This document shows, piece after piece, positions 1 through 64,000 of a DNA stretch of 64,000 nt. Position numbers and translations under genes: made by a program. The stretch is from Candidatus Amesbacteria bacterium (GTDB taxonomy: Bacteria > Patescibacteriota > Microgenomatia > CAZETR01 > Amesbacteraceae), in NCBI GenBank assembly GCA_963736875.1, contig CAVTQH010000003.1, forward strand, positions 1,756 through 65,755, given 5' to 3'. The number at the start of each line of letters is the position of its first letter. Positions within the stretch are counted from its first letter, which is position 1. The notes below the pieces were generated by a model. It did not search any database. It was not told where the DNA came from and saw nothing but the letters and a program-made list of their open reading frames with translations.

Positions 1-59
1 CGGTGGTTGAATCCGTTTGCGCTATATCTCCCATACTTGAACCATCACAGGAAATGACA

Positions 60-1253
60 TTACCGACAAGTGATTGAGTGCCGGCGCACCAGGTAATACC
101 AATGTATTTGGTATTTGACGCTGTAAGTGCAATAGCAGGATTCATAGCCGATGCAAGCGGTGAATTTGCCGGTAAGAGGATTAGTTTCCCCAATATCGTA
201 GATGTTGTTTTGGGTGCTGTCTTCCCAGGCGAATATCTTTGATAAACGGAGAAAGTTCACCCTGCGGTGAGGAAGTATCTCCAGGCTGTTTGCTCCGGTT
301 CGATATTGGTGTTTTCCAAATCAACAATGTTACCGGTGGTTAAACAGGCGAAGGCATCATTGTCATAAGCATGTAAGCTAATGATATTTATGCCGTAATC
401 GCCAGGTTTAACATCGCCGAAGTTCCAGAAACGGTCTCCTTCTCCCAGATCTTTCAGATCCCAGAGAGTGCAGGTGCCACCAATAATCTGGTAGGTGCAG
501 TCGTATGGATGGACGCTGACATTATCCAGAAATACACCCAGGGAATTATTTGTACCACCGCCGATGAACTCTATCTTTGTTGTTGCATTGGTTGCAGTGA
601 AATCATAGGTGTGTTCTGTCCAAACAATGCTGCCTCCACCGGCAGACTGGTCCCTGTTGTTGGACCTGAACACCATCGATATTTACATAGAGAGTATTTT
701 CGGTACTAGCAGTGCTCGGGCGGGGTGAAAAGTAGTAGTGAAGTCTGTACTTTGCACCGGGAGTAGTGGCAATATCCTGGTAAATTTTTATCAGTGCCGG
801 CTCTCCGTTTAACGGATCGTTCGGGCCAAACCAATCGGAGTCAAGCTCTGCATATTGGTCGCCGTCTTGGGCAGGTCCCAGAACACCTTCATGGTATTCC
901 GCTAAGGCTGGTGTTGGCCGACTACGACCACCATAGGAGGTAGTACTTCCAACCCAATCAACAGTCCAAATAAGTCCGGCTGTGCCTGACGGGAATATTT
1001 GCCATTGAGCCGGATTTGTAACTTCGGGAATCTTCAAAACTGCCGTTTTGGATAAGGTTTACTCCGAGATTTTCCACACAGTCTTTAGTACACGGATTCC
1101 CGTCATACATGGCATACGTATGGTCGACTTTTAAATCTATTTTCCCTGCGGTAAATACATTATTGGTTGACGTTTCAGTGTCGCTGAAGTAGGCATTGGT
1201 GACATATAGTGCACCGCCGACTACAGCTCCAAGTGCGATGATGCTTAATAATA
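60..1253 (-). pseudogene. TasA/camelysin-like secreted protein, paralog E, split across at least 3 frames. It has a SipW-cognate-type signal peptide and a ~250-aa inserted beta-sandwich-like domain (NGSFE...DNVSV).
   Basis: Minus-strand translation from ~1253 gives ..KKILLSIIALGAVVGGALYVTNAYFSDTETSTNNVFTAGKIDL.., with no clean ATG. Continues in ORFs 603..1037 and 257..676, where DVKPGDYGINIISLHAYDND matches the paralog core motif. Frames differ. Confidence 0.5.
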
Positions 1254-1381
1254 TTTTTTTAATGTTTATTCACCCCCTTTCATCGTTTTCATACACAACC
1301 CTTAGTTCCGACATAACATCGGAACTCAGGGCTGTCCTCTATCCTTCGACTAGCTCAGGATAAGAGGAAAGCGAGAGCAGA

Positions 1382-2480
1382 TTAGTTTGGAAGGCAGAGA
1401 ACATGGAACACAATAGTGTTCCCGAGTCCATCTACCAAATCGTGCACGACATACCCTGTTTCCCCTAATGGGAATGTGTAATGGGGGTATACCGGGTAGT
1501 TAAATCCATCTACTGCGGGAGCGCTGGGTGCTGCCACTCCATTGCCTCCAACTGGATTAGTACTGGAGTCGATTCCGCCTCCAATAGCGGTTGTTCCTGC
1601 TGGACAAGACCATCCAGCCCAACCACCATCACCAAATCCTGCCTGAGTTCTATCAATCCTTATTGGTGGAACGCAAAGGAAGTTTGGATTATTACGTGAC
1701 TGCTCGATTCTGAAAGCCACATCAGCTGTTAAAGAATCAGTTTGGGTATCGTTACCCATACTGGCTCCATCACAGGAGATAGTGTGATCCACAATAGTCA
1801 TTGTTCCTGCACACCATTGAAGTCCGATACAAGTATTCGGATGTTCTGTTGATGTTGCTGGAAGTGGTAAACCATGGGTAGAATCAGCCAATGCGTAAGT
1901 CTTACCATTCAAAACGTCGCTAGCCGGACCTTTTTGGTTTGAGAATAACAGGACATCGTTTTCGTTGTACAAGTTATCACAATTGCCGTCAGCCCAAGCT
2001 GTAAATGTTAGGTTTTGAGCGAGCTTCTCCAACACTCTGGGTATTGTCAACTAGTGCTTCTGGTTCGGTCTGACCATTCTCAGCATTGACGAGATTGGTG
2101 ATATCAATACAAGCCCAGACGGGATTGTTATCGATATGCATACTGATGGTATTTTCACCATAATCGCCCGGTTTAATATCAGTTAAGTTAAAGAACTTTT
2201 CTGATACTAAGTTTCCTGCTGGCCAAGTACCGGTACATGCTGTTCCGATTAGACCGGGAAGGGGATTATTAACAAGTGTATTATCTTCATCAGCCCAAAA
2301 TCCGCCTATACAGACCATTCCATCATAATGTGCGGTAGAGTCGATGGTTAAGTCGACTGCGCCTGCCTGGAATTTATTACCTGTGGATGTTTCGGTGTCA
2401 GAGAAGAAAGCGTTGGTGGCTAAAAGAGCCACACCTCCAACTGCTCCGGTTACTAAAATTCCTAAAAGTATTTTTTTCAT
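1382..2480 (-). pseudogene. TasA/camelysin-like secreted protein, paralog D, with a SipW-cognate-type signal peptide and one apparent frameshift near 2000-2050.
   Basis: ORF 1989..2480 reads MKKILLGILVTGAVGGVALLATNAFFSDTETSTGNKFQAGAVDLTIDS... DIKPGDYGENTISMHIDNNPVWAC. ORF 1382..2050 continues (LTFTAWADGNCDN..YALADSTHGLPLP..TDSLTADVAF) and is homologous to the same regions of paralogs A and B. Confidence 0.55.
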
Positions 2481-2556
2481 TATTCTTATTCACCTCCTTT
2501 CAAAATGATTTCAAATTAATTAAATGTAATTTAAGGTAATTGATAAATCTTGACGG

Positions 2557-3599
2557 TCAGGTTACCGGAATTGTCTCCGTACCATCCCGTATTAATTGCG
2601 GGAGATGTTGTGAATCTCCGTCAAACATCAGGAATTTAATGGGATTTCCGGTACCAGTGTAGTTAAAGTTATAAATATGGGAGGCATTGTATGCACCCCA
2701 GTTTATAAATGCTCCGTCGACCTGCAAATCAAATTCGTTGGCACCCAGAAACCAAGGCGTGATATCGTATCCATCCATATGGGTAACCCATCCGTTTTTG
2801 GTGGTATATTCGGAGTCTGCCAAGTTAGACTGTTTGTCCACCACCCGGAAGCTTCCAAAAGATAATTTCCTCCCGAAGCCGGAGAAACGTTGGATAGAGT
2901 TTCGGTAAATTTATTAGAGGGAACAGTAACTGTATCGATCAGGGCATTGACGCATTTTTTGAGATTCGGATCCCAGATCCGGCCGGTGCCGGTGTCGGGG
3001 GAAGGGGATTGGGATTGTTTCTGACCTGGGTGGCATAGAAATCTTCGGTGAAAGTGAGATTATCACCCTGGGCCCAGTTGGTGACGGATGTGGCAAGATG
3101 GAAACTTTGGTACATTTTGATTTCAGTGACCCCCGGGATTTGACCTAAAGGAATCCAGCAGGAGACGGCGTCTGATAAGAGGATGTGGTCGTTAATATCA
3201 ATAATGGTTTGATTATTTGAAGTCAGATCGTATTCCATGTAATTTTGGATGTCTGATTTTTCCCCATTTTTTAATTCTTCTTCAATTTCCGGTTCGGTTT
3301 GGGTTCCTTGTGTCGGCCACCAATTCTTTTAAGATGCATCCAGACCCAGGCAGGATTATCGTCTATATTAAGGGTTTTTTCGACATTGTGATCGGATCGC
3401 CGGGTTTGAGGTCGGTGATGGTGACAAGAGCGGAGGGATTGTCACTTTGATTAATTTTTAAATCAAGCTTGCCGGCGGTGAAAGTATTACCTGAGGAAGT
3501 TTCGGTGTCGGAAAAGAAGGCGTTTGAGACAAGGAGAGTACTGGAGGCAACGACTCCGGTTACCAAAATGCTGGTAAGAACTTTTGGTAGAAACCGCAT
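2557..3599 (-). pseudogene. TasA/camelysin-like secreted protein, paralog C, fragmented over at least 3 frames.
   Basis: ORF 3363..3599 reads MRFLPKVLTSILVTGVVASSTLLVSNAFFSDTETSSGNTFTAGKLDLKI..DLKPGDP. Pieces at 2939..3238 and 2557..2844 on the same strand continue it. Confidence 0.45.
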
Positions 3600-3686
3600 G
3601 TTCTGTCCTGTAATTTTTGTACTAGTTGTAGTTTAGATTTGTTAAATTTTTAGTCAATTGGGACAAAGGGTATCACAGTATATAAA

Positions 3687-5895
3687 TTAGGGTGCAAGGC
3701 AACTGGGATTATTAGTGTTTATTTGTCCGGGAGTGCTGCAGCTTAAAATAAAATCGATAGTATTATTATTGGTGTCCTGGCCATCAGGGTAACGGGATAA
3801 TCCACTATCAAAAGCAATACCATCGTCGCCAGGGACAATAATCCCCATACCCTCAGTGTAACCGGAGGTGTCACCCTCATAACTAACGGTATCTATGAGG
3901 ACGGATTCAGAATATAACGTAACAGCATCGGGGCTGCCATTTTGAATCAAGGTAAGAATATTTAAATCGCAGTTGGGAACACTGGCTGAAGTGCCACAAA
4001 CGACAAAGTAATCGGAAGCGGCGAGGTTAATATCAGGGAGGTCTATAGTTTGGTAGGCGGAGGGAGGAAATACGGAACCATTAATTAGAAGGAGTCTATA
4101 TAAGCTAAGGTTTATGGAGTGGTCAGTGATATTTTTTAATTCAATAAATTCAGCATCATCTAGACCCGGTTGGTCGTAATCGATTTCGTTAATCACCAGG
4201 GGACTGTATCCCTCGGGTGTGGGGTCTCCGAGATCACATAGGCCATCACTATCGGAGTCCGGGCCGTCATTGCCCATGCTTGGGGTATAGGCCGGCCAAG
4301 GCGGAGTTGTCGGTGAAGAACTACTGGTGGGATTTTGGGAACAGTCGTCACAAGTGTCGGAATCAAAATCCTGGCATATCTGCGGATTCCACTGCGAAAC
4401 ATCATTAGGATCTATCGAGCCGTCGTTGTCATCGTCAGTGTCCAATACAATCAGCAAATGTGATCACCATCTGTATCCGGAAGATCCTTCGTCAGTCTGG
4501 CCATCGCCGTTATCATCTACGACCATTGCAGGTTTGCATCTCACGGCGGGTTACAATTCTCGTCGACGGTACCATCGCAATCGTTGTCTAGACCATCATC
4601 ACGAGTATTTCCGGAGCACCGGGATTAATTATGGGAGTCATCATCATCGCAATCTTGCCCATTTTCTATCCAGCCGGGAGTGGGATAACAGGCTTGAAAA
4701 GGTTTGAGTTCATATCCATATCCATCAGAGTCAAAATCGGGATACCAAGTCGGCATATCAATTGCGTTTTCATCAATTTCTCCGTCGCAGTCGTTGTCCA
4801 GACCGTCACAAACTTCAGGACCTGGAATACAGAGTGGTGTACAGACACTTGGTTGACCTGTACATCGATATCCCGGCTCGATAGTACAAGACCCGGAACA
4901 ACCATCACCGGGATTTGTATTGCCGTCGTCGCAGGTCTCATTTCCTTCAACCTGTCCGTCACCGCAGACAATACAGTCTTCATCAATTTGGCCGTCGTAA
5001 TCGTTGTCTTTACCGTCGCCGCAGACTTCGGTATATAGATCGGAGCATTTGAAAGTGTCCATGTGGCGGGACTGGACGGCGTTGAAGATGACGTCGCCAA
5101 CGAGACTGTCGGACTGAATAATGTTTGAAGTAGAGAGAGGTACTTTCCAGGAGACACCCAGACATGAGGTCTGATCTCCGGGGAGGGGACCGGTTTGAGT
5201 GGTGGAATCGGCAATGGCCCAGTATCCGCCCTGAGCCGGCTGGTCGGTGACCAAAACCTGTTCTACAGACTGACCTTCTACCCAATGGCATAATAAATGA
5301 TTCGGTTCTCCAGGCGGAGTAACAGTGTCGCAGATATTTTGGGGGACCGTACCGCAATCCGGATCCCAGTTGGGATCGTTGGTAACGCACTGTCCGGTGG
5401 TAGCTTGGGTATCCAGAATATTGTCACAGTCGGTGTCTTTCCAGACGGTAAAGAGAAGATTTTCTTTTAATTCTCCCTGACCGGGTCCGCAGTGTTGAAT
5501 CGATATCTGATTCCGGCTTTCACAGCCGTTATCGTCACTTGTCAAGTTGGCCACTTCGGCACACATCCAGGCGGGATTGTTAATGACATGCAGACTGATG
5601 GTGTCTTCACCGTAATCACCCGGTTTGACATCGGAAGATTAAAAAACAATTCTCCGGCCAAATCCTTCTGACCCCAGGTCCAGGAACAGGGTTCGGTGGT
5701 ATCTCCCCAGACACCGTTGGCACAAATTTTACCGTTGTAGTGGCAGGTGTTATCGACTCTGGAGATTAAATTTACCGGCGACGAATTTGTTGCCTGTCGA
5801 GACTTCGGTGTCTTTGAAATAGGCGACAGTGCCGCCGATAGTGAGGGCGATAACCGCACCGATCAGGCTGAATTTGAGAATTGTTTTTTTGGACA
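3687..5895 (-). pseudogene. Large TasA-like secreted protein, paralog B. Domains: signal peptide, TasA-like core, Cys-rich repeats (Myxococcus cysteine-rich repeat CGDGxxExxEx-CDDGNTxxGDGCSxxC; MopE-like CDGxDNDCDGxxDE) and a C-terminal lamin-tail domain. Multiple frameshifts.
   Basis: From 5895 the minus strand gives MSKKTILKFSLIGAVIALTIGGTVAYFKDTEVSTGNKFVAGKFNLQ. It continues in ORFs 5542..5859 and 4625..5566 (DVKPGDYGEDTISLHVINNPAWMCAE.., [42 protein letters not shown]), then 3687..4457 (NEIDYDQPGLDDAEFIELKN.. is lamin-tail-domain-like). Confidence 0.5.
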
Positions 5896-5909
5896 TGTTT
5901 ACTTATAAA

Positions 5910-7602
5910 TTAATTGCATGGCGGACAATAAAGGGCTCCGTTTACGCATTGATACCAGGGGCTCCAAAATGGACAACTTCTACACGAAGACCATTGTTCG
6001 GGAAATCTATCATCTACACCACTCCAACAATCGTCATCCATACCATTACATATTTCTGCAGCGTTTGGATGAACACTAGAATTGGAATCATTGCAATCAG
6101 TTTGCCCAAAAGGATAGATGTCATAAGAACCGCTGGGGCCGCATTTATTTATAAAGTCGTTAATAGCATAACCATCATTATCCTGGTCTTTGTAATAATT
6201 GTGCGTAGGGAATCCTTCGTCTGTTAATCCGTCGCAATCATTATCAATACTGTCACAGGTTTCTGTAGCACCAGGGTGAACAAGCGGGTTATTATCGTTA
6301 CAATCCGTGCTATTACTAACATAGCTAACGGGTGCAGCGCACGCCTGAGTAGTCAGAGACGATCTTCCGTAACCATCGCCGTCAATATCGCGGTAGTAAG
6401 TGTTTTTTACTCCTTCATCAACTGGCCGTCGCAATCGTTATCCAGGCCATCACAAATTTCCTCTGCCGGGATCGCCGGCGGTAGCGGAACAAATCGTTGG
6501 ACCGGAAGAATTTCGGGAATCACAGACATAGGTGCCGGAGGTGTGACATTGACCGACTGCCTACGGAACAAGCCTGGCCTTTATTGGTCCAGAGCGGACC
6601 TTCATCAACCTCTTTGTCGTAATCATTGTCCACACCGTCGCAGACTTCGGTGAAAAGATCGGTGCATTTGAAGTTGTCCATGTGGCGGGACTGGACTGCA
6701 GTAAATCTGATATCACCTTCGAAACTATCGGTTTGAATTATGTTGCTGGTTTCCAAGGGAACATTCCATGAGAATCCGTAACAGTTATTGGTGCCGCCGG
6801 GGAGGGGACCGGTTTGGGTGGTGGAATCGGCGATCGGCCAAAGAAGAGTATCAGCCGGTTGGTTGTTGACGACTACCTGTTCAGCCGGGGTACCGGGAGT
6901 TCCCGGGGTTCCGGGAGTCCAGTAACAGCCCGGTTCCGGTCTGTTACATTCTTCTTCCGTGTGAAAGTCGTCGCAGCTTACAGGCGGTCCATCACAGAAA
7001 TCTTCATTCCAATAGCAACCAAATATCTGACTTTCGGCTTCACAACTACCAGGATCAAGATAGTATGTGCAGGGATTAAAAAACTCACCCTCGCAATGGC
7101 CGTTAGTTCCGGGTACTCCCGGGGTCTCCGGGTCGAGGATGTTGTCACAGTCAGTATCTTTCCAGACAGTGAATTTGAGGTTGTTTTGCAGTTCACCTTG
7201 GCCAAGGCCGGGGGTGTCGCAACTGGTGGCAGGGTCATCGACCAGATTTTCCGGGAGTTCACAGCCGTTGTCATAGCTTTTGAGGTTATACAGTTCGGCA
7301 CAAACCCAGGCGGGATTGTTGTCGATTTTTAGAGTCAGGGTATTTTCACCGAAGTCTCCGGGTTTGACGTCATCGAAGTTGAAAAACAGTTCGTTGGATA
7401 AATCCTTGGGTGTCAGCCAATTACATTCGGTCACAATATCACCGTTGTAGGTGCATTGGCTGCCGACCTGGAGGTTGAATTTGCCGGCGACGAATTTGTT
7501 GCCTGCTGAGGTTTCTGTATCTTTGAAGTAGGAAACGGTGAAACCAATAACAGCAGCTACAGCTGCCCCGGCCAAAAGGATTTTGGGGAGTTTATGCTTC
7601 AT
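5910..7602 (-). pseudogene. TasA-like secreted protein, paralog A, with a SipW-cognate-type signal peptide and MopE-like Cys-rich repeats. Apparent frameshift(s) near 6440-6640.
   Basis: ORF 6520..7602 reads MKHKLPKILLAGAAVAAVIGFTVSYFKDTETSAGNKFVAGKFNLQ..DDVKPGDFGENTLTLKIDNNPAWVCAE..PGTPGTPGTP. Downstream ORF 5910..6434 carries repeated CNDxN..[21 protein letters not shown] motifs. Confidence 0.55.
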
Positions 7603-7710
7603 TAAAATTTCCGGGGGCAGAACGAAGGGCAGAAGAAACTGAACTTAAGCAGAAGTTTAAGCCCAAAAGGGGAAATGTCAAGAGAAGGGGATGATAGTAG
7701 ATGCACCTCG

Positions 7711-7783
7711 GCAGGCATAAATCCGTGCTCACGCGCAACTGTCGGAGCATGTGCCTGATTGCGCGCGGATTTATTATCCTGCC
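7711..7783. repeat. Imperfect long inverted repeat (hairpin) in the divergent intergenic region between TasA-like paralog A and fic.
   Basis: gcaggcataaatccg-tgctca-cgcgcaa (7711-7738) pairs with ttgcgcgcggatttat-tat-cctgc (7759-7783) around a ~20-nt loop. gcataaat recurs at 7790-7797. Confidence 0.4.
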
Positions 7784-7902
7784 TGCGTTGCATAAATATC
7801 CATACGCATTACCCCTGCATGCACACTATTAATATGTTGCGTCGAAAAACTGTCAGTCCTGTACCTTCAAGATTAATGCTTCCACCTGCTCACTGGAGGC
7901 TC

Positions 7903-7976
7903 AAATGTTAAACCATTGACATATTTTAAGACAAATGTTAAAGTTTTGCTTAAAGTTAACATATCGAGGCTAATAT
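7903..7976 (+). promoter_or_regulatory. Putative fic promoter/operator: three aTGTTAAa / GTTAAC-type repeats flanking a TTGACA -35-like hexamer, and a GAGG RBS 8 nt before the ATG.
   Basis: aaatgttaaa at 7903-7912, ttgaca at 7915-7920, aaatgttaaag at 7933-7943, taaagttaacat at 7951-7962, gagg at 7966-7969, ATG at 7977. Confidence 0.35.
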
Positions 7977-9116
7977 ATGCTTACCGATAAGGATATCCGA
8001 GAGCTTAAAAGGAGGGGAACACCCTCTTATTTACATCTGTTTCCGCCCGATACGCAAGGGTTATTCACTGATAAAGTTGTAGGACTGATTGGTGAGGCAA
8101 ACAGAGCTGTTGGTAACTTGAATAGTTATGCAAGAATAATTCCTAATCCTGATTTACTGATATGGCCGTTATTGTTAAAAGAGTCGTTGGCAAGTTCCAA
8201 AATTGAGGGGACTCAAGCATCAGTAAAGGATATATTGAGAAAGGATGTTAACCTCGGAACATCTGCTAGGGACATTGATGTCCGAGAAGTAATTAACTAT
8301 CGAGAAGCGACAAAGCTTGGTCTGAGTCTTTTGAATAAACTACCACTATCCGAGAGGTTAATTAAAGGAGTACATGGAAGATTGATGGCGGGAATGGTTC
8401 GTGGAGCGGAAAAAAGGACAGGGGATTATAGGCAAGGTCAAAATGCTATTGGAACTGAGGGAATTTTGGATGAAATCAAGTATCTTCCGCCTCCAGCTTT
8501 GGAAGTCCCGCAATTAATGCAAAATCTCTTCACATTTATCAACAATGATACTTTGGTTTACGATAAGTTAGTTCGCTGTGCGTTTATCCACTATGAGTTT
8601 GAAGCAGTTCACCCGTTTGCGGATGGTAATGGAAGGGTGGGAAGGCTGTTAATTACTCTCTACCTTCTTAAGGAAAGAGTTCTAAGGTACCCTTTAATAT
8701 ATCCGAGTGCTTATTTTTTGCATTACAAGGAAAGGTATGCAGATTGTTTGTTGAAAATTACAACTCAGGGGGACTGGACCGGTTGGTTGACATACTTCCT
8801 ACAGGGGATAGTGGAGCAGGCCGGAAGATCAGAAAGATTAATTGAAGAGATCGACTCAATTTATCAGGGTGCGAAAGAGGCGGTAAGACAGAATATGCAA
8901 AGCGTCCACGCTGAAAAATTAGTTGAGTTGGTTTTTAGGCGACCAATAGTGCTTGCTCCTGAAGTGTCCAGAGAGTTGATGGTGAATCATCAAACAGCAA
9001 TATCTCTGCTTAGAAGATTGTCCCAATTGGGTGTTTTGACTTTTAATCCAAAAACTAAGAAAAACATTCCCTTTATTAATTCAAAATTGATAGATTTACT
9101 GGAGAATGCGAGATAG
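7977..9116 (+). CDS. fic: Fic family protein (AMPylase/adenylyltransferase) with an N-terminal inhibitory motif.
   Basis: Canonical Fic motif HPFADGNGRVGRLL. Upstream (S/T)xxxE(G/N)-type inhibitory helix SSKIEGT. Intact 379-aa ORF. Confidence 0.85.
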   Translation: MLTDKDIRELKRRGTPSYLHLFPPDTQGLFTDKVVGLIGEANRAVGNLNSYARIIPNPDLLIWPLLLKESLASSKIEGTQASVKDILRKDVNLGTSARDIDVREVINYREATKLGLSLLNKLPLSERLIKGVHGRLMAGMVRGAEKRTGDYRQGQNAIGTEGILDEIKYLPPPALEVPQLMQNLFTFINNDTLVYDKLVRCAFIHYEFEAVHPFADGNGRVGRLLITLYLLKERVLRYPLIYPSAYFLHYKERYADCLLKITTQGDWTGWLTYFLQGIVEQAGRSERLIEEIDSIYQGAKEAVRQNMQSVHAEKLVELVFRRPIVLAPEVSRELMVNHQTAISLLRRLSQLGVLTFNPKTKKNIPFINSKLIDLLENAR

Positions 9117-9258
9117 CTTTTTTTTGGAGGTAGATTACAAGTAAATTGGTATTTGATATGTGGATGACTGCGCGCGTCGTATGAGACTCCTCCATCTGCT
9201 CGTCTTAGAGTAACAACATGCACGCTATTTATAAATCTGGCTGCTGTAAAATGTATTA

Positions 9259-10023
9259 ATGAATGTGTTGCAGGCGGTAATAATGGCGGCGGTGGAGGGG
9301 GTGACGGAGTTTTTGCCGATTTCTTCGACCGGGCACCTGATTCTGACGGCGAAGCTGTTGGCTATTGCACAGACTGATTTTGTCAAAAGTTTTGAGATTG
9401 TGATCCAGCTGGGGGCGATAACGGCCGTATTAATAATGTATGCCAGAAAGGTGCTGGCAAAATTGGCTTTGGTAAAACCGATATTGATTGCCTTTGTGCC
9501 GACGGCTTTGTGGGGACTTATGGCTTACAAATTTATAAAAGGATATTTGTTGGGAAATACAGCTGTAACTGTTTGGGCGCTTCTTCTGGGAGGAATTTTT
9601 ATGATTTGGTATGAGAGAAAAATGCGTAATAAAGAAGGTAAACTGAAGATTGAAGATCTGGACTGTAAAAAATCGCTTCAGATAGGATTATTTCAGGCGA
9701 TATCGATGGTTCCGGGGGTATCCAGGGCGATGGCGACGATTTTCGGAGGGATGGGAGCGGGACTGTCCCGGGCGGAAGCGACGCAGTTCTCGTTCCTTCT
9801 GGCAATTCCGACAATGGCGGCGGCAACGGGACTGGATCTTTTCAAATCGGGATGGTCGTTTACCACAGATGAATGGGGGATGTTATTTACGGGATTTATC
9901 GGAGCGTTTGTTTCGGCCTTCGTGGTGGTGAAGTGGCTGGTGGGGTATGTGCAGAAGCACGATTTTGTCGCCTTCGGAATATACAGAATTGTTTTAGCTC
10001 TGATATTTTTGTTGATTATTTAA
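9259..10023 (+). CDS. uppP: Undecaprenyl-diphosphatase (BacA/UppP).
   Basis: N-terminal EGVTEFLPISSTGHLIL motif, multi-TM 254-aa protein, C-terminal GxGxSRxxxT-like region. Confidence 0.8.
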   Translation: MNVLQAVIMAAVEGVTEFLPISSTGHLILTAKLLAIAQTDFVKSFEIVIQLGAITAVLIMYARKVLAKLALVKPILIAFVPTALWGLMAYKFIKGYLLGNTAVTVWALLLGGIFMIWYERKMRNKEGKLKIEDLDCKKSLQIGLFQAISMVPGVSRAMATIFGGMGAGLSRAEATQFSFLLAIPTMAAATGLDLFKSGWSFTTDEWGMLFTGFIGAFVSAFVVVKWLVGYVQKHDFVAFGIYRIVLALIFLLII

Positions 10024-10046
10024 TTACCTGACGTAATTAGGGATTA

Positions 10047-10132
10047 AGCCATTCGGCATTCGCAAATGCGTTTCTCGACTACCTGGTCGTTGCCTGGATC
10101 CAGCTGCGATACTATTTGCTGGAATGCCTGCA
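10047..10132. repeat. ~86-bp intergenic repeat, copy 1. Its direct-repeat partner is at 14628-14729.
   Basis: gccattcggcattcgcaaatgcgtttctcgactacctggtcg/ttgcctggatccagctgcgatactatttgctggaatgcctgca matches 14628-14729 almost exactly, apart from a 16-bp insertion in copy 2. Confidence 0.8.
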
Positions 10133-10188
10133 TGTCTTGTCAATCTGAATATTCATAAATACGCTCGCGCTTCGAGGTAAAAAGGGGA

Positions 10189-10827
10189 TTAGCCGGGGAA
10201 GAGGGGTGCGGGAGTGGGGGTAATTGTCGGGGGGCGGGTGGGAGTTGTATAAGTGTTGGTGGGACGGGGGGTGATGGTGGAAGTGGGAATCGGAGACGGA
10301 GCAGGCAGGACGATGACCAGAGACGATCCGGTAGCTTGTTTGCGGCAGTAAGTGGCAACGGCAAAAATATCTCCCTGACCGGGATTTTGGGCAATGAAAG
10401 TAGCCAGATTACCGCCCGGGATGAGGTTACCTATTGAGGTGGTGGAGCTCATGCCCCATTCATAAGTGACACCTTTCCAGATCGGACGGCCTTCTTTGTC
10501 ATAAGCCAAAGCGGAAAGACCAACCGGGGGACTACCTACAGTGGTTTGGACTTGTCCGGGATGAATGCGGACAGAGACGGGTTTGACCCGGCAGCCTAAA
10601 ATGGAAAAAGCGGCCTCGCCGGAAAGCGACTGGCGTAAAAGGACCGCACCGGTGGCTATGGGGAGGAAAGCAGCAAGGATAAGCAGGGGGAGAAGAAGTT
10701 TAAAGCGGCTTTTGTGATGTTGGGGAGGATGGGAAATAAAGTGGGGGACTTCGGTAGCCGGAGTCTCCTGAATAATCGGAGGGTTTGCCGGGGGAGAAAA
10801 ATCGACAGGAAGGGAATCTTCAGCCAT
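10189..10827 (-). CDS. Hypothetical membrane-anchored protein: N-terminal TM helix, a middle beta-rich (Ig-like?) region and a Pro/Thr-rich C-terminal tail.
   Basis: 212-aa ORF with LLLPLLILAAFLPIATGAVLL hydrophobic segment and ..PSPIPTSTITPRPTNTYTTPTRPPTITPTP tail. No recognisable catalytic motif. Confidence 0.4.
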   Translation of the reverse strand: MAEDSLPVDFSPPANPPIIQETPATEVPHFISHPPQHHKSRFKLLLPLLILAAFLPIATGAVLLRQSLSGEAAFSILGCRVKPVSVRIHPGQVQTTVGSPPVGLSALAYDKEGRPIWKGVTYEWGMSSTTSIGNLIPGGNLATFIAQNPGQGDIFAVATYCRKQATGSSLVIVLPAPSPIPTSTITPRPTNTYTTPTRPPTITPTPAPLFPG

Positions 10828-10851
10828 AAAAACAGTATATCATTCTTATTC

Positions 10852-11025
10852 TTATTTTCCGATGGCGTCCCGAAACATCTGACCGATGAAACGGACAATT
10901 CCGAAAATACCAAACATAATCATCTGAACCAGGCGGCCGACATAGAAAGGGGCGCGTTTGGCTATCGCTGTATAGATTTTTTCATACCAGCGGGGCTGGT
11001 ATTCGGGAGAACCATATACGGCCAT
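10852..11025 (-). CDS. Small (57-aa) predicted membrane protein. It is not in the ORF track because it is under 60 aa.
   Basis: Manual translation gives MAVYGSPEYQPRWYEKIYTAIAKRAPFYVGRLVQMIMFGIFGIVRFIGQMFRDAIGK*, with a hydrophobic helix. It lies in a gap between annotated genes, antisense to the spurious + ORF 10714..11040. Confidence 0.3.
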   Translation of the reverse strand: MAVYGSPEYQPRWYEKIYTAIAKRAPFYVGRLVQMIMFGIFGIVRFIGQMFRDAIGK

Positions 11026-11048
11026 GGATTGATTATATAATAGAAGGG

Positions 11049-11603
11049 ATGAGAAAAACTGTAATCTGGATGGGGTTGGGGATACTGGCGGCGGCGGGGG
11101 TGTTTCTGACTATTGCCGATTACCGACAGTGGAAACACGCGGAACTGGACCGATACGGGCAGGGACCGGGTGATCTGCAAAAACCGGCGATGAAACTTAC
11201 CGAGATGTATCAGAGTAAGATTCCGGGGATCAGACTCCGGCTTCCCCAAGGGTGGAAAGTAAAAGAAGAGGCGGGGATGATAGATGTGGCGGGGATGATG
11301 ACGGTGACGATTTCCGCGTCGAACGAAAACCTGACGGATCTGGTGAATAAGGAGATAGTCAAAATGATTGCCGCGGGGGTGAAACTGACCTGGGAAAGGG
11401 AGTATACCAATACGGAAAAAATGGATATGACGGTAATCACCTGGAGTGAAGAACTACCCGGAGGGACGGCTGTCAGGCATCAGAAAGTGATGGGGAAGAT
11501 GAGAGACCGGCTGATGGATATGGTGGTCAGCGTGCCGGAGGAGAAGTGGGGGGAATATGAGAAGACTTTTTGGGAAATATACAGAAATGTCGAGATGATT
11601 TAA
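11049..11603 (+). CDS. Hypothetical protein with an N-terminal TM anchor and a PsbP-like/DUF-type extracytoplasmic domain.
   Basis: MRKTVIWMGLGILAAAGVFLTIADY.. then a soluble domain. Weak resemblance (RLRLPQGWKVKEE) to the repeat units of the secreted protein at 20382-21957. Confidence 0.4.
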   Translation: MRKTVIWMGLGILAAAGVFLTIADYRQWKHAELDRYGQGPGDLQKPAMKLTEMYQSKIPGIRLRLPQGWKVKEEAGMIDVAGMMTVTISASNENLTDLVNKEIVKMIAAGVKLTWEREYTNTEKMDMTVITWSEELPGGTAVRHQKVMGKMRDRLMDMVVSVPEEKWGEYEKTFWEIYRNVEMI

Positions 11604-11658
11604 ATATAAGCAGTGCATTATCATTGCACTCATTAAAGGATGTGTTTAAACTGGAAGT

Positions 11659-12306
11659 GTGATAGTAGTTAACTTTAAAACTTACAAAGAGACGACGGGG
11701 TACAGGGCGGTTAATCTGGCCAGGATCTGCAAGCGGGTGATGGAGGATACCGGGATAAGAATTATTGCGGTACCGCAGATAGCGGATCTGAGAAATTGCG
11801 TGGAGACCGGAGCAGAGTGCTGGGTGCAGCATATAGACCCTGTGGAACAGGGGAAGAACACGGGGTGGACTACGGTAGAGGAAGTGGAAGAAGCGGGAGC
11901 TTTGGGAACGCTTCTGAACCACTCGGAACATAAACTTACTTGGGAGACTTTGACCAAAACCATGTCGCTTATTGCCGGAATGGCGTTTCAGGCGTGTATT
12001 TGTGCGGCGGATCCGGCTGAAGCGGTGAAAGCTTCCGAACTGAAACCCAACTATATTGCCTATGAGCCTCCGGAACTGGTGGGAAGCACCGACAAATCGG
12101 TATCTTCGGAAAAGCCGGAAATAATCGAAGAGGTGGTGAAGGCGGTAACTTATCCGGTCCTGGTGGGGGCGGGAATACACAGTATTGAGGATGTAAGGAC
12201 GGCAGTACGGCTTGGAGCCAAGGGAATATTAGTCGCGACGGATGTGGTGCTGGCGGAGGGGCAGGAGAAGGAATTGAGGATTCTTGCCGAAGGATTTAAA
12301 TCCTAA
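11659..12306 (+). CDS. tpiA: Triosephosphate isomerase, short archaeal/CPR type.
   Basis: 215-aa protein. NFKTYKE N-terminus, LLNHSEHKL (catalytic His/Glu region), YEPPELVGS and LVGAGI segments typical of archaeal-type TIM. Confidence 0.75.
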   Translation: MIVVNFKTYKETTGYRAVNLARICKRVMEDTGIRIIAVPQIADLRNCVETGAECWVQHIDPVEQGKNTGWTTVEEVEEAGALGTLLNHSEHKLTWETLTKTMSLIAGMAFQACICAADPAEAVKASELKPNYIAYEPPELVGSTDKSVSSEKPEIIEEVVKAVTYPVLVGAGIHSIEDVRTAVRLGAKGILVATDVVLAEGQEKELRILAEGFKS

Positions 12307-12346
12307 TCGTTTGGTTTTTTTGATATACTTAAGGCGGTATAAGAAA

Positions 12347-12808
12347 ATGATTTATATTGCCGCCGACCACCGGGGATTTGAGCTTAAGGCCAGAATAAAT
12401 GACTGGCTGAAGGGTCGCGGATATGAATTTGAGGATCTGGGGGCTTATGAATATAAACAGGAAGATGATTTTGTAGATTATGCGATTGACGTAGCCCAGC
12501 GGGTAGCTTTGGATCCGGATAAAAACCGGGGAATTCTAGTCTGTAAAAGCGGGGTGGGGATGAATATTGCGGCGGATAAAGTAAGGGGTATCAGGTGCGG
12601 GTTGGGTTTTGCTCCGGACCAGGTGCATTCTGCCAGAAAAGACGACAATATAAATGTACTGGCACTGGCTGCGGATAATACCGATGAGATTCAGGCCTGG
12701 GAATTGGTGGAGAAATTCCTGGAAACGGAGTTTGTGAAATCGGAGAATTATTTGCGAAGAATTGAGAAAATATCCCGGTATGAAAGGGAACTTGCCCACG
12801 GTAAGTGA
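12347..12808 (+). CDS. rpiB: Ribose-5-phosphate isomerase B (RpiB/LacAB family).
   Basis: MIYIAADHRGFELK.., GILVCKSGVGMNIAADKV.. are hallmark RpiB motifs. AAGGCGG RBS 10 nt upstream of ATG 12347. Confidence 0.85.
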   Translation: MIYIAADHRGFELKARINDWLKGRGYEFEDLGAYEYKQEDDFVDYAIDVAQRVALDPDKNRGILVCKSGVGMNIAADKVRGIRCGLGFAPDQVHSARKDDNINVLALAADNTDEIQAWELVEKFLETEFVKSENYLRRIEKISRYERELAHGK

Positions 12809-13709
12809 AGCTGACGTAGCCGAGAAACGGGTACTGGTACGGGTGGATCTGGATATGCCCAACGGGCACAATCCCAGAATAAGGGCGACGGAGGAAATAA
12901 TCAGCTGGCTTTTGGAGAAAAAAGCCGCGTCAATCAAGGCTATCGGACACAAGGGGGATTATCTGGTTATCCATGATCTGAGGCAAAAATTTCCCAGTGT
13001 GGAATGGAGTGACAGACTGCGGGATGACGCCAGGGAAAAGGAAAACAACACAAACTATGCCCAGGAACTGGCGGGGGACTGCGAGGTGTATATAAATGAA
13101 GCGTTTGCGGTATCACACCGGGTGCATACCTCGATAGTGGCACTGCCCAAAATTGTTAGAGAGAGGGGCGGGAAAGTGTTTACGGGATTTCGGTTTGCGA
13201 AAGAAATTGCCAGCCTGGACCAGGTATGGACCCACCCGGGATGGAAAGTACTGGTGATCGGGGGGGCAAAAGCTGCGGATAAAGCGGAGTTGGCAATAAA
13301 GCTGGCTCCCAGACTGGACCGGGTGTTGGTAGGGGGACTGCTGCCCCAGGTGATGGAGGGAGCAACGGCAAATATTTATCCGGGAATATTAAGAGATGAC
13401 GAAAAAGATCTGACGGATGAAACAATCGCCGATTTTTGTAAACAGATCAGCGCAGCACGGATAATAATTTTGTCCGGGCCGATGGGCAGGTTTGAAGAGC
13501 CGGGATCGGAAAAGGGGACAAAAGAGATATTTACGGCAATTGCCGGATCCCTGGCTTATAAAGTGGCCGGCGGGGGAAATACCGAAGACGCGCTGGCAAA
13601 ATTCGGCCTCATTGAAAAGTTTGACTGGCTTTCCGTCGGCGGGGCGGCAATGCTTGAATATTTGGCAACCGGAACCTTACCGGCTATACAGGCTATAAAC
13701 CCGGTATGA
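12780..13709 (+). CDS. pgk: Phosphoglycerate kinase, unusually short (~310 aa); copy 1 of a tandem pair.
   Basis: KRVLVRVDLDMPNG (PGK N-term RVDFNVP-like), AFAVSHRVHTS (hinge AHRAH-like), KVLVIGGAKAADK, KVAGGGNTEDAL, SVGGAAMLEYLATGTLPAIQAI (C-terminal PGK signature). Confidence 0.75.
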   Translation: MKGNLPTVSEADVAEKRVLVRVDLDMPNGHNPRIRATEEIISWLLEKKAASIKAIGHKGDYLVIHDLRQKFPSVEWSDRLRDDAREKENNTNYAQELAGDCEVYINEAFAVSHRVHTSIVALPKIVRERGGKVFTGFRFAKEIASLDQVWTHPGWKVLVIGGAKAADKAELAIKLAPRLDRVLVGGLLPQVMEGATANIYPGILRDDEKDLTDETIADFCKQISAARIIILSGPMGRFEEPGSEKGTKEIFTAIAGSLAYKVAGGGNTEDALAKFGLIEKFDWLSVGGAAMLEYLATGTLPAIQAINPV

Positions 13710-14768
13710 AAGGAAATTTGCCCGGTTTGGAGAATATTAATGTTGAGGGTAAAAAAGTATTGGTGGTGGGGGCTTTTGATGTGGACGATGCGGATAATCC
13801 CCGGGCGGATTCGATCAGGGCGGTAGTGGAGTATTTAAGGACCAGGCAGGCTTTGAAAATAAGAGTGATCGGGCATTGTGAAACCGATTTTGATTTGGCA
13901 GGTCTGTTAAGACAAGAATTTGCGGGAGTGGAGTTTGACAGCACGAGTGAGAAAAGACCCCCGGGAGAAAGAAAACAATGAGGAGTATGCAAGACAGCTG
14001 GCTTCCGATTTTGAGGTTTATGTGAATGAGGATTTTGCCACTTCACACCGGAAGTACACTTCGTTTGCGGCACTGCCGCAATTTATGAAAAGCCAGGGGA
14101 GGGAAGTGTGTTTGGGAATGAGATTTGAGAAGGAGCTGGAAATGTTATCGACCGTGTGGAACCATGAGGGCAGAAGAATATTGGTAATCGGAGGAGTAAA
14201 AATTGATGACAAACAGAAGTTTGCGGAGGACATGAAGGAGAAATTTGCGGTGGTTTTGAAAGGCGGATTGTTGCCGGGGGCAAGATTAAGACCGGACGGA
14301 ATGGATATTACCGATGAAGCTATTGATGAATATGTAAAAGAGATTCAGAAGGCGGAAGTGATATTGGCGGCGGGAGTGATGGGAAAGTATGAAGATGCCG
14401 ATTGTGCCAAAGGAACCAAAGCGATTTTGGAGGCAATTGCAGATAATCCCCATGCTTATAAAGTGGCCGGGGGCGGGGATATTGAAATGGCGATTTCGAC
14501 TTACAAATTGACGGAGAAATTTAACTGGATTTCTGTCGGCGGGGGAGCAATGCTTGAGTATCTGGCGCGGGAACTGCCGGGGTTGGAAGCGGTGTCGGGT
14601 AGGGTTGCGGATTTAACACGAAGTGTAGGCCGTTCGGAGTTCGCAAATGCGTTTCTCGACTACCTGGTCACCCCGCCTGGCGGCGGGTTGCCTGGATCCA
14701 GCTGCGATACTATTTGCTGTAACTCCTGCACGGCCGCTATGGTGCAAAGGTTTGATCGCCACTATTAA
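13706..14768 (+). pseudogene. pgk: Phosphoglycerate kinase, tandem paralog copy 2. Frameshifted near 13930-13980 and lacking a stop codon before the downstream repeat.
   Basis: ORF 13706..13981 (MKGNLPGLENINVEGKKVLVV..) and ORF 13920..14768 (..REKENNEEYARQLASDFEVYVNEDFATSHRKYTS..KVAGGGDIEMAI..SVGGGAMLEYLARELPGL) align residue-for-residue with copy 1. The junction needs a 1-2 nt indel. The reading frame runs through the 14628-14729 repeat with no PGK-like stop. Confidence 0.65.
14628..14729. repeat. ~100-bp repeat, copy 2 (direct repeat of 10047-10132), with a 16-bp internal insertion.
   Basis: gccgttcggagttcgcaaatgcgtttctcgactacctggtca[ccccgcctggcggcggg]ttgcctggatccagctgcgatactatttgctgtaactcctgca. 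Confidence 0.8.
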
Positions 14769-15829
14769 GGTGGCGCATTTGGATTGGAGGATTGGCAGGC
14801 TGGCTTTGCGGATCGGACTTTTGAAGCACCACAATGAGATGGAATTTGTGGCGATCAATACTTCCGGATCGATGGAAACGGATGGCTGGTGCCACCTACT
14901 AAATCAGGATACGACTTACAGGAAGTTTGAGATTGAAGTAAAAGCCGTGAATGTAAAAAAAGCCAAAGAAGCGACTGATGAGGATCCTTTAATCGGATAT
15001 CTGGAAGTTACCGAGTATGGGACTTAAAATTCCCGTGTTGGCCCAGAAAGATCCGGAAAAACTGCCGTGGAGCAAATACGGGGTGGAAGTGGTGATGGAA
15101 TGCACGGGGAAATTTACGGATGAAGCAGGGGCTTTGAAGCATGCCAAAGCAGGAGCTAAAAAAGTGATTATTTCAGCTCCGGCTAAGGGAGGAAATGTAG
15201 GAACATTTGTGATGGGAGTAAACGAAGTGGACGGGGGACACCAGGTGATTTCCAATGCCAGCTGTACCACGAACTGCATTACTCCGGTGGCGGCGGTAAT
15301 CCACAAAAAATTCGGGATAGTAAAAGCCATGATGACGACAGTTCATGCTTATACAGATGACCAGGTGGTGCAGGACGGATCACACAAGGATCTGCGGCGG
15401 GCAAGAGCCGCCGCCGCCAATATTGTGCCGACTTCCACGGGAGCCGCGATTGCCACGACCGAAGTGATACCGGAATTGAAATCGATGTTTGACGGGATTG
15501 CATTAAGAGTGCCGGTTTTGACCGGATCAATTACGGATTTTGTGTTTGTAACATCCCGTAAAGTTACCCGGGAGGAAGTGAACGAGGCATTAAAAGAGGC
15601 GACACAAAGCCCGATATACAGGGGTATTTTGGGGATGTCGGGAGTGGACGGGGTGCCGGAACATCTGGTTTCCTCCGATATTATCGGAAGTAACTACAGC
15701 GCTGTCGTAGACCCCGAATTTACCCAGGTAATTGACGGGGATCTGGTGAAAGTACTGGCCTGGTATGATAACGAATGGGGGTATACGAACCGGCTGGTGG
15801 AGCAGGCGATAAGATTTGGATTAGAATAA
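14752..15829 (+). CDS. gap: Glyceraldehyde-3-phosphate dehydrogenase, type I, with an apparent +1 frameshift near 15015-15025.
   Basis: N-part (ORF 14647..15027) reads KVAHLDWRIGRLALR..EFVAINTS..(GFGRIGR-like). C-part (ORF 15017..15829) has SNASCTTNCITPVAAVIHKKFGIVKAMMTTVHAYT, the catalytic Cys peptide. Start is a probable TTG/GTG near 14752-14770. Confidence 0.75.
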
Positions 15830-15833
15830 GGTG

Positions 15834-16422
15834 ATGGAAATAGTGCCGGCGATATTAACGGGTAACAAACGGGAATTGGAGGAGTGGCTCCAAAGACTTA
15901 AAGAGATTAGAAAATTTGAACGGGTGCAGATTGATTTTGTAGACGGGGAATATGCGAATAATTTAACGATCAGACCAGCGGATGTGGATCTGCTGCCGTA
16001 TTTACCGATGCTTTTTGATGCGCATCTGATGGTGACTGAAAAAAATATTTCCGTCTGGAGCGGGGAAGCTGTCAAAGTCGGATTTGACCGGGTAATTGCC
16101 CAGATGGAAAGTATATCAGATCCGGAAAATTTTAAAGGACTGGCAATGGATGTGCACTCTCCGACGGAAGCGATTGAACCATACCTGCCGAAACTTGAAG
16201 CGGTGATGGTGATGGCAGTGGAGCCGGGTTTTTCAGGTCAGGAATTTGATGAACCTGGCGATTGAACATTTGAAGAAACTGACAGAGTACAGGAAAAAAT
16301 ACGATCTGAAGTACAAAATATGTATTGACGGGGGAGTAGATGATATTCACCTGCCGTTTTTGGAAAAATGGGGGGCAGATGAGGTGGCGGTGGGAGTGAG
16401 GCGGGTGTTAGAATGGCTGTAA
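15834..16422 (+). CDS. rpe: Ribulose-phosphate 3-epimerase, with an apparent frameshift near 16255.
   Basis: ORF 15831..16265 reads IVPAILTGNK..HLMV..AVEPGFSGQEF. The next frame continues ..ICIDGGVDDIHLPFLEKWGADEVAVG (Rpe C-terminal IxVDGG motif). Confidence 0.7.
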
Positions 16423-17048
16423 TGCCCAACGGAAATATCGAAGAGAGACTGATCAGGACGGTAACTTGTTTAGGATTTGCGGACGCCCATTCCCAGGATA
16501 ATCTGTACCGGGAAGCATATGCCGTGGGTAAAGCCCTGGCCAGTGCCGGTTATATCATAGCCAACGGCGGCGGTCCGGGAGTGATGAAAGCGACGACTGA
16601 AGGGGCGAAATCGGCGGGAGGACATGTGGTGGGGGTGACATTTTATCCCAAAGACGTATCCAATTTTGAAGGCCGGGATAAGACAAACAGGATTGATGAG
16701 GAAATAAAAACGGAACATTATCTGGAAAGGACTCTGAAACTTCTGGAAGTGGGGCAGGCATATGTGATATTTAAAGGCGGTACCGGGACTATTTCGGAAT
16801 TCGGGATGGCCTGGGGACTGGCCCGGCTGTATTTCGGACACCATAAACCGCTGATTCTGTACGGCAAGTTTTGGGAAAACATCATGGCCGCTTTTATGTC
16901 CAACATGCGGATGCGGCCGGAGGAATTTCAGGTATACCGGGTGGTGGACAGTCCGGAAGAAGTAGTTAAATCACTGGAGCTGTTTGAAGTGATGCTTAGG
17001 CATAACCAGCATGCGGTCAGTCCGCAGGAAAAACCGTTCCAGCTATGA
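16413..17048 (+). CDS. LOG family protein (cytokinin riboside 5'-monophosphate phosphoribohydrolase-like; TIGR00730 Rossmann-fold nucleotide-binding).
   Basis: ANGGGPGVMKATTEGA and KGGTGTISE motifs (GGGxGxM..PGGxGTxxE). Confidence 0.7.
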   Translation: MAVMPNGNIEERLIRTVTCLGFADAHSQDNLYREAYAVGKALASAGYIIANGGGPGVMKATTEGAKSAGGHVVGVTFYPKDVSNFEGRDKTNRIDEEIKTEHYLERTLKLLEVGQAYVIFKGGTGTISEFGMAWGLARLYFGHHKPLILYGKFWENIMAAFMSNMRMRPEEFQVYRVVDSPEEVVKSLELFEVMLRHNQHAVSPQEKPFQL

Positions 17049-17900
17049 GCCTTAATGAAGAACAGATTCAAAAAATTGAGCTGAAAGCGGATGAGATCAG
17101 GAAAGACATTATTAAAATGCTTTTAGCAGCCGGATCCGGACATGCGGCCGGGGCATTGGGGATGGCGGATGTGTTTGCCACGCTTTATTTTTCGGGAATT
17201 CTGAACTGGGATCCGGATAATCCATGGAAAGAAGACCGGGACAGGGTAATACTTTCAAACGGGCATATTTGTCCGGTCTGGTATGCGACCTTTGGCTCAT
17301 ACAGGGGCATTTTCACACCAGGAGCTGGATACTTTGCGAAAATTGGGCAGTAAACTTCAGGGACACCCGCATTACAAAGACCTGCCGGGAATTGAAAACA
17401 GCGGCGGGCCTTTGGGTCAGGGAATATCACAGGCGGTGGGACAGGCGCTGGCGGCAAGAATAGATATGGCCAGATACAGAGTATATTGTCTGATGTCTGA
17501 TGCGGAGCTGCAGGAAGGACAGACATGGGAAGCGCTCCAGTTTGCCGGGAATAACCGGCTGCGCCATTTAACTGTTTTAATTGACAGAAATAATATTCAG
17601 ATTGACGGATATACGGAACAGGTAATGCCGGTGGAACCGGTTTTGAATAAACTGATGGCTTTTAACTGGTTTGTGCTGGAAGTGAACGGAAATCATGTCA
17701 GGGAAATTTATGAGGGACTGGAGCGGGCAAAAGCCATCAGGGAGCGGCCGACGGCAATTATTGCCCACACCATACCCGGTAAGGGAGTGGAATTTATGGA
17801 AGGAAATTATAAGTGGCACGGAATTCCGCCGAACAAAGAGCAGGCGGTTGAGGCTTTGAAACAATTGAGATCTTTATGGGGAAAAATAAGTATGGAGTGA
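17045..17900 (+). CDS. tkt: Transketolase N-terminal subunit (split transketolase). Apparent +1 frameshift at ~17292-17296 (an extra T in a T-run).
   Basis: ORF 17045..17353 has ..AGSGHAAGALGMADVFATLYF..ILSNGHICPVWYAT. ORF 17283..17900 continues ..LAHTGAFSHQELDTLRKLGSKLQGHPH..GPLGQGIS... Deleting one T from gacctttggctc restores WYATLAHTGAF. Confidence 0.8.
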
Positions 17901-17901
17901 A

Positions 17902-19410
17902 TCAGATCCGGGATTTGTAGTATTGGATGACATTATCGATGGAGAGAATTTTACCGGAACAGCCGGTTTTTAAAGTGTAGATGGTGTTGTAGTCATCGTT
18001 TTCAGAATTGGTGACAGTAGCCCACGGAGTATAGAAGCGGTGCAAGCCGCCCTGTTCCTGGTGGCGGGCGACATAAAAGACGGGGACGGAAGCGGTCAGG
18101 CAATCATATTCATCCAGAGGGATATCCACGACATGATCGTCCAGGTAACCTAATATGGTATCCGGGCGGCGGCGCAGGTAATTGAAAACAGCCTGTTCGG
18201 GATTGCCGGCGTTGGCGGCAACACAGACGTAAACCGGTGAATCCGGAAGGTGATTCTGCAGATATTTTACGGTTGCCATAGCCTGGTAGCCGGTGTCGCG
18301 GCCTTGAAAGTAGCCGATTATTTGGGAATGGCGGGTAACCAGGGAAATGAGGCGAAAATAGGCAGGGGGATGGATGATCAGAGAGATGGTGAGAACAAGT
18401 GAGGGAATAATCACCAGAGGGAGAAGTTTTATATGTCCGGAAAGCCAGCGGGCGCAAAAGATAAGAAGCGGCGGAAGGTAGGGAGCAAGATATCGGGGTG
18501 TGGGATTTCGAACCAGAAGAGTGGTAATAATTAAAGTCAGAATGGTCCATAATGCAACCACCGGTATTTTTTTGCGGCTGAATATTAAAACGGCAAAAAT
18601 TAAGGGATTAAAATACCAAAAAATAATTTCCATATGAGCCAACAGGTTTCTGATCCAGGTTAATACCGGGAATCCCAGAAGTTCTCTCACAGTAAAGGTA
18701 AAATCCGAGACGTTATGAATGGTTATCCAGAAGGTTTCCTGGAATAATACCGGGGACATAACCAATAAGATACAGGTAAGTGTGAGAAGGGTATGGGTGA
18801 GCAGGAGATAGCGGGTGCGGGAATTTTTCCAGGCATTGTAGAAGATAATCAGGAAGGCGGCGGGAATAAAAATCAATCCATTGGCTTTGACCAGGCAACC
18901 CAGTCCCAAAGTTATTCCCAGCCAAAGCGACCGGTATACTCCCGGTTTTTCCAGATACCGGCAGAGAAAATAACAGGACCAGACCCCTGCGGCCATAAGA
19001 GCACTTTCCATAAGTGCCTGGCGGTCAAAAAAGATAAAAATCGGAATCACAATATAAAGAAGGCAGGAAATGACTGCAGTCCGGAAATCAACCATGGATT
19101 TGGCTAAACGGTACAGGCCGAAAAAAGCCAGCCAGCCGGTCAGAACACCGACCAGACGTCCTGCTAAAAGGGGATCAGAAAACAGAAACTGGAATATACC
19201 AAAAAACCACATGATAAGGGGCATTTTGTAGAAGGACAAAGGGAAGAAAAACAGACCGGGAATGTTGACAGTGCGCCAGCCCCAGTCGATAAATGTCGAT
19301 TCATCAATGAAGACGGGCAGGAGAGTGAGATTCGGAAGCCGGGTGATAAAAAAAAGCAGGGAGAGAGAGACAAAGGGATGAAGGCGGACGAATTTTTTCA
19401 GAGTATGCAC
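17902..19410 (-). CDS. Family 39/83 glycosyltransferase (ArnT/PMT-like dolichyl- or undecaprenyl-phosphate-sugar:protein/lipid transferase), multi-TM.
   Basis: TM-rich ~500-aa protein: ..[54 protein letters not shown]... The ORF-track extension to 19728 covers low-complexity sequence antisense to tktC. The likely start is the GTG at 19410 ([13 protein letters not shown]..). Confidence 0.6.
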
Positions 19411-19429
19411 AGTGTTATTATATTTGATA

Positions 19430-20398
19430 ATGGATGAAAAGAATTTACTGGCGACCAGGGACGGGTGGGGGGATGCGCTGGTGGAATTGGGGAAGACGGA
19501 TAAACGGGTGGTGGTATTGACTGCCGATCTGAAAGAATCGACCAGAGTGGAAAGATTTGCCGGGGTTTTTCCCGAAAGGTTTGTGGAGTGCGGGGTGGCG
19601 GAGCAGAATATGATGGGGATTGCGGCGGGGCTTGGCGGCTTCCGGAAAAATCCCGTTTGTGTCCTCATATGCGGTATTTTCCCCGGGAAGAAACTGGGAT
19701 CAGTTACGGGTGTCGGTGTGTTATTCAAATTTACCGGTTGTTAGTCGGAGGGCATCATACCGGGGTGTCGGTGGGACCGGACGGGGCGACACACCAGGGG
19801 CTGGAAGATATTGCCATTACCCGGGTGCTGCCGAATATGACGGTGGTGGTACCGGCAGATTATGAAGCAGACGAGGAAAGCGGTGAAAGCGGCGGTTGAT
19901 GCGGGCGGACCGGTATATATCAGACTGACAAAGGAAAAGACGCCGGTCGATGACAAAAAAAGAAAGCAGGTTTGAAATCGGGAAAGCGGAAGTAGATTTG
20001 GGATATCGCAAGGTTCGGACAACCGCCGCAGGCGGCGATTATCGGGTGCGGACCGATTTTATATGAATGCCTCTTGGCAGCAAAAGAGCTGGAAAGCGAG
20101 GGGATAGGGGTAAAAGTGGTAAATAATCACACGGTAAAGCCAATGGATGAAGAAACAATTATCGGTAGTGGCCCGTGAATGCGGAGCAGTGGTGACGGCA
20201 GAGGATCATCAGATTGCGGGGGGAATGGGATCAGCTGTCGCCGAATTTCTGATTTCCAATTACCCGATTCCTATGGAATTTGTGGGGGTAAAGAACAGTT
20301 TCGGAGAATCGGGAACACCGGATGAACTGGCGGAAAAGTACGGATTGAAAGCCAAGGACATTGTCCTAGCAGTGAAGAAGGTTATGGGTAGGAAATAG
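19430..20398 (+). CDS. tkt: Transketolase C-terminal subunit, fragmented by at least 2 apparent frameshifts.
   Basis: [68 protein letters not shown] (ORF 19412..19744); ..[38 protein letters not shown] (ORF 19588..19899); C-term ..[37 protein letters not shown] (ORF 20147..20398). Confidence 0.75.
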
Positions 20399-21957
20399 TG
20401 TTTGCAGGGTGAATTAAATTAAGAGTAGAAAGGATAGATTTGGCTATTATGGCTGTTTGGCCTGCAGTGCCACCTTCGGAAACAGGCATTTCATCTACCC
20501 GGTGAATTCGGGTAGTGGAAAGTATACTTTTACTTGAAGGCTGCTGGCGGTAAAAAATGATTTTGTAATAACCCCAGGGGGGATCTCCAATAAAATTTCC
20601 TCCGATTTCATATTCATGCTTAACAAGCAGATCCTGGTAACCAACTTCATTCAGGATATCAATTATTCTTTGGTATTTAGTATTAATAAATTCATTTTCG
20701 GAAGTATTTTTAAAATTTATAACCAAAGCAAATTCGTCTTTTTCAAAATCCGGGTCGATTACTAATTTTGACTTCGTCAGTATTATCAGAGATATAGAAG
20801 TTTGGAGGATATCGGATTTCAAATCCAATATCGGAACTTTTATAAGTTTTCCATTTTGTGGTATCGGGTAAATAAGTTGAGAAGGGAGTAGGTGAAAGAG
20901 CGGGAAGAAATTTGAAGGTGGAGAGGATTTGATTGTAATTTTGATAAACTTCTGAATCCAAATACGGTATGTCGCTGGGCTGGACGGAAAAATCAAAGAT
21001 AAAGTTATCGGCTTTCAGATATGTTGCGACAGTAGTGTAATCGGCTGCCAACCACTGTTCTTGTCTTTCGACCCCAGGTATCGAACCGACAGTAACATTT
21101 TTTGAAGAAAGGATTTTTTTACTGGACTGGCCTTCCCAACCAGTTGTGTTTTTCTGATCCATATCTTTTAAATAGGAAGTGAGGGTTTGATTTTGGGCTT
21201 CGGTAGCGGCGCCCTGAAAAATACTGCCGTCGGGAGCTTTCAGAGTGATGAAATGCATGTCCTGAAAGTTGGAGGAGTGGGTAATCCATTCCCAATCAGC
21301 AGGGGCTTGGAGTTGGTATGTTTGAAGTTCGTCAGAGTAGGTTTTCCAGGAAGAAATTTCAGGGAGAAATTTGAAGGTGGAGAGGATTCGATAAAATTGT
21401 GCAGTTTCTTGAGAATTGAAATCCACCTCCGGATTGTCAAGAGTGATGCGGTAAAGAGAGGAATTAAGAAAAGTAAAAGCATGAATACCAACGTCCCTGC
21501 AGCAACCTCCGGTAACGAGGAGAAACTCCTGATTACCAATTTTTTTAAATTCTTGGCTATTATATTTCAGAACTTCCGGGTTGGCTCTGATTACCTTGTC
21601 GAGTTCTTCGAGGTTTTGCGGGCTTCCTATACTGTCGTAATCAGGCAGGATGCTTATTGTTCCTCTGTACATATTGTCACTGTTTGCTTCAGGCGGAGAA
21701 AAGGAAATAACCTTGGGATAGAATTTTTTGTCAACAGACCATCCGGAAGGATATGAGATTTGAAAGTTATTTTGGCTATCAGAGTAAGTGATCCAAGATA
21801 CAATAGCGGGTGCTTGAGGAGGAGGAGGGGTAACAGACGAGGGGGATGGACGTACAGGAATGAACAGAACAAAAATGGCGCTGGAAAGAAAAATGGTAAA
21901 AGATAGTAGAAGGATGAAGAATCCGGAGAGGCGGGGAGGATAGTATGATTCGTTCAT
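20382..21957 (-). CDS. Secreted/membrane-anchored hypothetical protein with three internal PsbP-like repeats (..YxxILSTFKFLPxxS..WKTYxxxxxgFEIRYP..). One apparent frameshift near 20760-20780.
   Basis: ORF 20743..21957 has an N-terminal hydrophobic anchor and repeated segments (FYRILSTFKFLPEISSWKTYSDE / YNQILSTFKFLPALSPTPFSTYLPDTTKWKTYKSSDIGFEIRYP). ORF 20382..20996 continues in another frame; the DEVKISNRP/DFEKDEF junction was verified. Confidence 0.55.
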
Positions 21958-21995
21958 ACCTTGAATTTATTGTACTACAGTGTAAGAATAGGGGG

Positions 21996-22253
21996 ATGGC
22001 AGTAAGAAAAGCAAAAGTGAAACCGGCAGCACCGGAGAAAATTGAAGAAAAGAAAGAAGAAAGCAAGAATTGCTGCTATGGGGGCAGGTGGGTGACTTTC
22101 GGATGGGTGCTGCTTTTACTCGGAGGACTTTCACATATGCTGCCGGAGCAGATGGCACCGATTATGAAGTGGTCTTTGTGGGGAATATCACTGCAGTTGG
22201 CAATAGGGGTGGTATCGGTGGTTTTGGCACTGAACTTTTTGCTGGAAGAATAG
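21996..22253 (+). CDS. Small Lys/Glu-rich membrane protein, a paralog of 43728..43979.
   Basis: MAVRKAKVKPAAPEKIEEKKEE.. then the TM segment WVTFGWVLLLLGGL. Its N-terminus is nearly identical in pattern to MAVKKSKTKPKTEKIEEK at 43728. Confidence 0.45.
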   Translation: MAVRKAKVKPAAPEKIEEKKEESKNCCYGGRWVTFGWVLLLLGGLSHMLPEQMAPIMKWSLWGISLQLAIGVVSVVLALNFLLEE

Positions 22254-22345
22254 AAATAGGCACCAGGGACTAGGCAATAGGCAATAGGGCTTTATAATAC
22301 TATTCTATGAATCAGGCGGAGGAATTTAGAAAGATTAGGGAGAAA

Positions 22346-23067
22346 ATGGGGTGGAAAGCGTTATTGAAGGATGTGGATGACACGAGTTATTGACTCCTCG
22401 GCGGACTTTGTGGGATCCGGCATTTATGTTTGTTGCCGAAAAATTATGCCCAGCGGGCAGGTGTAGAGCGAAACGGAAATATTTGAGAGCACTTTTGGAG
22501 GCAAATGATAGGATTTACCGGAATACCAGAAGCCGGGGTACATCCCAGCAAATATGCCAGAATGGCAAGAAGATCTAGCGGGACAAATATAAAATTGATG
22601 AGGATTGGTCAAAAGGAGTGATGAAAGAAGCGGTAGCAATGATTTATCTGGGGATACCACCGCTGATTCCGGAAGCCGTGGAGACAATGGGAATATGTGA
22701 ACAAGCGGGAATGAAAATCGGGCTGGTGACGCACTCGCCCAGAGGAAGAATCGACAGGATGGTAAAAGGGTGGGGACTCGATGGTAAAGTACCGGCATTT
22801 ACAGAGTCGACTTTGAAACGGAAAGGACCGGAAGTGTGGCTGCGGGCAGTAGCGGGGTTGGGAATTGTCAGAAGTGAGGCAGTAGCGGTGGATGATAATC
22901 TGGGAAGTATCAGAGCTGCGAGAGAAGCAGGGATAGAAACTCTGGTGTGGGTGAAACCGAAATGGGATGAATATGCGAAGGGTAATGTGCCGGAAGGAAT
23001 ACTAAAAATTGAGCATATCGGGCAGTTGGTTCGGAGCTTTGATTGCCAATTTCGGATGATATACTAG
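22346..23067 (+). pseudogene. HAD-superfamily hydrolase, fragmented by at least 2 frameshifts.
   Basis: Motif I ALLKDVDDT at 22346-22390 is followed by a stop. C-terminal half is in ORF 22618..23067 (..AVAVDDNLGSIRAAREAGIETLVWV, HAD motifs III/IV). Confidence 0.5.
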
Positions 23068-23071
23068 AATT

Positions 23072-23827
23072 ATGTTCGGAGTGGAAAAACTGATGCGGGG
23101 AGAGAGAGCGTTTTTACTGGCTTATGACCAGGGATTGGAACACGGGCCGACGGATTTTAATGATGAAAATGTGGATCCGCAATATATTTTTGACATTGCC
23201 GAGCAGTCGGGGGTATTTACCTGTATTGCGGTACAAAAAGGGATTGCGGAGAAATATTATCAGAAGGGGGTATATAAAACCCCGCTGGTGGTGAAACTTA
23301 ACGGGAAAACGGCTTATCACAAGGGAGAAGAGTTGTTTTCCCCCCAGAATTGCAGTGTGGAGGAAGCCATAAATCTGGGAGCTTCCGGGGTAGGGTACAC
23401 GATTTATGTCGGCAGTGAAAGGGAAAATGAAAGTGTAGCGGAGTTTTCCGGGATTCAGGAGGAAGCACACGCGAAAGGTCTGCCGTTAATACTGTGGGCA
23501 TATCCCCGGGGAAAACATATAGGGGAAGCGGAGCACAGCAAGGAAAATATTGCTTATGCGGCCAGGATAGCTCTGGAATTGGGAGCGGATATGGTAAAGC
23601 TGACCTATACCGGGGATACGGAATCGATGAGGTGGGTGGTGAAGTCGGCCGGAAAAGTGAAAGTGCTGGTGGTGGGGGGATCAAAAGCTGACGAGCAGAC
23701 AGTTCTTGATAAAACCCGGGAAATACTGGAGGCGGGAGCAGTGGGGTGGGCGATGGGAAGGAATATCTGGCAGTCTGATAAACCAAATGAAACCGCACAG
23801 AAGATTGCCGGAATTCTATATCAATAA
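23072..23827 (+). CDS. fbaB: Class I fructose-bisphosphate aldolase, archaeal/DhnA type.
   Basis: 251-aa TIM-barrel protein with LVVKLNGKTAY, GADMVKLTYTG (Schiff-base Lys region), VLVVGGSK. DhnA-family pattern. Confidence 0.7.
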   Translation: MFGVEKLMRGERAFLLAYDQGLEHGPTDFNDENVDPQYIFDIAEQSGVFTCIAVQKGIAEKYYQKGVYKTPLVVKLNGKTAYHKGEELFSPQNCSVEEAINLGASGVGYTIYVGSERENESVAEFSGIQEEAHAKGLPLILWAYPRGKHIGEAEHSKENIAYAARIALELGADMVKLTYTGDTESMRWVVKSAGKVKVLVVGGSKADEQTVLDKTREILEAGAVGWAMGRNIWQSDKPNETAQKIAGILYQ

Positions 23828-23839
23828 GGGAGAGAAATT

Positions 23840-24826
23840 ATGAAATATGATGTATTGAGTCTGGGGCCATTTCGGATGGACGCTTTTGTGGGTCTGGGAG
23901 AGGAAGATGTGGTGGAGGTGTGCTCCGTGGATAGGAAAAGATGCATGATTGAGCTCGGGTTTGGTGAAAAAATTGCTGTTAATTCCATGCATTTTGCCAT
24001 CGGAGGGAATGCCGGAAATAATGCGGTGGGACTTTCCCGCATGGGCCGGAAAACCGCCCTGATCGGATCAGTCGGAGACGGCTGGACGGACAAACAGGCA
24101 ATGGAGGAACTTAAACAGGAGGGAGTGGAAACAAAATATGTCGAAGTAAAAGCCGGGCAGCAGGGATTCGGGGTGGTAATCAATTACCAGGGAGAGAGGA
24201 CGATTTTGTCGTATTATTCACACAGCCTGTGCTGCTGGCCGGCAGACCCTGATTTACAGGCGGACTGGATATATCTGACTTCGATGGGTGAAGGATATGA
24301 GGAGTTTTATAAACAGGCCGTAGAATGGGCAAAATCACATGGTGCCCGAATTGCTTTTAATCCGGGAACCAGACAGCTTAAAGCCGGACTGGAACCTTTA
24401 AGGTATGCTTATGAAGCCTGCGAGGTTCTTTTTGTAAACAAGGAAGAAGCGGAAGAGTTGCTGGGGAAAGAGGCAGATACCGATGTAAAGGAACTTCTGG
24501 AAGGACTACGGGCTGTCGGTGCCAGGGTGGTGATAGTAACAGACGGACCGGAAGGGACTTATTCATATGACGGACAGAAGTACCTGCATATGCCGATTGT
24601 GCCGGCTACGGTGGTGGAAAGGACGGGGGCGGGGGATGCATTCGGATCCGGATTTCTGGCAGGATTTATTGCCGGCATGCCGGTGGAGGAGTGTCTGCGG
24701 CGGGGAACGGTAAACAGCGCCTCGGTACTGGAGTTTGTGGGTCCGCAGGCCGGCCTTCTGACCCCGGATAAAATGGATCAGTGGCTTTCAAAGACTAAAG
24801 AGGTGAAGCTGGTAGAATTGGAATAG
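23840..24826 (+). CDS. PfkB-family carbohydrate kinase (ribokinase/phosphofructokinase-B-like). May be the phosphofructokinase, given the adjacent aldolase.
   Basis: GGNAGNNAVGLSRMG (N-terminal GG motif) and TGAGDAFGSGFLAGF (PfkB signature 2). Confidence 0.75.
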   Translation: MKYDVLSLGPFRMDAFVGLGEEDVVEVCSVDRKRCMIELGFGEKIAVNSMHFAIGGNAGNNAVGLSRMGRKTALIGSVGDGWTDKQAMEELKQEGVETKYVEVKAGQQGFGVVINYQGERTILSYYSHSLCCWPADPDLQADWIYLTSMGEGYEEFYKQAVEWAKSHGARIAFNPGTRQLKAGLEPLRYAYEACEVLFVNKEEAEELLGKEADTDVKELLEGLRAVGARVVIVTDGPEGTYSYDGQKYLHMPIVPATVVERTGAGDAFGSGFLAGFIAGMPVEECLRRGTVNSASVLEFVGPQAGLLTPDKMDQWLSKTKEVKLVELE

Positions 24827-24857
24827 GTTTGGTAGACTGATGTTGAAATAAAAATCT

Positions 24858-27713
24858 ATGCTGCCCAAAGATTTAAATACTTTTCTGTCTCCCAAGTCCG
24901 TGGCCGTGGTCGGGGCTTCGAGATCTCCGGAAAAAGTCGGGGCGATAGTTTTGAAAAACATTATCGAGTCAAAATTTACCGGCAAGATTTATCCGATAAA
25001 TCCCGGTGCCCAGACTCTCTCTGACCTGCCCTGTTTTCCCGATGTAAAAAGTCTACCCGAAGCGGCGGATTTGGCGATTGTGGTTTTACCCGCACCTGCA
25101 GTTTCGGAAACTCTTTCGCAAATCGGAGAAAAAGGAATTAAAAACGTGGTGGTAATTTCGGCGGGGTTTAAGGAAATCGGAGCTGAGGGAGAAAAGCTGG
25201 AGAAAGAAATGGTGGCAACGGCGGGAAAATACGGACTGAATCTGTTAGGCCCCAACTGTCTGGGATTTGTAAATAACCTGGCACCTTTAAACGCTACTTT
25301 CGGGGAAGTCGTTAATCTGCCCGGGAATCTGCGGTTTATTTCCCAATCGGGAGCGATTGCCGCATCTTTGATGGATTGGTGCAAATCGACAGGTTTGGGA
25401 TTTGCCCAGTTTGTAACTTTGGGAAATAAAGCGGTATTAAACGAAAATGATTTTCTGGCAAATTTTCAGGTCAGCGGCCAGAATATGCCGATTGACCGGG
25501 CAGGTTTGTCCGGCTGTAATCCGATCGGTCTGTATCTGGAGTCGATTTCAAACGGACCGGAATTTTTGCGGATCACTTCCGAAATCGGCCGGACGGATCC
25601 GGTGTTTATTATCAAGCCGGGTAAAACGGCAGCGGCAGCCAAAGCAATGCAATCGCACACCGGGGCAATTGCCGGTGAGGATGATATTTTGGACGGGGCA
25701 CTGAAGGAAGCGGGAGTATTCCGCTGCCAGACGCTCGAAGATTTTTTTGATATGTCACGGGCTTTTGCCTGGGAGAATACCCCGGCAGGTCCGAAAATTG
25801 CGATAATTTCCAACGCCGGAGGACCGGCGGTAATCAGTGCTGATGCTGTCGGGGAAGCGGGTTTACAATTGTCGCAGTTTGATGACGGGATTAAAAATAA
25901 ATTGCTGCAGGTATTACCCCGGTCGGCCAGTATCCTGAATCCGGTGGATGTGCTGGGGGATGCGCTGGCTGACAGATATGTCCAGGCCGCGGAAATAATT
26001 TTGGAAACTAACCAGGCAGACAGTCTGCTGATAATTCTGACTCCCCAGGTAATGACGCAAGTCGAAAAAACCGCCCAGTTGATGGGCGATTTATCGCGTA
26101 AATATCAAAAACCGATTTTCTGCTCTTTTATCGGCGGACGGCTGGTATATGAGGGGGAACAGATATTAAACCAGAATAAAATTCCCTCATTTCGGTTTCC
26201 GGAGAGAGCGATTGCGGCAATCGGCGGAATGTGGCAGTGGCGGCAGAGGCAAACAAATCCTCCGGCTAAGTTCGAAGATAAGAGCAGTATAAGTCCAGAA
26301 AGTATTGAACAAATAAAGAGTGTGGTTAAGGCGGCGGTATCAAAAAGTCATTTCAGTCTGGATAACCTGGAAGCGGACCGGGTGGTTTCGGCACTGGGCC
26401 TTCCGACTCCGCCGACAAAAACAGCGACGACTTTGGAGGAAGCCAGAGAGTTTGCCTCACAGAGTGGTTGGCCGGTGGTACTGAAACTTTCCGCTCCGGG
26501 GCTTTTACATAAAGCCACAGTAGGCGGGGTGGTGACAAATATCTGGAATGAAGCTCAGCTGGAACTGGCCTGGGACCGGCTGGATCATATTGTACCCGGT
26601 TTGCCGCAGGATATCCGTAACGGAGTCGGATACCAGATTCAGAAAGATGTGCCGCGGGGAGTGGAAGTAATTGTGGGTTTAAAACACGATCCGACTTTCG
26701 GTCCGGTACTTTTATTCGGAGCCGGGGGGCAACTGGCTGAACTGGTAGCGGATAAAAATCTGAAGATATTACCCATTAATACTGATCAGGCAAAAGAGCT
26801 GGTGGCCAAATCAAAAGTCTTTAAGCTTTTACAAAGTAATCCCGGAGAGCCGGGGTATGCCATGACCCAACTGTATGAATTGATTGTCAAAATGACCCAC
26901 TTGGTAGCCTTAATTCCGGAGGCAACGGAAATTGAAATCAACCCGGTGATAGTAACCCACAACGATGTATGGGCGGTCGACACCAAAATACTTCTGGCCG
27001 GAGGGAAAGCACAACCGGCTGCTACGCATAAATTCCATACCGCCACACTGATTTCCAACACGGTTTTGGCTGCCAAGTTCCATTATCTGGAATTTGAATC
27101 GGAAGAACCGCTCAAATATCTGCCGGGACAATACATCAGCATCAAAGTGGCTCCGGACCGGATTAACAGCTATTCCATTGCCGGCAATGACGGGGAGAAC
27201 AAATTCCATTTACTGGTAGACAGCAGTCCCGGAGGACCGGGATCCAAGTTTTTTGAAAACCTTAAGTCAGGAGATAAAGTGGCATATCTCGGACCTTTCG
27301 GAATATTTACTTTGAAGCCCGATGACGGAGCCAAACGTCTGCTGTTTTTGGGGACCGGGACCGGATGCAGCCCTCTGCGGTCGATGCTGGAAGCGGCTTT
27401 GAAAAATCCCGATGTTAAAGTGCCGGTGGATTTTTATTTCGGTCTGAGAAATTCAAGTGACGTTTTTTGGCAGGATTATTTCAAGAAACTGACAGAGCAG
27501 CACCCGAATTTCCGGTTTGTGCTGTCGCTGTCCCGGCCTGATGAATCGTGGCACGGGCAGGTCGGGCACATTACCGAACTGGTGAAACAAATGCCTGATG
27601 CTTCCGATTACAGCGCTTACCTTTGCGGCAACCAGGCGATGATTGATGAGGCGACAAAAATCCTTCTGGAGCGAAATTGTCCCAAGACAAGGATTTATTC
27701 GGAGAAGTTTTAG
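24858..27713 (+). CDS. Acetyl-CoA synthetase (ADP-forming; fused alpha/beta, NDP-forming acyl-CoA synthetase) with a C-terminal ferredoxin-NADP reductase-like FAD/NAD(P)-binding domain (aa ~715-951).
   Basis: N-term SPKSVAVVGASRSPEKVGAIV..PINPG (CoA-binding). Middle ATP-grasp domain. C-terminal RINSYSIAG (RxYS), YLGPFG, LLFLGTGTGCSPLRSM (GTGxxP), YLCGNQAM. Single uninterrupted 951-aa ORF. Confidence 0.75.
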   Translation: MLPKDLNTFLSPKSVAVVGASRSPEKVGAIVLKNIIESKFTGKIYPINPGAQTLSDLPCFPDVKSLPEAADLAIVVLPAPAVSETLSQIGEKGIKNVVVISAGFKEIGAEGEKLEKEMVATAGKYGLNLLGPNCLGFVNNLAPLNATFGEVVNLPGNLRFISQSGAIAASLMDWCKSTGLGFAQFVTLGNKAVLNENDFLANFQVSGQNMPIDRAGLSGCNPIGLYLESISNGPEFLRITSEIGRTDPVFIIKPGKTAAAAKAMQSHTGAIAGEDDILDGALKEAGVFRCQTLEDFFDMSRAFAWENTPAGPKIAIISNAGGPAVISADAVGEAGLQLSQFDDGIKNKLLQVLPRSASILNPVDVLGDALADRYVQAAEIILETNQADSLLIILTPQVMTQVEKTAQLMGDLSRKYQKPIFCSFIGGRLVYEGEQILNQNKIPSFRFPERAIAAIGGMWQWRQRQTNPPAKFEDKSSISPESIEQIKSVVKAAVSKSHFSLDNLEADRVVSALGLPTPPTKTATTLEEAREFASQSGWPVVLKLSAPGLLHKATVGGVVTNIWNEAQLELAWDRLDHIVPGLPQDIRNGVGYQIQKDVPRGVEVIVGLKHDPTFGPVLLFGAGGQLAELVADKNLKILPINTDQAKELVAKSKVFKLLQSNPGEPGYAMTQLYELIVKMTHLVALIPEATEIEINPVIVTHNDVWAVDTKILLAGGKAQPAATHKFHTATLISNTVLAAKFHYLEFESEEPLKYLPGQYISIKVAPDRINSYSIAGNDGENKFHLLVDSSPGGPGSKFFENLKSGDKVAYLGPFGIFTLKPDDGAKRLLFLGTGTGCSPLRSMLEAALKNPDVKVPVDFYFGLRNSSDVFWQDYFKKLTEQHPNFRFVLSLSRPDESWHGQVGHITELVKQMPDASDYSAYLCGNQAMIDEATKILLERNCPKTRIYSEKF

Positions 27714-27720
27714 GGAGTGT

Positions 27721-29442
27721 ATGAATAATCTGCCATTAACAGTCAAAATCGGCGGACTGGCCGGGCAGGGGATCAAAGCCGCCGGATTAATGCTTTCCAA
27801 AATTGCCACCCGGTCCGGATATTTTATTCACACCTATACGGAGTTTCCGTCGGTAATCCGCGGCGGACATAATGTAATCCAGATCCGTATTGATAAAAGC
27901 GAAGTTTTGACCCCATCCAAAACCACAAACTTATTAATTGCTCTTAATCAGGAAACGGTTGACAGACATGCCGGCGGGCTGACTTCCGGCGGGGGAGTGA
28001 TTTTTGACGGGGATAAAAATATTAATACGGGAAAAGTTGCCGCCGGGGTGAATTTATTTGCCGTATCTCTTTCCCGACTGGCAGTTGAAGCCGGGGATCA
28101 GGAGCTTCTGGTGAACACGGTGGCAGTGGGAGCAGCAACAGCAATTTTGGGCGGTGATAAGGCAATATTGAAGGATCTGGTAACCCGGGAATTTGCTGAT
28201 AAAGGGGATGAAGTTATCCGGGCTAATCTGAAAGCGGCGGAGTCGGGATTTGATTTTGCCCGGGAAAAATTCGCGGATTTGGTAATGAAAATTTTGGAGC
28301 CGGTAAAAAAGGCAGAACCGAAAATGGTGGTAAACGGAACGGAAGCGGTAGGTCTCGGGGCAATTGCCGGGGGAATGCAGTTTGCCGCGATATATCCGAT
28401 GTCTCCGATATCAAATATTTTACAGGTACTGGCCCTTTATCAGGAGAAATACGGGTATATTTACAAGCAGCCTGAGGATGAGATTTCGGCGGTGAATATG
28501 GCAATCGGTGCTGCTTTTGCCGGAGCCAGATCGATGACGGCTACTTCCGGGGGAGGATTTTGTCTGATGACCGAAGGATTGGGGCTGGCGGCAATGACGG
28601 AGACCCCCCTGGTAATCGTGGAAGGAATGCGGCCGGGACCGGCAACGGGACTACCTACATGGACAGCCCAGGGGGATCTGCAGTTTGTGCTGCGGGCCCA
28701 TCAGGGGGATTTCCCGAGAATTGTGCTGGCGGCGGGAGATATAAAAGAAGCATTTTTACTGACAATGAAGGCTTTTAACCTGGCTGATAAATACCAGACC
28801 CCGGTAATAGTTCTCATTGATAAGAATATCTGCGATGACGACCAGAGCTATCCGGTTTTTGATATTTCGGATTACCGGTTGAACCGGGGGAAACTGACTT
28901 TGGATTTTAATCCCGGTTATGTCCGGTACGCGCCGGAAGCTGACGGAGTATCCTTCCGGACAACTCCGGGAACCGGGAATTTCTTTATTGCCAATTCGGA
29001 CGAGCATACCGACGAGGGATTTTCCACGGATGAAGAAATAAATGTGTCCCGGCAGCAGACAAAGCGAATGACCAAACTGGCAACCTGTGAAAGGGAGGAC
29101 ATGCCAAAACCTGACCTGTTTGGTCCACCGGAAGCAGACATAACAGTAGTTTCCTGGGGCAGCAATAAAGGCAGTATCCTGACGGCTTTAAAAGAATTTC
29201 CCGGGGTAAACTTTTTACATCTGACCTGGATGAGTCCGTTTCCCGCGGCAGCGGTAAAAGAAATTTTGGGTAAAGCCAAACATGTGATAGATGTGGAATG
29301 CAACCAGACGGGGCAGCTGGCCGGACTGATAACCGAAAAAACGGGATTGGAAATTTCCGACAGGTTTCTGAAAAGCAACGGAAGGCCGATATTTCCTGAA
29401 GAAATTGCCGAAAAACTTAAGGAGGTATTAAAAACATTATGA
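27721..29442 (+). CDS. 2-oxoacid:ferredoxin oxidoreductase, fused gamma-alpha subunit (KorA/PorGA-like).
   Basis: N-term gamma-like GGLAGQGIKAAG..IRGGHNV.., then alpha GTEAVGLGAIAGGMQFAAIYPMSPIS... ATG at 27721, after the stop of the upstream gene. Confidence 0.8.
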   Translation: MNNLPLTVKIGGLAGQGIKAAGLMLSKIATRSGYFIHTYTEFPSVIRGGHNVIQIRIDKSEVLTPSKTTNLLIALNQETVDRHAGGLTSGGGVIFDGDKNINTGKVAAGVNLFAVSLSRLAVEAGDQELLVNTVAVGAATAILGGDKAILKDLVTREFADKGDEVIRANLKAAESGFDFAREKFADLVMKILEPVKKAEPKMVVNGTEAVGLGAIAGGMQFAAIYPMSPISNILQVLALYQEKYGYIYKQPEDEISAVNMAIGAAFAGARSMTATSGGGFCLMTEGLGLAAMTETPLVIVEGMRPGPATGLPTWTAQGDLQFVLRAHQGDFPRIVLAAGDIKEAFLLTMKAFNLADKYQTPVIVLIDKNICDDDQSYPVFDISDYRLNRGKLTLDFNPGYVRYAPEADGVSFRTTPGTGNFFIANSDEHTDEGFSTDEEINVSRQQTKRMTKLATCEREDMPKPDLFGPPEADITVVSWGSNKGSILTALKEFPGVNFLHLTWMSPFPAAAVKEILGKAKHVIDVECNQTGQLAGLITEKTGLEISDRFLKSNGRPIFPEEIAEKLKEVLKTL

Positions 29443-30296
29443 CCAAACTAAATGATTTGACCACTCCCTGCTCTCCCAACTGGTGTCCGGGATGCGGCAA
29501 TCTGGCAATCTGGGGAGCGTTTAAAAACGCGGCTGTTAAGCAAGGCTGGGACAATTCCAACACCGCATTGGTTGCCGGCATCGGCTGCCACGGACATATT
29601 ATTAATTTTATCCGGCTGACTTCATTTGAAGGACTGCACGGCCGGGCGATACCCGTTGCCTCCGGAATCAAACTGGCTAATCACAAACTTAACGTGTTTG
29701 TTTTTACCGGCGACGGGGACTGTCTGGCTGAAGGCGGAAACCATTTCGTGCATGCCTGCCGGAGGAATATTAATCTGACGGTGTTTCTGCATGACAATGC
29801 AATTTATGGCCTGACAACGGGACAAACTTCGCCCACTTCCCCCCACGGGTATAAATCAAAATCGACTCCCGAGGGAAATATTGATTATCCGATAAATCCT
29901 TTGACTCTGGCAATTTCAGCCGGGGTAACATTCGTAGCCCGAGGGTATGCCGGGGATATTCCGGCGCTGACAGATTTAATGATAAAAGCTAATCAACATC
30001 AGGGATTTGCCGTTCTGGATATTCTTCAGCCGTGTGTGACTTTCAACAAGCAATATTCACATACTTTTTACCGCGATAATGTTTATCAATTGGATGCCGG
30101 CCACGACGTAAAAAATAAAGAAGCGGCTTTTGCTAAAGCTCTGGAGTGGGGAGAAAAGAAAATTCCCCTGGGGATTTTTTACCAGGTTGAACAGCCGACT
30201 TATGAATCACAGATCCTGCAGATTAAAGAGAAACCTTTGGTGGCAATTTCTCCTGAGCGAAAAGATCTGAAGGATCTGTTTGAGAAGTTTGTCTAG
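29439..30296 (+). CDS. 2-oxoacid:ferredoxin oxidoreductase, beta subunit (TPP-binding).
   Basis: WCPGCGNLAI.., GIGCHG.., GDGDCLAEGGNHF are TPP/Fe-S beta-subunit motifs. Start overlaps the alpha stop (ATGA). Confidence 0.8.
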   Translation: MTKLNDLTTPCSPNWCPGCGNLAIWGAFKNAAVKQGWDNSNTALVAGIGCHGHIINFIRLTSFEGLHGRAIPVASGIKLANHKLNVFVFTGDGDCLAEGGNHFVHACRRNINLTVFLHDNAIYGLTTGQTSPTSPHGYKSKSTPEGNIDYPINPLTLAISAGVTFVARGYAGDIPALTDLMIKANQHQGFAVLDILQPCVTFNKQYSHTFYRDNVYQLDAGHDVKNKEAAFAKALEWGEKKIPLGIFYQVEQPTYESQILQIKEKPLVAISPERKDLKDLFEKFV

Positions 30297-30918
30297 TAAC
30301 CGGTAAAGATTTCAAAATTAATATTTAGAGGAGAAGCTCCGTTTTTTTGCAGAAGTTTGACCATAGGGACAACGAATTGGGGAATACCAATAACGTAAAA
30401 TATATTATTAGCCGGGGGAGGCAAAGAGTTAATAAACGAAAGACGGGGATTATTTCCGGCCAGAAGGTCCAGCTCTTCCTGGAATAGTAAGGGCGGGGAG
30501 TAATTTAACAGGAATTGATAGAGTTGGGATTTTTCCCGGGCGTATTTGAGGATGCTCATAATCGGGGCAATACCCACATCGGAAGTAACGAATACCACGG
30601 GGTTATGGGGGTTGTCGGGCAACGTCATTTGGCCGTCTATATCATCGATATCCACAACAGACCCGATTGGCAGTTGAGCAAGCGATTTTTTAAAAGCACT
30701 CGGACCGGCATGAGTGACCATGGCAGCCAGAGATTGTTGGGTGGGAGTGTTGATAAAACCGAAATAACGGCTGTTCCCCCGGTTGTCGGTAAACGGGGGA
30801 TTGATCAAAGTTAAACGGAAGAATTGACCGGCCCGGAATTCCAAAGGTTGTTCACTGGTAAATTCCACGTATAGGTAATCCGGAGGAAGGGATTTTTTTA
30901 CAGTAATAATTGCTTTCA
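30293..30918 (-). CDS. FNR-like oxidoreductase (FAD/NAD(P)-binding two-domain protein; resembles a sulfhydrogenase-gamma / DHODH electron-transfer subunit lacking Fe-S cysteines).
   Basis: ..FRAGQFFRLTL..SRYFGFINTP.. (FAD-binding barrel), VVFVTSDVGIAPIMSIL (NAD-binding GxGxxP-like). No Cys cluster. Start taken at the internal MKAIITVKK. Confidence 0.55.
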
Positions 30919-30961
30919 TGGCCTCTTGTAATTTTATGTACTCTTCTTTACTATAAATGTA

Positions 30962-31234
30962 ATGGATGATACTAATCAAATCAAAACCATAGAGGATAAA
31001 GAAGTCCAGATCGGCAAGTATAAGATTAAGGTGGTGCGCAGTCTGTGCATCGGCGCGGCATCGTGCGTGGCCGTTTCACCTGCGGTTTTCCAGCTGGACG
31101 GCGAAAGTAAAGCGATCGTGCCGGAAGGAGCTGACGACGCCGCTGAAAATATAATACTTGCTGCCCAGTCCTGTCCCACCAAAGCGATTATTGTCACTGA
31201 TACGGAAACCGGACAGCAGGTTTGGCCGGCTTAA
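30962..31234 (+). CDS. Ferredoxin, single-cluster Pyrococcus type (Cx5C...CP).
   Basis: 90-aa protein with SLCIGAASCVAVSP and a distal SCPTKAI (Cys-Pro). Confidence 0.65.
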   Translation: MDDTNQIKTIEDKEVQIGKYKIKVVRSLCIGAASCVAVSPAVFQLDGESKAIVPEGADDAAENIILAAQSCPTKAIIVTDTETGQQVWPA

Positions 31235-31806
31235 CTTTTACTTCTCAACACTTCTTTTGTCCAATGGTTCAATGATGCTTCTTCCCCGGGAGTCAGTATT
31301 TTTACTGCTTTTCCCCAATGAACTGCCACAACATCTCCGTTTTTTAGACCGGGTAAAAAACCCGGCAAGTAAGCCGGCATTTCTTCCCTTTTTCCGTCTG
31401 CGGAATTTAGTACGGCTGTCAGTTTTTCTTCCATTATTTCCGTTACGTGACCCCATCTGATCATGCAGTCATTAGGATTTACCGGCTCATGCAGGACCTT
31501 GAATAAATGGAACGGTAAAAAATCCGGATTAAAGTTTTTTAAAGCTTCTCCTCCGAGCCAGTATGTCCTAACCACGTCTTCGGAAAACATTCCCCGGTGC
31601 ATTTCCCTGGCCAGAGTTCCCAGGTAGAGCATCATACCTTTATATCTTGATAATACCGTTACTATTCCGTCATATCTGCCTTCGACTACACAATTTTCCA
31701 GCTTATGCCTACCCTCCCGCTCAGAGGAGCAAGCGCCTGCTGACCAGGCGAATCTGGCAGCCAGTTGTAATCCCTCTTTGTCCATATTAATCTTCTCATC
31801 ATACAT
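31231..31806 (-). CDS. Hypothetical protein (191 aa), soluble, with no recognisable motif. Sits between the ferredoxin and hydrogenase genes.
   Basis: Intact ORF with protein-like composition. Its 3' end overlaps the ferredoxin stop and its 5' end overlaps the maturation-protease start. Confidence 0.4.
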   Translation of the reverse strand: MYDEKINMDKEGLQLAARFAWSAGACSSEREGRHKLENCVVEGRYDGIVTVLSRYKGMMLYLGTLAREMHRGMFSEDVVRTYWLGGEALKNFNPDFLPFHLFKVLHEPVNPNDCMIRWGHVTEIMEEKLTAVLNSADGKREEMPAYLPGFLPGLKNGDVVAVHWGKAVKILTPGEEASLNHWTKEVLRSKS

Positions 31807-32197
31807 GACGGTTTATGTTTTCGGGAATCAGGATTGTGATTTGGATAACCGGGTATATAAAACAATAAAGAAATGCCCCGGGATTGTCGATTTTATTCTG
31901 GTCAAACCCAATGAAGACCTGCCGTTTGTCGGGAAAAAACGGGCAGTCATTCTGGATACCATTCAGGGTATCGGAAAGGTGACATTATTTGACCAAACAA
32001 GCCTGGACAAGCTGATAGTCTCCCGCGGTACATCGGCTCATGATTATGACCTGGGATTCCAGCTAAAGTATTTAAAGAAATTGGGGAAAATAAATGAAGT
32101 GATGATCATCGGTATCCCGCAGGAAGGAAGAGTGGATTATTTGCGGATCCAGTCGATTTTGAGAAAGTTGGTAGCGCAGGACATGCAGGGGTCATAG
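31805..32197 (+). CDS. [NiFe]-hydrogenase maturation endopeptidase (HycI/HybD family).
   Basis: MTVYVFGNQDCDLDNRV..AVILDTIQ..SAHDYDLGFQL matches the HycI/HoxW pattern (GxGN..DDG..; D..H catalytic). ATG at 31805. Confidence 0.6.
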   Translation: MTVYVFGNQDCDLDNRVYKTIKKCPGIVDFILVKPNEDLPFVGKKRAVILDTIQGIGKVTLFDQTSLDKLIVSRGTSAHDYDLGFQLKYLKKLGKINEVMIIGIPQEGRVDYLRIQSILRKLVAQDMQGS

Positions 32198-33441
32198 CAG
32201 CGGATTATCTCTTCCGCGGCATGATGAAGCTGCCCTTCATCCTGATCCAGATGTTCGTTGAAATATTTTTTAAGATCGTTTTCGATGGTAATCTGGTTCT
32301 GGGATGTGGGGATAATAACTTCATAGTCAGAAACCATGCCCCGGTCGTTAACTTCGGCCATATGGTAAAGAATTCCCCGGGGAGCTTCGACTACTCCGAT
32401 ACCGTGACCTGCCTGTACCGGTTTTTTAACCGGTTTTTCTTCAGGATTTATTTTGACGGTGGTTAAGATATCGATGGCATCATCGACACAATGCAGGACT
32501 TCGATGGCCTGGGCAAGATTGTTGTGGTAAATATTGTGGGAAGGGAATATTTTCAGATACTCCTTGGCATCGGATCGGGTGCGCGGATGCAGCAGATCCT
32601 GATTAAAATTAATTCTGGCTAAAGATCCGACCAGATAATCTTCGTGGTTGCTTTTGATGGTGTAGCCTTCCGATTGGGAATAGGGGATGACTACTTTTTC
32701 CAAGAATTTGTCAAAGTCCTGCGAGGCAACTACCTGACCTGTGGAAATATGAATTTCCCCGTCTAAAAAGTCAAACCGTTTTTCGTTTCTTAAGTACATA
32801 TAATCCGAATTTCGTATCAAACTTTCTTTCCACCCGGCAAAAGTTTTTATTCCCCGCAGTACCTGGGGTCTAACGGCTTCCAGCCTGGAAATAAGTTCCG
32901 GAAACTTTGCCGGATCAGGATTTTTTAAAAGGCCGCCGACTGTCGGAAGCGGGGCGTGGATGGCGGCACCAATGACGGTATTACTGATATCGGTTCCCAG
33001 CTGTTTAATGTCAAAAGAGTCATGCAGAAGAATGTGGCCGGGGTCACCGGGATCATCCGGGATGTCAAGAATAGAATCGACTCTTAAAATATCAGGGAGG
33101 ACGAAAAAGTAGAGATGTAAAGCGTGATCCCTGATCATCAGGGCGTCATAAGCCAGGCGTCTTAATGTCTTTGTCTGCTCTGATACTTCAATACCCTGGG
33201 ACATTTCCAGAGCTTTTAAAGCGGCAAACATGTGGGCTACGGAGCAGGTACCGCAAATCCGGGAGAGAAAAGAGGGGACGGAAACGATGGGTTTACCCTT
33301 GACGGCATCGGTATAAAAACGCCGATAGTCCTGAATGATAAATTTGAGGTCTTTGACGGTGTCGTTTTCGATGACAACTTTCAGACCGGCCGAACCTTCA
33401 ATTTTTGTAATATTATCGATGGTAATTTCACCCTGGTGCAT
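32137..33441 (-). CDS. [NiFe]-hydrogenase large subunit (group 3-like).
   Basis: N-terminal RICGTCSVAH (RxCGxCxxxH) and C-terminal DPCMSCATN (DPCxxC motif), followed by a short extension FLKIDWIRK. 434 aa. Confidence 0.85.
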   Translation of the reverse strand: MHQGEITIDNITKIEGSAGLKVVIENDTVKDLKFIIQDYRRFYTDAVKGKPIVSVPSFLSRICGTCSVAHMFAALKALEMSQGIEVSEQTKTLRRLAYDALMIRDHALHLYFFVLPDILRVDSILDIPDDPGDPGHILLHDSFDIKQLGTDISNTVIGAAIHAPLPTVGGLLKNPDPAKFPELISRLEAVRPQVLRGIKTFAGWKESLIRNSDYMYLRNEKRFDFLDGEIHISTGQVVASQDFDKFLEKVVIPYSQSEGYTIKSNHEDYLVGSLARINFNQDLLHPRTRSDAKEYLKIFPSHNIYHNNLAQAIEVLHCVDDAIDILTTVKINPEEKPVKKPVQAGHGIGVVEAPRGILYHMAEVNDRGMVSDYEVIIPTSQNQITIENDLKKYFNEHLDQDEGQLHHAAEEIIRCYDPCMSCATNFLKIDWIRK

Positions 33442-33447
33442 GGTTGG

Positions 33448-33939
33448 TTATGGGTTACCAATATTAAATAATTTTAAATATTTATTCAGGATTTCGAGAA
33501 AAGCGGGGACATTCATGGGGCAGCCGCTTACCTCGTCATCTATTTTGATAACCTCGGACAGTTTCTGGACTTTCTTATTGTAATCAAAAGTGCTCATGTA
33601 ACAGCGGATTTTTTCCGTAATCATCTCGTCGGTGAAGGAATTTCTGGTGGCTGAAGGCAGTCCGGTACAGGCGCAGGCACCGATGGCGACCACATATTTG
33701 GCATTAGCCCGGATATTTTTTACTTCCCCGGCCTGTTTTTCGGAGGAAACGGCGCCTTCGATAAAAGCCACGTCCAAATCTTTGATTTCATTTTTGGTTT
33801 TTAGAGCCCTGAGATACCGGAATTCCACTATCTTTTTCCATTCATCCAAATGCTTGTTCAGAAGCTCGGTGAAGAGGATGGTACTGTCTTCGCAGCAGGT
33901 AAAAGAAAACCAGCCGACGATCAGTTTTTTGGGACTCAT
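33448..33939 (-). CDS. [NiFe]-hydrogenase small subunit (group 3 delta-like).
   Basis: KKLIVGWFSFTCCEDS (proximal-cluster Cys), ..AIGACACTG.., ..GCPMN. Start taken at MSPKKL. Confidence 0.75.
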   Translation of the reverse strand: MSPKKLIVGWFSFTCCEDSTILFTELLNKHLDEWKKIVEFRYLRALKTKNEIKDLDVAFIEGAVSSEKQAGEVKNIRANAKYVVAIGACACTGLPSATRNSFTDEMITEKIRCYMSTFDYNKKVQKLSEVIKIDDEVSGCPMNVPAFLEILNKYLKLFNIGNP

Positions 33940-33969
33940 TATAGTATTATAACCAATATTGAGATTTCT

Positions 33970-34686
33970 ATGATACAAGTAACCGACCTGCAAGTCACCG
34001 TAAAGAATAAAGAGATTCTTAAAAAGGTGAATTTAAACGTAAATAAGGGCGAGATAGCAGTAATTTTCGGTCCGAACGGCAGCGGTAAAACCACTTTGTT
34101 AAACGCCATTATGGGACTTGCCAAATACCGGGTAAAAAGCGGCCGGATTGAATTTAAGGATAAGTTGATAAACAGCTGGCCGATTGAAAGGAGAGCCAAA
34201 GCCGGCATTGGCCTTCTCTGGCAAAAGCCGCCGAAGGTAATCGGAGTAACGATGGCCGCGATCGTGAAAGCAATCGACGGGAAGAAACAAAACCTGAAAG
34301 CGGCAGAAGAAATGAAGACGGATAAGTTTTTAAACCGGGGAGTGAATGACGATCTGTCGGGGGGTGAGTTGAAAAGGTCGGAACTGGCCCAGCTTCTCGT
34401 TCAAGACCCCCAACTGCTTCTTCTGGATGAACCGGATTCAGGAGTGGATCCGGAAAACAGTAAATTAATTGCCGAAGCAGTTGAAAGCTGGAGAAAACGC
34501 GGAAAATCGATCCTTCTGGTTACCCACAGCGGGAATCTGCTGAAATACCTGTTGGCTAAAAGAGCGTATGTAATGCTGGACGGCCAAATCCGTTGCCAGG
34601 GAAAGCCGGGGGAAATGCTTAAAGCAATTACAAAATGCGGTTATGAAGGTTGTATTGATTGTATAAGGAGAAGAAAAAATGATTGA
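33970..34686 (+). CDS. sufC: Fe-S cluster assembly ATPase SufC.
   Basis: Walker A GPNGSGKTTL, LSGGELKRSELAQL signature, LLLLDEPDSGVD Walker B. Start at MIQVTDLQV (33970). Confidence 0.85.
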   Translation: MIQVTDLQVTVKNKEILKKVNLNVNKGEIAVIFGPNGSGKTTLLNAIMGLAKYRVKSGRIEFKDKLINSWPIERRAKAGIGLLWQKPPKVIGVTMAAIVKAIDGKKQNLKAAEEMKTDKFLNRGVNDDLSGGELKRSELAQLLVQDPQLLLLDEPDSGVDPENSKLIAEAVESWRKRGKSILLVTHSGNLLKYLLAKRAYVMLDGQIRCQGKPGEMLKAITKCGYEGCIDCIRRRKND

Positions 34687-35770
34687 CGAAATAAAAAATC
34701 TGGATGCAAATAAACTGAAGGCCGTGGGAATAGAGACGAATCCGGACAGGATTAACGGAACGGTGTTGATAAATAATAAAAACCCCTATTGTGATTTTTC
34801 CCGGCAGTCCGGGGTAACGGTTTTAAATATTAAACAGGCGCTGAAAAAATACGGGGGTTTAAAAGAATATTTCTGGAAGGCAGTAGATCCCCATAAGGAT
34901 GAATTTACAGAGGCTGCTTTTGACGATCTGCACGAAGGTTACTTTGTCCGGTCGGAGAAGGGGATCAAATCGGTCAAACCCGTGCAAACCTGTCTGTATA
35001 TCAGCAGGAACGGTTTCCGGCAGAATATTCACAACATTATTGTTGCGGAAGAAGGATCAACGCTGTCCGTAGTTACCGGATGTCTGACCGGCGGAAAAGT
35101 TAAAGGAGCCAGACATATAGGTGTAACCGAGATATATGTAAAAAAGAAGGCGAAAGTGGTTTTTACCATGGTGCATAACTGGGATGAATCGGCAATGGTC
35201 CGTCCGAGAACCGCTATCAAAGTTGAGGAGGGCGGCCGGTTTACGTCCAACTATATTTGTCTTAATCCTGTGGGTGATATCCAGATGAGCCCGGTGTGTG
35301 AGCTAAACGGGAATTTAAGCTGGGGCGATTTTAACAGTTATATTTATGCATATCCGGGAAGCCGTCTGGATATCGGCGGGAAATTAGTATTAAACGGGGA
35401 AGGCAGCCGCGGGGAGATAACTTACAGATCGGTAAATAACCAAGGTCTCATTTACAACCGGGGGACTCTGGTGGGAGCCGGCCGGGGAATAAAAGCGCAT
35501 ATGGATTGCCGGGGACTGATCATGAAACAGGGAGGGACGACTCTGGCCATTCCGGAACTGGAAGCCAGGACGGCGGATGTGGATATGACTCATGAAGCAT
35601 CAATCGGCCGGGTGGCCGAAGAACAGATTGAATATCTGAAATCCCGGGGGATGAATGAAGAAACGGCTTTGGAGCTGATTGTTAAGGGCTTTTTGGATAC
35701 CGGAAGTGCGAATATCCCGGAGTCGGTTTCAAAGCAGATTTCCCGGATTAAGATAAAAGGCGGGCATTAA
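34679..35770 (+). CDS. Fe-S cluster assembly protein SufB/SufD family.
   Basis: 363-aa protein with the beta-helix core typical of SufBD (..NYICLNPVGDI..GRGEITYRSVNNQG..). Start overlaps the sufC stop. Confidence 0.7.
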   Translation: MIDEIKNLDANKLKAVGIETNPDRINGTVLINNKNPYCDFSRQSGVTVLNIKQALKKYGGLKEYFWKAVDPHKDEFTEAAFDDLHEGYFVRSEKGIKSVKPVQTCLYISRNGFRQNIHNIIVAEEGSTLSVVTGCLTGGKVKGARHIGVTEIYVKKKAKVVFTMVHNWDESAMVRPRTAIKVEEGGRFTSNYICLNPVGDIQMSPVCELNGNLSWGDFNSYIYAYPGSRLDIGGKLVLNGEGSRGEITYRSVNNQGLIYNRGTLVGAGRGIKAHMDCRGLIMKQGGTTLAIPELEARTADVDMTHEASIGRVAEEQIEYLKSRGMNEETALELIVKGFLDTGSANIPESVSKQISRIKIKGGH

Positions 35771-35960
35771 TTTCCCTGATCATTTTGGCAATTTCACGAT
35801 CAGTCATACCGTGAATTTGGGCTCCTGTTTCAACCGTTTCGTATGCCCGCATGAAACAGCCGGCACACGACAGTCCGTATTCGGTAAGAAGTTCAATTGC
35901 CTGCGGGCATTTTTCGGCGACAAGTCCCAAATTGGAATTTTTGGTCAGTTTGTATGACAA
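35748..35960 (-). CDS. DUF1858-domain small protein (hybrid-cluster-protein-associated redox disulfide type).
   Basis: 70-aa protein with ..YGLSCAGCFMRAYETVE.. Confidence 0.55.
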   Translation of the reverse strand: MSYKLTKNSNLGLVAEKCPQAIELLTEYGLSCAGCFMRAYETVETGAQIHGMTDREIAKMIREINARLLS

Positions 35961-36027
35961 TGCCGTTCAGTTTACCTATTTTAGACCTTTAACTCAAGCC
36001 GACCGGCAGCCGCGGTATAATTTGGAG

Positions 36028-36999
36028 ATGGAGTCAAGGCAGGTTAAATGGAAATCAGGAGAGAAACGGCTTCCGGGCGGGGCCAGGAAACTGTTGGCCG
36101 GGGTTTTCTTACTGACCGGTCTGGTAAGCCTTCTAATGTGGTGGAGGGGTAAACTGATTCATCAGGGAGTAAACATGCCGGTGAAATTCGGGGAAATTAC
36201 TTATGTGGCGGAACCCACCAAAGCAGTCACGGTAAACAGTAATATTAAAAAAGAAGAAATGCTGGTGAGTCAGCTGAAAAAAATGGCGGCGACGATGTCG
36301 GGGCAATATGCGGTGTACGTCTATCATCCGGATGACGGGACCGGATACGGATTCGGGCAGGATGAAAAAATGCCGGCGGCATCAATTATGAAATTACCCG
36401 TACTGATTACCGTGAATAATTTGGTCAAAAGCGGGGAGATGAAATTGGATGATGTGTATACTCTGGAGGAAGCCGACAGAAACCCGGGGTCCGGGCCGCT
36501 CCAATATAAACTGGCAGGGACAAAATACACGATTGAGGAGCTTTTAGGTTACCTGGGGAAAAACTCCGATAACACAGCCTGGGTGATGTTTAACCGGCGG
36601 CTGGGAATGAAAACGATGGAGGCAGAAGTGACAAAGCTGGGGATGACAAACAGCTCATATAAAGATATAACGGTGACGGCGAAAGACACGGCCAAAATGT
36701 GGAAATACATCTATAAAGAAACCGGACTTTATGAATATCTAAAAGACAGCATCTATGAGGACCGAATACCAAAAGGGGTGCCTGAGGCGGCGGAGGTAAT
36801 TCATAAAGTCGGGACGGACACCGGAGTGTGGGCGGATTCGGGAATAGTCAAATGCCGAATCGGGAATAATGAATGCAAAAATAAACCGTTTGTGCTGGTG
36901 ATTTTGAACAACGGGGTTAAAAGGGATGAAGCTGCGGGTTTGGTGCCGGAAATTACCAGACTGATTTGGAATTTTGAAAGCGGTATGATCAAAACATGA
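36028..36999 (+). CDS. Class A beta-lactamase-fold serine hydrolase (penicillin-binding / beta-lactamase-like), membrane-anchored.
   Basis: N-terminal TM anchor, AASIMKLP (SxxK), GKNSDNTA (SDN) and HKVGTDTG (KTG-like) motifs. Start at MESRQ (36028) avoids overlap with the minus-strand gene. Confidence 0.6.
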   Translation: MESRQVKWKSGEKRLPGGARKLLAGVFLLTGLVSLLMWWRGKLIHQGVNMPVKFGEITYVAEPTKAVTVNSNIKKEEMLVSQLKKMAATMSGQYAVYVYHPDDGTGYGFGQDEKMPAASIMKLPVLITVNNLVKSGEMKLDDVYTLEEADRNPGSGPLQYKLAGTKYTIEELLGYLGKNSDNTAWVMFNRRLGMKTMEAEVTKLGMTNSSYKDITVTAKDTAKMWKYIYKETGLYEYLKDSIYEDRIPKGVPEAAEVIHKVGTDTGVWADSGIVKCRIGNNECKNKPFVLVILNNGVKRDEAAGLVPEITRLIWNFESGMIKT

Positions 37000-38279
37000 A
37001 GATTGCACATTTTACCGACGCCTTTCCGCCCAATGTAAACGGGGTGGCGGTGGTGGTTGAAGTTTTTGCCAGAAAACTGTCCCAGGGGCATCAGGTGGAA
37101 GTGTATGCTCCGGCTTATACGGGAAGAGGCGGTGTGGAAAAAATCGGGAATCTGACAATCCGCAGGTACCGGTCGGTAGCCCTACCGACTTATAAAGATT
37201 TTCGGCTGGCGATGCCCAGTGTGACCGGTGTGGCTGAAAGTTTTGAAGCTTTTGATCCGGATGTGGTGCACTTTCATACACCCGGACCTTTGGGAATGCT
37301 GGGAATACTTTTATCCAAGTCCCGGAAGAAACCTCTGGTGGGTACGTATCACACCCTGCTTTCGGAAACATTGATTTATGCCTCGCCCAAAAAACTTCTG
37401 GAGAAATATTTACCGGCAATTGACAAGGCCGCCTCGGGTCTCGGGGTGGATCTGAAACTGTTGGGGAACGGGGAAAATAAAAACGGCGGGGAGCAAACAC
37501 TGCCGCAAAAGATGGTATGGGGGCTGGCTAACAGGATATACGGGTATGCGGATGTTACGCTATGCCCGTCCCAGGCGATTAAAAGAGAAGTATTAGCCCG
37601 CGGGATGAAAGGGAGAGTGGGAGTGCTTTCAAACGGGATAGAACTTCCCAAGTTCCCGGCAAAAACAGAGTATAAAAACCGGCAGCGGATATTACATGCG
37701 GGACGGCTGGGATTTGAAAAGAACATCGGAGTGGTGATAAAAGCCTTTGCCCGGGTAGGGCAAAAATTCCCGGATGCCAGGCTGACGATTGCCGGGGACG
37801 GGCCGGCAAGAACGGAACTGGAAAAAGTTGCCGGAGATCTGGTAGTTGAGGATAAAGTGCATTTTTTGGGCATGGTGAAGCGGGAAAAGCTGGCGGAGAT
37901 TTACCGGGAGCATGACATGTTTGTTACGGCGTCTGCCATGGAGACCCAGGGCCTGGTGGTATTGGAGGCGATGGCCTCAGGATTACCGGTGGTGGCGGTG
38001 AATAAATATGCACTGCCCGACCTGGTAAAAAACCGGCGGAACGGATTTTTGGTCGGAGTGGGTGATGACAGGGGAATGGCCGGGACAATTATGAAATTAA
38101 TCAGTGACGGGGTACTGGCGGAAAAAATGGGGAGAGAGGCCAGAAGAATGACCGCAGAACATGATCTGGATATAACAATTAAAAAACTGGAAGAAATTTA
38201 TAAACGGCTGCCGGTATGTAAGGAAGGGGGATGGTGGCAAAGAATGAAATCCCGGCTGGGCTTCAGCGGATGGGTTTAA
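36996..38279 (+). CDS. Family 4 glycosyltransferase (GT4).
   Basis: MKIAHFTDAFPPNVNGVA.. N-terminus and a C-terminal E..E GT4 donor-binding region (..LEAMASGLPVVA..). Confidence 0.75.
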   Translation: MKIAHFTDAFPPNVNGVAVVVEVFARKLSQGHQVEVYAPAYTGRGGVEKIGNLTIRRYRSVALPTYKDFRLAMPSVTGVAESFEAFDPDVVHFHTPGPLGMLGILLSKSRKKPLVGTYHTLLSETLIYASPKKLLEKYLPAIDKAASGLGVDLKLLGNGENKNGGEQTLPQKMVWGLANRIYGYADVTLCPSQAIKREVLARGMKGRVGVLSNGIELPKFPAKTEYKNRQRILHAGRLGFEKNIGVVIKAFARVGQKFPDARLTIAGDGPARTELEKVAGDLVVEDKVHFLGMVKREKLAEIYREHDMFVTASAMETQGLVVLEAMASGLPVVAVNKYALPDLVKNRRNGFLVGVGDDRGMAGTIMKLISDGVLAEKMGREARRMTAEHDLDITIKKLEEIYKRLPVCKEGGWWQRMKSRLGFSGWV

Positions 38280-38964
38280 AATCGGAGCTGGCAGTTCCGG
38301 TCAGTTTGTAACGGATATTGTTGAAGAAATGGTGGATAAAGAAACTTAATTTTTGAGCTTTCAGCCTGCGGTTGGAGGTGTATACCAGGATTCCGGGATG
38401 ATAGACGATTTTTCCCTGGGATCTGATGCGGTAGCCGACGTCGATATCTTCGGCAGTAGGCAGCCGGGGATTATAACCTCCGATTTTTTCATAAGCGGTC
38501 CGGCGAACAGCGAAGTTCATGCCGGGTGTCTGGTCATTTTTGAAGAGCCGATTTAACCGGTTATAGAAATCACCCAGCCGGCTTAATGTTACTGACAACC
38601 AGTCTTTTTCCATAAAGTAAGTGGGCCCATAAGCACAAACCACCTCAGGGTCTTTGAAGCATTCGGCGATAGATTCCAGCCAGCGCGTGTCGGGAGCGGA
38701 ATCAGCGTCAGTCGAGGCGATGATATCGCCGCGTGCGGCCGCAAAACCTTCCTTTCTGGCCTGCGAAATTCCCGGCAGTTTCTGGGTAATTACCCGCCAG
38801 CCGGCTTCCCGGCAGAGTTTGGGAGTGGAATCCGTGCTTTTATCAATGGCGATAATTTCAAAATCCTTAAAGACCTGGTTTTTTAAAGATTCAATGCAGG
38901 GACGGATATATTTTTCCTCATTGAAAGTAGGTACAACGACGGATATTAAAGGTTTTGAATTCAT
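38263..38964 (-). CDS. Family 2 glycosyltransferase (GT2; dolichyl/polyprenyl-phosphate sugar synthase-like).
   Basis: ISVVVPTFNEEKYI and ..IIASTDADS.. (DxD) motifs. Confidence 0.75.
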   Translation of the reverse strand: MNSKPLISVVVPTFNEEKYIRPCIESLKNQVFKDFEIIAIDKSTDSTPKLCREAGWRVITQKLPGISQARKEGFAAARGDIIASTDADSAPDTRWLESIAECFKDPEVVCAYGPTYFMEKDWLSVTLSRLGDFYNRLNRLFKNDQTPGMNFAVRRTAYEKIGGYNPRLPTAEDIDVGYRIRSQGKIVYHPGILVYTSNRRLKAQKLSFFIHHFFNNIRYKLTGTASSDFKPIR

Positions 38965-39063
38965 AGAAGAGGTCTTCCGGAAATCTTAACAGCAATAATT
39001 ATAGTGACTAAAAGTGAAAGAAATACAATCAGAATTAAAGTGTTTTTAAAGTTGGGATTTTTT

Positions 39064-41232
39064 TTATCTGACGGTCCAGGCACCATCTAAAATTTTACCA
39101 CGGAGGTCCCATTTGTCCTTATTGGGTTTTTCCTTTTGGTTTTCGGCCGGCGCGGATACCGATGCGGGCGGTGCAGCGGGCAGCGGTGTGGGCCGGAGGG
39201 ATACTTCAGAACAAACGGCTTTGGGTTGGGTTCCGGGGAGGAAATATTCGGTTTTACCGGGGCATGCCTGGCAAGCCAGCTCACCCGTTACCGGACAGAC
39301 AGCGATTTTTAAAATGTCTTCCGGCGGGGAAAATCCCGGGGAGGGGAATTTTTTCAAAAGCACGTCGGTCGTTCGGCGCCAGATGGGGGATGCACCGGTA
39401 ACCCCCGAGGCTACGTAACTCATGGGGGAATTGTCATTGTTGCCGACCCAAACGGCAACCAGGAAATCCGGAGTGTAACCGATTGTCCAGTTATCCCTGA
39501 GATTATTGGTGGTACCGGTTTTGACGGCTACAACAGTGCCGGGAATATAAAGCTGTGACCTTGATCCGAATGTAGGGGTGCGGGCAATGTTGTCTGAAAG
39601 AATGTCGGAAATTATAAAAGCAATTTTGGGATCGATGACCGGTTCGGGAACGGGGGAATTTTTTTCAAGTACGCGGCCGGAGCTGTCCCGGACTTCAATA
39701 ATGGGATTCAAGCCGACTTTGTTTCCGGAGTTGGCAAAAACACCGAAGGCTGTTGCCATATCGGTCATTCTGACTTCCCCCCCGCCCAAAGTTAAAGAGA
39801 GACCGAAGCGGGAAGGATCTTCCCAGGTGGTAATACCAAAAAGCCGGCCCAGACTTACCAGGTTGGCTACACCGTTGGCGGATAACAGTTTGACAGCCGG
39901 GATGTTGTAAGAAGCAGCCAGGGCAGTTCTTAAAGTGATCCGCCCGTGGTAACGATTATCATAATTTACCGGGGAATACGGAGCCTGACCGGGGATCTGA
40001 TATGTTACCGGTGAATCATCAATAAAACCTGCGGCTGTGAAGCCTTTTTGAAAAGCCAGGGTGTAGTTTAAAGGCTTGATAGCAGATCCCGGCTGACGGG
40101 AACTTAAAACGACGTTAACGTTGCCGTCATGAGCCAGATCAAAATAATCCTTTGATCCGACCATTGCCAATATTTCACCGGAGGACGGAGCAGTGACTAA
40201 GACCGCACCGTTTGAAATATTTAAGCGGGAAACTTTGGTAATTTCTTCGGCGACAATTTTTTCTGCTTCTGTCTGGATGTTTAAATCAAGTGAAGTAATG
40301 ACATCCAGGCCTCCCTGTTCGACCAGTTCGTGGCCGTATTTTTTGGCCAAAAGATCTTTGACATACATCACAAAGTGGGGAGCCCGGATATCCGTGGCCG
40401 GAGGCCGGACTGTAAGATTGACGGCGGCGGTGGTTTCGGCCTGATCCCAGGTGATAAAACCCGCTGAAACCATTTGGCGCAAAACTTCTTTCTGCCGTTC
40501 TTTGGCCAGTTCCGGATGGGTACCGAAAGGGGAATAGGTGGTGGGAGAAGCCGGAAGTCCGGCCAGAAGAGACGCTTCGGCCAGTGTCAAATTTTTAGCC
40601 GGTTTGCCGAAGTATGTTTGGGCGGCTTCTTCCAGACCGTATGTGGCTCCGCCGAAACCGACCCGGTTTAAGTACATTTCCAGGATCTGATCTTTGGAAT
40701 AGATGACTTCAACTGCAACCGAGAGAACCAGTTCCCGAAGTTTTCGTTTGAAAGTGCGTTCGGGAGAAAGGAGGGAAGTTTTGACCAGCTGCTGGGTAAT
40801 GGTAGAACCGCCCTGAAGTGACGTGGCATTTTTTAAGTTGGAAAAGAAAGCCCGGGAGATGGCCTGAACAGAAAAACCCCGATGAGAGTAAAAATCTTTG
40901 TCTTCGACGGCAATTACAGCCTGCCGGACATATGGAGGAAGATCTGAAAGCTTGACCAGGGTCCGGTTTTGGCTTTGGTAAATCTTGTAAAGTTCCGTGC
41001 CGTTTCTGTCGCGGATATGAGTGGTTAAATCCACCGGTACGGTGGACAGTGAAGAGGGGGAGGGGAGATCTTTTAAAACAAAAACGTAAAAAGAAATAAA
41101 TGAGACAAAAATACCGGAAAAAACCGCGATATAAGTAAAGCGGGAAGGACGGAACCGGATTCTGAATGATTGGACACCGGAAACTACCGGATATATCGCC
41201 TTTAAAAATCGTTTGAGAGCGGAGGGTTGCAT
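39064..41232 (-). CDS. Class A penicillin-binding protein (bifunctional transglycosylase/transpeptidase, PBP1A family).
   Basis: GT51 motifs AVIAVEDKDFYSHRGF, TITQQLVK. Transpeptidase SxxK (PGSAIKPL) and KTGTTNN. N-terminal TM. Confidence 0.85.
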   Translation of the reverse strand: MQPSALKRFLKAIYPVVSGVQSFRIRFRPSRFTYIAVFSGIFVSFISFYVFVLKDLPSPSSLSTVPVDLTTHIRDRNGTELYKIYQSQNRTLVKLSDLPPYVRQAVIAVEDKDFYSHRGFSVQAISRAFFSNLKNATSLQGGSTITQQLVKTSLLSPERTFKRKLRELVLSVAVEVIYSKDQILEMYLNRVGFGGATYGLEEAAQTYFGKPAKNLTLAEASLLAGLPASPTTYSPFGTHPELAKERQKEVLRQMVSAGFITWDQAETTAAVNLTVRPPATDIRAPHFVMYVKDLLAKKYGHELVEQGGLDVITSLDLNIQTEAEKIVAEEITKVSRLNISNGAVLVTAPSSGEILAMVGSKDYFDLAHDGNVNVVLSSRQPGSAIKPLNYTLAFQKGFTAAGFIDDSPVTYQIPGQAPYSPVNYDNRYHGRITLRTALAASYNIPAVKLLSANGVANLVSLGRLFGITTWEDPSRFGLSLTLGGGEVRMTDMATAFGVFANSGNKVGLNPIIEVRDSSGRVLEKNSPVPEPVIDPKIAFIISDILSDNIARTPTFGSRSQLYIPGTVVAVKTGTTNNLRDNWTIGYTPDFLVAVWVGNNDNSPMSYVASGVTGASPIWRRTTDVLLKKFPSPGFSPPEDILKIAVCPVTGELACQACPGKTEYFLPGTQPKAVCSEVSLRPTPLPAAPPASVSAPAENQKEKPNKDKWDLRGKILDGAWTVR

Positions 41233-41302
41233 ATGAAAAACAGAAACTTCCGGCAGGCAGGTGGATTATAAGAAGGGCGGGGGGAAGATACAATCGCCGG
41301 AT

Positions 41303-43687
41303 TTAAAACCCGGCGCGGCCGGTTTGGTCGAGGCGGATAATATCAGCTTCGCCGTAACCTCCCGGACAGTCAAGACACAACATAGTACCCAGGGGATCGG
41401 TGATTACGGAATGGTTTTGGATTTCGATCTGATCGGGATTTTCGGCCAGTTGTTTGGCTGTAGCCGGGGCCTGAGTGGGGCGGAAAACGGGGATATCCCG
41501 CCGGGAACCGGTATCAACCGGGGGAATGGTACCGGAAATGAAATACTCATAGCGGGGGGAGCAGTCCGGCGGGGGTGAGTCGGGGGCTTTGAGGCCCGAC
41601 AGGCTGCAGACCAAAGCTCCCTGGATGCCGGCAGGCTGGAGAGGCCAATGCTGGGGTAATTTTTTGAGGGCATAAGTGATAATTTTATTCCAGATGGGAG
41701 AAGCTCCGGTGACACCGGAAGCCACCCGGCTCATCGGGGTATTGTCGTTGTTTCCCACCCAGACGGCTGTCAGAAGATCGGGATTGTAGCCGATGGTCCA
41801 GTTGTCCCGCTTGTCGTTGGTGGTTCCGGTTTTAACCGAGACTTCCGGGTGACCGGAAACGTTTAAATATGAGGAGGAACCGAAAGTGGCGGAACGGGCG
41901 CCGTTGTCATAAAGAATATGGGAGATAAGAAAGGCGGTTTCGGGGGAAATCACCCGGATGTTGGCGGGGGATGAGACGGTGAAATATAGATTGTTGTTAA
42001 TGAAATAAGAATACTGCGGCAGGTCCGCAATTTTTTCAACGGGGATTTCTTTGGCATCGACTGACTCCAGAGTTTTACCAAACCGGTCTTCGACTTTGAG
42101 AATCGGATTTAAGTCGACGCGGCGTCCCTGGTTACCCAGGACGGCATAGGCGGTGGACAGGTCAAGCATGGTAACTTCGCCGCCGCCCAGGGTTAAAGAC
42201 GGACCGTATTGGGTGGGATCGGCCCAGGTAGTGATTCCGAAAGCTGAAGAGGAGGCGATAAAGTCGACCAGACCATTGAGAACGAGAGTTTTGACTGCCG
42301 GGATATTGAATGAATTTCCCAGAGCGAAACGGACCTGGGTGGGGCCGTGAAACTGGTTGTCGTAGTTGTCCGGGCAGTAGTCTTTTTGTTTGGATTGGGC
42401 AAAACAGGTGGGTTTGTCGGCCAGGACAGTGGAAGGAGTAATCAGGCGGTGTTCGATTGCCAGGGCGTAATTGACGGGTTTGATGCTGGATCCCGGCTGA
42501 CGGGGGCGTAAAACCACATTAACATTGCCGTCATGCTCCAGGTCGAAGTAGTCCCGGGAACCGACCATGGCCAGAATTTCCCCGGTCTGGGGGCGGGTGA
42601 CCAGGGCGGCGCCGTTTCCGACATTTTCTTTCTGCAGTTTGGCGGTTTCGGAAGCAACCGTATCCTGGGCAAAATTTTGCAGGTCCAAGTCCAGAGTGGT
42701 CGTGACTGTCAGACCTTCCTGTTCCACAGTGGTCAGACCGTATTTGCGGATTAACAGATCTTTGACCCAGAGAGAAAAATGGGGAGCCTGGAACGAGGGG
42801 GGAGGAGCATACAAAAGGGGTTGGGCGGAAGCTGAAGCATATTCATCTTCGGAAATAAATTTTCCTTCCAACATCTGGTCGAGGACAAATTTCTGCCTGT
42901 CACTAGCCAGCTCAGGATGGGATCCCAAAGGAGAGTAATAGCTGGGGGCGGCGGTTAAACCTGCCAAAAGAGCCGATTCGCCTACCGACAGCTGCCTGGC
43001 TGATTTGCCAAAGTATGTAAGAGCAGCCGATTCCAGACCGTATGCCGTACCGCCGTAGGGAACCTGGTTTAAGTACATTTCCAGTATCTGATCCTTGGTG
43101 TAGAGAATTTCCACCACCGCACTCAGAGTAAATTCCCGGACTTTGCGGCGAATGGTGCGGTCATCGCTTAAGAGGGCTTTTTTGACCAGCTGCTGGGTGA
43201 TGGTGGAACCGCCCTGGAGACGACCGCGGAAAAAAGTATTGATTAATGCCCGGAACATTCCCCTTAATGAAAAACCGCCGTGCTTGTAGAAATCCTTGTC
43301 CTCGGCGGCTAAAGTGGCCTGCCAGACATAGCGGGGAAGGGAGGAAAGCCGGATGGGAGTACGCCGTTCGTCGGCGTAGATTTCATAAATCAGCCGGCCC
43401 TGCCGGTCCAAAAGTTTGGTGGAAACCGGAGCCGGGTGGGAGGTAAGATTGGTGGGATTGGGGAGGTCCCAGAAAAAATAAATATTAGTAATGATAAAAA
43501 GTAATAATAATGGCAGAAAAAATGCAATCCGGTGAGATTTGACATACTCAATAAACCGGTTTTTGGGAATTTTTCGAAAGGGGATTTTTTCCCTGACGGC
43601 AAGGAAATATTTGTGCAGGGATTTGAATAATAATCGGAACTTATTTTGGCGGCGGATCTTATTTTTGAAAACCGGTTTTAGGGGCAT
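41303..43687 (-). CDS. Class A penicillin-binding protein (second PBP1A-family paralog).
   Basis: ATLAAEDKDFYKHGGFS, GGSTITQQL, PGSSIKPV, KTGTTNDKRDNW. Start taken at MPLKPVFKN (43687) to avoid the upstream + gene. Confidence 0.85.
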   Translation of the reverse strand: MPLKPVFKNKIRRQNKFRLLFKSLHKYFLAVREKIPFRKIPKNRFIEYVKSHRIAFFLPLLLLFIITNIYFFWDLPNPTNLTSHPAPVSTKLLDRQGRLIYEIYADERRTPIRLSSLPRYVWQATLAAEDKDFYKHGGFSLRGMFRALINTFFRGRLQGGSTITQQLVKKALLSDDRTIRRKVREFTLSAVVEILYTKDQILEMYLNQVPYGGTAYGLESAALTYFGKSARQLSVGESALLAGLTAAPSYYSPLGSHPELASDRQKFVLDQMLEGKFISEDEYASASAQPLLYAPPPSFQAPHFSLWVKDLLIRKYGLTTVEQEGLTVTTTLDLDLQNFAQDTVASETAKLQKENVGNGAALVTRPQTGEILAMVGSRDYFDLEHDGNVNVVLRPRQPGSSIKPVNYALAIEHRLITPSTVLADKPTCFAQSKQKDYCPDNYDNQFHGPTQVRFALGNSFNIPAVKTLVLNGLVDFIASSSAFGITTWADPTQYGPSLTLGGGEVTMLDLSTAYAVLGNQGRRVDLNPILKVEDRFGKTLESVDAKEIPVEKIADLPQYSYFINNNLYFTVSSPANIRVISPETAFLISHILYDNGARSATFGSSSYLNVSGHPEVSVKTGTTNDKRDNWTIGYNPDLLTAVWVGNNDNTPMSRVASGVTGASPIWNKIITYALKKLPQHWPLQPAGIQGALVCSLSGLKAPDSPPPDCSPRYEYFISGTIPPVDTGSRRDIPVFRPTQAPATAKQLAENPDQIEIQNHSVITDPLGTMLCLDCPGGYGEADIIRLDQTGRAGF

Positions 43688-43727
43688 GGGTTGAATTATA
43701 CCCGCAAAGGCGGTATATTTATAAGGC

Positions 43728-43979
43728 ATGGCAGTTAAAAAATCCAAGACCAAGCCCAAGACAGAGAAGATTGAGGAAAAACCGGCAGCAGCTGAAGTCA
43801 AGACGGAAATGAAGCTGCCCAAATGGCGGATGGAGGGAGAAACCGAAGAAGGGTCACTGGACCCCCAGGAAGAAAAAATTCTGGACTGGATACTGAAAGC
43901 GGTGGTGGCGTTTATCCTCGGGTGGCTGGCCTTGTCAATCCTGATGGTTATCGGCGGCTACTTCGGGATCTGGAAGTAA
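43728..43979 (+). CDS. Small Lys/Glu-rich membrane protein, a paralog of 21996..22253.
   Basis: MAVKKSKTKPKTEKIEEKPAAAE.. then the C-terminal TM segment AVVAFILGWLALSILMVIGGYFGIW. Confidence 0.45.
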   Translation: MAVKKSKTKPKTEKIEEKPAAAEVKTEMKLPKWRMEGETEEGSLDPQEEKILDWILKAVVAFILGWLALSILMVIGGYFGIWK

Positions 43980-43994
43980 TGGTACAATTTACGG

Positions 43995-44492
43995 ATGAAG
44001 GATTTTGAGAATACCAACTGGTGGAAATATCTGGATCAGAAGATGCGGGAGCTGGTAACCCAAAGTTACGCTTTACTGGAAATGGAGGAGGGAAGAGGTG
44101 AGGAAAATAAGTTTCATGACTATTCTTTTGTGGTGTTTCCCGCGGCCAAAGCTTACGAAGGATTTTTGAAAAAAGTGTTTCTGGATATGAAACTGATTAC
44201 TCCCCAGCAGTATTACAGTGACCACTTCCGGATCGGGAGGGCACTGTCGCCGACTCTGCCTAAAAGGTACCGGTCGGGGTGGGTTTTCGGAAGACTGATT
44301 GAGAATTGCCGGGGGGATACACTGCCCCTTGCAATGTGGGAGGTGTGGAAAAAAGGCAGAAACAGAACGTTTCATTACTTCCCGCAACATGAAGGATTAA
44401 TAACACTTCCGGAAGCGAGGGAACTTTTGTCTGAAATTACCCGGATGATGGAACAGGTGCTTTCGGGATGCAGGGTAAGTGATACAGTCTGA
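43995..44492 (+). CDS. Hypothetical protein; possible HEPN-like (Rx4H) nuclease-fold domain.
   Basis: 165-aa helical-looking protein with GRNRTFHYFP (R-x4-H) near the C-terminus. No other recognisable motif. Confidence 0.3.
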   Translation: MKDFENTNWWKYLDQKMRELVTQSYALLEMEEGRGEENKFHDYSFVVFPAAKAYEGFLKKVFLDMKLITPQQYYSDHFRIGRALSPTLPKRYRSGWVFGRLIENCRGDTLPLAMWEVWKKGRNRTFHYFPQHEGLITLPEARELLSEITRMMEQVLSGCRVSDTV

Positions 44493-44504
44493 TAGGGTCG
44501 AGGT

Positions 44505-45233
44505 TTGATTCACTTGCGTTGGTATGGCATACTTAAGGATCCAATGGTAAGCGGAACTGTGGCCAGTCAGAATGACGGGGGTAAGTTGTTCGAAACCCGC
44601 GGAAATGCCCCGTTTAGTTGGAAGAAACTGGCAGGCGGACTTCTGGCCAGTTCGGCAGCGGTAATCTTCGGTGTGGCGGTACTTTTGATGTCACTTTTGG
44701 CGGTGTCCAATCCGGTGGCGGTGCATCCGAGCACGGAGTCAGCGACTTTGTCAGCAGAAATGAATGCTACATCGGCCAGTTTAGTCAGAATAGAGTATTA
44801 TCTGCCGTACCCGGGACTTTTACCCGACAGCCCGCTTTATAAAATAAAAGCACTGCGGGACAGAGTCAAACTTTGGCTGACCTGGAACGAGGAGGATAAA
44901 GCCAGAAGGGAACTGTTATATGCTGACAAACGGATAAACGCTGCCATGTTTCTGGTTGAGGGGGGCAAGAACGGTCTGGGGGTGACAACAGCCACCAAGG
45001 CGGAAAAATATCTGGAGAGTGCGGTGAGCAGGGCAATAAGGCAGGCTCAGTCCGGCCGTGATGTAAAAAATCTACTGACGGATCTTTCCAAGGCATGTGC
45101 AAAACATCTGGAAGTACTCCGGGGATTGACGGAGAAAGTCGGGGCGGAAGAGCAGAAAGCATTAACACTGGTGTTTTCAACAACCAGGATGTCAGCGGAA
45201 AGAGTAGCCCAAACATTGACGGAAGTAAAATAA
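44505..45233 (+). CDS. DUF5667-like protein (N-terminal TM anchor plus conserved LPYPGxLPDSPLYKIK motif; common in CPR).
   Basis: ..YLPYPGLLPDSPLYKIKALRDRVKLWLT.. Confidence 0.45.
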   Translation: MIHLRWYGILKDPMVSGTVASQNDGGKLFETRGNAPFSWKKLAGGLLASSAAVIFGVAVLLMSLLAVSNPVAVHPSTESATLSAEMNATSASLVRIEYYLPYPGLLPDSPLYKIKALRDRVKLWLTWNEEDKARRELLYADKRINAAMFLVEGGKNGLGVTTATKAEKYLESAVSRAIRQAQSGRDVKNLLTDLSKACAKHLEVLRGLTEKVGAEEQKALTLVFSTTRMSAERVAQTLTEVK

Positions 45234-45344
45234 CCGATTGAAGCTGGTGACAGCTTTTGATACAGAAGTTGTTAGTTGACCATATTTATTTAGTGTTTTA
45301 ACGTGGCTGGTACCACTAGTTCTAGTGGTAAATGTTTTTTCAAG

Positions 45345-45794
45345 ATGAAATGTCCTTTTTGCGCCCATATTGACACTTTTGTTCTGGAGTCCAGGGTGTC
45401 CGATGACGGCCAATCACTGCGGCGCCGGCGGGAATGTTCCAGCTGTCAGAAACGGTTTACCACTTTTGAAAGAGTTGAAGGTCCGACGATATTTGTGATT
45501 AAAAGGGACGGGAGCCGGCAGCCCTTTGACCGGGAGAAGATTGTTAAAGGCATTGTCCGGTCATTTGATAAAAGACCGGTATCAATCGACCAGGTAACCC
45601 AGGTGGCGGATGAGGTGGAAAGGGAGGTCAGACGGAAGGAAGTGTCTGAAATATCTTCCAAAACTATCGGCAGAATGGTGCTTAAACGGCTGAAAAGCAT
45701 AGACAAAGTGGCATGGCTGCGGTTTGCCAGTGTTTATCTGGAACTGTCGGATGTAACGGAGTTTGAAAAGTTATTGGAAAAAGTAACTGCCTGA
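45345..45794 (+). CDS. nrdR: Transcriptional repressor NrdR.
   Basis: MKCPFCAH..DTFVLESR..RRRECSSCQKRFTTFERVE (zinc ribbon plus ATP-cone). Confidence 0.9.
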   Translation: MKCPFCAHIDTFVLESRVSDDGQSLRRRRECSSCQKRFTTFERVEGPTIFVIKRDGSRQPFDREKIVKGIVRSFDKRPVSIDQVTQVADEVEREVRRKEVSEISSKTIGRMVLKRLKSIDKVAWLRFASVYLELSDVTEFEKLLEKVTA

Positions 45795-45797
45795 AAT

Positions 45798-48242
45798 ATG
45801 CCTGAACTGAGACTTGTTAAAAGAGGAAGACCACCCCTTACCGGGAAAAGGACGGAAAAAGGGAGCGGGATAACGGGACGGAGGCCTGAGAGCGGAGTGC
45901 CGGAGGATATCAGTGCTTCCATGTGGTCGGAACAAGCTATCCGGATACTTAAAGAAAGATATTTTATTAAGGATGATAACGGGCAAGTGACGGAAACGGT
46001 GGAACAGATGTGCTGGAGGGTGGCGTGGGAAATCACCCAGGCTGAAACCAGGTTCGGTATGAAGAGAAAGGAAATGCTGGCTCTGGCCCGGGAATTTTAC
46101 AGGATTTTGATTAATCGCTGGTATTTACCGAATTCCCCGACACTGATGAATGCGGGAAAGAAAAACGGGATGCAGTATAACGGGTGCTATGTCATACCGG
46201 TTGATGATAATCTGGAGAGTATTTTTGACGGGGTGAAGTGGCAGGGACTTATTCACCAAAGCGGCGGGGGGACGGGATTTTCTTTTTCCAGACTAAGACC
46301 TAAAGGATCCCGGGTGAGAACCACAATGGGAGTGGCTTCAGGGCCGGTGTCTTTTATGCGGGTGTATAACGAAGCTACCCAGCAGATCAAACAGGGGGGT
46401 ACAAGAAGGGGTGCGAATATGGGAGTTTTAAGAGTAGACCATCCGGATATATTGGAGTTTATTCATTGCAAGGAAGACGGGGGAATAACCAATTTCAATA
46501 TTTCAGTGTCGGTTACCGATAAATTTATGAAGGCGCTTTCTGCAGGAGAGGATTATGAATTGACGGATCCGCACAGCGGCAAGGTAACCGGAAAATTGTC
46601 GGCTGCGTATGTCTGGAATGAAATTGCGCAGGGGGCCTGGAAAACCGGGGATCCGGGACTGATTTTTATTGACAGAATTAATAATTCGGCAGCTAACCCG
46701 ATCAGACTGGACGGCTGGAAAATTGAGACCACAAATCCCTGCGGGGAACAGCCGCTTTATCCGTTTGACGCCTGCAACCTGGGAAGTATCTTTTTAGGGT
46801 ACATGATAAAGGACTCCGGAAACGGGAAGAAAGAAATGGATTGGGAAAAACTGAGGAAAGTGACCAGGCTGGCGGTGCGGTTTATGGATAACGTGATTGA
46901 GATGAATCCCGTACCCCTGCCCCAGATTGCCGAGACGGTAAGAAAAATCAGACGGCTGGGACTGGGAGTGGGAGGGTGGGCTGACGCTTTGGTGGAGCTG
47001 GGGATTCCCTATGACAGTGAGAAAGCCCTGGAACTGGGGGAGGAAGTGATGCGGTTTATAAATTATGAAGGGCATAGGGAAAGCGAAAGACTGGCTTTGG
47101 TAAGAGGGGTGTTTCCGATGTGGAAGGACAGTATTTACAAAAACGGTAAGAAGATCAGGAACAGTACCATAACCACAATTGCTCCCACCGGATCAATCGG
47201 AATACTGGCTGACAGTTCCGGCGGAATTGAACCGCTTTTTGCCGTGGCCTATCAGCATGTGGTTAAGGCCGAGAACCGGATTATGAATTTTATCAATCCC
47301 AGGTTTGAGAAAGTGGCCAGGGAAAGAGGATTTTATACAGAGGAGCTGATGAAGCAGGTGGCGGAGCACGGGACGGTAAGACAGATAGAAAACATTCCCG
47401 AGGATGTCAGACGGGTCTTCGGGACGGCACATGAGATTTCTCCGCAGTGGCACGTAAAAATGCAGGCGGTTTTCCAGAAAAATACCGATAACGCGGTGAG
47501 CAAGACCATAAATTTCGGACATGATGCGGCGGCGGAGGATGTCAAGAAAGCATATACGCTGGCCTGGGAAACAGGATGCCGGGGGATTACCGTTTTCCGT
47601 GACGGGAGTAAGGGAGAGCAGGTATTAAACCTGGGGATGAAAGACGCGACACCCGGTCCACAGCAGGCTGTTTCTAAAAGTGAGGAACAGGTGGTCAAAC
47701 CCAGACCGGTGCGGGTGGAAGGAGCAACCTACAGGATTGAAACCCCGCTGGGGCGGGCATTTATAACCGTAAACCACGATGAAGACGGGAACCCGTTTGA
47801 AGTATTCGTGATTATCGGCAAAGCCGGATCGGAGGTGGCGGCAATGGCAGAAGCTCTGGGCCGTCTGATTTCCACCACTCTGAGGTTTGGGAACCATTTA
47901 CCATCCAAAGATAAAGCCAAGGAAATAATGGAGCAGTTGATGGGAATCGGGGGAAGCAGATCGGTGGGATTCGGTCAGCAAAAGGTGAGGAGTCTGCCCG
48001 ACGCGGTGGCTAAGGCCATCGGAATGCACTTCGGGTTGATCGGATTTAAACAAAGCCAGTCCGATCAGGTAAACCCGGTGAAGCCGGCAGTGCAGGAGAC
48101 TTTTATTTCGGAAGGAAACGGGCATACCCAGGTGCCGTTGTTTCAGAAAAAGGCGGATTTATGTCCAAAGTGCGGCGAAGCGGCGCTGGTGTTTGAAGAA
48201 GGCTGCAAAAAATGCTACGGATGCGGGTATTCGGAGTGTTAG
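45798..48242 (+). CDS. nrdJ: Adenosylcobalamin-dependent ribonucleoside reductase (class II, NrdJ), with a C-terminal Zn-ribbon.
   Basis: 814-aa protein: ..NPCGEQPLYPFDACNLGS.. (active-site Cys loop), C-terminal CPKCGEAALVFEEGCKKCYGCG. Confidence 0.85.
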   Translation: MPELRLVKRGRPPLTGKRTEKGSGITGRRPESGVPEDISASMWSEQAIRILKERYFIKDDNGQVTETVEQMCWRVAWEITQAETRFGMKRKEMLALAREFYRILINRWYLPNSPTLMNAGKKNGMQYNGCYVIPVDDNLESIFDGVKWQGLIHQSGGGTGFSFSRLRPKGSRVRTTMGVASGPVSFMRVYNEATQQIKQGGTRRGANMGVLRVDHPDILEFIHCKEDGGITNFNISVSVTDKFMKALSAGEDYELTDPHSGKVTGKLSAAYVWNEIAQGAWKTGDPGLIFIDRINNSAANPIRLDGWKIETTNPCGEQPLYPFDACNLGSIFLGYMIKDSGNGKKEMDWEKLRKVTRLAVRFMDNVIEMNPVPLPQIAETVRKIRRLGLGVGGWADALVELGIPYDSEKALELGEEVMRFINYEGHRESERLALVRGVFPMWKDSIYKNGKKIRNSTITTIAPTGSIGILADSSGGIEPLFAVAYQHVVKAENRIMNFINPRFEKVARERGFYTEELMKQVAEHGTVRQIENIPEDVRRVFGTAHEISPQWHVKMQAVFQKNTDNAVSKTINFGHDAAAEDVKKAYTLAWETGCRGITVFRDGSKGEQVLNLGMKDATPGPQQAVSKSEEQVVKPRPVRVEGATYRIETPLGRAFITVNHDEDGNPFEVFVIIGKAGSEVAAMAEALGRLISTTLRFGNHLPSKDKAKEIMEQLMGIGGSRSVGFGQQKVRSLPDAVAKAIGMHFGLIGFKQSQSDQVNPVKPAVQETFISEGNGHTQVPLFQKKADLCPKCGEAALVFEEGCKKCYGCGYSEC

Positions 48243-48742
48243 GAAATGGGAGGCGGACTGTTGGGTGAGCGGCGAAGGTAAATGAGGGTGTGGGAAAGAA
48301 TTCCGGGGCCCAAAAATTCTTCTGAGGAGAGTTTGGAGTGAGATAGGTAGTTTTGGAAAGCCAGGGTATAACCTTCATCCGGGAAGGGATAATGGGCATG
48401 ATCATTAGCGTCAATCCAAAAAGCCTGATTTTTTTGGGACTCCGGGACGGTACCCTGGGCGAGACAAAGGTAGGTGATTCTGACTACCTGGACGGAGCGG
48501 TTGATGAGATCCAAATAAGTGGTGACGTTTAAAGGCACAGAAATGGTTGTGATAGTCAGTCCGGTTTCGGCCTGAACTTTTTCAACCAGACTATCCCTTA
48601 AACTTTGTCCGAATTTGAGATGACCGCCGGGAAAATCCCAAAGAGCCTGGCCATCCTGGCTTAAAGGGTGTTTGGTAACCAGACATTGCCATTTGGAATT
48701 ACTGATAAAAGCTTTCTGAACAATGGTAATGGTGTCGTTCAT
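48239..48742 (-). CDS. NUDIX hydrolase.
   Basis: Nudix box GGHLKFGQSLRDSLVEKVQAETGL (Gx5Ex7REUxEExGU). Confidence 0.8.
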   Translation of the reverse strand: MNDTITIVQKAFISNSKWQCLVTKHPLSQDGQALWDFPGGHLKFGQSLRDSLVEKVQAETGLTITTISVPLNVTTYLDLINRSVQVVRITYLCLAQGTVPESQKNQAFWIDANDHAHYPFPDEGYTLAFQNYLSHSKLSSEEFLGPGILSHTLIYLRRSPNSPPPIS

Positions 48743-48788
48743 AATATCAGTTTATACAATTTGGCAACGCCGCGCCAGTGGTGCGATA

Positions 48789-49325
48789 ATGCTTGCTGTG
48801 AGAAAGATCTATACCAAAGCAGGGGACGGGGGGATTACGGAGATTTTGGGGAAAAAGGTCAGGAAAGATGATAATTTGATTGAGGTATTGGGAAGCCTGG
48901 ATGAACTGAACAGCTGGATAGGATTCGTAAGGACCCACTCGCCGCTTCGCGGGCAAATTCAGAATGAGTTGAAAAATATTCAGAACAATTTGCTTTTAAT
49001 CAGTTCGGGACTGGCAGGAAGCGGGAAAGGGCTGAATCCTGATGAAACCGGAAAACTGGAGAGATTGATCGATAAACTGTCCAAGGATTTGCCGCCTCTG
49101 ACAAGCTTTATTTATCCGGCGGGGGAAATGCATATTGCCAGGGCGGTAGCCAGAAGAGCAGAGAGAGAGATGGTAAGAATTTTCAATTTTCAATTTTCAA
49201 TTTTCAATAAAAGGGATAAATCTTTAATCTTGAAGTATATGAACAGGCTGTCTGATGCACTGTTTGTAATGGCCAGGTGGGTGAACCGGAAGAAGGGAAT
49301 CGGGGAAGAAGTGTGGAAGGGGTAG
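48789..49325 (+). CDS. ATP:cob(I)alamin adenosyltransferase, PduO type.
   Basis: IYTKAGDGGITEILGKKVRKDD..LDELNSWIG (PduO N-terminal signature). Contains a (ttttcaa)x4 microsatellite at ~49183-49210, encoding FNFQFSIFNK. Confidence 0.75.
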   Translation: MLAVRKIYTKAGDGGITEILGKKVRKDDNLIEVLGSLDELNSWIGFVRTHSPLRGQIQNELKNIQNNLLLISSGLAGSGKGLNPDETGKLERLIDKLSKDLPPLTSFIYPAGEMHIARAVARRAEREMVRIFNFQFSIFNKRDKSLILKYMNRLSDALFVMARWVNRKKGIGEEVWKG

Positions 49326-49351
49326 TGAGTAACTGGTAGTATAAATATGGT

Positions 49352-49939
49352 ATGGATGATAACCAAAATCAGTCCCAGGGCACCTTACCGGTAGATGATC
49401 CCAAAGTCCAGGCGGCAATTGCCGATTTGGCAAATATTACCGCCAAACCGACCGAGTCGATGGCGGATGTGGTGGAGGAATTTGAGGAGAAACAAAATGA
49501 TTTTCAGGCGGCGTACTCGGCCGGAGGTAAGTTTGCCAGAGATCTGGAAGAAATTGCCAAGGGTTACGGGAGAAAGGGCGGAGTGGAAATGGAGCCCTCA
49601 CCGATAAAAGTTTCCGAAGGCAGGAAGGTAGAAGTGATGGAGGAGATCCCGACCAGTCCGGAGGTGGAAAAGGGGCTGGAACAGGAAGGGTTCATTGAAA
49701 AAGTAGAAAAGGAGACGGCAGTATCACCGATTATTGTAGATGATTATACAAAGGAGGTACTTTTGAAACCTACCTCCGGTCAAAGTCCGAAAGTTATATT
49801 ACCACTGACGGAGGAACAAGTGGAAAGGGGATTGCATGAGAAAGTGTGGGAAAGTGTCCGGTGGCTGGCGGAGTGGTGTGTGAGGCAAATCAGGATGCTC
49901 TCCGGAAGGGCGGAGTATAAAAATCCGGTCACGAAATAG
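49352..49939 (+). CDS. Hypothetical acidic protein.
   Basis: 195-aa Glu/Asp-rich ORF with no motifs recognised. Confidence 0.35.
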   Translation: MDDNQNQSQGTLPVDDPKVQAAIADLANITAKPTESMADVVEEFEEKQNDFQAAYSAGGKFARDLEEIAKGYGRKGGVEMEPSPIKVSEGRKVEVMEEIPTSPEVEKGLEQEGFIEKVEKETAVSPIIVDDYTKEVLLKPTSGQSPKVILPLTEEQVERGLHEKVWESVRWLAEWCVRQIRMLSGRAEYKNPVTK

Positions 49940-49983
49940 GCAAACGATAGTCACAGGGCAGTCATTCGTTGTAAGATGAAAGT

Positions 49984-52335
49984 ATGATTAACGGGGTGGA
50001 TCCGGTGGCGGTAATGTGGGAGGTGGCGGTGATAGCGCTTTTAATTCTTTCGCCGTTTTTTTTACTGGGAGGACTGTTTTATTTCTGGATTCTGTGGTAC
50101 CGACATAAAGACCGGGAGGAGCATAGCTTACGGATGGTGTGTTTGCAGGTGGCCGTACCCCGGGATAACGAAATAAAGATTGATGCCATGGAGCAGATTT
50201 TTGGTAGTCTGTATTCCATAAAAAAAGGTAAAAAAGGTCCATTCGGCCTGCTGACATTTTTACAGGTGCAGCCGCATGTGAGTTTTGAGATGGTAGCCAG
50301 GAAGGAAGATATCAGATTTTATATTGTGGTTCCGGAAAAACTGCGGGATTTGGTGGAAAAGTCAATTCACGGCGGATTCCCCGGGGCGGAAATTCTGATG
50401 GTGGACGAACCGACGATTTTTTCCGAGGAGGGAAAAGTGGAATTTTCCTGGATGGTCCTTAGAAATGCCGAATACAATCCGATCCAGACATATAAAAATC
50501 TGGCGACGGATCCGATGGCCGGTCTGACTTCGGCACTGGCAAAAATGAACGAAGACGAGGGGGCGCATATCCAGATTTTGATATCACCGGCTGATAACAA
50601 ATGGAAGGGAAAAGGCAGGGCGTGGATCGGCAGGACGAAGAAGAATGAAGCCAATCCGGAAAAAGCCAGCTACAAAGTGGATCCGAAAGTGATGGAAGCG
50701 GTGGAAAGTAAAGTATCCAAGTCCGGATTTTGGGCCACAATCAGGGTGGTGGTGTCATCTAAAGACAAGGATATGGCAAAAATGCACCTTCAAAACATCA
50801 AAGCTGCATTTGAACAGTACAGCGGGGATTTGAACGGTTTTAAAGGAAAGAAAGTCAGACTGAAAGCCCTGTTTATGCAGGATTTTATTTACCGGTACCA
50901 GCCGGTAATCCGGTGGGGTGACTGGACGATACTTAATTCAGAAGAATTGGCTACCATTTACCATTTTCCCAATAAGACGGTGGAAACCCCGCATATTCAT
51001 TGGCTGTCGGCCAAAAGAGCCCCGGCACCGCAGGGAATTGCCACATCGGGACTGTATATCGGCAAATCGGTATTTAGAGGGATAACCCGGCCGGTATATA
51101 TATCCGATGTGGACAGGGAGAGACATATGTATATTATCGGAAGGACCGGAACCGGCAAGACGGAAATGATGAAAACAATGATATTGCAGGATCTGCGCGC
51201 CGGTAAGGGGCTGTGTGTGATTGACCCGCATGATCTGGCGGAGGATTTACTCGGATATATACCTCCGGAAAGGGCGGAAGATGTGATATTTTTTGATCCT
51301 TCCGATGAAGAATGGCCGATGGGATTAAACCTTTTGGAAACCCGCACCGAAGGCGAGCGGCACATGGCGACCAATGCGGTGATCGGCATGATGTACAAAC
51401 TGTATGATCCGCATAAGACGGGGATTATCGGCCCCCGGTTTGAGCATGCAATCAGAAACGCCATGCTGACGGTAATGGATGCGATTGACGGCGGAACATT
51501 TATTGAAGTAGTGCAGGCTTTACAGCGGCCGGAGTTTGTGCAGGAAATGCTTCCCCGGGTGAAAGATCCGCTGGTGCGAAGATACTGGACGGACCAGATT
51601 GCCCAGACATCGGATTTTCATAAATCAGAGGTGCTGGATTATATTGTGTCCAAGTTCGGGCGGTTTGTGACCAATAAAACGATCAGAAATATTATCGGGC
51701 AGAATGTCAGCGCTTTTGATTTCCGGAAAGTAATGGATGAGGGAAAGATTCTGATTATTAATCTGGCCAAGGGAAAATTGGGGGAAGAGAACAGCAACTT
51801 TTTGGGACTGGTACTGGTTCCCCGACTGGTGGCGGCCGCTATGAGCCGGGCGGATATTCCGGAGGCACAGAGAAGGCCGTTTTATCTGTATGTGGATGAG
51901 TTCCAGAATTTTGCCACTCCGGATTTTGCCACTATCTTGTCCGAAGCGAGGAAATACAAACTGAATCTGATAGTGGCCAACCAGTTTACTTCGCAAATGG
52001 AGGATGAAGTGAAAAATGCGGTATTCGGGAACGTGGGAACTCTGATTTCCTTCAGAACCGGGGTGGCTGATGCCAATTTCCTGCAGCATGAATTTACGCC
52101 GACTTTTAACGAAGCGGATCTGTTAAATATCGAAAGATTCCATGTGTATATCAAAACAATTGTAAATAATGAGCCGGTAGTACCGTTTTCGATGGATGTA
52201 ACGAAGGACCTGGCAACTGAAAGAGCCATGCGCAACCAGAAACTGGCGGATGCGATTAAACAATTGTCGCGCTTAAAGTACGGACGGGATGTGCGTCTGA
52301 TTGAACACGAGATTTCCGACAGGGCGAAACTGTAG
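49984..52335 (+). CDS. Membrane-anchored P-loop ATPase of the TraD/TrwB/VirD4 coupling-protein (DUF87 / type-IV secretion DNA-binding) type.
   Basis: Two N-terminal TM helices; Walker A YIIGRTGTGKTEM; Walker B FYLYVDEFQNF; ..IVANQ.. sensor-like. 783 aa. Confidence 0.55.
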   Translation: MINGVDPVAVMWEVAVIALLILSPFFLLGGLFYFWILWYRHKDREEHSLRMVCLQVAVPRDNEIKIDAMEQIFGSLYSIKKGKKGPFGLLTFLQVQPHVSFEMVARKEDIRFYIVVPEKLRDLVEKSIHGGFPGAEILMVDEPTIFSEEGKVEFSWMVLRNAEYNPIQTYKNLATDPMAGLTSALAKMNEDEGAHIQILISPADNKWKGKGRAWIGRTKKNEANPEKASYKVDPKVMEAVESKVSKSGFWATIRVVVSSKDKDMAKMHLQNIKAAFEQYSGDLNGFKGKKVRLKALFMQDFIYRYQPVIRWGDWTILNSEELATIYHFPNKTVETPHIHWLSAKRAPAPQGIATSGLYIGKSVFRGITRPVYISDVDRERHMYIIGRTGTGKTEMMKTMILQDLRAGKGLCVIDPHDLAEDLLGYIPPERAEDVIFFDPSDEEWPMGLNLLETRTEGERHMATNAVIGMMYKLYDPHKTGIIGPRFEHAIRNAMLTVMDAIDGGTFIEVVQALQRPEFVQEMLPRVKDPLVRRYWTDQIAQTSDFHKSEVLDYIVSKFGRFVTNKTIRNIIGQNVSAFDFRKVMDEGKILIINLAKGKLGEENSNFLGLVLVPRLVAAAMSRADIPEAQRRPFYLYVDEFQNFATPDFATILSEARKYKLNLIVANQFTSQMEDEVKNAVFGNVGTLISFRTGVADANFLQHEFTPTFNEADLLNIERFHVYIKTIVNNEPVVPFSMDVTKDLATERAMRNQKLADAIKQLSRLKYGRDVRLIEHEISDRAKL

Positions 52336-52439
52336 TAGGTAATGGTAAAAATTGGAGATTGGATAAATCGTTTAATGGCGGGACACAAATATATCTGAAC
52401 ATTTGAAATCGTTTTCTGTAAATATTATACTGGGGTTCA

Positions 52440-53117
52440 GTGTATAGAGCAGAAGATCGAAGAAAAGCAGTAGAACTCAGATTAAAGGGATTGAGTTATT
52501 CACAAATTAAAGAACAGATTAATGTTAAAAATGGAACTCTTAGTTACTGGTTAGTTAATTATCCTTTAACTTTGGAACAAAAAAATAAGCTATATAAGAG
52601 GAGGGATGTTTGGGTAGAAAAATTCAGAGAGACAATGAGGAAGAAAAGAGAAATAAAGTTGATCAAGATATTAAATCAGGAAAAGAAAAAGTTGGGAGGA
52701 ATTACTAAAAGAGATATTTTGTTGTTGGGAGCAGGATTATATTGGGGTGAGGGGCGTAAGGAAGGTAGTGCTGCGAGTATAAGCAATAACGACCCAAGCG
52801 TAATAAATTATTTTTTATTCTGGATTGAGAAATGTTTTAGATTAAAACGAAAAGATCATAAAATTCGAATTTATTTGCATTTATATAGTGATATGGATAT
52901 TGAGGGTGAAATTGGTTATTGGGCTCAAATTTTAAACGTGGACAGAGATCAATTTGCTAGACCTTATATTAAAATTTCGAAAAGATCAGAGATTGATCAA
53001 AAAGGTTTTGGACATGGTACGTGCCATGTCCAGATCGCTGATGTTAAAATCAAAGAGCAGGTTTTAGCAATAATTAAGCTCATTTCAAAATTAAATGGAT
53101 CCGTCGTTCACCGGTAG
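52440..53117 (+). CDS. LAGLIDADG-like homing endonuclease with an N-terminal helix-turn-helix. Low GC; 3' end overlaps the tRNA by 21 nt.
   Basis: DILLLGAGLYWGEGRKEGSAASI aligns to the LAGLIDADG consensus (LAGfxDGDGS). N-terminal RLKGLSYSQIKEQINVKNGTLSYWL is HTH-like. Composition is visibly AT-rich relative to its neighbours. Confidence 0.55.
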   Translation: MYRAEDRRKAVELRLKGLSYSQIKEQINVKNGTLSYWLVNYPLTLEQKNKLYKRRDVWVEKFRETMRKKREIKLIKILNQEKKKLGGITKRDILLLGAGLYWGEGRKEGSAASISNNDPSVINYFLFWIEKCFRLKRKDHKIRIYLHLYSDMDIEGEIGYWAQILNVDRDQFARPYIKISKRSEIDQKGFGHGTCHVQIADVKIKEQVLAIIKLISKLNGSVVHR

Positions 53118-53167
53118 GACCCGAATCTTATAAATTCGTGAACTTGGTTCGACTCCAAGCGGATCCA
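53097..53167 (+). tRNA. tRNA with anticodon UAU (isoleucine, AUA-decoding). Perfect cloverleaf; CCA not encoded.
   Basis: Acceptor ggatccg/cggatcc (7/7 bp). D-arm gttc-accggta-ggac. Anticodon arm cgaat-cTTATAa-attcg (5/5 bp, U33, anticodon TAT). Variable loop tgaa. T-arm cttgg-ttcgact-ccaag. Discriminator A. Confidence 0.85.
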
Positions 53168-53174
53168 CAAATAT

Positions 53175-53438
53175 CTACTTTGGTTTGTGGTTGTCGATCC
53201 AATCATTAAGATACTCCAGAAAAAGCGCATTATCCACACCGAGTGAATCAGTTATATTGTTGATTGTTTTCAACTTGTCTTTATCAAGCGGTTTATCCAA
53301 ACTTTCGAGAAAAGCTAATGCAGGACCCAAGGCCTGGCCTGCCTGCAAACATTGGGGAAAATAAGGGTGCAGAACACAATCGGGATTTTGACAACCATGT
53401 TCATCGATGGGGCACAACGTTTCGCGGGAATCGGCCAT
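53175..53438 (-). CDS. Small Cys-containing protein (possible Zn-binding), translationally coupled downstream of the recombinase gene.
   Basis: 87-aa ORF with CPIDEHGCQNPDCVLHPYFPQC. Its start overlaps the recombinase stop. Confidence 0.35.
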   Translation of the reverse strand: MADSRETLCPIDEHGCQNPDCVLHPYFPQCLQAGQALGPALAFLESLDKPLDKDKLKTINNITDSLGVDNALFLEYLNDWIDNHKPK

Positions 53439-54313
53439 TAAAGTTCGACCAGACGGGTAGCAGTGAGTTCTTCCTTGATCTGTAAAAATTCGAGGTATTT
53501 TTGGGTGGAGCTTAAGCGTTTGTGGCCGACGTGCTTATGAATGATTTCGGGCTGGACGCCGTTTCTTAACTGGTGGGCAATAAAGGTGTGGCGAAGATCG
53601 TTGACTTTGACGTTTTTTAGCCCGGCTTTTTTGAAGTAGCGGTCGATGCTGGTGCGGATGTTTCTGATTAAAAGCGGCCGGCCGGTTTTAGTAACAAATA
53701 AGTGGTCGTTTTCCACTTTTGGCCTCATAGCCAGGTAGTTGGTGACGGCGACGGAAGCGGATCGCGGAAGCGGGATATTCCGGGCGGGATTATTTTCTAT
53801 GGAGCGGATCTGAAGCTCATTTTTTTTGACATCTTCGACCCGGAGATTGGCCAGCTCGGAAATTCGCATCCCGGTTTGCAGAAGGAGTTCGATGACGGTC
53901 CCGATACGGATATCCAGACGGACGGCGTCACGCAGGGCTTTGTACTCGTCCGAGGATAATATCCGGGGAGGCTTGATATCGTATTTGGGGTGGGGGAGAG
54001 ACTGGGCGGGATTGACGGTGATCATACTTTCCTGGTGCAGGTATCTGAAAAAGGTCTTTAAAGAGTTGATTTTACGGCTGATGCTTTTGGCGGTGTAGTT
54101 CTGGGAGGAAAGATGGCTGAGATAATCCTGGAGATGCTCAGGCAGGATAGTGGTTGCCTGGGTGATCCGGCGCCCAAGCATATGGTCTTTGAGCTGGCCC
54201 AGATCAGAACCGTAAGCAATCCGGGTGGCAGAAGACCGGCTCTGAGTTTCCAAATACTTGAGAAACTTTTCCAAGGCAGATTCGAAACTGACCGGATCTG
54301 GTAAGCTATTCAT
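53438..54313 (-). CDS. Tyrosine site-specific recombinase (XerC/XerD-like integrase).
   Basis: N-terminal SAM-like domain (..RIAYGSDLGQLKDHM..). Catalytic region ..GMRISEL..(R), ..LRHTFIAHQL.., HKHVGHKRLSSTQKY (HxxR..Y). Confidence 0.85.
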   Translation of the reverse strand: MNSLPDPVSFESALEKFLKYLETQSRSSATRIAYGSDLGQLKDHMLGRRITQATTILPEHLQDYLSHLSSQNYTAKSISRKINSLKTFFRYLHQESMITVNPAQSLPHPKYDIKPPRILSSDEYKALRDAVRLDIRIGTVIELLLQTGMRISELANLRVEDVKKNELQIRSIENNPARNIPLPRSASVAVTNYLAMRPKVENDHLFVTKTGRPLLIRNIRTSIDRYFKKAGLKNVKVNDLRHTFIAHQLRNGVQPEIIHKHVGHKRLSSTQKYLEFLQIKEELTATRLVEL

Positions 54314-54369
54314 ACTACAGGTCGTATTTTACCCCCAGAATTCTACAATGTAAAATAGGAGATTGCAAG

Positions 54370-54720
54370 ATGAGAAAGAAATGGCAAAGCTGGGTGATTC
54401 TGATTCTGGGTCTGGTGATGATATTCCGGGTGGGAGGGAACGTGGTACGGCTGTGGAAAGCGGGAGGGTGGGTGGAGGAAGCGGAGCGGGACGTGAAAAA
54501 GGCAGAGGAGGAGAATCTGAGGCTAAAAGAACAGCTGGCCGAAGTACAAACCCCTCAGTTTTTGGAGCGGGAAGCCAGGGAAAAACTGGGCTACGGCAGG
54601 CCCGGGGAGATAGTAATTGTGCTGCCGGAGCAGGGCAGTACTCAAAGCTCTGTACCCAGTACTCTGGAAGACCAGGCTCCAAATTGGGTGAGGTGGCGGA
54701 AGGCGTATTTAGGGTTTTGA
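54370..54720 (+). CDS. Septum formation initiator (FtsB/DivIC-like).
   Basis: N-terminal TM, then a coiled coil ..AEEENLRLKEQLAEVQTPQFLEREAREKLGYGRPGE. Confidence 0.6.
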   Translation: MRKKWQSWVILILGLVMIFRVGGNVVRLWKAGGWVEEAERDVKKAEEENLRLKEQLAEVQTPQFLEREAREKLGYGRPGEIVIVLPEQGSTQSSVPSTLEDQAPNWVRWRKAYLGF

Positions 54721-54896
54721 GGGTTTTTCAGCCTCTTCCAGCACCTGTCTGATAAAGTTTACTTCCAGATCCGTAGCTAAAACCGCTTTTAGGGCTAAGG
54801 CCAGGATCTCCCTAATCCGGACGGGTGGCTGGAGTTTTTTTCTGCGGTAATCTTCGGAAACCTTATTGTAGGCAGTTTCAAGGTTATTTATCACAG

Positions 54897-54968
54897 TGGC
54901 TGGGGCGGGAGTCGGACCCGCAACCGTCGTCTTATGAAGGCGCTGCTCTGCCATTGAGCTACCCAGCC
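54897..54968 (-). tRNA. tRNA-like element with CAU anticodon (Met/Ile2-like). It is probably degenerate, with two anticodon-stem mismatches and an atypical T-loop (TCCGACT).
   Basis: Minus-strand RNA GGCTGGG-TA-GCTC-AATGGCA-GAGC-A-GCGCC-TTCATAA-GACGA-CGGTT-GCGGG-TCCGACT-CCCGC-CCCAGCC-A. Acceptor 7/7, D 4/4, T 5/5, anticodon stem only 3/5. Confidence 0.4.
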
Positions 54969-54999
54969 TGGACCGTATGAAGCTAATTTTAGCACGCAA

Positions 55000-55506
55000 T
55001 CAGGAAGGTTTTTTAAAGTGACGGGGGAGATTGAGCAGGCCATAGGATATCAAGGCACCGGCTGTACCGGCGAGGGCATCACCCACAAATTCCGGATTAT
55101 TCTCAACCAAAGCTTCGAAGTATACGTTAATGCTGACGGCAGCATAAAGAGCCAGTTGGGAAGCTTTTTTGGTCTCAATGTGACCGAATTTATTAAACAG
55201 TTCAAATACCGCCAGAGTCAGGAACAGGGAGGGAGGAACGTTTCCCCAGTGGTTTTCAATCAGAGGGCTGACACGGTCGAAAATATGAGGATTCCGGTTG
55301 TTGATAGAGTCAATCAAACTAGTAAAGATAACGGCGGTAACGGTTGTTGCTTCCGGAAGTGGCGGAATAAGTTTTTTGATTAATCCCTTTTTTTCCATAT
55401 TTTCAATATTTCTCTTTGCCGTGAAGTTGGTGACCTTCCCACTTCGGGGAGTCAGTCTCGTCATTGTGAAAAAGCCGGTCTCTTTCAATGCTTTCCCGTA
55501 GTTCAC
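55000..55506 (-). CDS. VanZ-like family membrane protein (weak).
   Basis: Multi-TM small protein with a C-terminal ..VGDALAGTAGALISYGL.. (D-x3-N/G-x-G VanZ-like). The start may be the internal MEKKGL. Confidence 0.35.
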   Translation of the reverse strand: MNYGKALKETGFFTMTRLTPRSGKVTNFTAKRNIENMEKKGLIKKLIPPLPEATTVTAVIFTSLIDSINNRNPHIFDRVSPLIENHWGNVPPSLFLTLAVFELFNKFGHIETKKASQLALYAAVSINVYFEALVENNPEFVGDALAGTAGALISYGLLNLPRHFKKPS

Positions 55507-55632
55507 TGATCAGATTTTTAGAAACATGCTTTTTTTCCAATCCCATTGCCCGTGAAATTTTCAGCCGGGCGAATGTGGCCATATTGGGACAGATGGGGAG
55601 AGGTCTGGTTTTAAACATGTCCACGGATTGTA

Positions 55633-55881
55633 TCAGATGGACTTTAATTTAAGAATACGAATTTTCTTTTGCCGGGGCCAGCTTTTGATTTGAGCCTCGC
55701 GTCTGAGGGCAGAAGATTTATCAGGGTGTTTTTCAAGGTAAATAATTCTGACCGGTTTGTGGCTGCGGGTATAGGCTCCGCCTCTGCCGCTTTTGTGGTC
55801 AAGAAATCTTTTTTGGGGATCGGCGGAAATGCCGGTATAGAAACTGCCGTCGGAGCAGAGGAGGAGATAGACATGCCACAT
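55633..55881 (-). CDS. GIY-YIG nuclease-superfamily protein (UPF0213/YhbQ-like).
   Basis: MWHVYLLLCSDGSFYTGISADPQKRFLDHKSG..; verified minus-strand ATG at 55881. Confidence 0.75.
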   Translation of the reverse strand: MWHVYLLLCSDGSFYTGISADPQKRFLDHKSGRGGAYTRSHKPVRIIYLEKHPDKSSALRREAQIKSWPRQKKIRILKLKSI

Positions 55882-55916
55882 CGGGATAAGTATAGCCAAA
55901 AAAAATGACCCGCGAG

Positions 55917-56203
55917 GGTCATTTTGTTTTGGTTGCGGGGCCGGGAATCGCACCCGGTCTGGAAGATTATGCACTTGTTAATCTCGTGTTACCGCGAGTG
56001 TCGGACTATATCATTCCCCTCTACTGAAGTAGGGGATTTGGCGTGTAGTCTCTACGGACTCTCTGGTTTCCCAGGTTGCCTCGGTATTGTCCTATACCGT
56101 GTAGTATAGGATGTCCACCGATATAGCCAAATTTTCATTCCCACATTACTGTGAGACGGGCCCACTTCTACTAGCCTTCCGTGCGGCTTTACACTACCCC
56201 GCA
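55917..56203 (-). ncRNA. Candidate structured RNA with a tRNA-like 3' terminus (T-arm + acceptor + encoded CCA); possible tmRNA (ssrA).
   Basis: Minus-strand 3' end ..CUUCCAGAC-CGGG?-UGCGAUU-CCCGG-CCCCGCA-A-CCA has the same architecture as a tmRNA 3' end. The 5'-proximal GCGGGG can pair with CCCCGC, and GGAAGG (5' side) can pair with CUUCC (3' side) as a P2-like helix. It sits in a ~380-nt protein-free gap with many hairpins. Confidence 0.35.
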
Positions 56204-56283
56204 TATGTTCTAAAAGAACTCTCTGATTATACCACAGATTTGAAGCTAAATTAGGCGAGCCTGGACATATATTCGTTTAATTA

Positions 56284-58662
56284 TCAGAGCAGGGGATACC
56301 CGGATAGGAAAAGCATTTCCCCGGCCACGATCGAATCAGTCCACCAGATATAGCCGGGATCGCTGCGGTTGTTCTGGTCAAATGTGGGTATGTTAATAGG
56401 ATTGGATTTGACGTAGTTTGAAACCAGGCCGTTAAAGAGAATAAAGCGCTTATTAATATAATCAGAAAAACTGAAAGGCAGTGTGGTCCGGGTGGAAAAA
56501 TAAATTATAACCGGTTCACCGCTTTGATACGGAGTATTGGTAACACCGGTCCAGTCACCAAGGGGAGAATTTATATATTGGTAAGCATTGGGATCTATAT
56601 ATCTGACCCAGGTCTTGAATGAGTCGGTAATATGGTGGGTGAATTCAGCCGGAACAGCCTGGTTGATTGCCTGATAGCTAATGCCACCACGGATAAGCTC
56701 GAACATTACGCCCGACTGATATGAAGGGTTTAATTGATTATGGTTATCAAAACGAAAATCGTTGTATGCGGTGGAGGTTTTGGTTTCACATAAGCCGGGA
56801 TCGCCGGAAACGGTAATTGAGTGGTAGGCATAACACTTAGCCAAATCAGCTAATATACTGCGGTTGGATACATCGGGAAAATAATTCGTGGTTTCTGCCA
56901 AAACCAGAGCATGCCAACCGTTTTCTTCACCTTTGGTGTCCGATGTTTTGCCGGTATCCGGCATCCGGGTAATCAAAAGATTGTCGAAAATGCTGGTTCC
57001 GGTCAAACCCCAGGTGCTGACTATCTGGATCATATTGGAATTTAACTGGGTGGAGTTAACACCGATATATTGTCCGTCAATATATCCTGAAACACCGATT
57101 TTTTCGGAAGCCAGACCACAGCAGTTGCTGCTTAAGGATAGGGAAAATTTATGCCATCCCGCAGACCTTCTGATTGCGGTAGGCTGCATATTACCGACCG
57201 AATTGATGCGGAAAAGGTAATAGTCTTTTGAAATTGAGGTGTTGACTCCGATTCCGGTATTTTGAGCATTTGCATTGGAGGCAAGAAGAAACATAACCCC
57301 TTTTTTCAAACTCATATCATCATAAAACCAGATGGTGGCTTTGAGACTGGGTGCCGAATCGTATACAGGCAGCATCTTTTTGATGCTGACCAAATTATTT
57401 CCGGTTCCGTCAGGATAATTGATTACCAGTCCGGGTGACCCGTTTTGGCCCTTTCCGGGAGTGATTACGGCAGTATTAATATTTACCGGCGTACTGGAAT
57501 TGATCCAGCCGGATAGCGGAGATGTATTGAAATCATCCCTGGCTAAAATATAAGTTTGGATTTGGGAAAAGAGGATGTTTTTAGCTTTTTGGATTGTTGA
57601 TGCATCCAGATCCGGTTTGAGTAGATTCAGAGCACCTGAAAGCTGAGCCAGGTATGCTCCCCGGGCCCAATATTTTCCGTCACTATCCGTATTCCAATTA
57701 CCGCGGTTTAGAGCATCGGAAAAAAGAGATTTAGCCCGGTTAACGGCCGTTAAATTATTTACCCGTTTACCGTATGCATAAAACGCGGTAGAAGTGTTTA
57801 AGAGAGCCCGAAGATCATTAGCATGAGTCCGGGTGCCCAATTGGGAATATATCGGGGAAAAATCGGTATTTCCGTAGATGTTATAGAAGGTTTGCAGAAC
57901 GCGAAATATGTTATTAGTTGCGGACAAACTGTCCATTTGAATTACAGACGCCTCGTCGAATAATGACTTCCCATACAAACCCCAGGTGGCAATATACGAC
58001 ACCAGGTTGAATTGTTTTTGGGTTGTGTTAACCATTAAAGTCCGGTCAGCCCTGTAAATGAAGGTATTGTCGATTTTTGCGTATGTGCCTTTATCCGTGA
58101 CTATCAGCTCGAGAATATGCCAGCCCAAGGTCCGGGGAATACCGGAGTCCAGCATCTGATCGTAAGTGTTTAACCGAAAAAGATATTTTGTAGGTGAAAT
58201 GTTTGTATTTATGACCAGGGCAGTATTTTGACTTTGATTGTTTTGGTTAGTTATCAGGAAAGACACTCCTTTGGTTGCGGACATATCATCATAAAATGCG
58301 GTTTTAACAACCATATTGGTTACAGGACCGGAAGAAATAGTTCTGTCTGCCCGCAGAAACTGGTTATTGCTATAGTCCTTATAGTCAAACTGCAGACTTC
58401 CGGAACCTTTATAAGCATTAGGGGATATGGTGATTTTGTTGGTAGTGTTATTTTGATTCAGTGTCCAATTGGACAAGACAGACGGTGTATCGAAGTGTTC
58501 ATCAAGTAACACCGGTTGAACAGGAATGGGAGCGGGCGGGATGGTATATGCAGAAGAAGTGACTCTGGAATACATGCCCTTCTGTACGATGTAGGCAGTA
58601 GTTAATGCAGATAGTAAAAGGAAAACGAAAACCGGGAGTTTGGTGATTAACGCTTTTTTCAT
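56284..58662 (-). CDS. Large secreted hypothetical protein (792 aa) with a signal peptide and two tandem ~130-aa lectin/LamG-like beta-sandwich repeats.
   Basis: N-terminal MKKALITKLPVFVFLLLSALTTAYI. Internal duplication (..FYDDMSATKGVSFLITNQNN..YIATWGLYGKSLFDEASV.. vs ..FYDDMSLKKGVMFLLASNAN..IVSTWGLTGTSIFDNLLI..). Confidence 0.5.
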   Translation of the reverse strand: MKKALITKLPVFVFLLLSALTTAYIVQKGMYSRVTSSAYTIPPAPIPVQPVLLDEHFDTPSVLSNWTLNQNNTTNKITISPNAYKGSGSLQFDYKDYSNNQFLRADRTISSGPVTNMVVKTAFYDDMSATKGVSFLITNQNNQSQNTALVINTNISPTKYLFRLNTYDQMLDSGIPRTLGWHILELIVTDKGTYAKIDNTFIYRADRTLMVNTTQKQFNLVSYIATWGLYGKSLFDEASVIQMDSLSATNNIFRVLQTFYNIYGNTDFSPIYSQLGTRTHANDLRALLNTSTAFYAYGKRVNNLTAVNRAKSLFSDALNRGNWNTDSDGKYWARGAYLAQLSGALNLLKPDLDASTIQKAKNILFSQIQTYILARDDFNTSPLSGWINSSTPVNINTAVITPGKGQNGSPGLVINYPDGTGNNLVSIKKMLPVYDSAPSLKATIWFYDDMSLKKGVMFLLASNANAQNTGIGVNTSISKDYYLFRINSVGNMQPTAIRRSAGWHKFSLSLSSNCCGLASEKIGVSGYIDGQYIGVNSTQLNSNMIQIVSTWGLTGTSIFDNLLITRMPDTGKTSDTKGEENGWHALVLAETTNYFPDVSNRSILADLAKCYAYHSITVSGDPGLCETKTSTAYNDFRFDNHNQLNPSYQSGVMFELIRGGISYQAINQAVPAEFTHHITDSFKTWVRYIDPNAYQYINSPLGDWTGVTNTPYQSGEPVIIYFSTRTTLPFSFSDYINKRFILFNGLVSNYVKSNPINIPTFDQNNRSDPGYIWWTDSIVAGEMLFLSGYPLL

Positions 58663-58741
58663 TCTGGCTATTACATATTCATGCTATATCAAGCACCCGG
58701 AATATTCAATTTTGTTCAATCACAAGTGATACACTTTAAGA

Positions 58742-59356
58742 GTGAAGAAGAGTGGGGTAAAGCCAAAGAGCCTGACGGCTGAGTATTTGCGAAAAGTCGG
58801 GGTTAAGGAAGTGCTGATTCCTGGGTTGCTTTTAGCCGGAGTACTGGGTTGGCGGGGATGGGAAACAATGAAAACTAATTATTATTCAAACCCGCGGATT
58901 TTTCCGGCAACCGGGGTGGTGAGAACAATCTTTGACGGCGATACATTTGAACTCCAAAACGGGGTAAGGGTGAGGATGATCGGAATAAATGCCCCAGACC
59001 GGGGACAGAAAATGTATGATGAAGCAGCCGGAAAATTAGGCGGTTTGGTTGAAAACAGAAGAGTCTGGCTGGAATATGACCGGTATCAGGATGATAAAAA
59101 CGGCCGGGTATTGGCCTGGGTCTGGGTGCAATGTGAAGGGGAACCAAAATTTACCCCTGCGGATTACATGCATCTGACTTACAACCGGTCCAGAGAAGGA
59201 CTGACAGAAAATCCAGCCGGGTGCATAAAAGGTAAATTGGTACAGGAGGAATTGGTTCGAGCGGGCTTGGCCACAGGGGAAGCATACAAAGACCGGGGTG
59301 AACTAAAATACGAAGAGAGGATCAGAAAGTCAGATCTATTTGCGGGCGGAAAATGA
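58742..59356 (+). CDS. Thermonuclease / staphylococcal-nuclease-like (SNase) family protein, membrane-anchored.
   Basis: ..IFDGDTFELQNGVRVRMIGINAPD.. and ..GRVLAWVWV.. are SNase fold motifs. N-terminal TM. Confidence 0.7.
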   Translation: MKKSGVKPKSLTAEYLRKVGVKEVLIPGLLLAGVLGWRGWETMKTNYYSNPRIFPATGVVRTIFDGDTFELQNGVRVRMIGINAPDRGQKMYDEAAGKLGGLVENRRVWLEYDRYQDDKNGRVLAWVWVQCEGEPKFTPADYMHLTYNRSREGLTENPAGCIKGKLVQEELVRAGLATGEAYKDRGELKYEERIRKSDLFAGGK

Positions 59357-60121
59357 CTTTACGAGGTAAGTAACCAGAAAGAAACCGATGCCGGTGAGAA
59401 CAACAATAGGACCGGGGGAAATACGGCAGAGATCGGCTATTAAAAGACCGAAAACGGCTGAGGCAACCCCGAAAAAGGTTGACCAGAAATAGTAACTTTT
59501 CAAACCCCGGCTGATGTTTTTTGCCGAAGCTGCGGGAATGATCACCAAAGCACCCATCAGAAGGGTACCGACAAATTTGACGCCTATAGCAACGACTGTT
59601 CCAACTAAAAGCAGATATATGAGATTTGTTGACGAGACCGAAGTTTTAAGAGATTGGGCCAGTTCTTCGGAGATGGTGGACAGAACGAGCTTTTTGGAAA
59701 TTGTGGCGGTAACCAGGATGACGACAAGAGACAGGCAAATAGCAGCAATCGATTCAATAACGGAAAGAGTACGGATATTACCGAAAAGAGCTTCCAAAAG
59801 CTCGGGCTCGGGGGTAACCAGAATACCGATAGCCAGGCTGGCGGTGAAAAAGATACCGACCAAGGCTTCTGGGTAGAGAGTCGAAGTTTTTTGGAAATAC
59901 CAAATTCCGATGACGGCAATCACCAGGGCGATAAATGCACCCAGTATGGGAGAGGAGTTTAAAGCCAAAGCAATGGCCATGCCGGGAAGAGCTACGTGGG
60001 AGAGAGCATCACCGACCAAAGACATGCGTTTGATGACCATGAAGGAACCCAGGTATCCGGCGGCTGCCCCGACAAAAGCCCCGGTAAGAAAAAGAATCAG
60101 TAATGGTAAAGAATCGATCAT
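59336..60121 (-). CDS. Metal ABC transporter permease (ABC-3 family, ZnuB/MntB-like).
   Basis: 8-TM-type 261-aa protein with ..MSLVGDALSHVALPGMA.. Confidence 0.75.
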   Translation of the reverse strand: MIDSLPLLILFLTGAFVGAAAGYLGSFMVIKRMSLVGDALSHVALPGMAIALALNSSPILGAFIALVIAVIGIWYFQKTSTLYPEALVGIFFTASLAIGILVTPEPELLEALFGNIRTLSVIESIAAICLSLVVILVTATISKKLVLSTISEELAQSLKTSVSSTNLIYLLLVGTVVAIGVKFVGTLLMGALVIIPAASAKNISRGLKSYYFWSTFFGVASAVFGLLIADLCRISPGPIVVLTGIGFFLVTYLVKSFSARK

Positions 60122-60816
60122 ACCAGGTGCTGATGATGGTAAATACTGGTGTGTTCACCGAAAAGCCTAGACAGGGCATCCTGGGTGAGAGCCTGGTGGG
60201 GAGGGCCGTAACACAGCCCTTCTTTGTTTAAACATAAAACGTTGGTGGCATAACGGTAAACAACCTGAAGTTCGTGGGAGATGAGAATGAGAGTCAGACC
60301 TTCCTGGTCCTGAAGTTTTTTTAGCAGACTGTAAATAGATTCTTCGGCCGAGAGATCCACACCCGTGGTAGGTTCATCAAAAAGCAGAATATCAGGATGG
60401 CCTGCCAAAGCCCAGGCGATTAAGACCCGCTGCAGCTGGCCGCCGGAGAGGATCCCCAGTTTGCTGTTTAAAATTTCGTGGGGGTCGGTGAAACCGACAG
60501 CGGTTAACACCCGGTGAGTTTCCTCAGGATGCACGTTTTTGAGTGTAAAAAATTCGGCGGCGGTTAAAGGCAGGTCGGATTCGATATAAAGCCTTTGGGG
60601 AACATAACCAATGCTGATTTGGGGAGCCCACCGGATTTTACCGGTGTAGGAAATCAGGCCAAGGAGAGTTCTGAAAAGCACTGTTTTTCCGGCACCATTG
60701 GGACCGATGATAGCCAGAGTTTCGCCTTTTTGGACATTAAAATCGAGGTTATCGATAACCAGATTTCCGTTGAGCTCGACTTTGAGACGGGAAACTTGGA
60801 GTAGAGGCGCAGCCAT
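60118..60816 (-). CDS. Metal ABC transporter ATP-binding protein (ZnuC/MntA-like).
   Basis: Walker A GPNGAGKTVL, LSGGQLQRVLIAWAL signature, ILLFDEPTTGVD Walker B. Overlaps the permease start. Confidence 0.8.
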   Translation of the reverse strand: MAAPLLQVSRLKVELNGNLVIDNLDFNVQKGETLAIIGPNGAGKTVLFRTLLGLISYTGKIRWAPQISIGYVPQRLYIESDLPLTAAEFFTLKNVHPEETHRVLTAVGFTDPHEILNSKLGILSGGQLQRVLIAWALAGHPDILLFDEPTTGVDLSAEESIYSLLKKLQDQEGLTLILISHELQVVYRYATNVLCLNKEGLCYGPPHQALTQDALSRLFGEHTSIYHHQHLV

Positions 60817-60895
60817 ACGAATTATTATAGGTGATACAAGACCTTTTTGTGTACCTCACTGGTTAGAAGTATAATTTCAGTGAAGGATTTGATAT

Positions 60896-62332
60896 ATGAA
60901 TGACGAAAAAGTAAAAAAATACAGCGAAGAACTGGACCGGTTGCGGATTGAACATCAGGTGTTCGAGCACCCGTATTTGACAGAAGCAGATAAAGTGCAG
61001 GAATACCTGGGGGATAATTTGTCCGGCAGCTGCCCGACCCTGATTTTTAAAGCAGGTGATAAGTTTGTCGCCTTGATAAAAAGAGGCGAGATAAAAATAA
61101 ATTCAGGGAAACTTAAAAAGGTTTTAGGAGTAAACAATTTGAGAATGGCCAATAAAGAAGAATTTGAAAGTTTAACCGGAGTTCCGGTCGGAGCAGCGAG
61201 AGTTTTTAATCCGGGAATACCCACATATCTAGACAAAAGTATATTCGGAAAAGACTACTTAAACGGTGGTACGGGGAGTTTTTTGGTAACTTTTAAATAT
61301 AAAACCGGAGATTTGAGGAAGATCCCCGGGGTTACCGAAGTTGAAGTGACTGAAGGGGGAAGGAAGAGAATTTTTGCCGGGATGAGACCAACCGGCCGGC
61401 TGCATCTGGGTAATTACCTGGGAGGAGCCAAGGGAATGCTGGAACTGCAGAGTAACCCGGAATATGAAACCACTTTTATGGTAGTGGATTTGCATGGGAT
61501 AACCACTCCCTATGATAAGGACAAATTTCAGGAAAGTATTAAGAATGTGATGCAGGATTATCTGGCAATCGGATTGGATCCGGAAAAGTCCGTATTAACG
61601 GTGCAGTCGAAAGTCCCGGAACATCTGGAGCTGGCATATTTGCTGTCCACGGTAACGACCATTGCCAAAATGTCACATCTGCCGACTTACAAGGAAAAAG
61701 TGAAACAATATCCGGAATACAATACCATGGCGCTTTTAAACTATCCGGTGCTGATGGCGGCGGATATTATGATTTATAAAGCAGAGCTGGTGCCGGTAGG
61801 GATTGATCAGGAACCACATCTGGAAATAACCCGGGAGATTGTGCGAAGAATGAACCATGATTTCGGAACGGATTTTCCGGAACCTGTTAGGTTTGCCACC
61901 AAGGGGGAATATGTACCGGCATTGACCGGCGACGGGAAGATGAGTAAGTCGGTGGAAGGAAGTTATATTTCTTTAACTGATGATCTGCAGACTATTATGG
62001 GCAAAATTGCCAGAATGCCGACGGATGCCGGTGGTCCGGGGGATGTACCAAAAGAAGGACCGGTAGCAAATATATTTAAGTATATTGAGCTATTCCGGTC
62101 CAACAGACTGGAATATTATGCCGGGCTTTATGAACAGGGGAAGTTGCGGTATGCGGAGGTGAAGGAAGATTTGTCCCGGGCAATTTTTGATGAATTAAAA
62201 CCGATACAGGAAAGGAGAGAAAAAATCTCCGGGGAGTATGTAGAAAAAGTGATAAAGGAGGGGGCGGAGAAAGCCAGAGTGAAAGCCCAGGCTACTTTGA
62301 AGGAAGTTAAAGCGAAGATGGGACTGATATGA
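60896..62332 (+). CDS. trpS: Tryptophan--tRNA ligase with an N-terminal YbaK/ProX-like (aminoacyl-tRNA deacylase fold) domain of ~160 aa.
   Basis: Residues ~15-160 read HQVFEHPYLTEAD..TLIFKAGDKFVALIKRGEIKINSGKLKKVLGV..LTGVPVGAARVF..YLNGGTGSF (YbaK/ProX pattern). Then class I TrpRS: GMRPTGRLHLGNYLGG and KMSKS. 478 aa, versus ~330 aa for a typical TrpRS. Confidence 0.75.
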   Translation: MNDEKVKKYSEELDRLRIEHQVFEHPYLTEADKVQEYLGDNLSGSCPTLIFKAGDKFVALIKRGEIKINSGKLKKVLGVNNLRMANKEEFESLTGVPVGAARVFNPGIPTYLDKSIFGKDYLNGGTGSFLVTFKYKTGDLRKIPGVTEVEVTEGGRKRIFAGMRPTGRLHLGNYLGGAKGMLELQSNPEYETTFMVVDLHGITTPYDKDKFQESIKNVMQDYLAIGLDPEKSVLTVQSKVPEHLELAYLLSTVTTIAKMSHLPTYKEKVKQYPEYNTMALLNYPVLMAADIMIYKAELVPVGIDQEPHLEITREIVRRMNHDFGTDFPEPVRFATKGEYVPALTGDGKMSKSVEGSYISLTDDLQTIMGKIARMPTDAGGPGDVPKEGPVANIFKYIELFRSNRLEYYAGLYEQGKLRYAEVKEDLSRAIFDELKPIQERREKISGEYVEKVIKEGAEKARVKAQATLKEVKAKMGLI

Positions 62333-62652
62333 TTACAATTGAAGATTTTGCCAAAATAGAAGTTAAGGTAGGATTGGTGACAGAGGCCTCGGATGTGGAA
62401 AACAGCAATAAACTCATCAGACTGACGGTGGAAGTAGGGGAAGAAAAACTGAGAACAATTTTTACCGGTGTGAGGACTTACGGTTATACTCCTGATGATT
62501 TTTTGAATAAAAAGTTCCTGTTTGTGATAAATCTGGAACCGAAGAAAATCATGGGTGAGGAGTCGCAGGGAATGATACTGGCTGTCGATTCCGACTCCAA
62601 GCCGGTCTTTGTTTCGGCTGAAGGGCTTCCCGTAGGCGCGAAGGTGAGGTAG
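62329..62652 (+). CDS. tRNA-binding protein, CsaA/Trbp111 (EMAP/MetG C-terminal-domain-like).
   Basis: MITIEDFAKIEVKVGLV..IRLTVEVGEEKLRTIFTGVRT.. (OB-fold tRNA-binding domain). Start overlaps the trpS stop. Confidence 0.7.
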   Translation: MITIEDFAKIEVKVGLVTEASDVENSNKLIRLTVEVGEEKLRTIFTGVRTYGYTPDDFLNKKFLFVINLEPKKIMGEESQGMILAVDSDSKPVFVSAEGLPVGAKVR

Positions 62653-62744
62653 AATAGCCCGGTCATGGCGAAATATAGTTTGAGTGGGAAAAAAGATGAG
62701 AAGAAAAACGGGGGGATCAGAAAAAGACTGCCGATAAAGGGAGT

Positions 62745-64000
62745 GGTGGTACAGATGCGGTTTGATTTCCAGAAACTTTTATGGCTTATGGTAGTGGTGC
62801 TGATGGTAATGTCTTTGGTTGAGCTGTGGAACAGCGGGGAGAAAGCCAGTATGGAAGTGCCTTTGTCTCAGGCTCTGGAGGACATCAAATCGGGAAAGAT
62901 AAATAAGGTGGAGGTATACAGCGATAAACTGTCGCTTTTTTACGTTGATAAGAAAGATGAGATATTTTCTTCCAGAAAAGAACCGACTGAAAGCTTTACC
63001 CAAATATTATCCGATTCCAAAATTGAACCGACGGCAGTCAATTATGAAATTAAAGACCAAACTTTGGGGCAATTGGTAGCAGCAGTTCTCCCCAGCATTA
63101 TCGGGACAGGTGTAGTACTTTTGGTAATTCTTTATATGTTCCGGCAAGCCCGGGGACAGCAGGATTCGATTTTTTCCTTCGGCCAGTCCAAAGCAAAACT
63201 TTTTGATAAAGGCAAACAGGCAGTGACATTTAAGGACGTGGCGGGTGTGGATGAAGCCAAGAAGGAACTGGAAGAAGTGGTAGACTTTTTGAAAAATCCG
63301 GGGAAATATAAAGCCCTCGGAGCCAGAACTCCGAAAGGGGTACTTTTAGTGGGGCTTTCTGGAGTGGGAAAGACGCTTTTGGCCCGGGCGGTGGCGGGGG
63401 AGGCGGGAGTGCCTTTTTTCTCCATGGCAGGATCGGAGTTTATGGAAATGCTGGTCGGAGTGGGATCTGCCCGGGTAAGAGATTTGTTTGCAACTGCCAA
63501 AAGAGCCGCGCCGTCAATAATTTTTATTGATGAAATTGACGCCATCGGCCGGCAAAGAGGGTTCGGGATTATGGGCGGACACGATGAGCGCGAGCAAACT
63601 CTGAATCAGATACTGGTTGAGATGGACGGATTTACCCAGAACGATAATGTGGTGGTACTGGCGGCTACCAACAGGGGAGATCTTCTGGATCCGGCGCTTT
63701 TACGACCCGGCCGGTTTGACCGGAGAGTGGTTGTGGATATGCCGGACATCGAAGGCCGGAAAGCGATTTTGTTAATTTATGCCAAGAACAAGCCGATTTC
63801 CAAGGATGTAAATTGGGAAGCAGTGGCCAGGAGGACGGTGGGCTTTTCCGGAGCGGATCTGGAAAATATGATGAACGAAGCGGCTATCCAGGTAGCCAGG
63901 GGAGGCAGAAAGGAACTGGATATGAAAGATATTGAAGAAGCGGCAACCAAAGTAAAACTGGGACCGCAGAAAAAACGGATACAAAGCGAGGAAGACCGGA
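62745..64000 (+). CDS. ftsH: ATP-dependent zinc metalloprotease FtsH, 5'-partial (runs off the window end).
   Basis: Manual translation from ATG 62745: N-terminal TM, then AAA+ motifs [39 protein letters not shown], ..[21 protein letters not shown]. No stop before 64000. Confidence 0.85.

What the first reader, a model, noticed from the sequence alone, without database searches (positions are those of the whole stretch)
60896..62652. TrpRS carrying an N-terminal YbaK/ProX-like deacylase-fold domain, co-operonic with a CsaA/Trbp111 tRNA-binding protein
The first ~160 aa of the 478-aa ORF align by eye to the YbaK/ProX trans-editing family (HQVFEHPY..TLIFKAGDKFVALIK..LKKVLGV..LTGVPVGAARVF..YLNGGTGSF). 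Only afterwards do the TrpRS HIGH-like region (TGRLHLGNYLGG) and KMSKS begin. Tryptophanyl-tRNA synthetases normally have no editing domain, so a cis YbaK-like domain on TrpRS is unexpected. The immediately downstream gene, with an overlapping stop/start, is a stand-alone EMAP/CsaA-type tRNA-binding domain. This suggests a three-part tRNA-handling unit.
Basis: partly seen in the sequence, partly recalled or inferred. Interest (0 to 1): 0.65.

Follow-up and report, generated by a model that had tools for sequence, protein, structure and literature searches.

The report
TrpRS fused to rewired YbaK-like domain
A Patescibacteria tryptophanyl-tRNA synthetase really does carry an N-terminal YbaK/ProX-fold "editing" domain, conserved in over 100 relatives, but the domain lacks the family's hallmark lysine and loop proline, so it is not a standard deacylase and its role on an enzyme thought to need no proofreading is open.

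Summary
ORF 60896-62332 encodes a 478-aa protein with an N-terminal PF04073 (YbaK/INS) domain, a 6-residue linker and an intact bacterial TrpRS. It overlaps (ATGA) a 107-aa Trbp111/MetRS-beta-type tRNA-binding gene, and ftsH follows.

The fusion is not an artefact: 112 of the 120 best protein clusters, all Patescibacteria where named, share it.

- The catalytic Lys of the INS superfamily is Pro here and Ala/Pro/Ser in all 108 full-length homologues. The GXXXP loop has lost its Pro.
- A dibasic motif has appeared at positions 62-63, next to the lost Lys, which suggests the charge moved rather than vanished.
- The trpS/tRNA_bind pairing is ancestral and also occurs with unfused TrpRS.
- The domain is accessory. 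Fused and unfused cores interleave on the tree and no core position separates them.

The same TrpRS clade also carries tandem YbaK-like, B3/4, YbaK-like+B3/4 and C-terminal YbaK-like modules.

Best reading (about 0.4): a cis-tethered, rewired proofreading module that handles the tRNA 3' end. Main rival (about 0.33): a non-catalytic tRNA-binding domain, like the AlaX-like domain of Plasmodium TrpRS. I rate it a new variant of a known kind.

The parts
60870..60887 (+). Putative -10 box (TATAAT, 60870-60875) and Shine-Dalgarno (GAAGGA, 60882-60887) upstream of the fusion gene
   Evidence: Read directly from the sequence. These are consensus matches only and were not tested.
60896..62332 (+). Fusion gene: YbaK-like domain + TrpRS, 478 aa plus stop
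60896..61351 (+). N-terminal INS/YbaK-fold domain (aa 1-152), Lys-less branch
   Evidence: PF04073 at 57.9 bits. AF2 pLDDT 93.8. Foldseek TM 0.83 to 1wdv, 2z0k and 1dbu.
61034..61036 (+). Codon for Pro47, the position of the superfamily's conserved catalytic Lys
   Evidence: PDB alignments. Ala 60, Pro 22, Ser 19 and no Lys in 108 homologues.
61079..61084 (+). Codons for Lys62-Arg63, a dibasic motif next to position 47 in the predicted hairpin
   Evidence: Basic in 107 of 108 fused homologues. Position 62 is basic in 0 of 85 Lys-containing relatives and in 35 of 61 Lys-less relatives.
61190..61204 (+). Altered GXXXP loop (G99-A-A-R-V103); the Gly is invariant and the Pro is replaced
61265..61279 (+). 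GG[ST]GS motif (aa 124-128), invariant G125/G127, characteristic of the Lys-less branch
61352..61369 (+). Short inter-domain linker EGGRKR (aa 153-158)
   Evidence: AF2 full-length model: pLDDT dips to about 79 here, and pTM is 0.68 overall versus 0.87 for the domain alone.
61370..62329 (+). Bacterial-type TrpRS core (aa 159-478), with TGRLHLGN at 61391-61414, GIDQ at 61799-61810 and KMSKS at 61937-61951
   Evidence: TIGR00233 at 281.5 bits. The motifs are invariant in alignment A2. Coordinates.
62329..62652 (+). Stand-alone Trbp111/MetRS-beta-type tRNA-binding protein (107 aa), translationally coupled by an ATGA overlap
   Evidence: PF01588 at 77.9 bits. 1pyb Trbp111 at 78.6 bits and 8vtz MetRS beta at 78.5 bits. 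Sequence.
62665..64000 (+). 5' part of ftsH, starting 12 nt after the tRNA_bind stop and running off the window (conserved trpS-trbp-ftsH synteny)
   Evidence: E = 2e-158 to the FtsH ORF of L084. Synteny seen in L097, L099 and L101.

Best explanation
SHOWN: the gene encodes one polypeptide. An intact bacterial-type TrpRS is preceded, after a 6-residue linker, by a well-folded INS/YbaK-fold domain. This domain belongs to a previously uncharacterised Lys-less branch of the superfamily. The branch also exists as free-standing ~150-aa proteins and, when fused, is found only on TrpRS: at the N-terminus, in tandem, together with a B3/4 domain, or at the C-terminus. INFERRED: the domain still docks the 3' aminoacyl-adenosine end of tRNA(Trp) in the ancestral pocket. 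The phosphate-positioning positive charge appears to have moved from position 47 to the neighbouring strand (K/R62-R63). The domain would then work as an accessory, cis-tethered proofreading module that hydrolyses non-cognate aminoacyl-tRNA(Trp). The non-cognate substrate is unknown; candidates are environmental Trp analogues or D-Trp. It would act on the tRNA before or just after release from the adjacent active site. The module is optional equipment that has been gained and lost repeatedly, much like free-standing trans-editing factors such as CtdA or ProXp-x. The downstream Trbp111-like protein is an older, independent partner that supplies general tRNA binding to the small TrpRS.
For: The fold and Pfam membership are established. 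The domain is under strong purifying selection: Y9, H25, P26, F90, G99, D113, G125 and G127 are invariant in 72 sequences. Loss of Lys47 is accompanied by gain of a dibasic motif at the cross-strand positions 62-63: position 62 is basic in 0 of 85 versus 35 of 61 representatives, position 63 differs with Fisher p = 1e-6, and both are basic in 107 of 108 fused proteins. Other conserved positions are remodelled in a coordinated way. That pattern fits a rewired site better than a decayed one. The same branch has been joined to TrpRS in several geometries (N-terminal, tandem of two different subtypes, C-terminal), and all 11 Lys-less multi-domain representatives are TrpRS. A second, unrelated deacylase fold (B3/4, resembling CtdA and the PheRS editing domain) is fused to the same TrpRS clade, sometimes in the same protein. 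Free-standing Lys-less homologues occur outside the CPR, which implies an autonomous activity. The very short linker places the domain beside the Rossmann-fold N-terminus and HIGH motif. According to the literature, the family Lys stabilises and positions the aa-tRNA rather than acting as a chemical catalyst (PMC11286415).
Against: All characterised INS-superfamily deacylases use the conserved Lys and the GXXXP loop (PMC11286415), and both are altered here. No mischarging by any TrpRS has been reported, and the one studied TrpRS with an appended editing-fold domain uses it for tRNA binding rather than editing (PMC3680381). TrpRS cores with and without the domain do not differ at any position, so there is no sign of a relaxed active site that would need proofreading. 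The domain has been lost repeatedly. The relocated-charge argument rests on the predicted hairpin register, not on coordinates, and the more distant Lys-less relatives lack the dibasic motif.
Confidence: 0.4

Rival explanations
1. Exapted, non-catalytic domain. The YbaK fold has lost hydrolysis and serves only as an extra binding module for the tRNA acceptor end or for Trp-tRNA(Trp). It would lower the Km for tRNA(Trp) or protect or hand off the product, as the AlaX-like domain of apicomplexan TrpRS does.
For: Both hallmark catalytic motifs are missing in every TrpRS-fused member, while TyrRS- and AspRS-fused relatives keep them. There is an experimental precedent on TrpRS itself: the Pf-WRS AlaX-like domain has lost its Zn ligands and is required for tRNA binding and charging (PMC3680381). 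This lineage already supplements TrpRS with a translationally coupled Trbp111-type tRNA-binding protein. Basic residues K52, R62, R63, K72, K74, K75 and R83 are conserved. YbaK-like folds also occur in non-editing proteins such as SadB and Maqu_0641.
Against: A generic binder would not need an invariant Gly-rich pocket or a charge relocated precisely next to the lost Lys. Tandem modules of different subtypes, and YbaK-like plus B3/4 combinations, are hard to explain when there is one CCA end per active site. Free-standing homologues have no synthetase to assist. Closely related TrpRS enzymes with an indistinguishable core manage without the domain.
Confidence: 0.33
2. Chiral proofreading (a special case of the best explanation). 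The domain removes D-Trp from tRNA(Trp) and so acts as a synthetase-tethered functional analogue of D-aminoacyl-tRNA deacylase.
For: The aaRSs found fused to this domain family among the top 150 representatives are TrpRS, TyrRS and AspRS. D-Tyr-, D-Trp- and D-Asp-tRNA are the documented DTD substrates (PMC1807948). An Asp/Glu-racemase-family gene lies immediately upstream of trpS in L015, L077 and L084, and a fragment of one is fused in P0018.
Against: A canonical dtd gene (E = 4e-32) sits 1.6 kb upstream of a fused trpS in L003, so the fusion does not replace a missing DTD. The TyrRS and AspRS fusions carry the Lys-containing type of domain, not this one. No YbaK-fold enzyme is known to discriminate chirality. 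The three-synthetase coincidence rests on only three non-TrpRS proteins.
Confidence: 0.1
3. Piggy-backing trans-editing factor. The domain clears errors made by another synthetase (for example Ala- or Cys-tRNA(Pro) made by ProRS) and is merely tethered to TrpRS.
For: The nearest solved relatives are ProX/ProXp-x, YbaK and ProRS-INS. Weak NCBIfam matches are to ProRS INS and YbaK_EbsC. Source databases annotate the free-standing relatives as YbaK/EbsC.
Against: The fusion partner is exclusively TrpRS in 11 of 11 Lys-less multi-domain representatives, across several geometries. The Lys and GXXXP features that ProXp-ala, YbaK and INS need are absent. TIGR00011 scores 20-23 bits against a cut-off of 153.
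Confidence: 0.06
4. Artefact: a missed stop codon, frameshift or chimeric assembly has joined separate ybaK and trpS genes.
For: None was found. Only two oddities in relatives look like such read-throughs: L048 (TrpRS-FtsH ORF) and P0018 (racemase fragment).
Against: The frame is continuous in the window. 112 of 120 homologous clusters from independent samples and sources share the fusion with the same short linker. It is also seen in GTDB genomes L001-L006 and L010.
Confidence: 0.01

Closest known systems
Apicomplexan cytosolic TrpRS with N-terminal AlaX-like domain (Pf-WRS AXD; Khan et al. 2013, PMC3680381)
   Same: It is a TrpRS carrying an N-terminal domain of an aa-tRNA editing fold whose canonical catalytic residues are missing. 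The domain is lineage-specific.
   Different: The fold is different (AlaX versus INS/YbaK). The enzyme is a eukaryotic-type TrpRS joined by a 72-residue linker, compared with 6 residues here. AXD is reported to be required for charging, whereas here close relatives with an indistinguishable core lack the domain.
[quoted passage not shown]
   Same: It shares the fold (TM 0.70-0.83), Pfam family PF04073, the conserved His25, the loop Gly99, Asp113 and the Gly-rich pocket segment.
   Different: It lacks the conserved Lys and the loop Pro that all characterised members use. It has a dibasic 62-63 motif instead. It is fused to TrpRS, whereas the 2024 review states that members other than INS are single-domain proteins (PMC11295145). 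I could not determine whether it corresponds to ProXp-8 or ProXp-9.
N-terminal ProXp-ala-like domains on eukaryotic ProRS (Plasmodium and Trypanosoma active; the S. cerevisiae one is 'defunct')
   Same: An INS-like domain is appended in cis to the N-terminus of a synthetase. The yeast case is a precedent for an inactive copy (known to me from the title of SternJohn et al. 2007, seen only in reference lists).
   Different: Those domains sit on ProRS, the family's natural partner, and the active ones keep the Lys and GXXXP.
Trbp111 / MetRS beta-subunit / MetRS C-terminal domain (downstream 107-aa protein)
   Same: It matches PF01588 and gives 78 bits to A. aeolicus Trbp111 and the MetRS beta subunit. 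It has the same ~110-aa stand-alone format.
   Different: It is translationally coupled to trpS rather than metG. It scores below the TIGR00399 equivalog cut-off (104.2 versus 116.65) and far below the CsaA models.
Free-standing B3/4 deacylases (CtdA) and the PheRS-beta editing domain (for the B3/4-TrpRS variants of relatives)
   Same: It matches PF03483, aligns to E. coli PheT 242-333, and keeps the shared Asn. It has Gly at the H265 position, as CtdA does.
   Different: The other pocket residues differ from both PheRS and CtdA. It is fused to TrpRS. This architecture is not present in the window itself.

Membership tests
Bacterial tryptophanyl-tRNA synthetase (TIGR00233 trpS) | Score above the curated equivalog cut-off over the full model | tested here: met
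   281.5 bits against a cut-off of 176.75, model positions 2-328 of 328.
Bacterial tryptophanyl-tRNA synthetase (TIGR00233 trpS) | Class I signature motifs (HIGH-type, KMSKS) and the GxDQ / Trp-pocket Asp | tested here: met
   TGRLHLGN (aa 166-173), GIDQ (302-305), KMSKS (348-352) and D290 are present and invariant in 72 homologues.
Bacterial tryptophanyl-tRNA synthetase (TIGR00233 trpS) | Trp-tRNA(Trp) synthesis activity; sole TrpRS of the genome | not testable with these tools
   There is only one TrpRS homologue in the 64-kb window. The rest of the genome was not available.
INS / YbaK superfamily (Pfam PF04073 tRNA_edit) | Profile match above the gathering score | tested here: met
   57.9 bits (60.7 for the domain alone) against a cut-off of 25.5, profile positions 2-122 of 123.
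INS / YbaK superfamily (Pfam PF04073 tRNA_edit) | YbaK/ProX three-dimensional fold | tested here: met
   AF2 pLDDT 93.8. Foldseek E = 4e-13 and TM 0.83 to 1wdv; TM 0.81-0.83 to 2z0k and 1dbu.
INS / YbaK superfamily (Pfam PF04073 tRNA_edit) | Strictly conserved Lys (E. coli ProRS K279, H. influenzae YbaK K46) at the start of the central strand | tested here: not met
   The Lys aligns with Pro47. Across 108 fused homologues the position is Ala 60, Pro 22, Ser 19 and never Lys. The feature is defined in PMC11286415.
INS / YbaK superfamily (Pfam PF04073 tRNA_edit) | GXXXP loop | tested here: not met
   The loop reads G99-A-A-R-V103. The Gly is invariant, but the Pro position is Val, Ile or Tyr. 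Pro occurs in 92% of Lys-containing and 14% of Lys-less representatives.
INS / YbaK superfamily (Pfam PF04073 tRNA_edit) | Aminoacyl-tRNA deacylase activity | not testable with these tools
   This needs biochemical assays.
YbaK proper (Cys-tRNA(Pro) deacylase, TIGR00011) | Score above the equivalog cut-off | tested here: not met
   20.2-23.5 bits against a cut-off of 153.25.
Trbp111 / MetRS-beta tRNA-binding proteins (PF01588) | tRNA_bind profile above the gathering score; closest solved relatives | tested here: met
   77.9 bits against a cut-off of 27. 1pyb Trbp111 at E = 3e-21 and 8vtz MetRS beta at E = 3e-21.
MetRS beta subunit / C-terminal domain (TIGR00399) | Score above the equivalog-domain cut-off | tested here: not met
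   104.2 bits against a cut-off of 116.65. This is close but below.
CsaA export chaperone (TIGR02222 / NF007496) | Score above the curated cut-off | tested here: not met
   39.6 bits against 119.65 and 42.1 bits against 171. CsaA structures give only about 38 bits.
aaRS with a cis post-transfer editing domain (functional class) | A second active site with the catalytic residues of its editing family | tested here: inconclusive
   The canonical residues are absent. However, the pocket motifs are invariant and a dibasic motif lies next to the lost Lys.

The most novel reading that the evidence does not exclude
Patescibacterial TrpRS enzymes are the first tryptophanyl-tRNA synthetases with genuine post-transfer proofreading. 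On this reading the proofreading is carried out by interchangeable plug-in modules: a Lys-independent, charge-relocated branch of the INS/YbaK fold, and/or a CtdA-like B3/4 domain. These modules would clear tRNA(Trp) charged with environmental Trp analogues or D-Trp. That would define a new catalytic variant of the INS superfamily and a new class of substrates for aa-tRNA editing.
Probability: 0.3. Interest if true: 0.85.

Novelty: new variant of a known kind. Interest (0 to 1): 0.6.

Why it matters
TrpRS is the textbook example of a synthetase that needs no editing, and the INS superfamily is defined by a Lys/GXXXP active site. Here a large uncultured bacterial lineage has repeatedly attached a Lys-less INS-fold domain to TrpRS, and independently a B3/4 editing-fold domain.

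If these modules hydrolyse mischarged tRNA(Trp), they reveal an unrecognised fidelity problem at Trp codons and a new way to build an INS-type active site. If they only bind tRNA, then three different editing folds (AlaX, YbaK, B3/4) have been convergently exapted onto TrpRS in parasites and episymbionts.

Either outcome can be tested directly with a small set of recombinant proteins. The free-standing Lys-less homologues, currently auto-annotated as 'YbaK/EbsC Cys-tRNA(Pro) deacylase', are probably mis-annotated.

Tried and rejected
1. Missed stop or chimeric assembly: rejected. The frame is continuous and the fusion is conserved in 112 of 120 clusters.

2. Canonical YbaK/ProXp deacylase: rejected on the Lys and GXXXP tests and on the TIGR00011 score.

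3. 'Three-part tRNA-handling unit' specific to the fusion: rejected. The trpS/tRNA_bind overlap occurs with unfused TrpRS (L007, L008, L101 and others), and most fused GTDB loci lack a nearby tRNA_bind gene.

4. CsaA identity for the 107-aa protein: rejected in favour of the Trbp111/MetRS-beta type.

5. N-domain as a replacement for a missing DTD: weakened. dtd lies next to a fused trpS in L003.

6. Co-adaptation or relaxed specificity of the TrpRS core in fused enzymes: not found. No discriminating column exists.

7. Free-standing Lys-less genes as split trpS neighbours: not found. L081-L083 have no trpS within 5 kb. The YbaK-like genes that do sit near trpS (L084, L085) are the Lys-containing type.

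8. Dead ends:
- The word-index search with the N-domain alone returned nothing, apparently an index limitation for short queries.
- The exact-sequence contig look-up for the window protein found no record.
- Rfam found only two tRNAs, and no leader RNA upstream of trpS.
- The literature searches found no description of a YbaK-like/TrpRS fusion. [quoted passage not shown]
Full report
OBSERVATION. The window contains a 478-aa ORF at 60896..62332 (+) and a 107-aa ORF at 62329..62652 (+). Pfam places PF04073 (tRNA_edit, the YbaK/INS family) at aa 26-142 (57.9 bits, gathering 25.5). It places PF00579 (class I W/Y synthetase) at aa 156-431 (199.8 bits). The 107-aa protein matches PF01588 (tRNA_bind, 77.9 bits). 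NCBIfam identifies the synthetase part as TrpRS (TIGR00233, 281.5 bits, cut-off 176.75).

The DNA shows a TATAAT box and a GAAGGA Shine-Dalgarno ahead of the ATG. The frame is uninterrupted through the junction (…EVTEGGRKRIFAGMRPTGRLHLGN…). There is an ATGA stop/start overlap with the downstream gene, and ftsH starts 12 nt after that gene. The TrpRS motifs TGRLHLGN, GIDQ, KMSKS and the pocket Asp290 are present and invariant in homologues.

NOT AN ARTEFACT; WHO HAS IT. A search of about 5.8 billion proteins returned 120 best clusters. Of these, 112 carry both Pfam domains at 50-78% identity. Where a source gives a name, it is 'tryptophan--tRNA ligase' of Patescibacteria or Candidatus Roizmanbacteria. 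In species-representative genomes the fusion appears in L001-L006 and L010. The rest of the window fits a fermentative Patescibacteria/Microgenomates genome: POR, ADP-forming acetyl-CoA synthetase, NiFe hydrogenase, class A PBPs and RNR.

THE DOMAIN IS A YbaK FOLD BUT NOT A CANONICAL YbaK. An AF2 model of aa 1-158 is confident (pLDDT 93.8, pTM 0.87). It superposes on APE2540, T. thermophilus ProX/ProXp-x and H. influenzae YbaK at TM 0.81-0.83, and on ProRS INS at TM 0.70.

The sequence alignments to solved structures tell a different story about the active site. The conserved Lys (AKTMIFK in ProRS, VKSLVF in TTHA1699, AKTVIIK in lpg1207, VKTLIV in APE2540) falls on Pro47 (CPTLIFK). The G-G-V-P-P loop falls on G99-A-A-R-V103. 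Among 108 full-length fused homologues, position 47 is Ala (60), Pro (22) or Ser (19) and never Lys, and the loop Pro is replaced. The literature states that all characterised INS-superfamily deacylases use this Lys and the GXXXP loop to stabilise the aa-tRNA during hydrolysis (PMC11286415). YbaK proper is also excluded (TIGR00011, 20-23 bits against a cut-off of 153).

NOT DECAYED EITHER. The domain is strongly constrained. Y9, H25, P26, F90, G99, D113, G125 and G127 are invariant in 72 sequences. It evolves only about 1.4 times faster than the synthetase core, and its divergence tracks that of the core (r = 0.40, Mantel 0 of 999).

An exhaustive profile search of 1.84 billion representatives gave 3296 hits. 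Among the top 146 representatives with a residue at position 47, 85 have the Lys and 61 do not. Loss of the Lys is coupled to loss of the loop Pro (92% versus 14%) and to coordinated changes elsewhere: V90F, V101A, F124G, and the GG[ST]G motif.

Most tellingly, positions 62-63 have changed. In the predicted hairpin (strands 48-53 and 56-61) they lie across from position 47. Position 62 is hydrophobic in all 85 Lys-containing representatives. It is basic in 35 of 61 Lys-less representatives and in 107 of 108 fused proteins. Position 63 is basic in 20 of 85 versus 39 of 61 representatives (Fisher p = 1e-6). This looks like relocation of the positive charge rather than its loss. The inference depends on the predicted strand register, and the more distant Lys-less relatives lack the motif.

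A MODULAR SYSTEM AROUND TrpRS. Every Lys-less multi-domain representative with an identifiable partner is a TrpRS (11 of 11). The architectures are:
- N-terminal single domain (this gene, plus the divergent subtypes P0140, P0144, P0148 and P0149).
- Tandem of two different subtypes (P0030, P0127).
- YbaK-like + B3/4 + TrpRS (P0010).
- C-terminal YbaK-like domain (P0132).

The same TrpRS clade also has B3/4-TrpRS (P0042, L017). That B3/4 module aligns to the E. coli PheRS-beta editing domain. It keeps the Asn shared with CtdA and has Gly at the H265 position, as CtdA does. Lys-containing relatives of the domain are fused to archaeal-type TyrRS (P0165) and to AspRS (P0227, P0246).

Free-standing Lys-less proteins of about 150 aa are complete genes. 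They also occur outside the CPR, for example in Terriglobales, where they are auto-annotated as YbaK/EbsC.

ACCESSORY, NOT INTEGRAL. On a neighbour-joining tree of 196 TrpRS cores, fused and unfused enzymes are interleaved. The nearest core to the window's is unfused (P0021, 84%), ahead of the fused P0002 (80%). No alignment column separates the 118 fused from the 76 unfused cores. Within the window's own sub-clade no column has disjoint residue sets. The full-length AF2 model shows two confident domains joined by a 6-residue linker, with uncertain mutual orientation (pLDDT 90.6, pTM 0.68).

THE DOWNSTREAM GENE. The 107-aa protein is closest to A. aeolicus Trbp111 and the MetRS beta subunit (about 78 bits), not to CsaA (about 38 bits). 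A tRNA_bind gene lies immediately downstream of trpS, overlapping it or within about 150 nt, in many relatives without the N-domain: L007, L008, L013, L014, L016, L019, L020, L024 and others. In L101, the locus of the unfused P0028, the overlap is the same 4 nt as in the window. In the window's fused relatives, insertions have pushed the tRNA_bind gene 1.5-1.7 kb downstream (P0003, P0007). Most Roizmanbacteria-type fused loci have none nearby. The conserved block is trpS - tRNA_bind - ftsH. The pairing with the tRNA-binding protein is older than the fusion and independent of it.

MECHANISM. What is shown: an intact TrpRS; a folded INS-type domain with a rewired pocket; exclusive and repeated linkage of this branch to TrpRS; parallel recruitment of a second deacylase fold; and an accessory distribution.

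What I infer as most likely (about 0.4): the domain still docks the aminoacyl-A76 end of tRNA(Trp) and acts as an optional, cis-tethered proofreading module against a non-cognate aminoacyl-tRNA(Trp). Its identity is unknown; candidates are Trp analogues or D-Trp.

The main rival (about 0.33): the domain is a non-hydrolytic tRNA-binding or product-binding module. The best support for this rival is experimental. Apicomplexan TrpRS carries an AlaX-like domain that has lost its catalytic residues and is needed for tRNA binding and charging, and its authors note that no TrpRS mischarging is known (PMC3680381).

The D-Trp variant is intriguing. TrpRS, TyrRS and AspRS are the fusion partners, and D-Tyr-, D-Trp- and D-Asp-tRNA are the known DTD substrates (PMC1807948). 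A racemase-family gene recurs upstream of trpS. The idea is weakened by a canonical dtd next to a fused trpS in L003.

A role in clearing ProRS errors is unlikely, given the exclusive TrpRS partnership and the missing Lys and GXXXP.

NOVELTY. I found no description of this architecture in the searchable literature. The nearest is a figure-legend remark on Microgenomates TrpRS 'fused with small proteins' (PMC5370408). A 2024 review states that INS-superfamily members other than ProRS-INS are single-domain proteins and that three clusters remain uncharacterised (PMC11295145). The proteins themselves are in public databases, annotated simply as TrpRS. I therefore rate it a new variant of a known kind: an editing-fold appendage on an aaRS, with a precedent on TrpRS in Apicomplexa. 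It adds a potentially new active-site variant of the INS fold. Interest is 0.6.

Noticed in passing
relatives P0042, P0010 (ids); L017:545-2230: The same TrpRS clade carries a B3/4 (PheRS-editing/CtdA-like) domain at the N-terminus (P0042, L017), or a YbaK-like + B3/4 + TrpRS triple architecture (P0010, 722 aa, 11 member sequences).
   Followed up: partly
relatives P0030 (643 aa), P0127 (501 aa), P0132 (499 aa): Some TrpRS proteins carry two different Lys-less YbaK-like subtypes in tandem (P0030, P0127). P0132 carries the same 'GAARVY' subtype at the C-terminus instead.
   Followed up: partly
relatives P0165, P0227, P0246: Lys-containing relatives of the domain are fused to an archaeal-type TyrRS (N-terminal) and to bacterial AspRS (C-terminal). 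Together with TrpRS, these are the three synthetases whose D-aminoacyl-tRNAs are documented DTD substrates.
   Followed up: partly
L084:5477-6250; L015:5627-6331; L077:7273-7980; P0018 aa 1-155: An Asp/Glu-racemase-family gene lies immediately upstream of trpS in several Patescibacteria loci. A fragment of it is fused in frame to a YbaK-like-TrpRS in P0018.
   Followed up: partly
L003:5844-6341; L042:4316-4810: A canonical D-aminoacyl-tRNA deacylase (dtd) homologue lies 1.6-3 kb upstream of trpS in two loci, one of which has the fused TrpRS.
   Followed up: partly
L048:152-3097: A single 982-aa stop-to-stop ORF joins TrpRS to FtsH. This is probably a lost stop or an assembly or sequencing error in the conserved trpS-ftsH neighbourhood.
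   Followed up: no
window 53097-53168 (+): ARAGORN calls a tRNA-Ile with anticodon TAT (UAU). This is unusual for bacteria, which normally read AUA with a lysidine-modified CAU tRNA.
   Followed up: no
window 24858-27713 (+), overlapping 27643-29442 (+): A 951-aa ADP-forming acetyl-CoA synthetase (CoA-binding, ligase and ATP-grasp domains) is fused at its C-terminus to FAD_binding_6/NAD_binding_1 oxidoreductase domains. It is followed by a fused POR gamma/alpha-type gene, and a NiFe-hydrogenase large subunit lies at 32137-33441 (-).
   Followed up: no
window 56284-58662 (-): A 792-aa ORF with an N-terminal signal/TM segment has no Pfam match. It contains an obvious internal duplication of a ~200-aa module (…FYDDMS..KG..FL…YLFR.N…GWH…).
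   Followed up: no
window 49984-52335 (+): A 783-aa protein has weak TrwB/TraG-type (type IV secretion coupling protein) matches.
   Followed up: no
window 1-64000: GC skew is positive in every 2-kb bin and the cumulative skew rises monotonically across the whole window. There is no skew turnover, and hence no origin or terminus, in this stretch.
   Followed up: no
L082:4989-5453; L083:3731-4207; cluster of P0162: Free-standing Lys-less YbaK-like proteins sit in unrelated neighbourhoods and in non-CPR bacteria (Terriglobales). They are auto-annotated 'Cys-tRNA(Pro) deacylase YbaK/EbsC' or 'Ala-tRNA(Pro) deacylase' although they lack the family's catalytic Lys, so they are probably mis-annotated.
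   Followed up: partly
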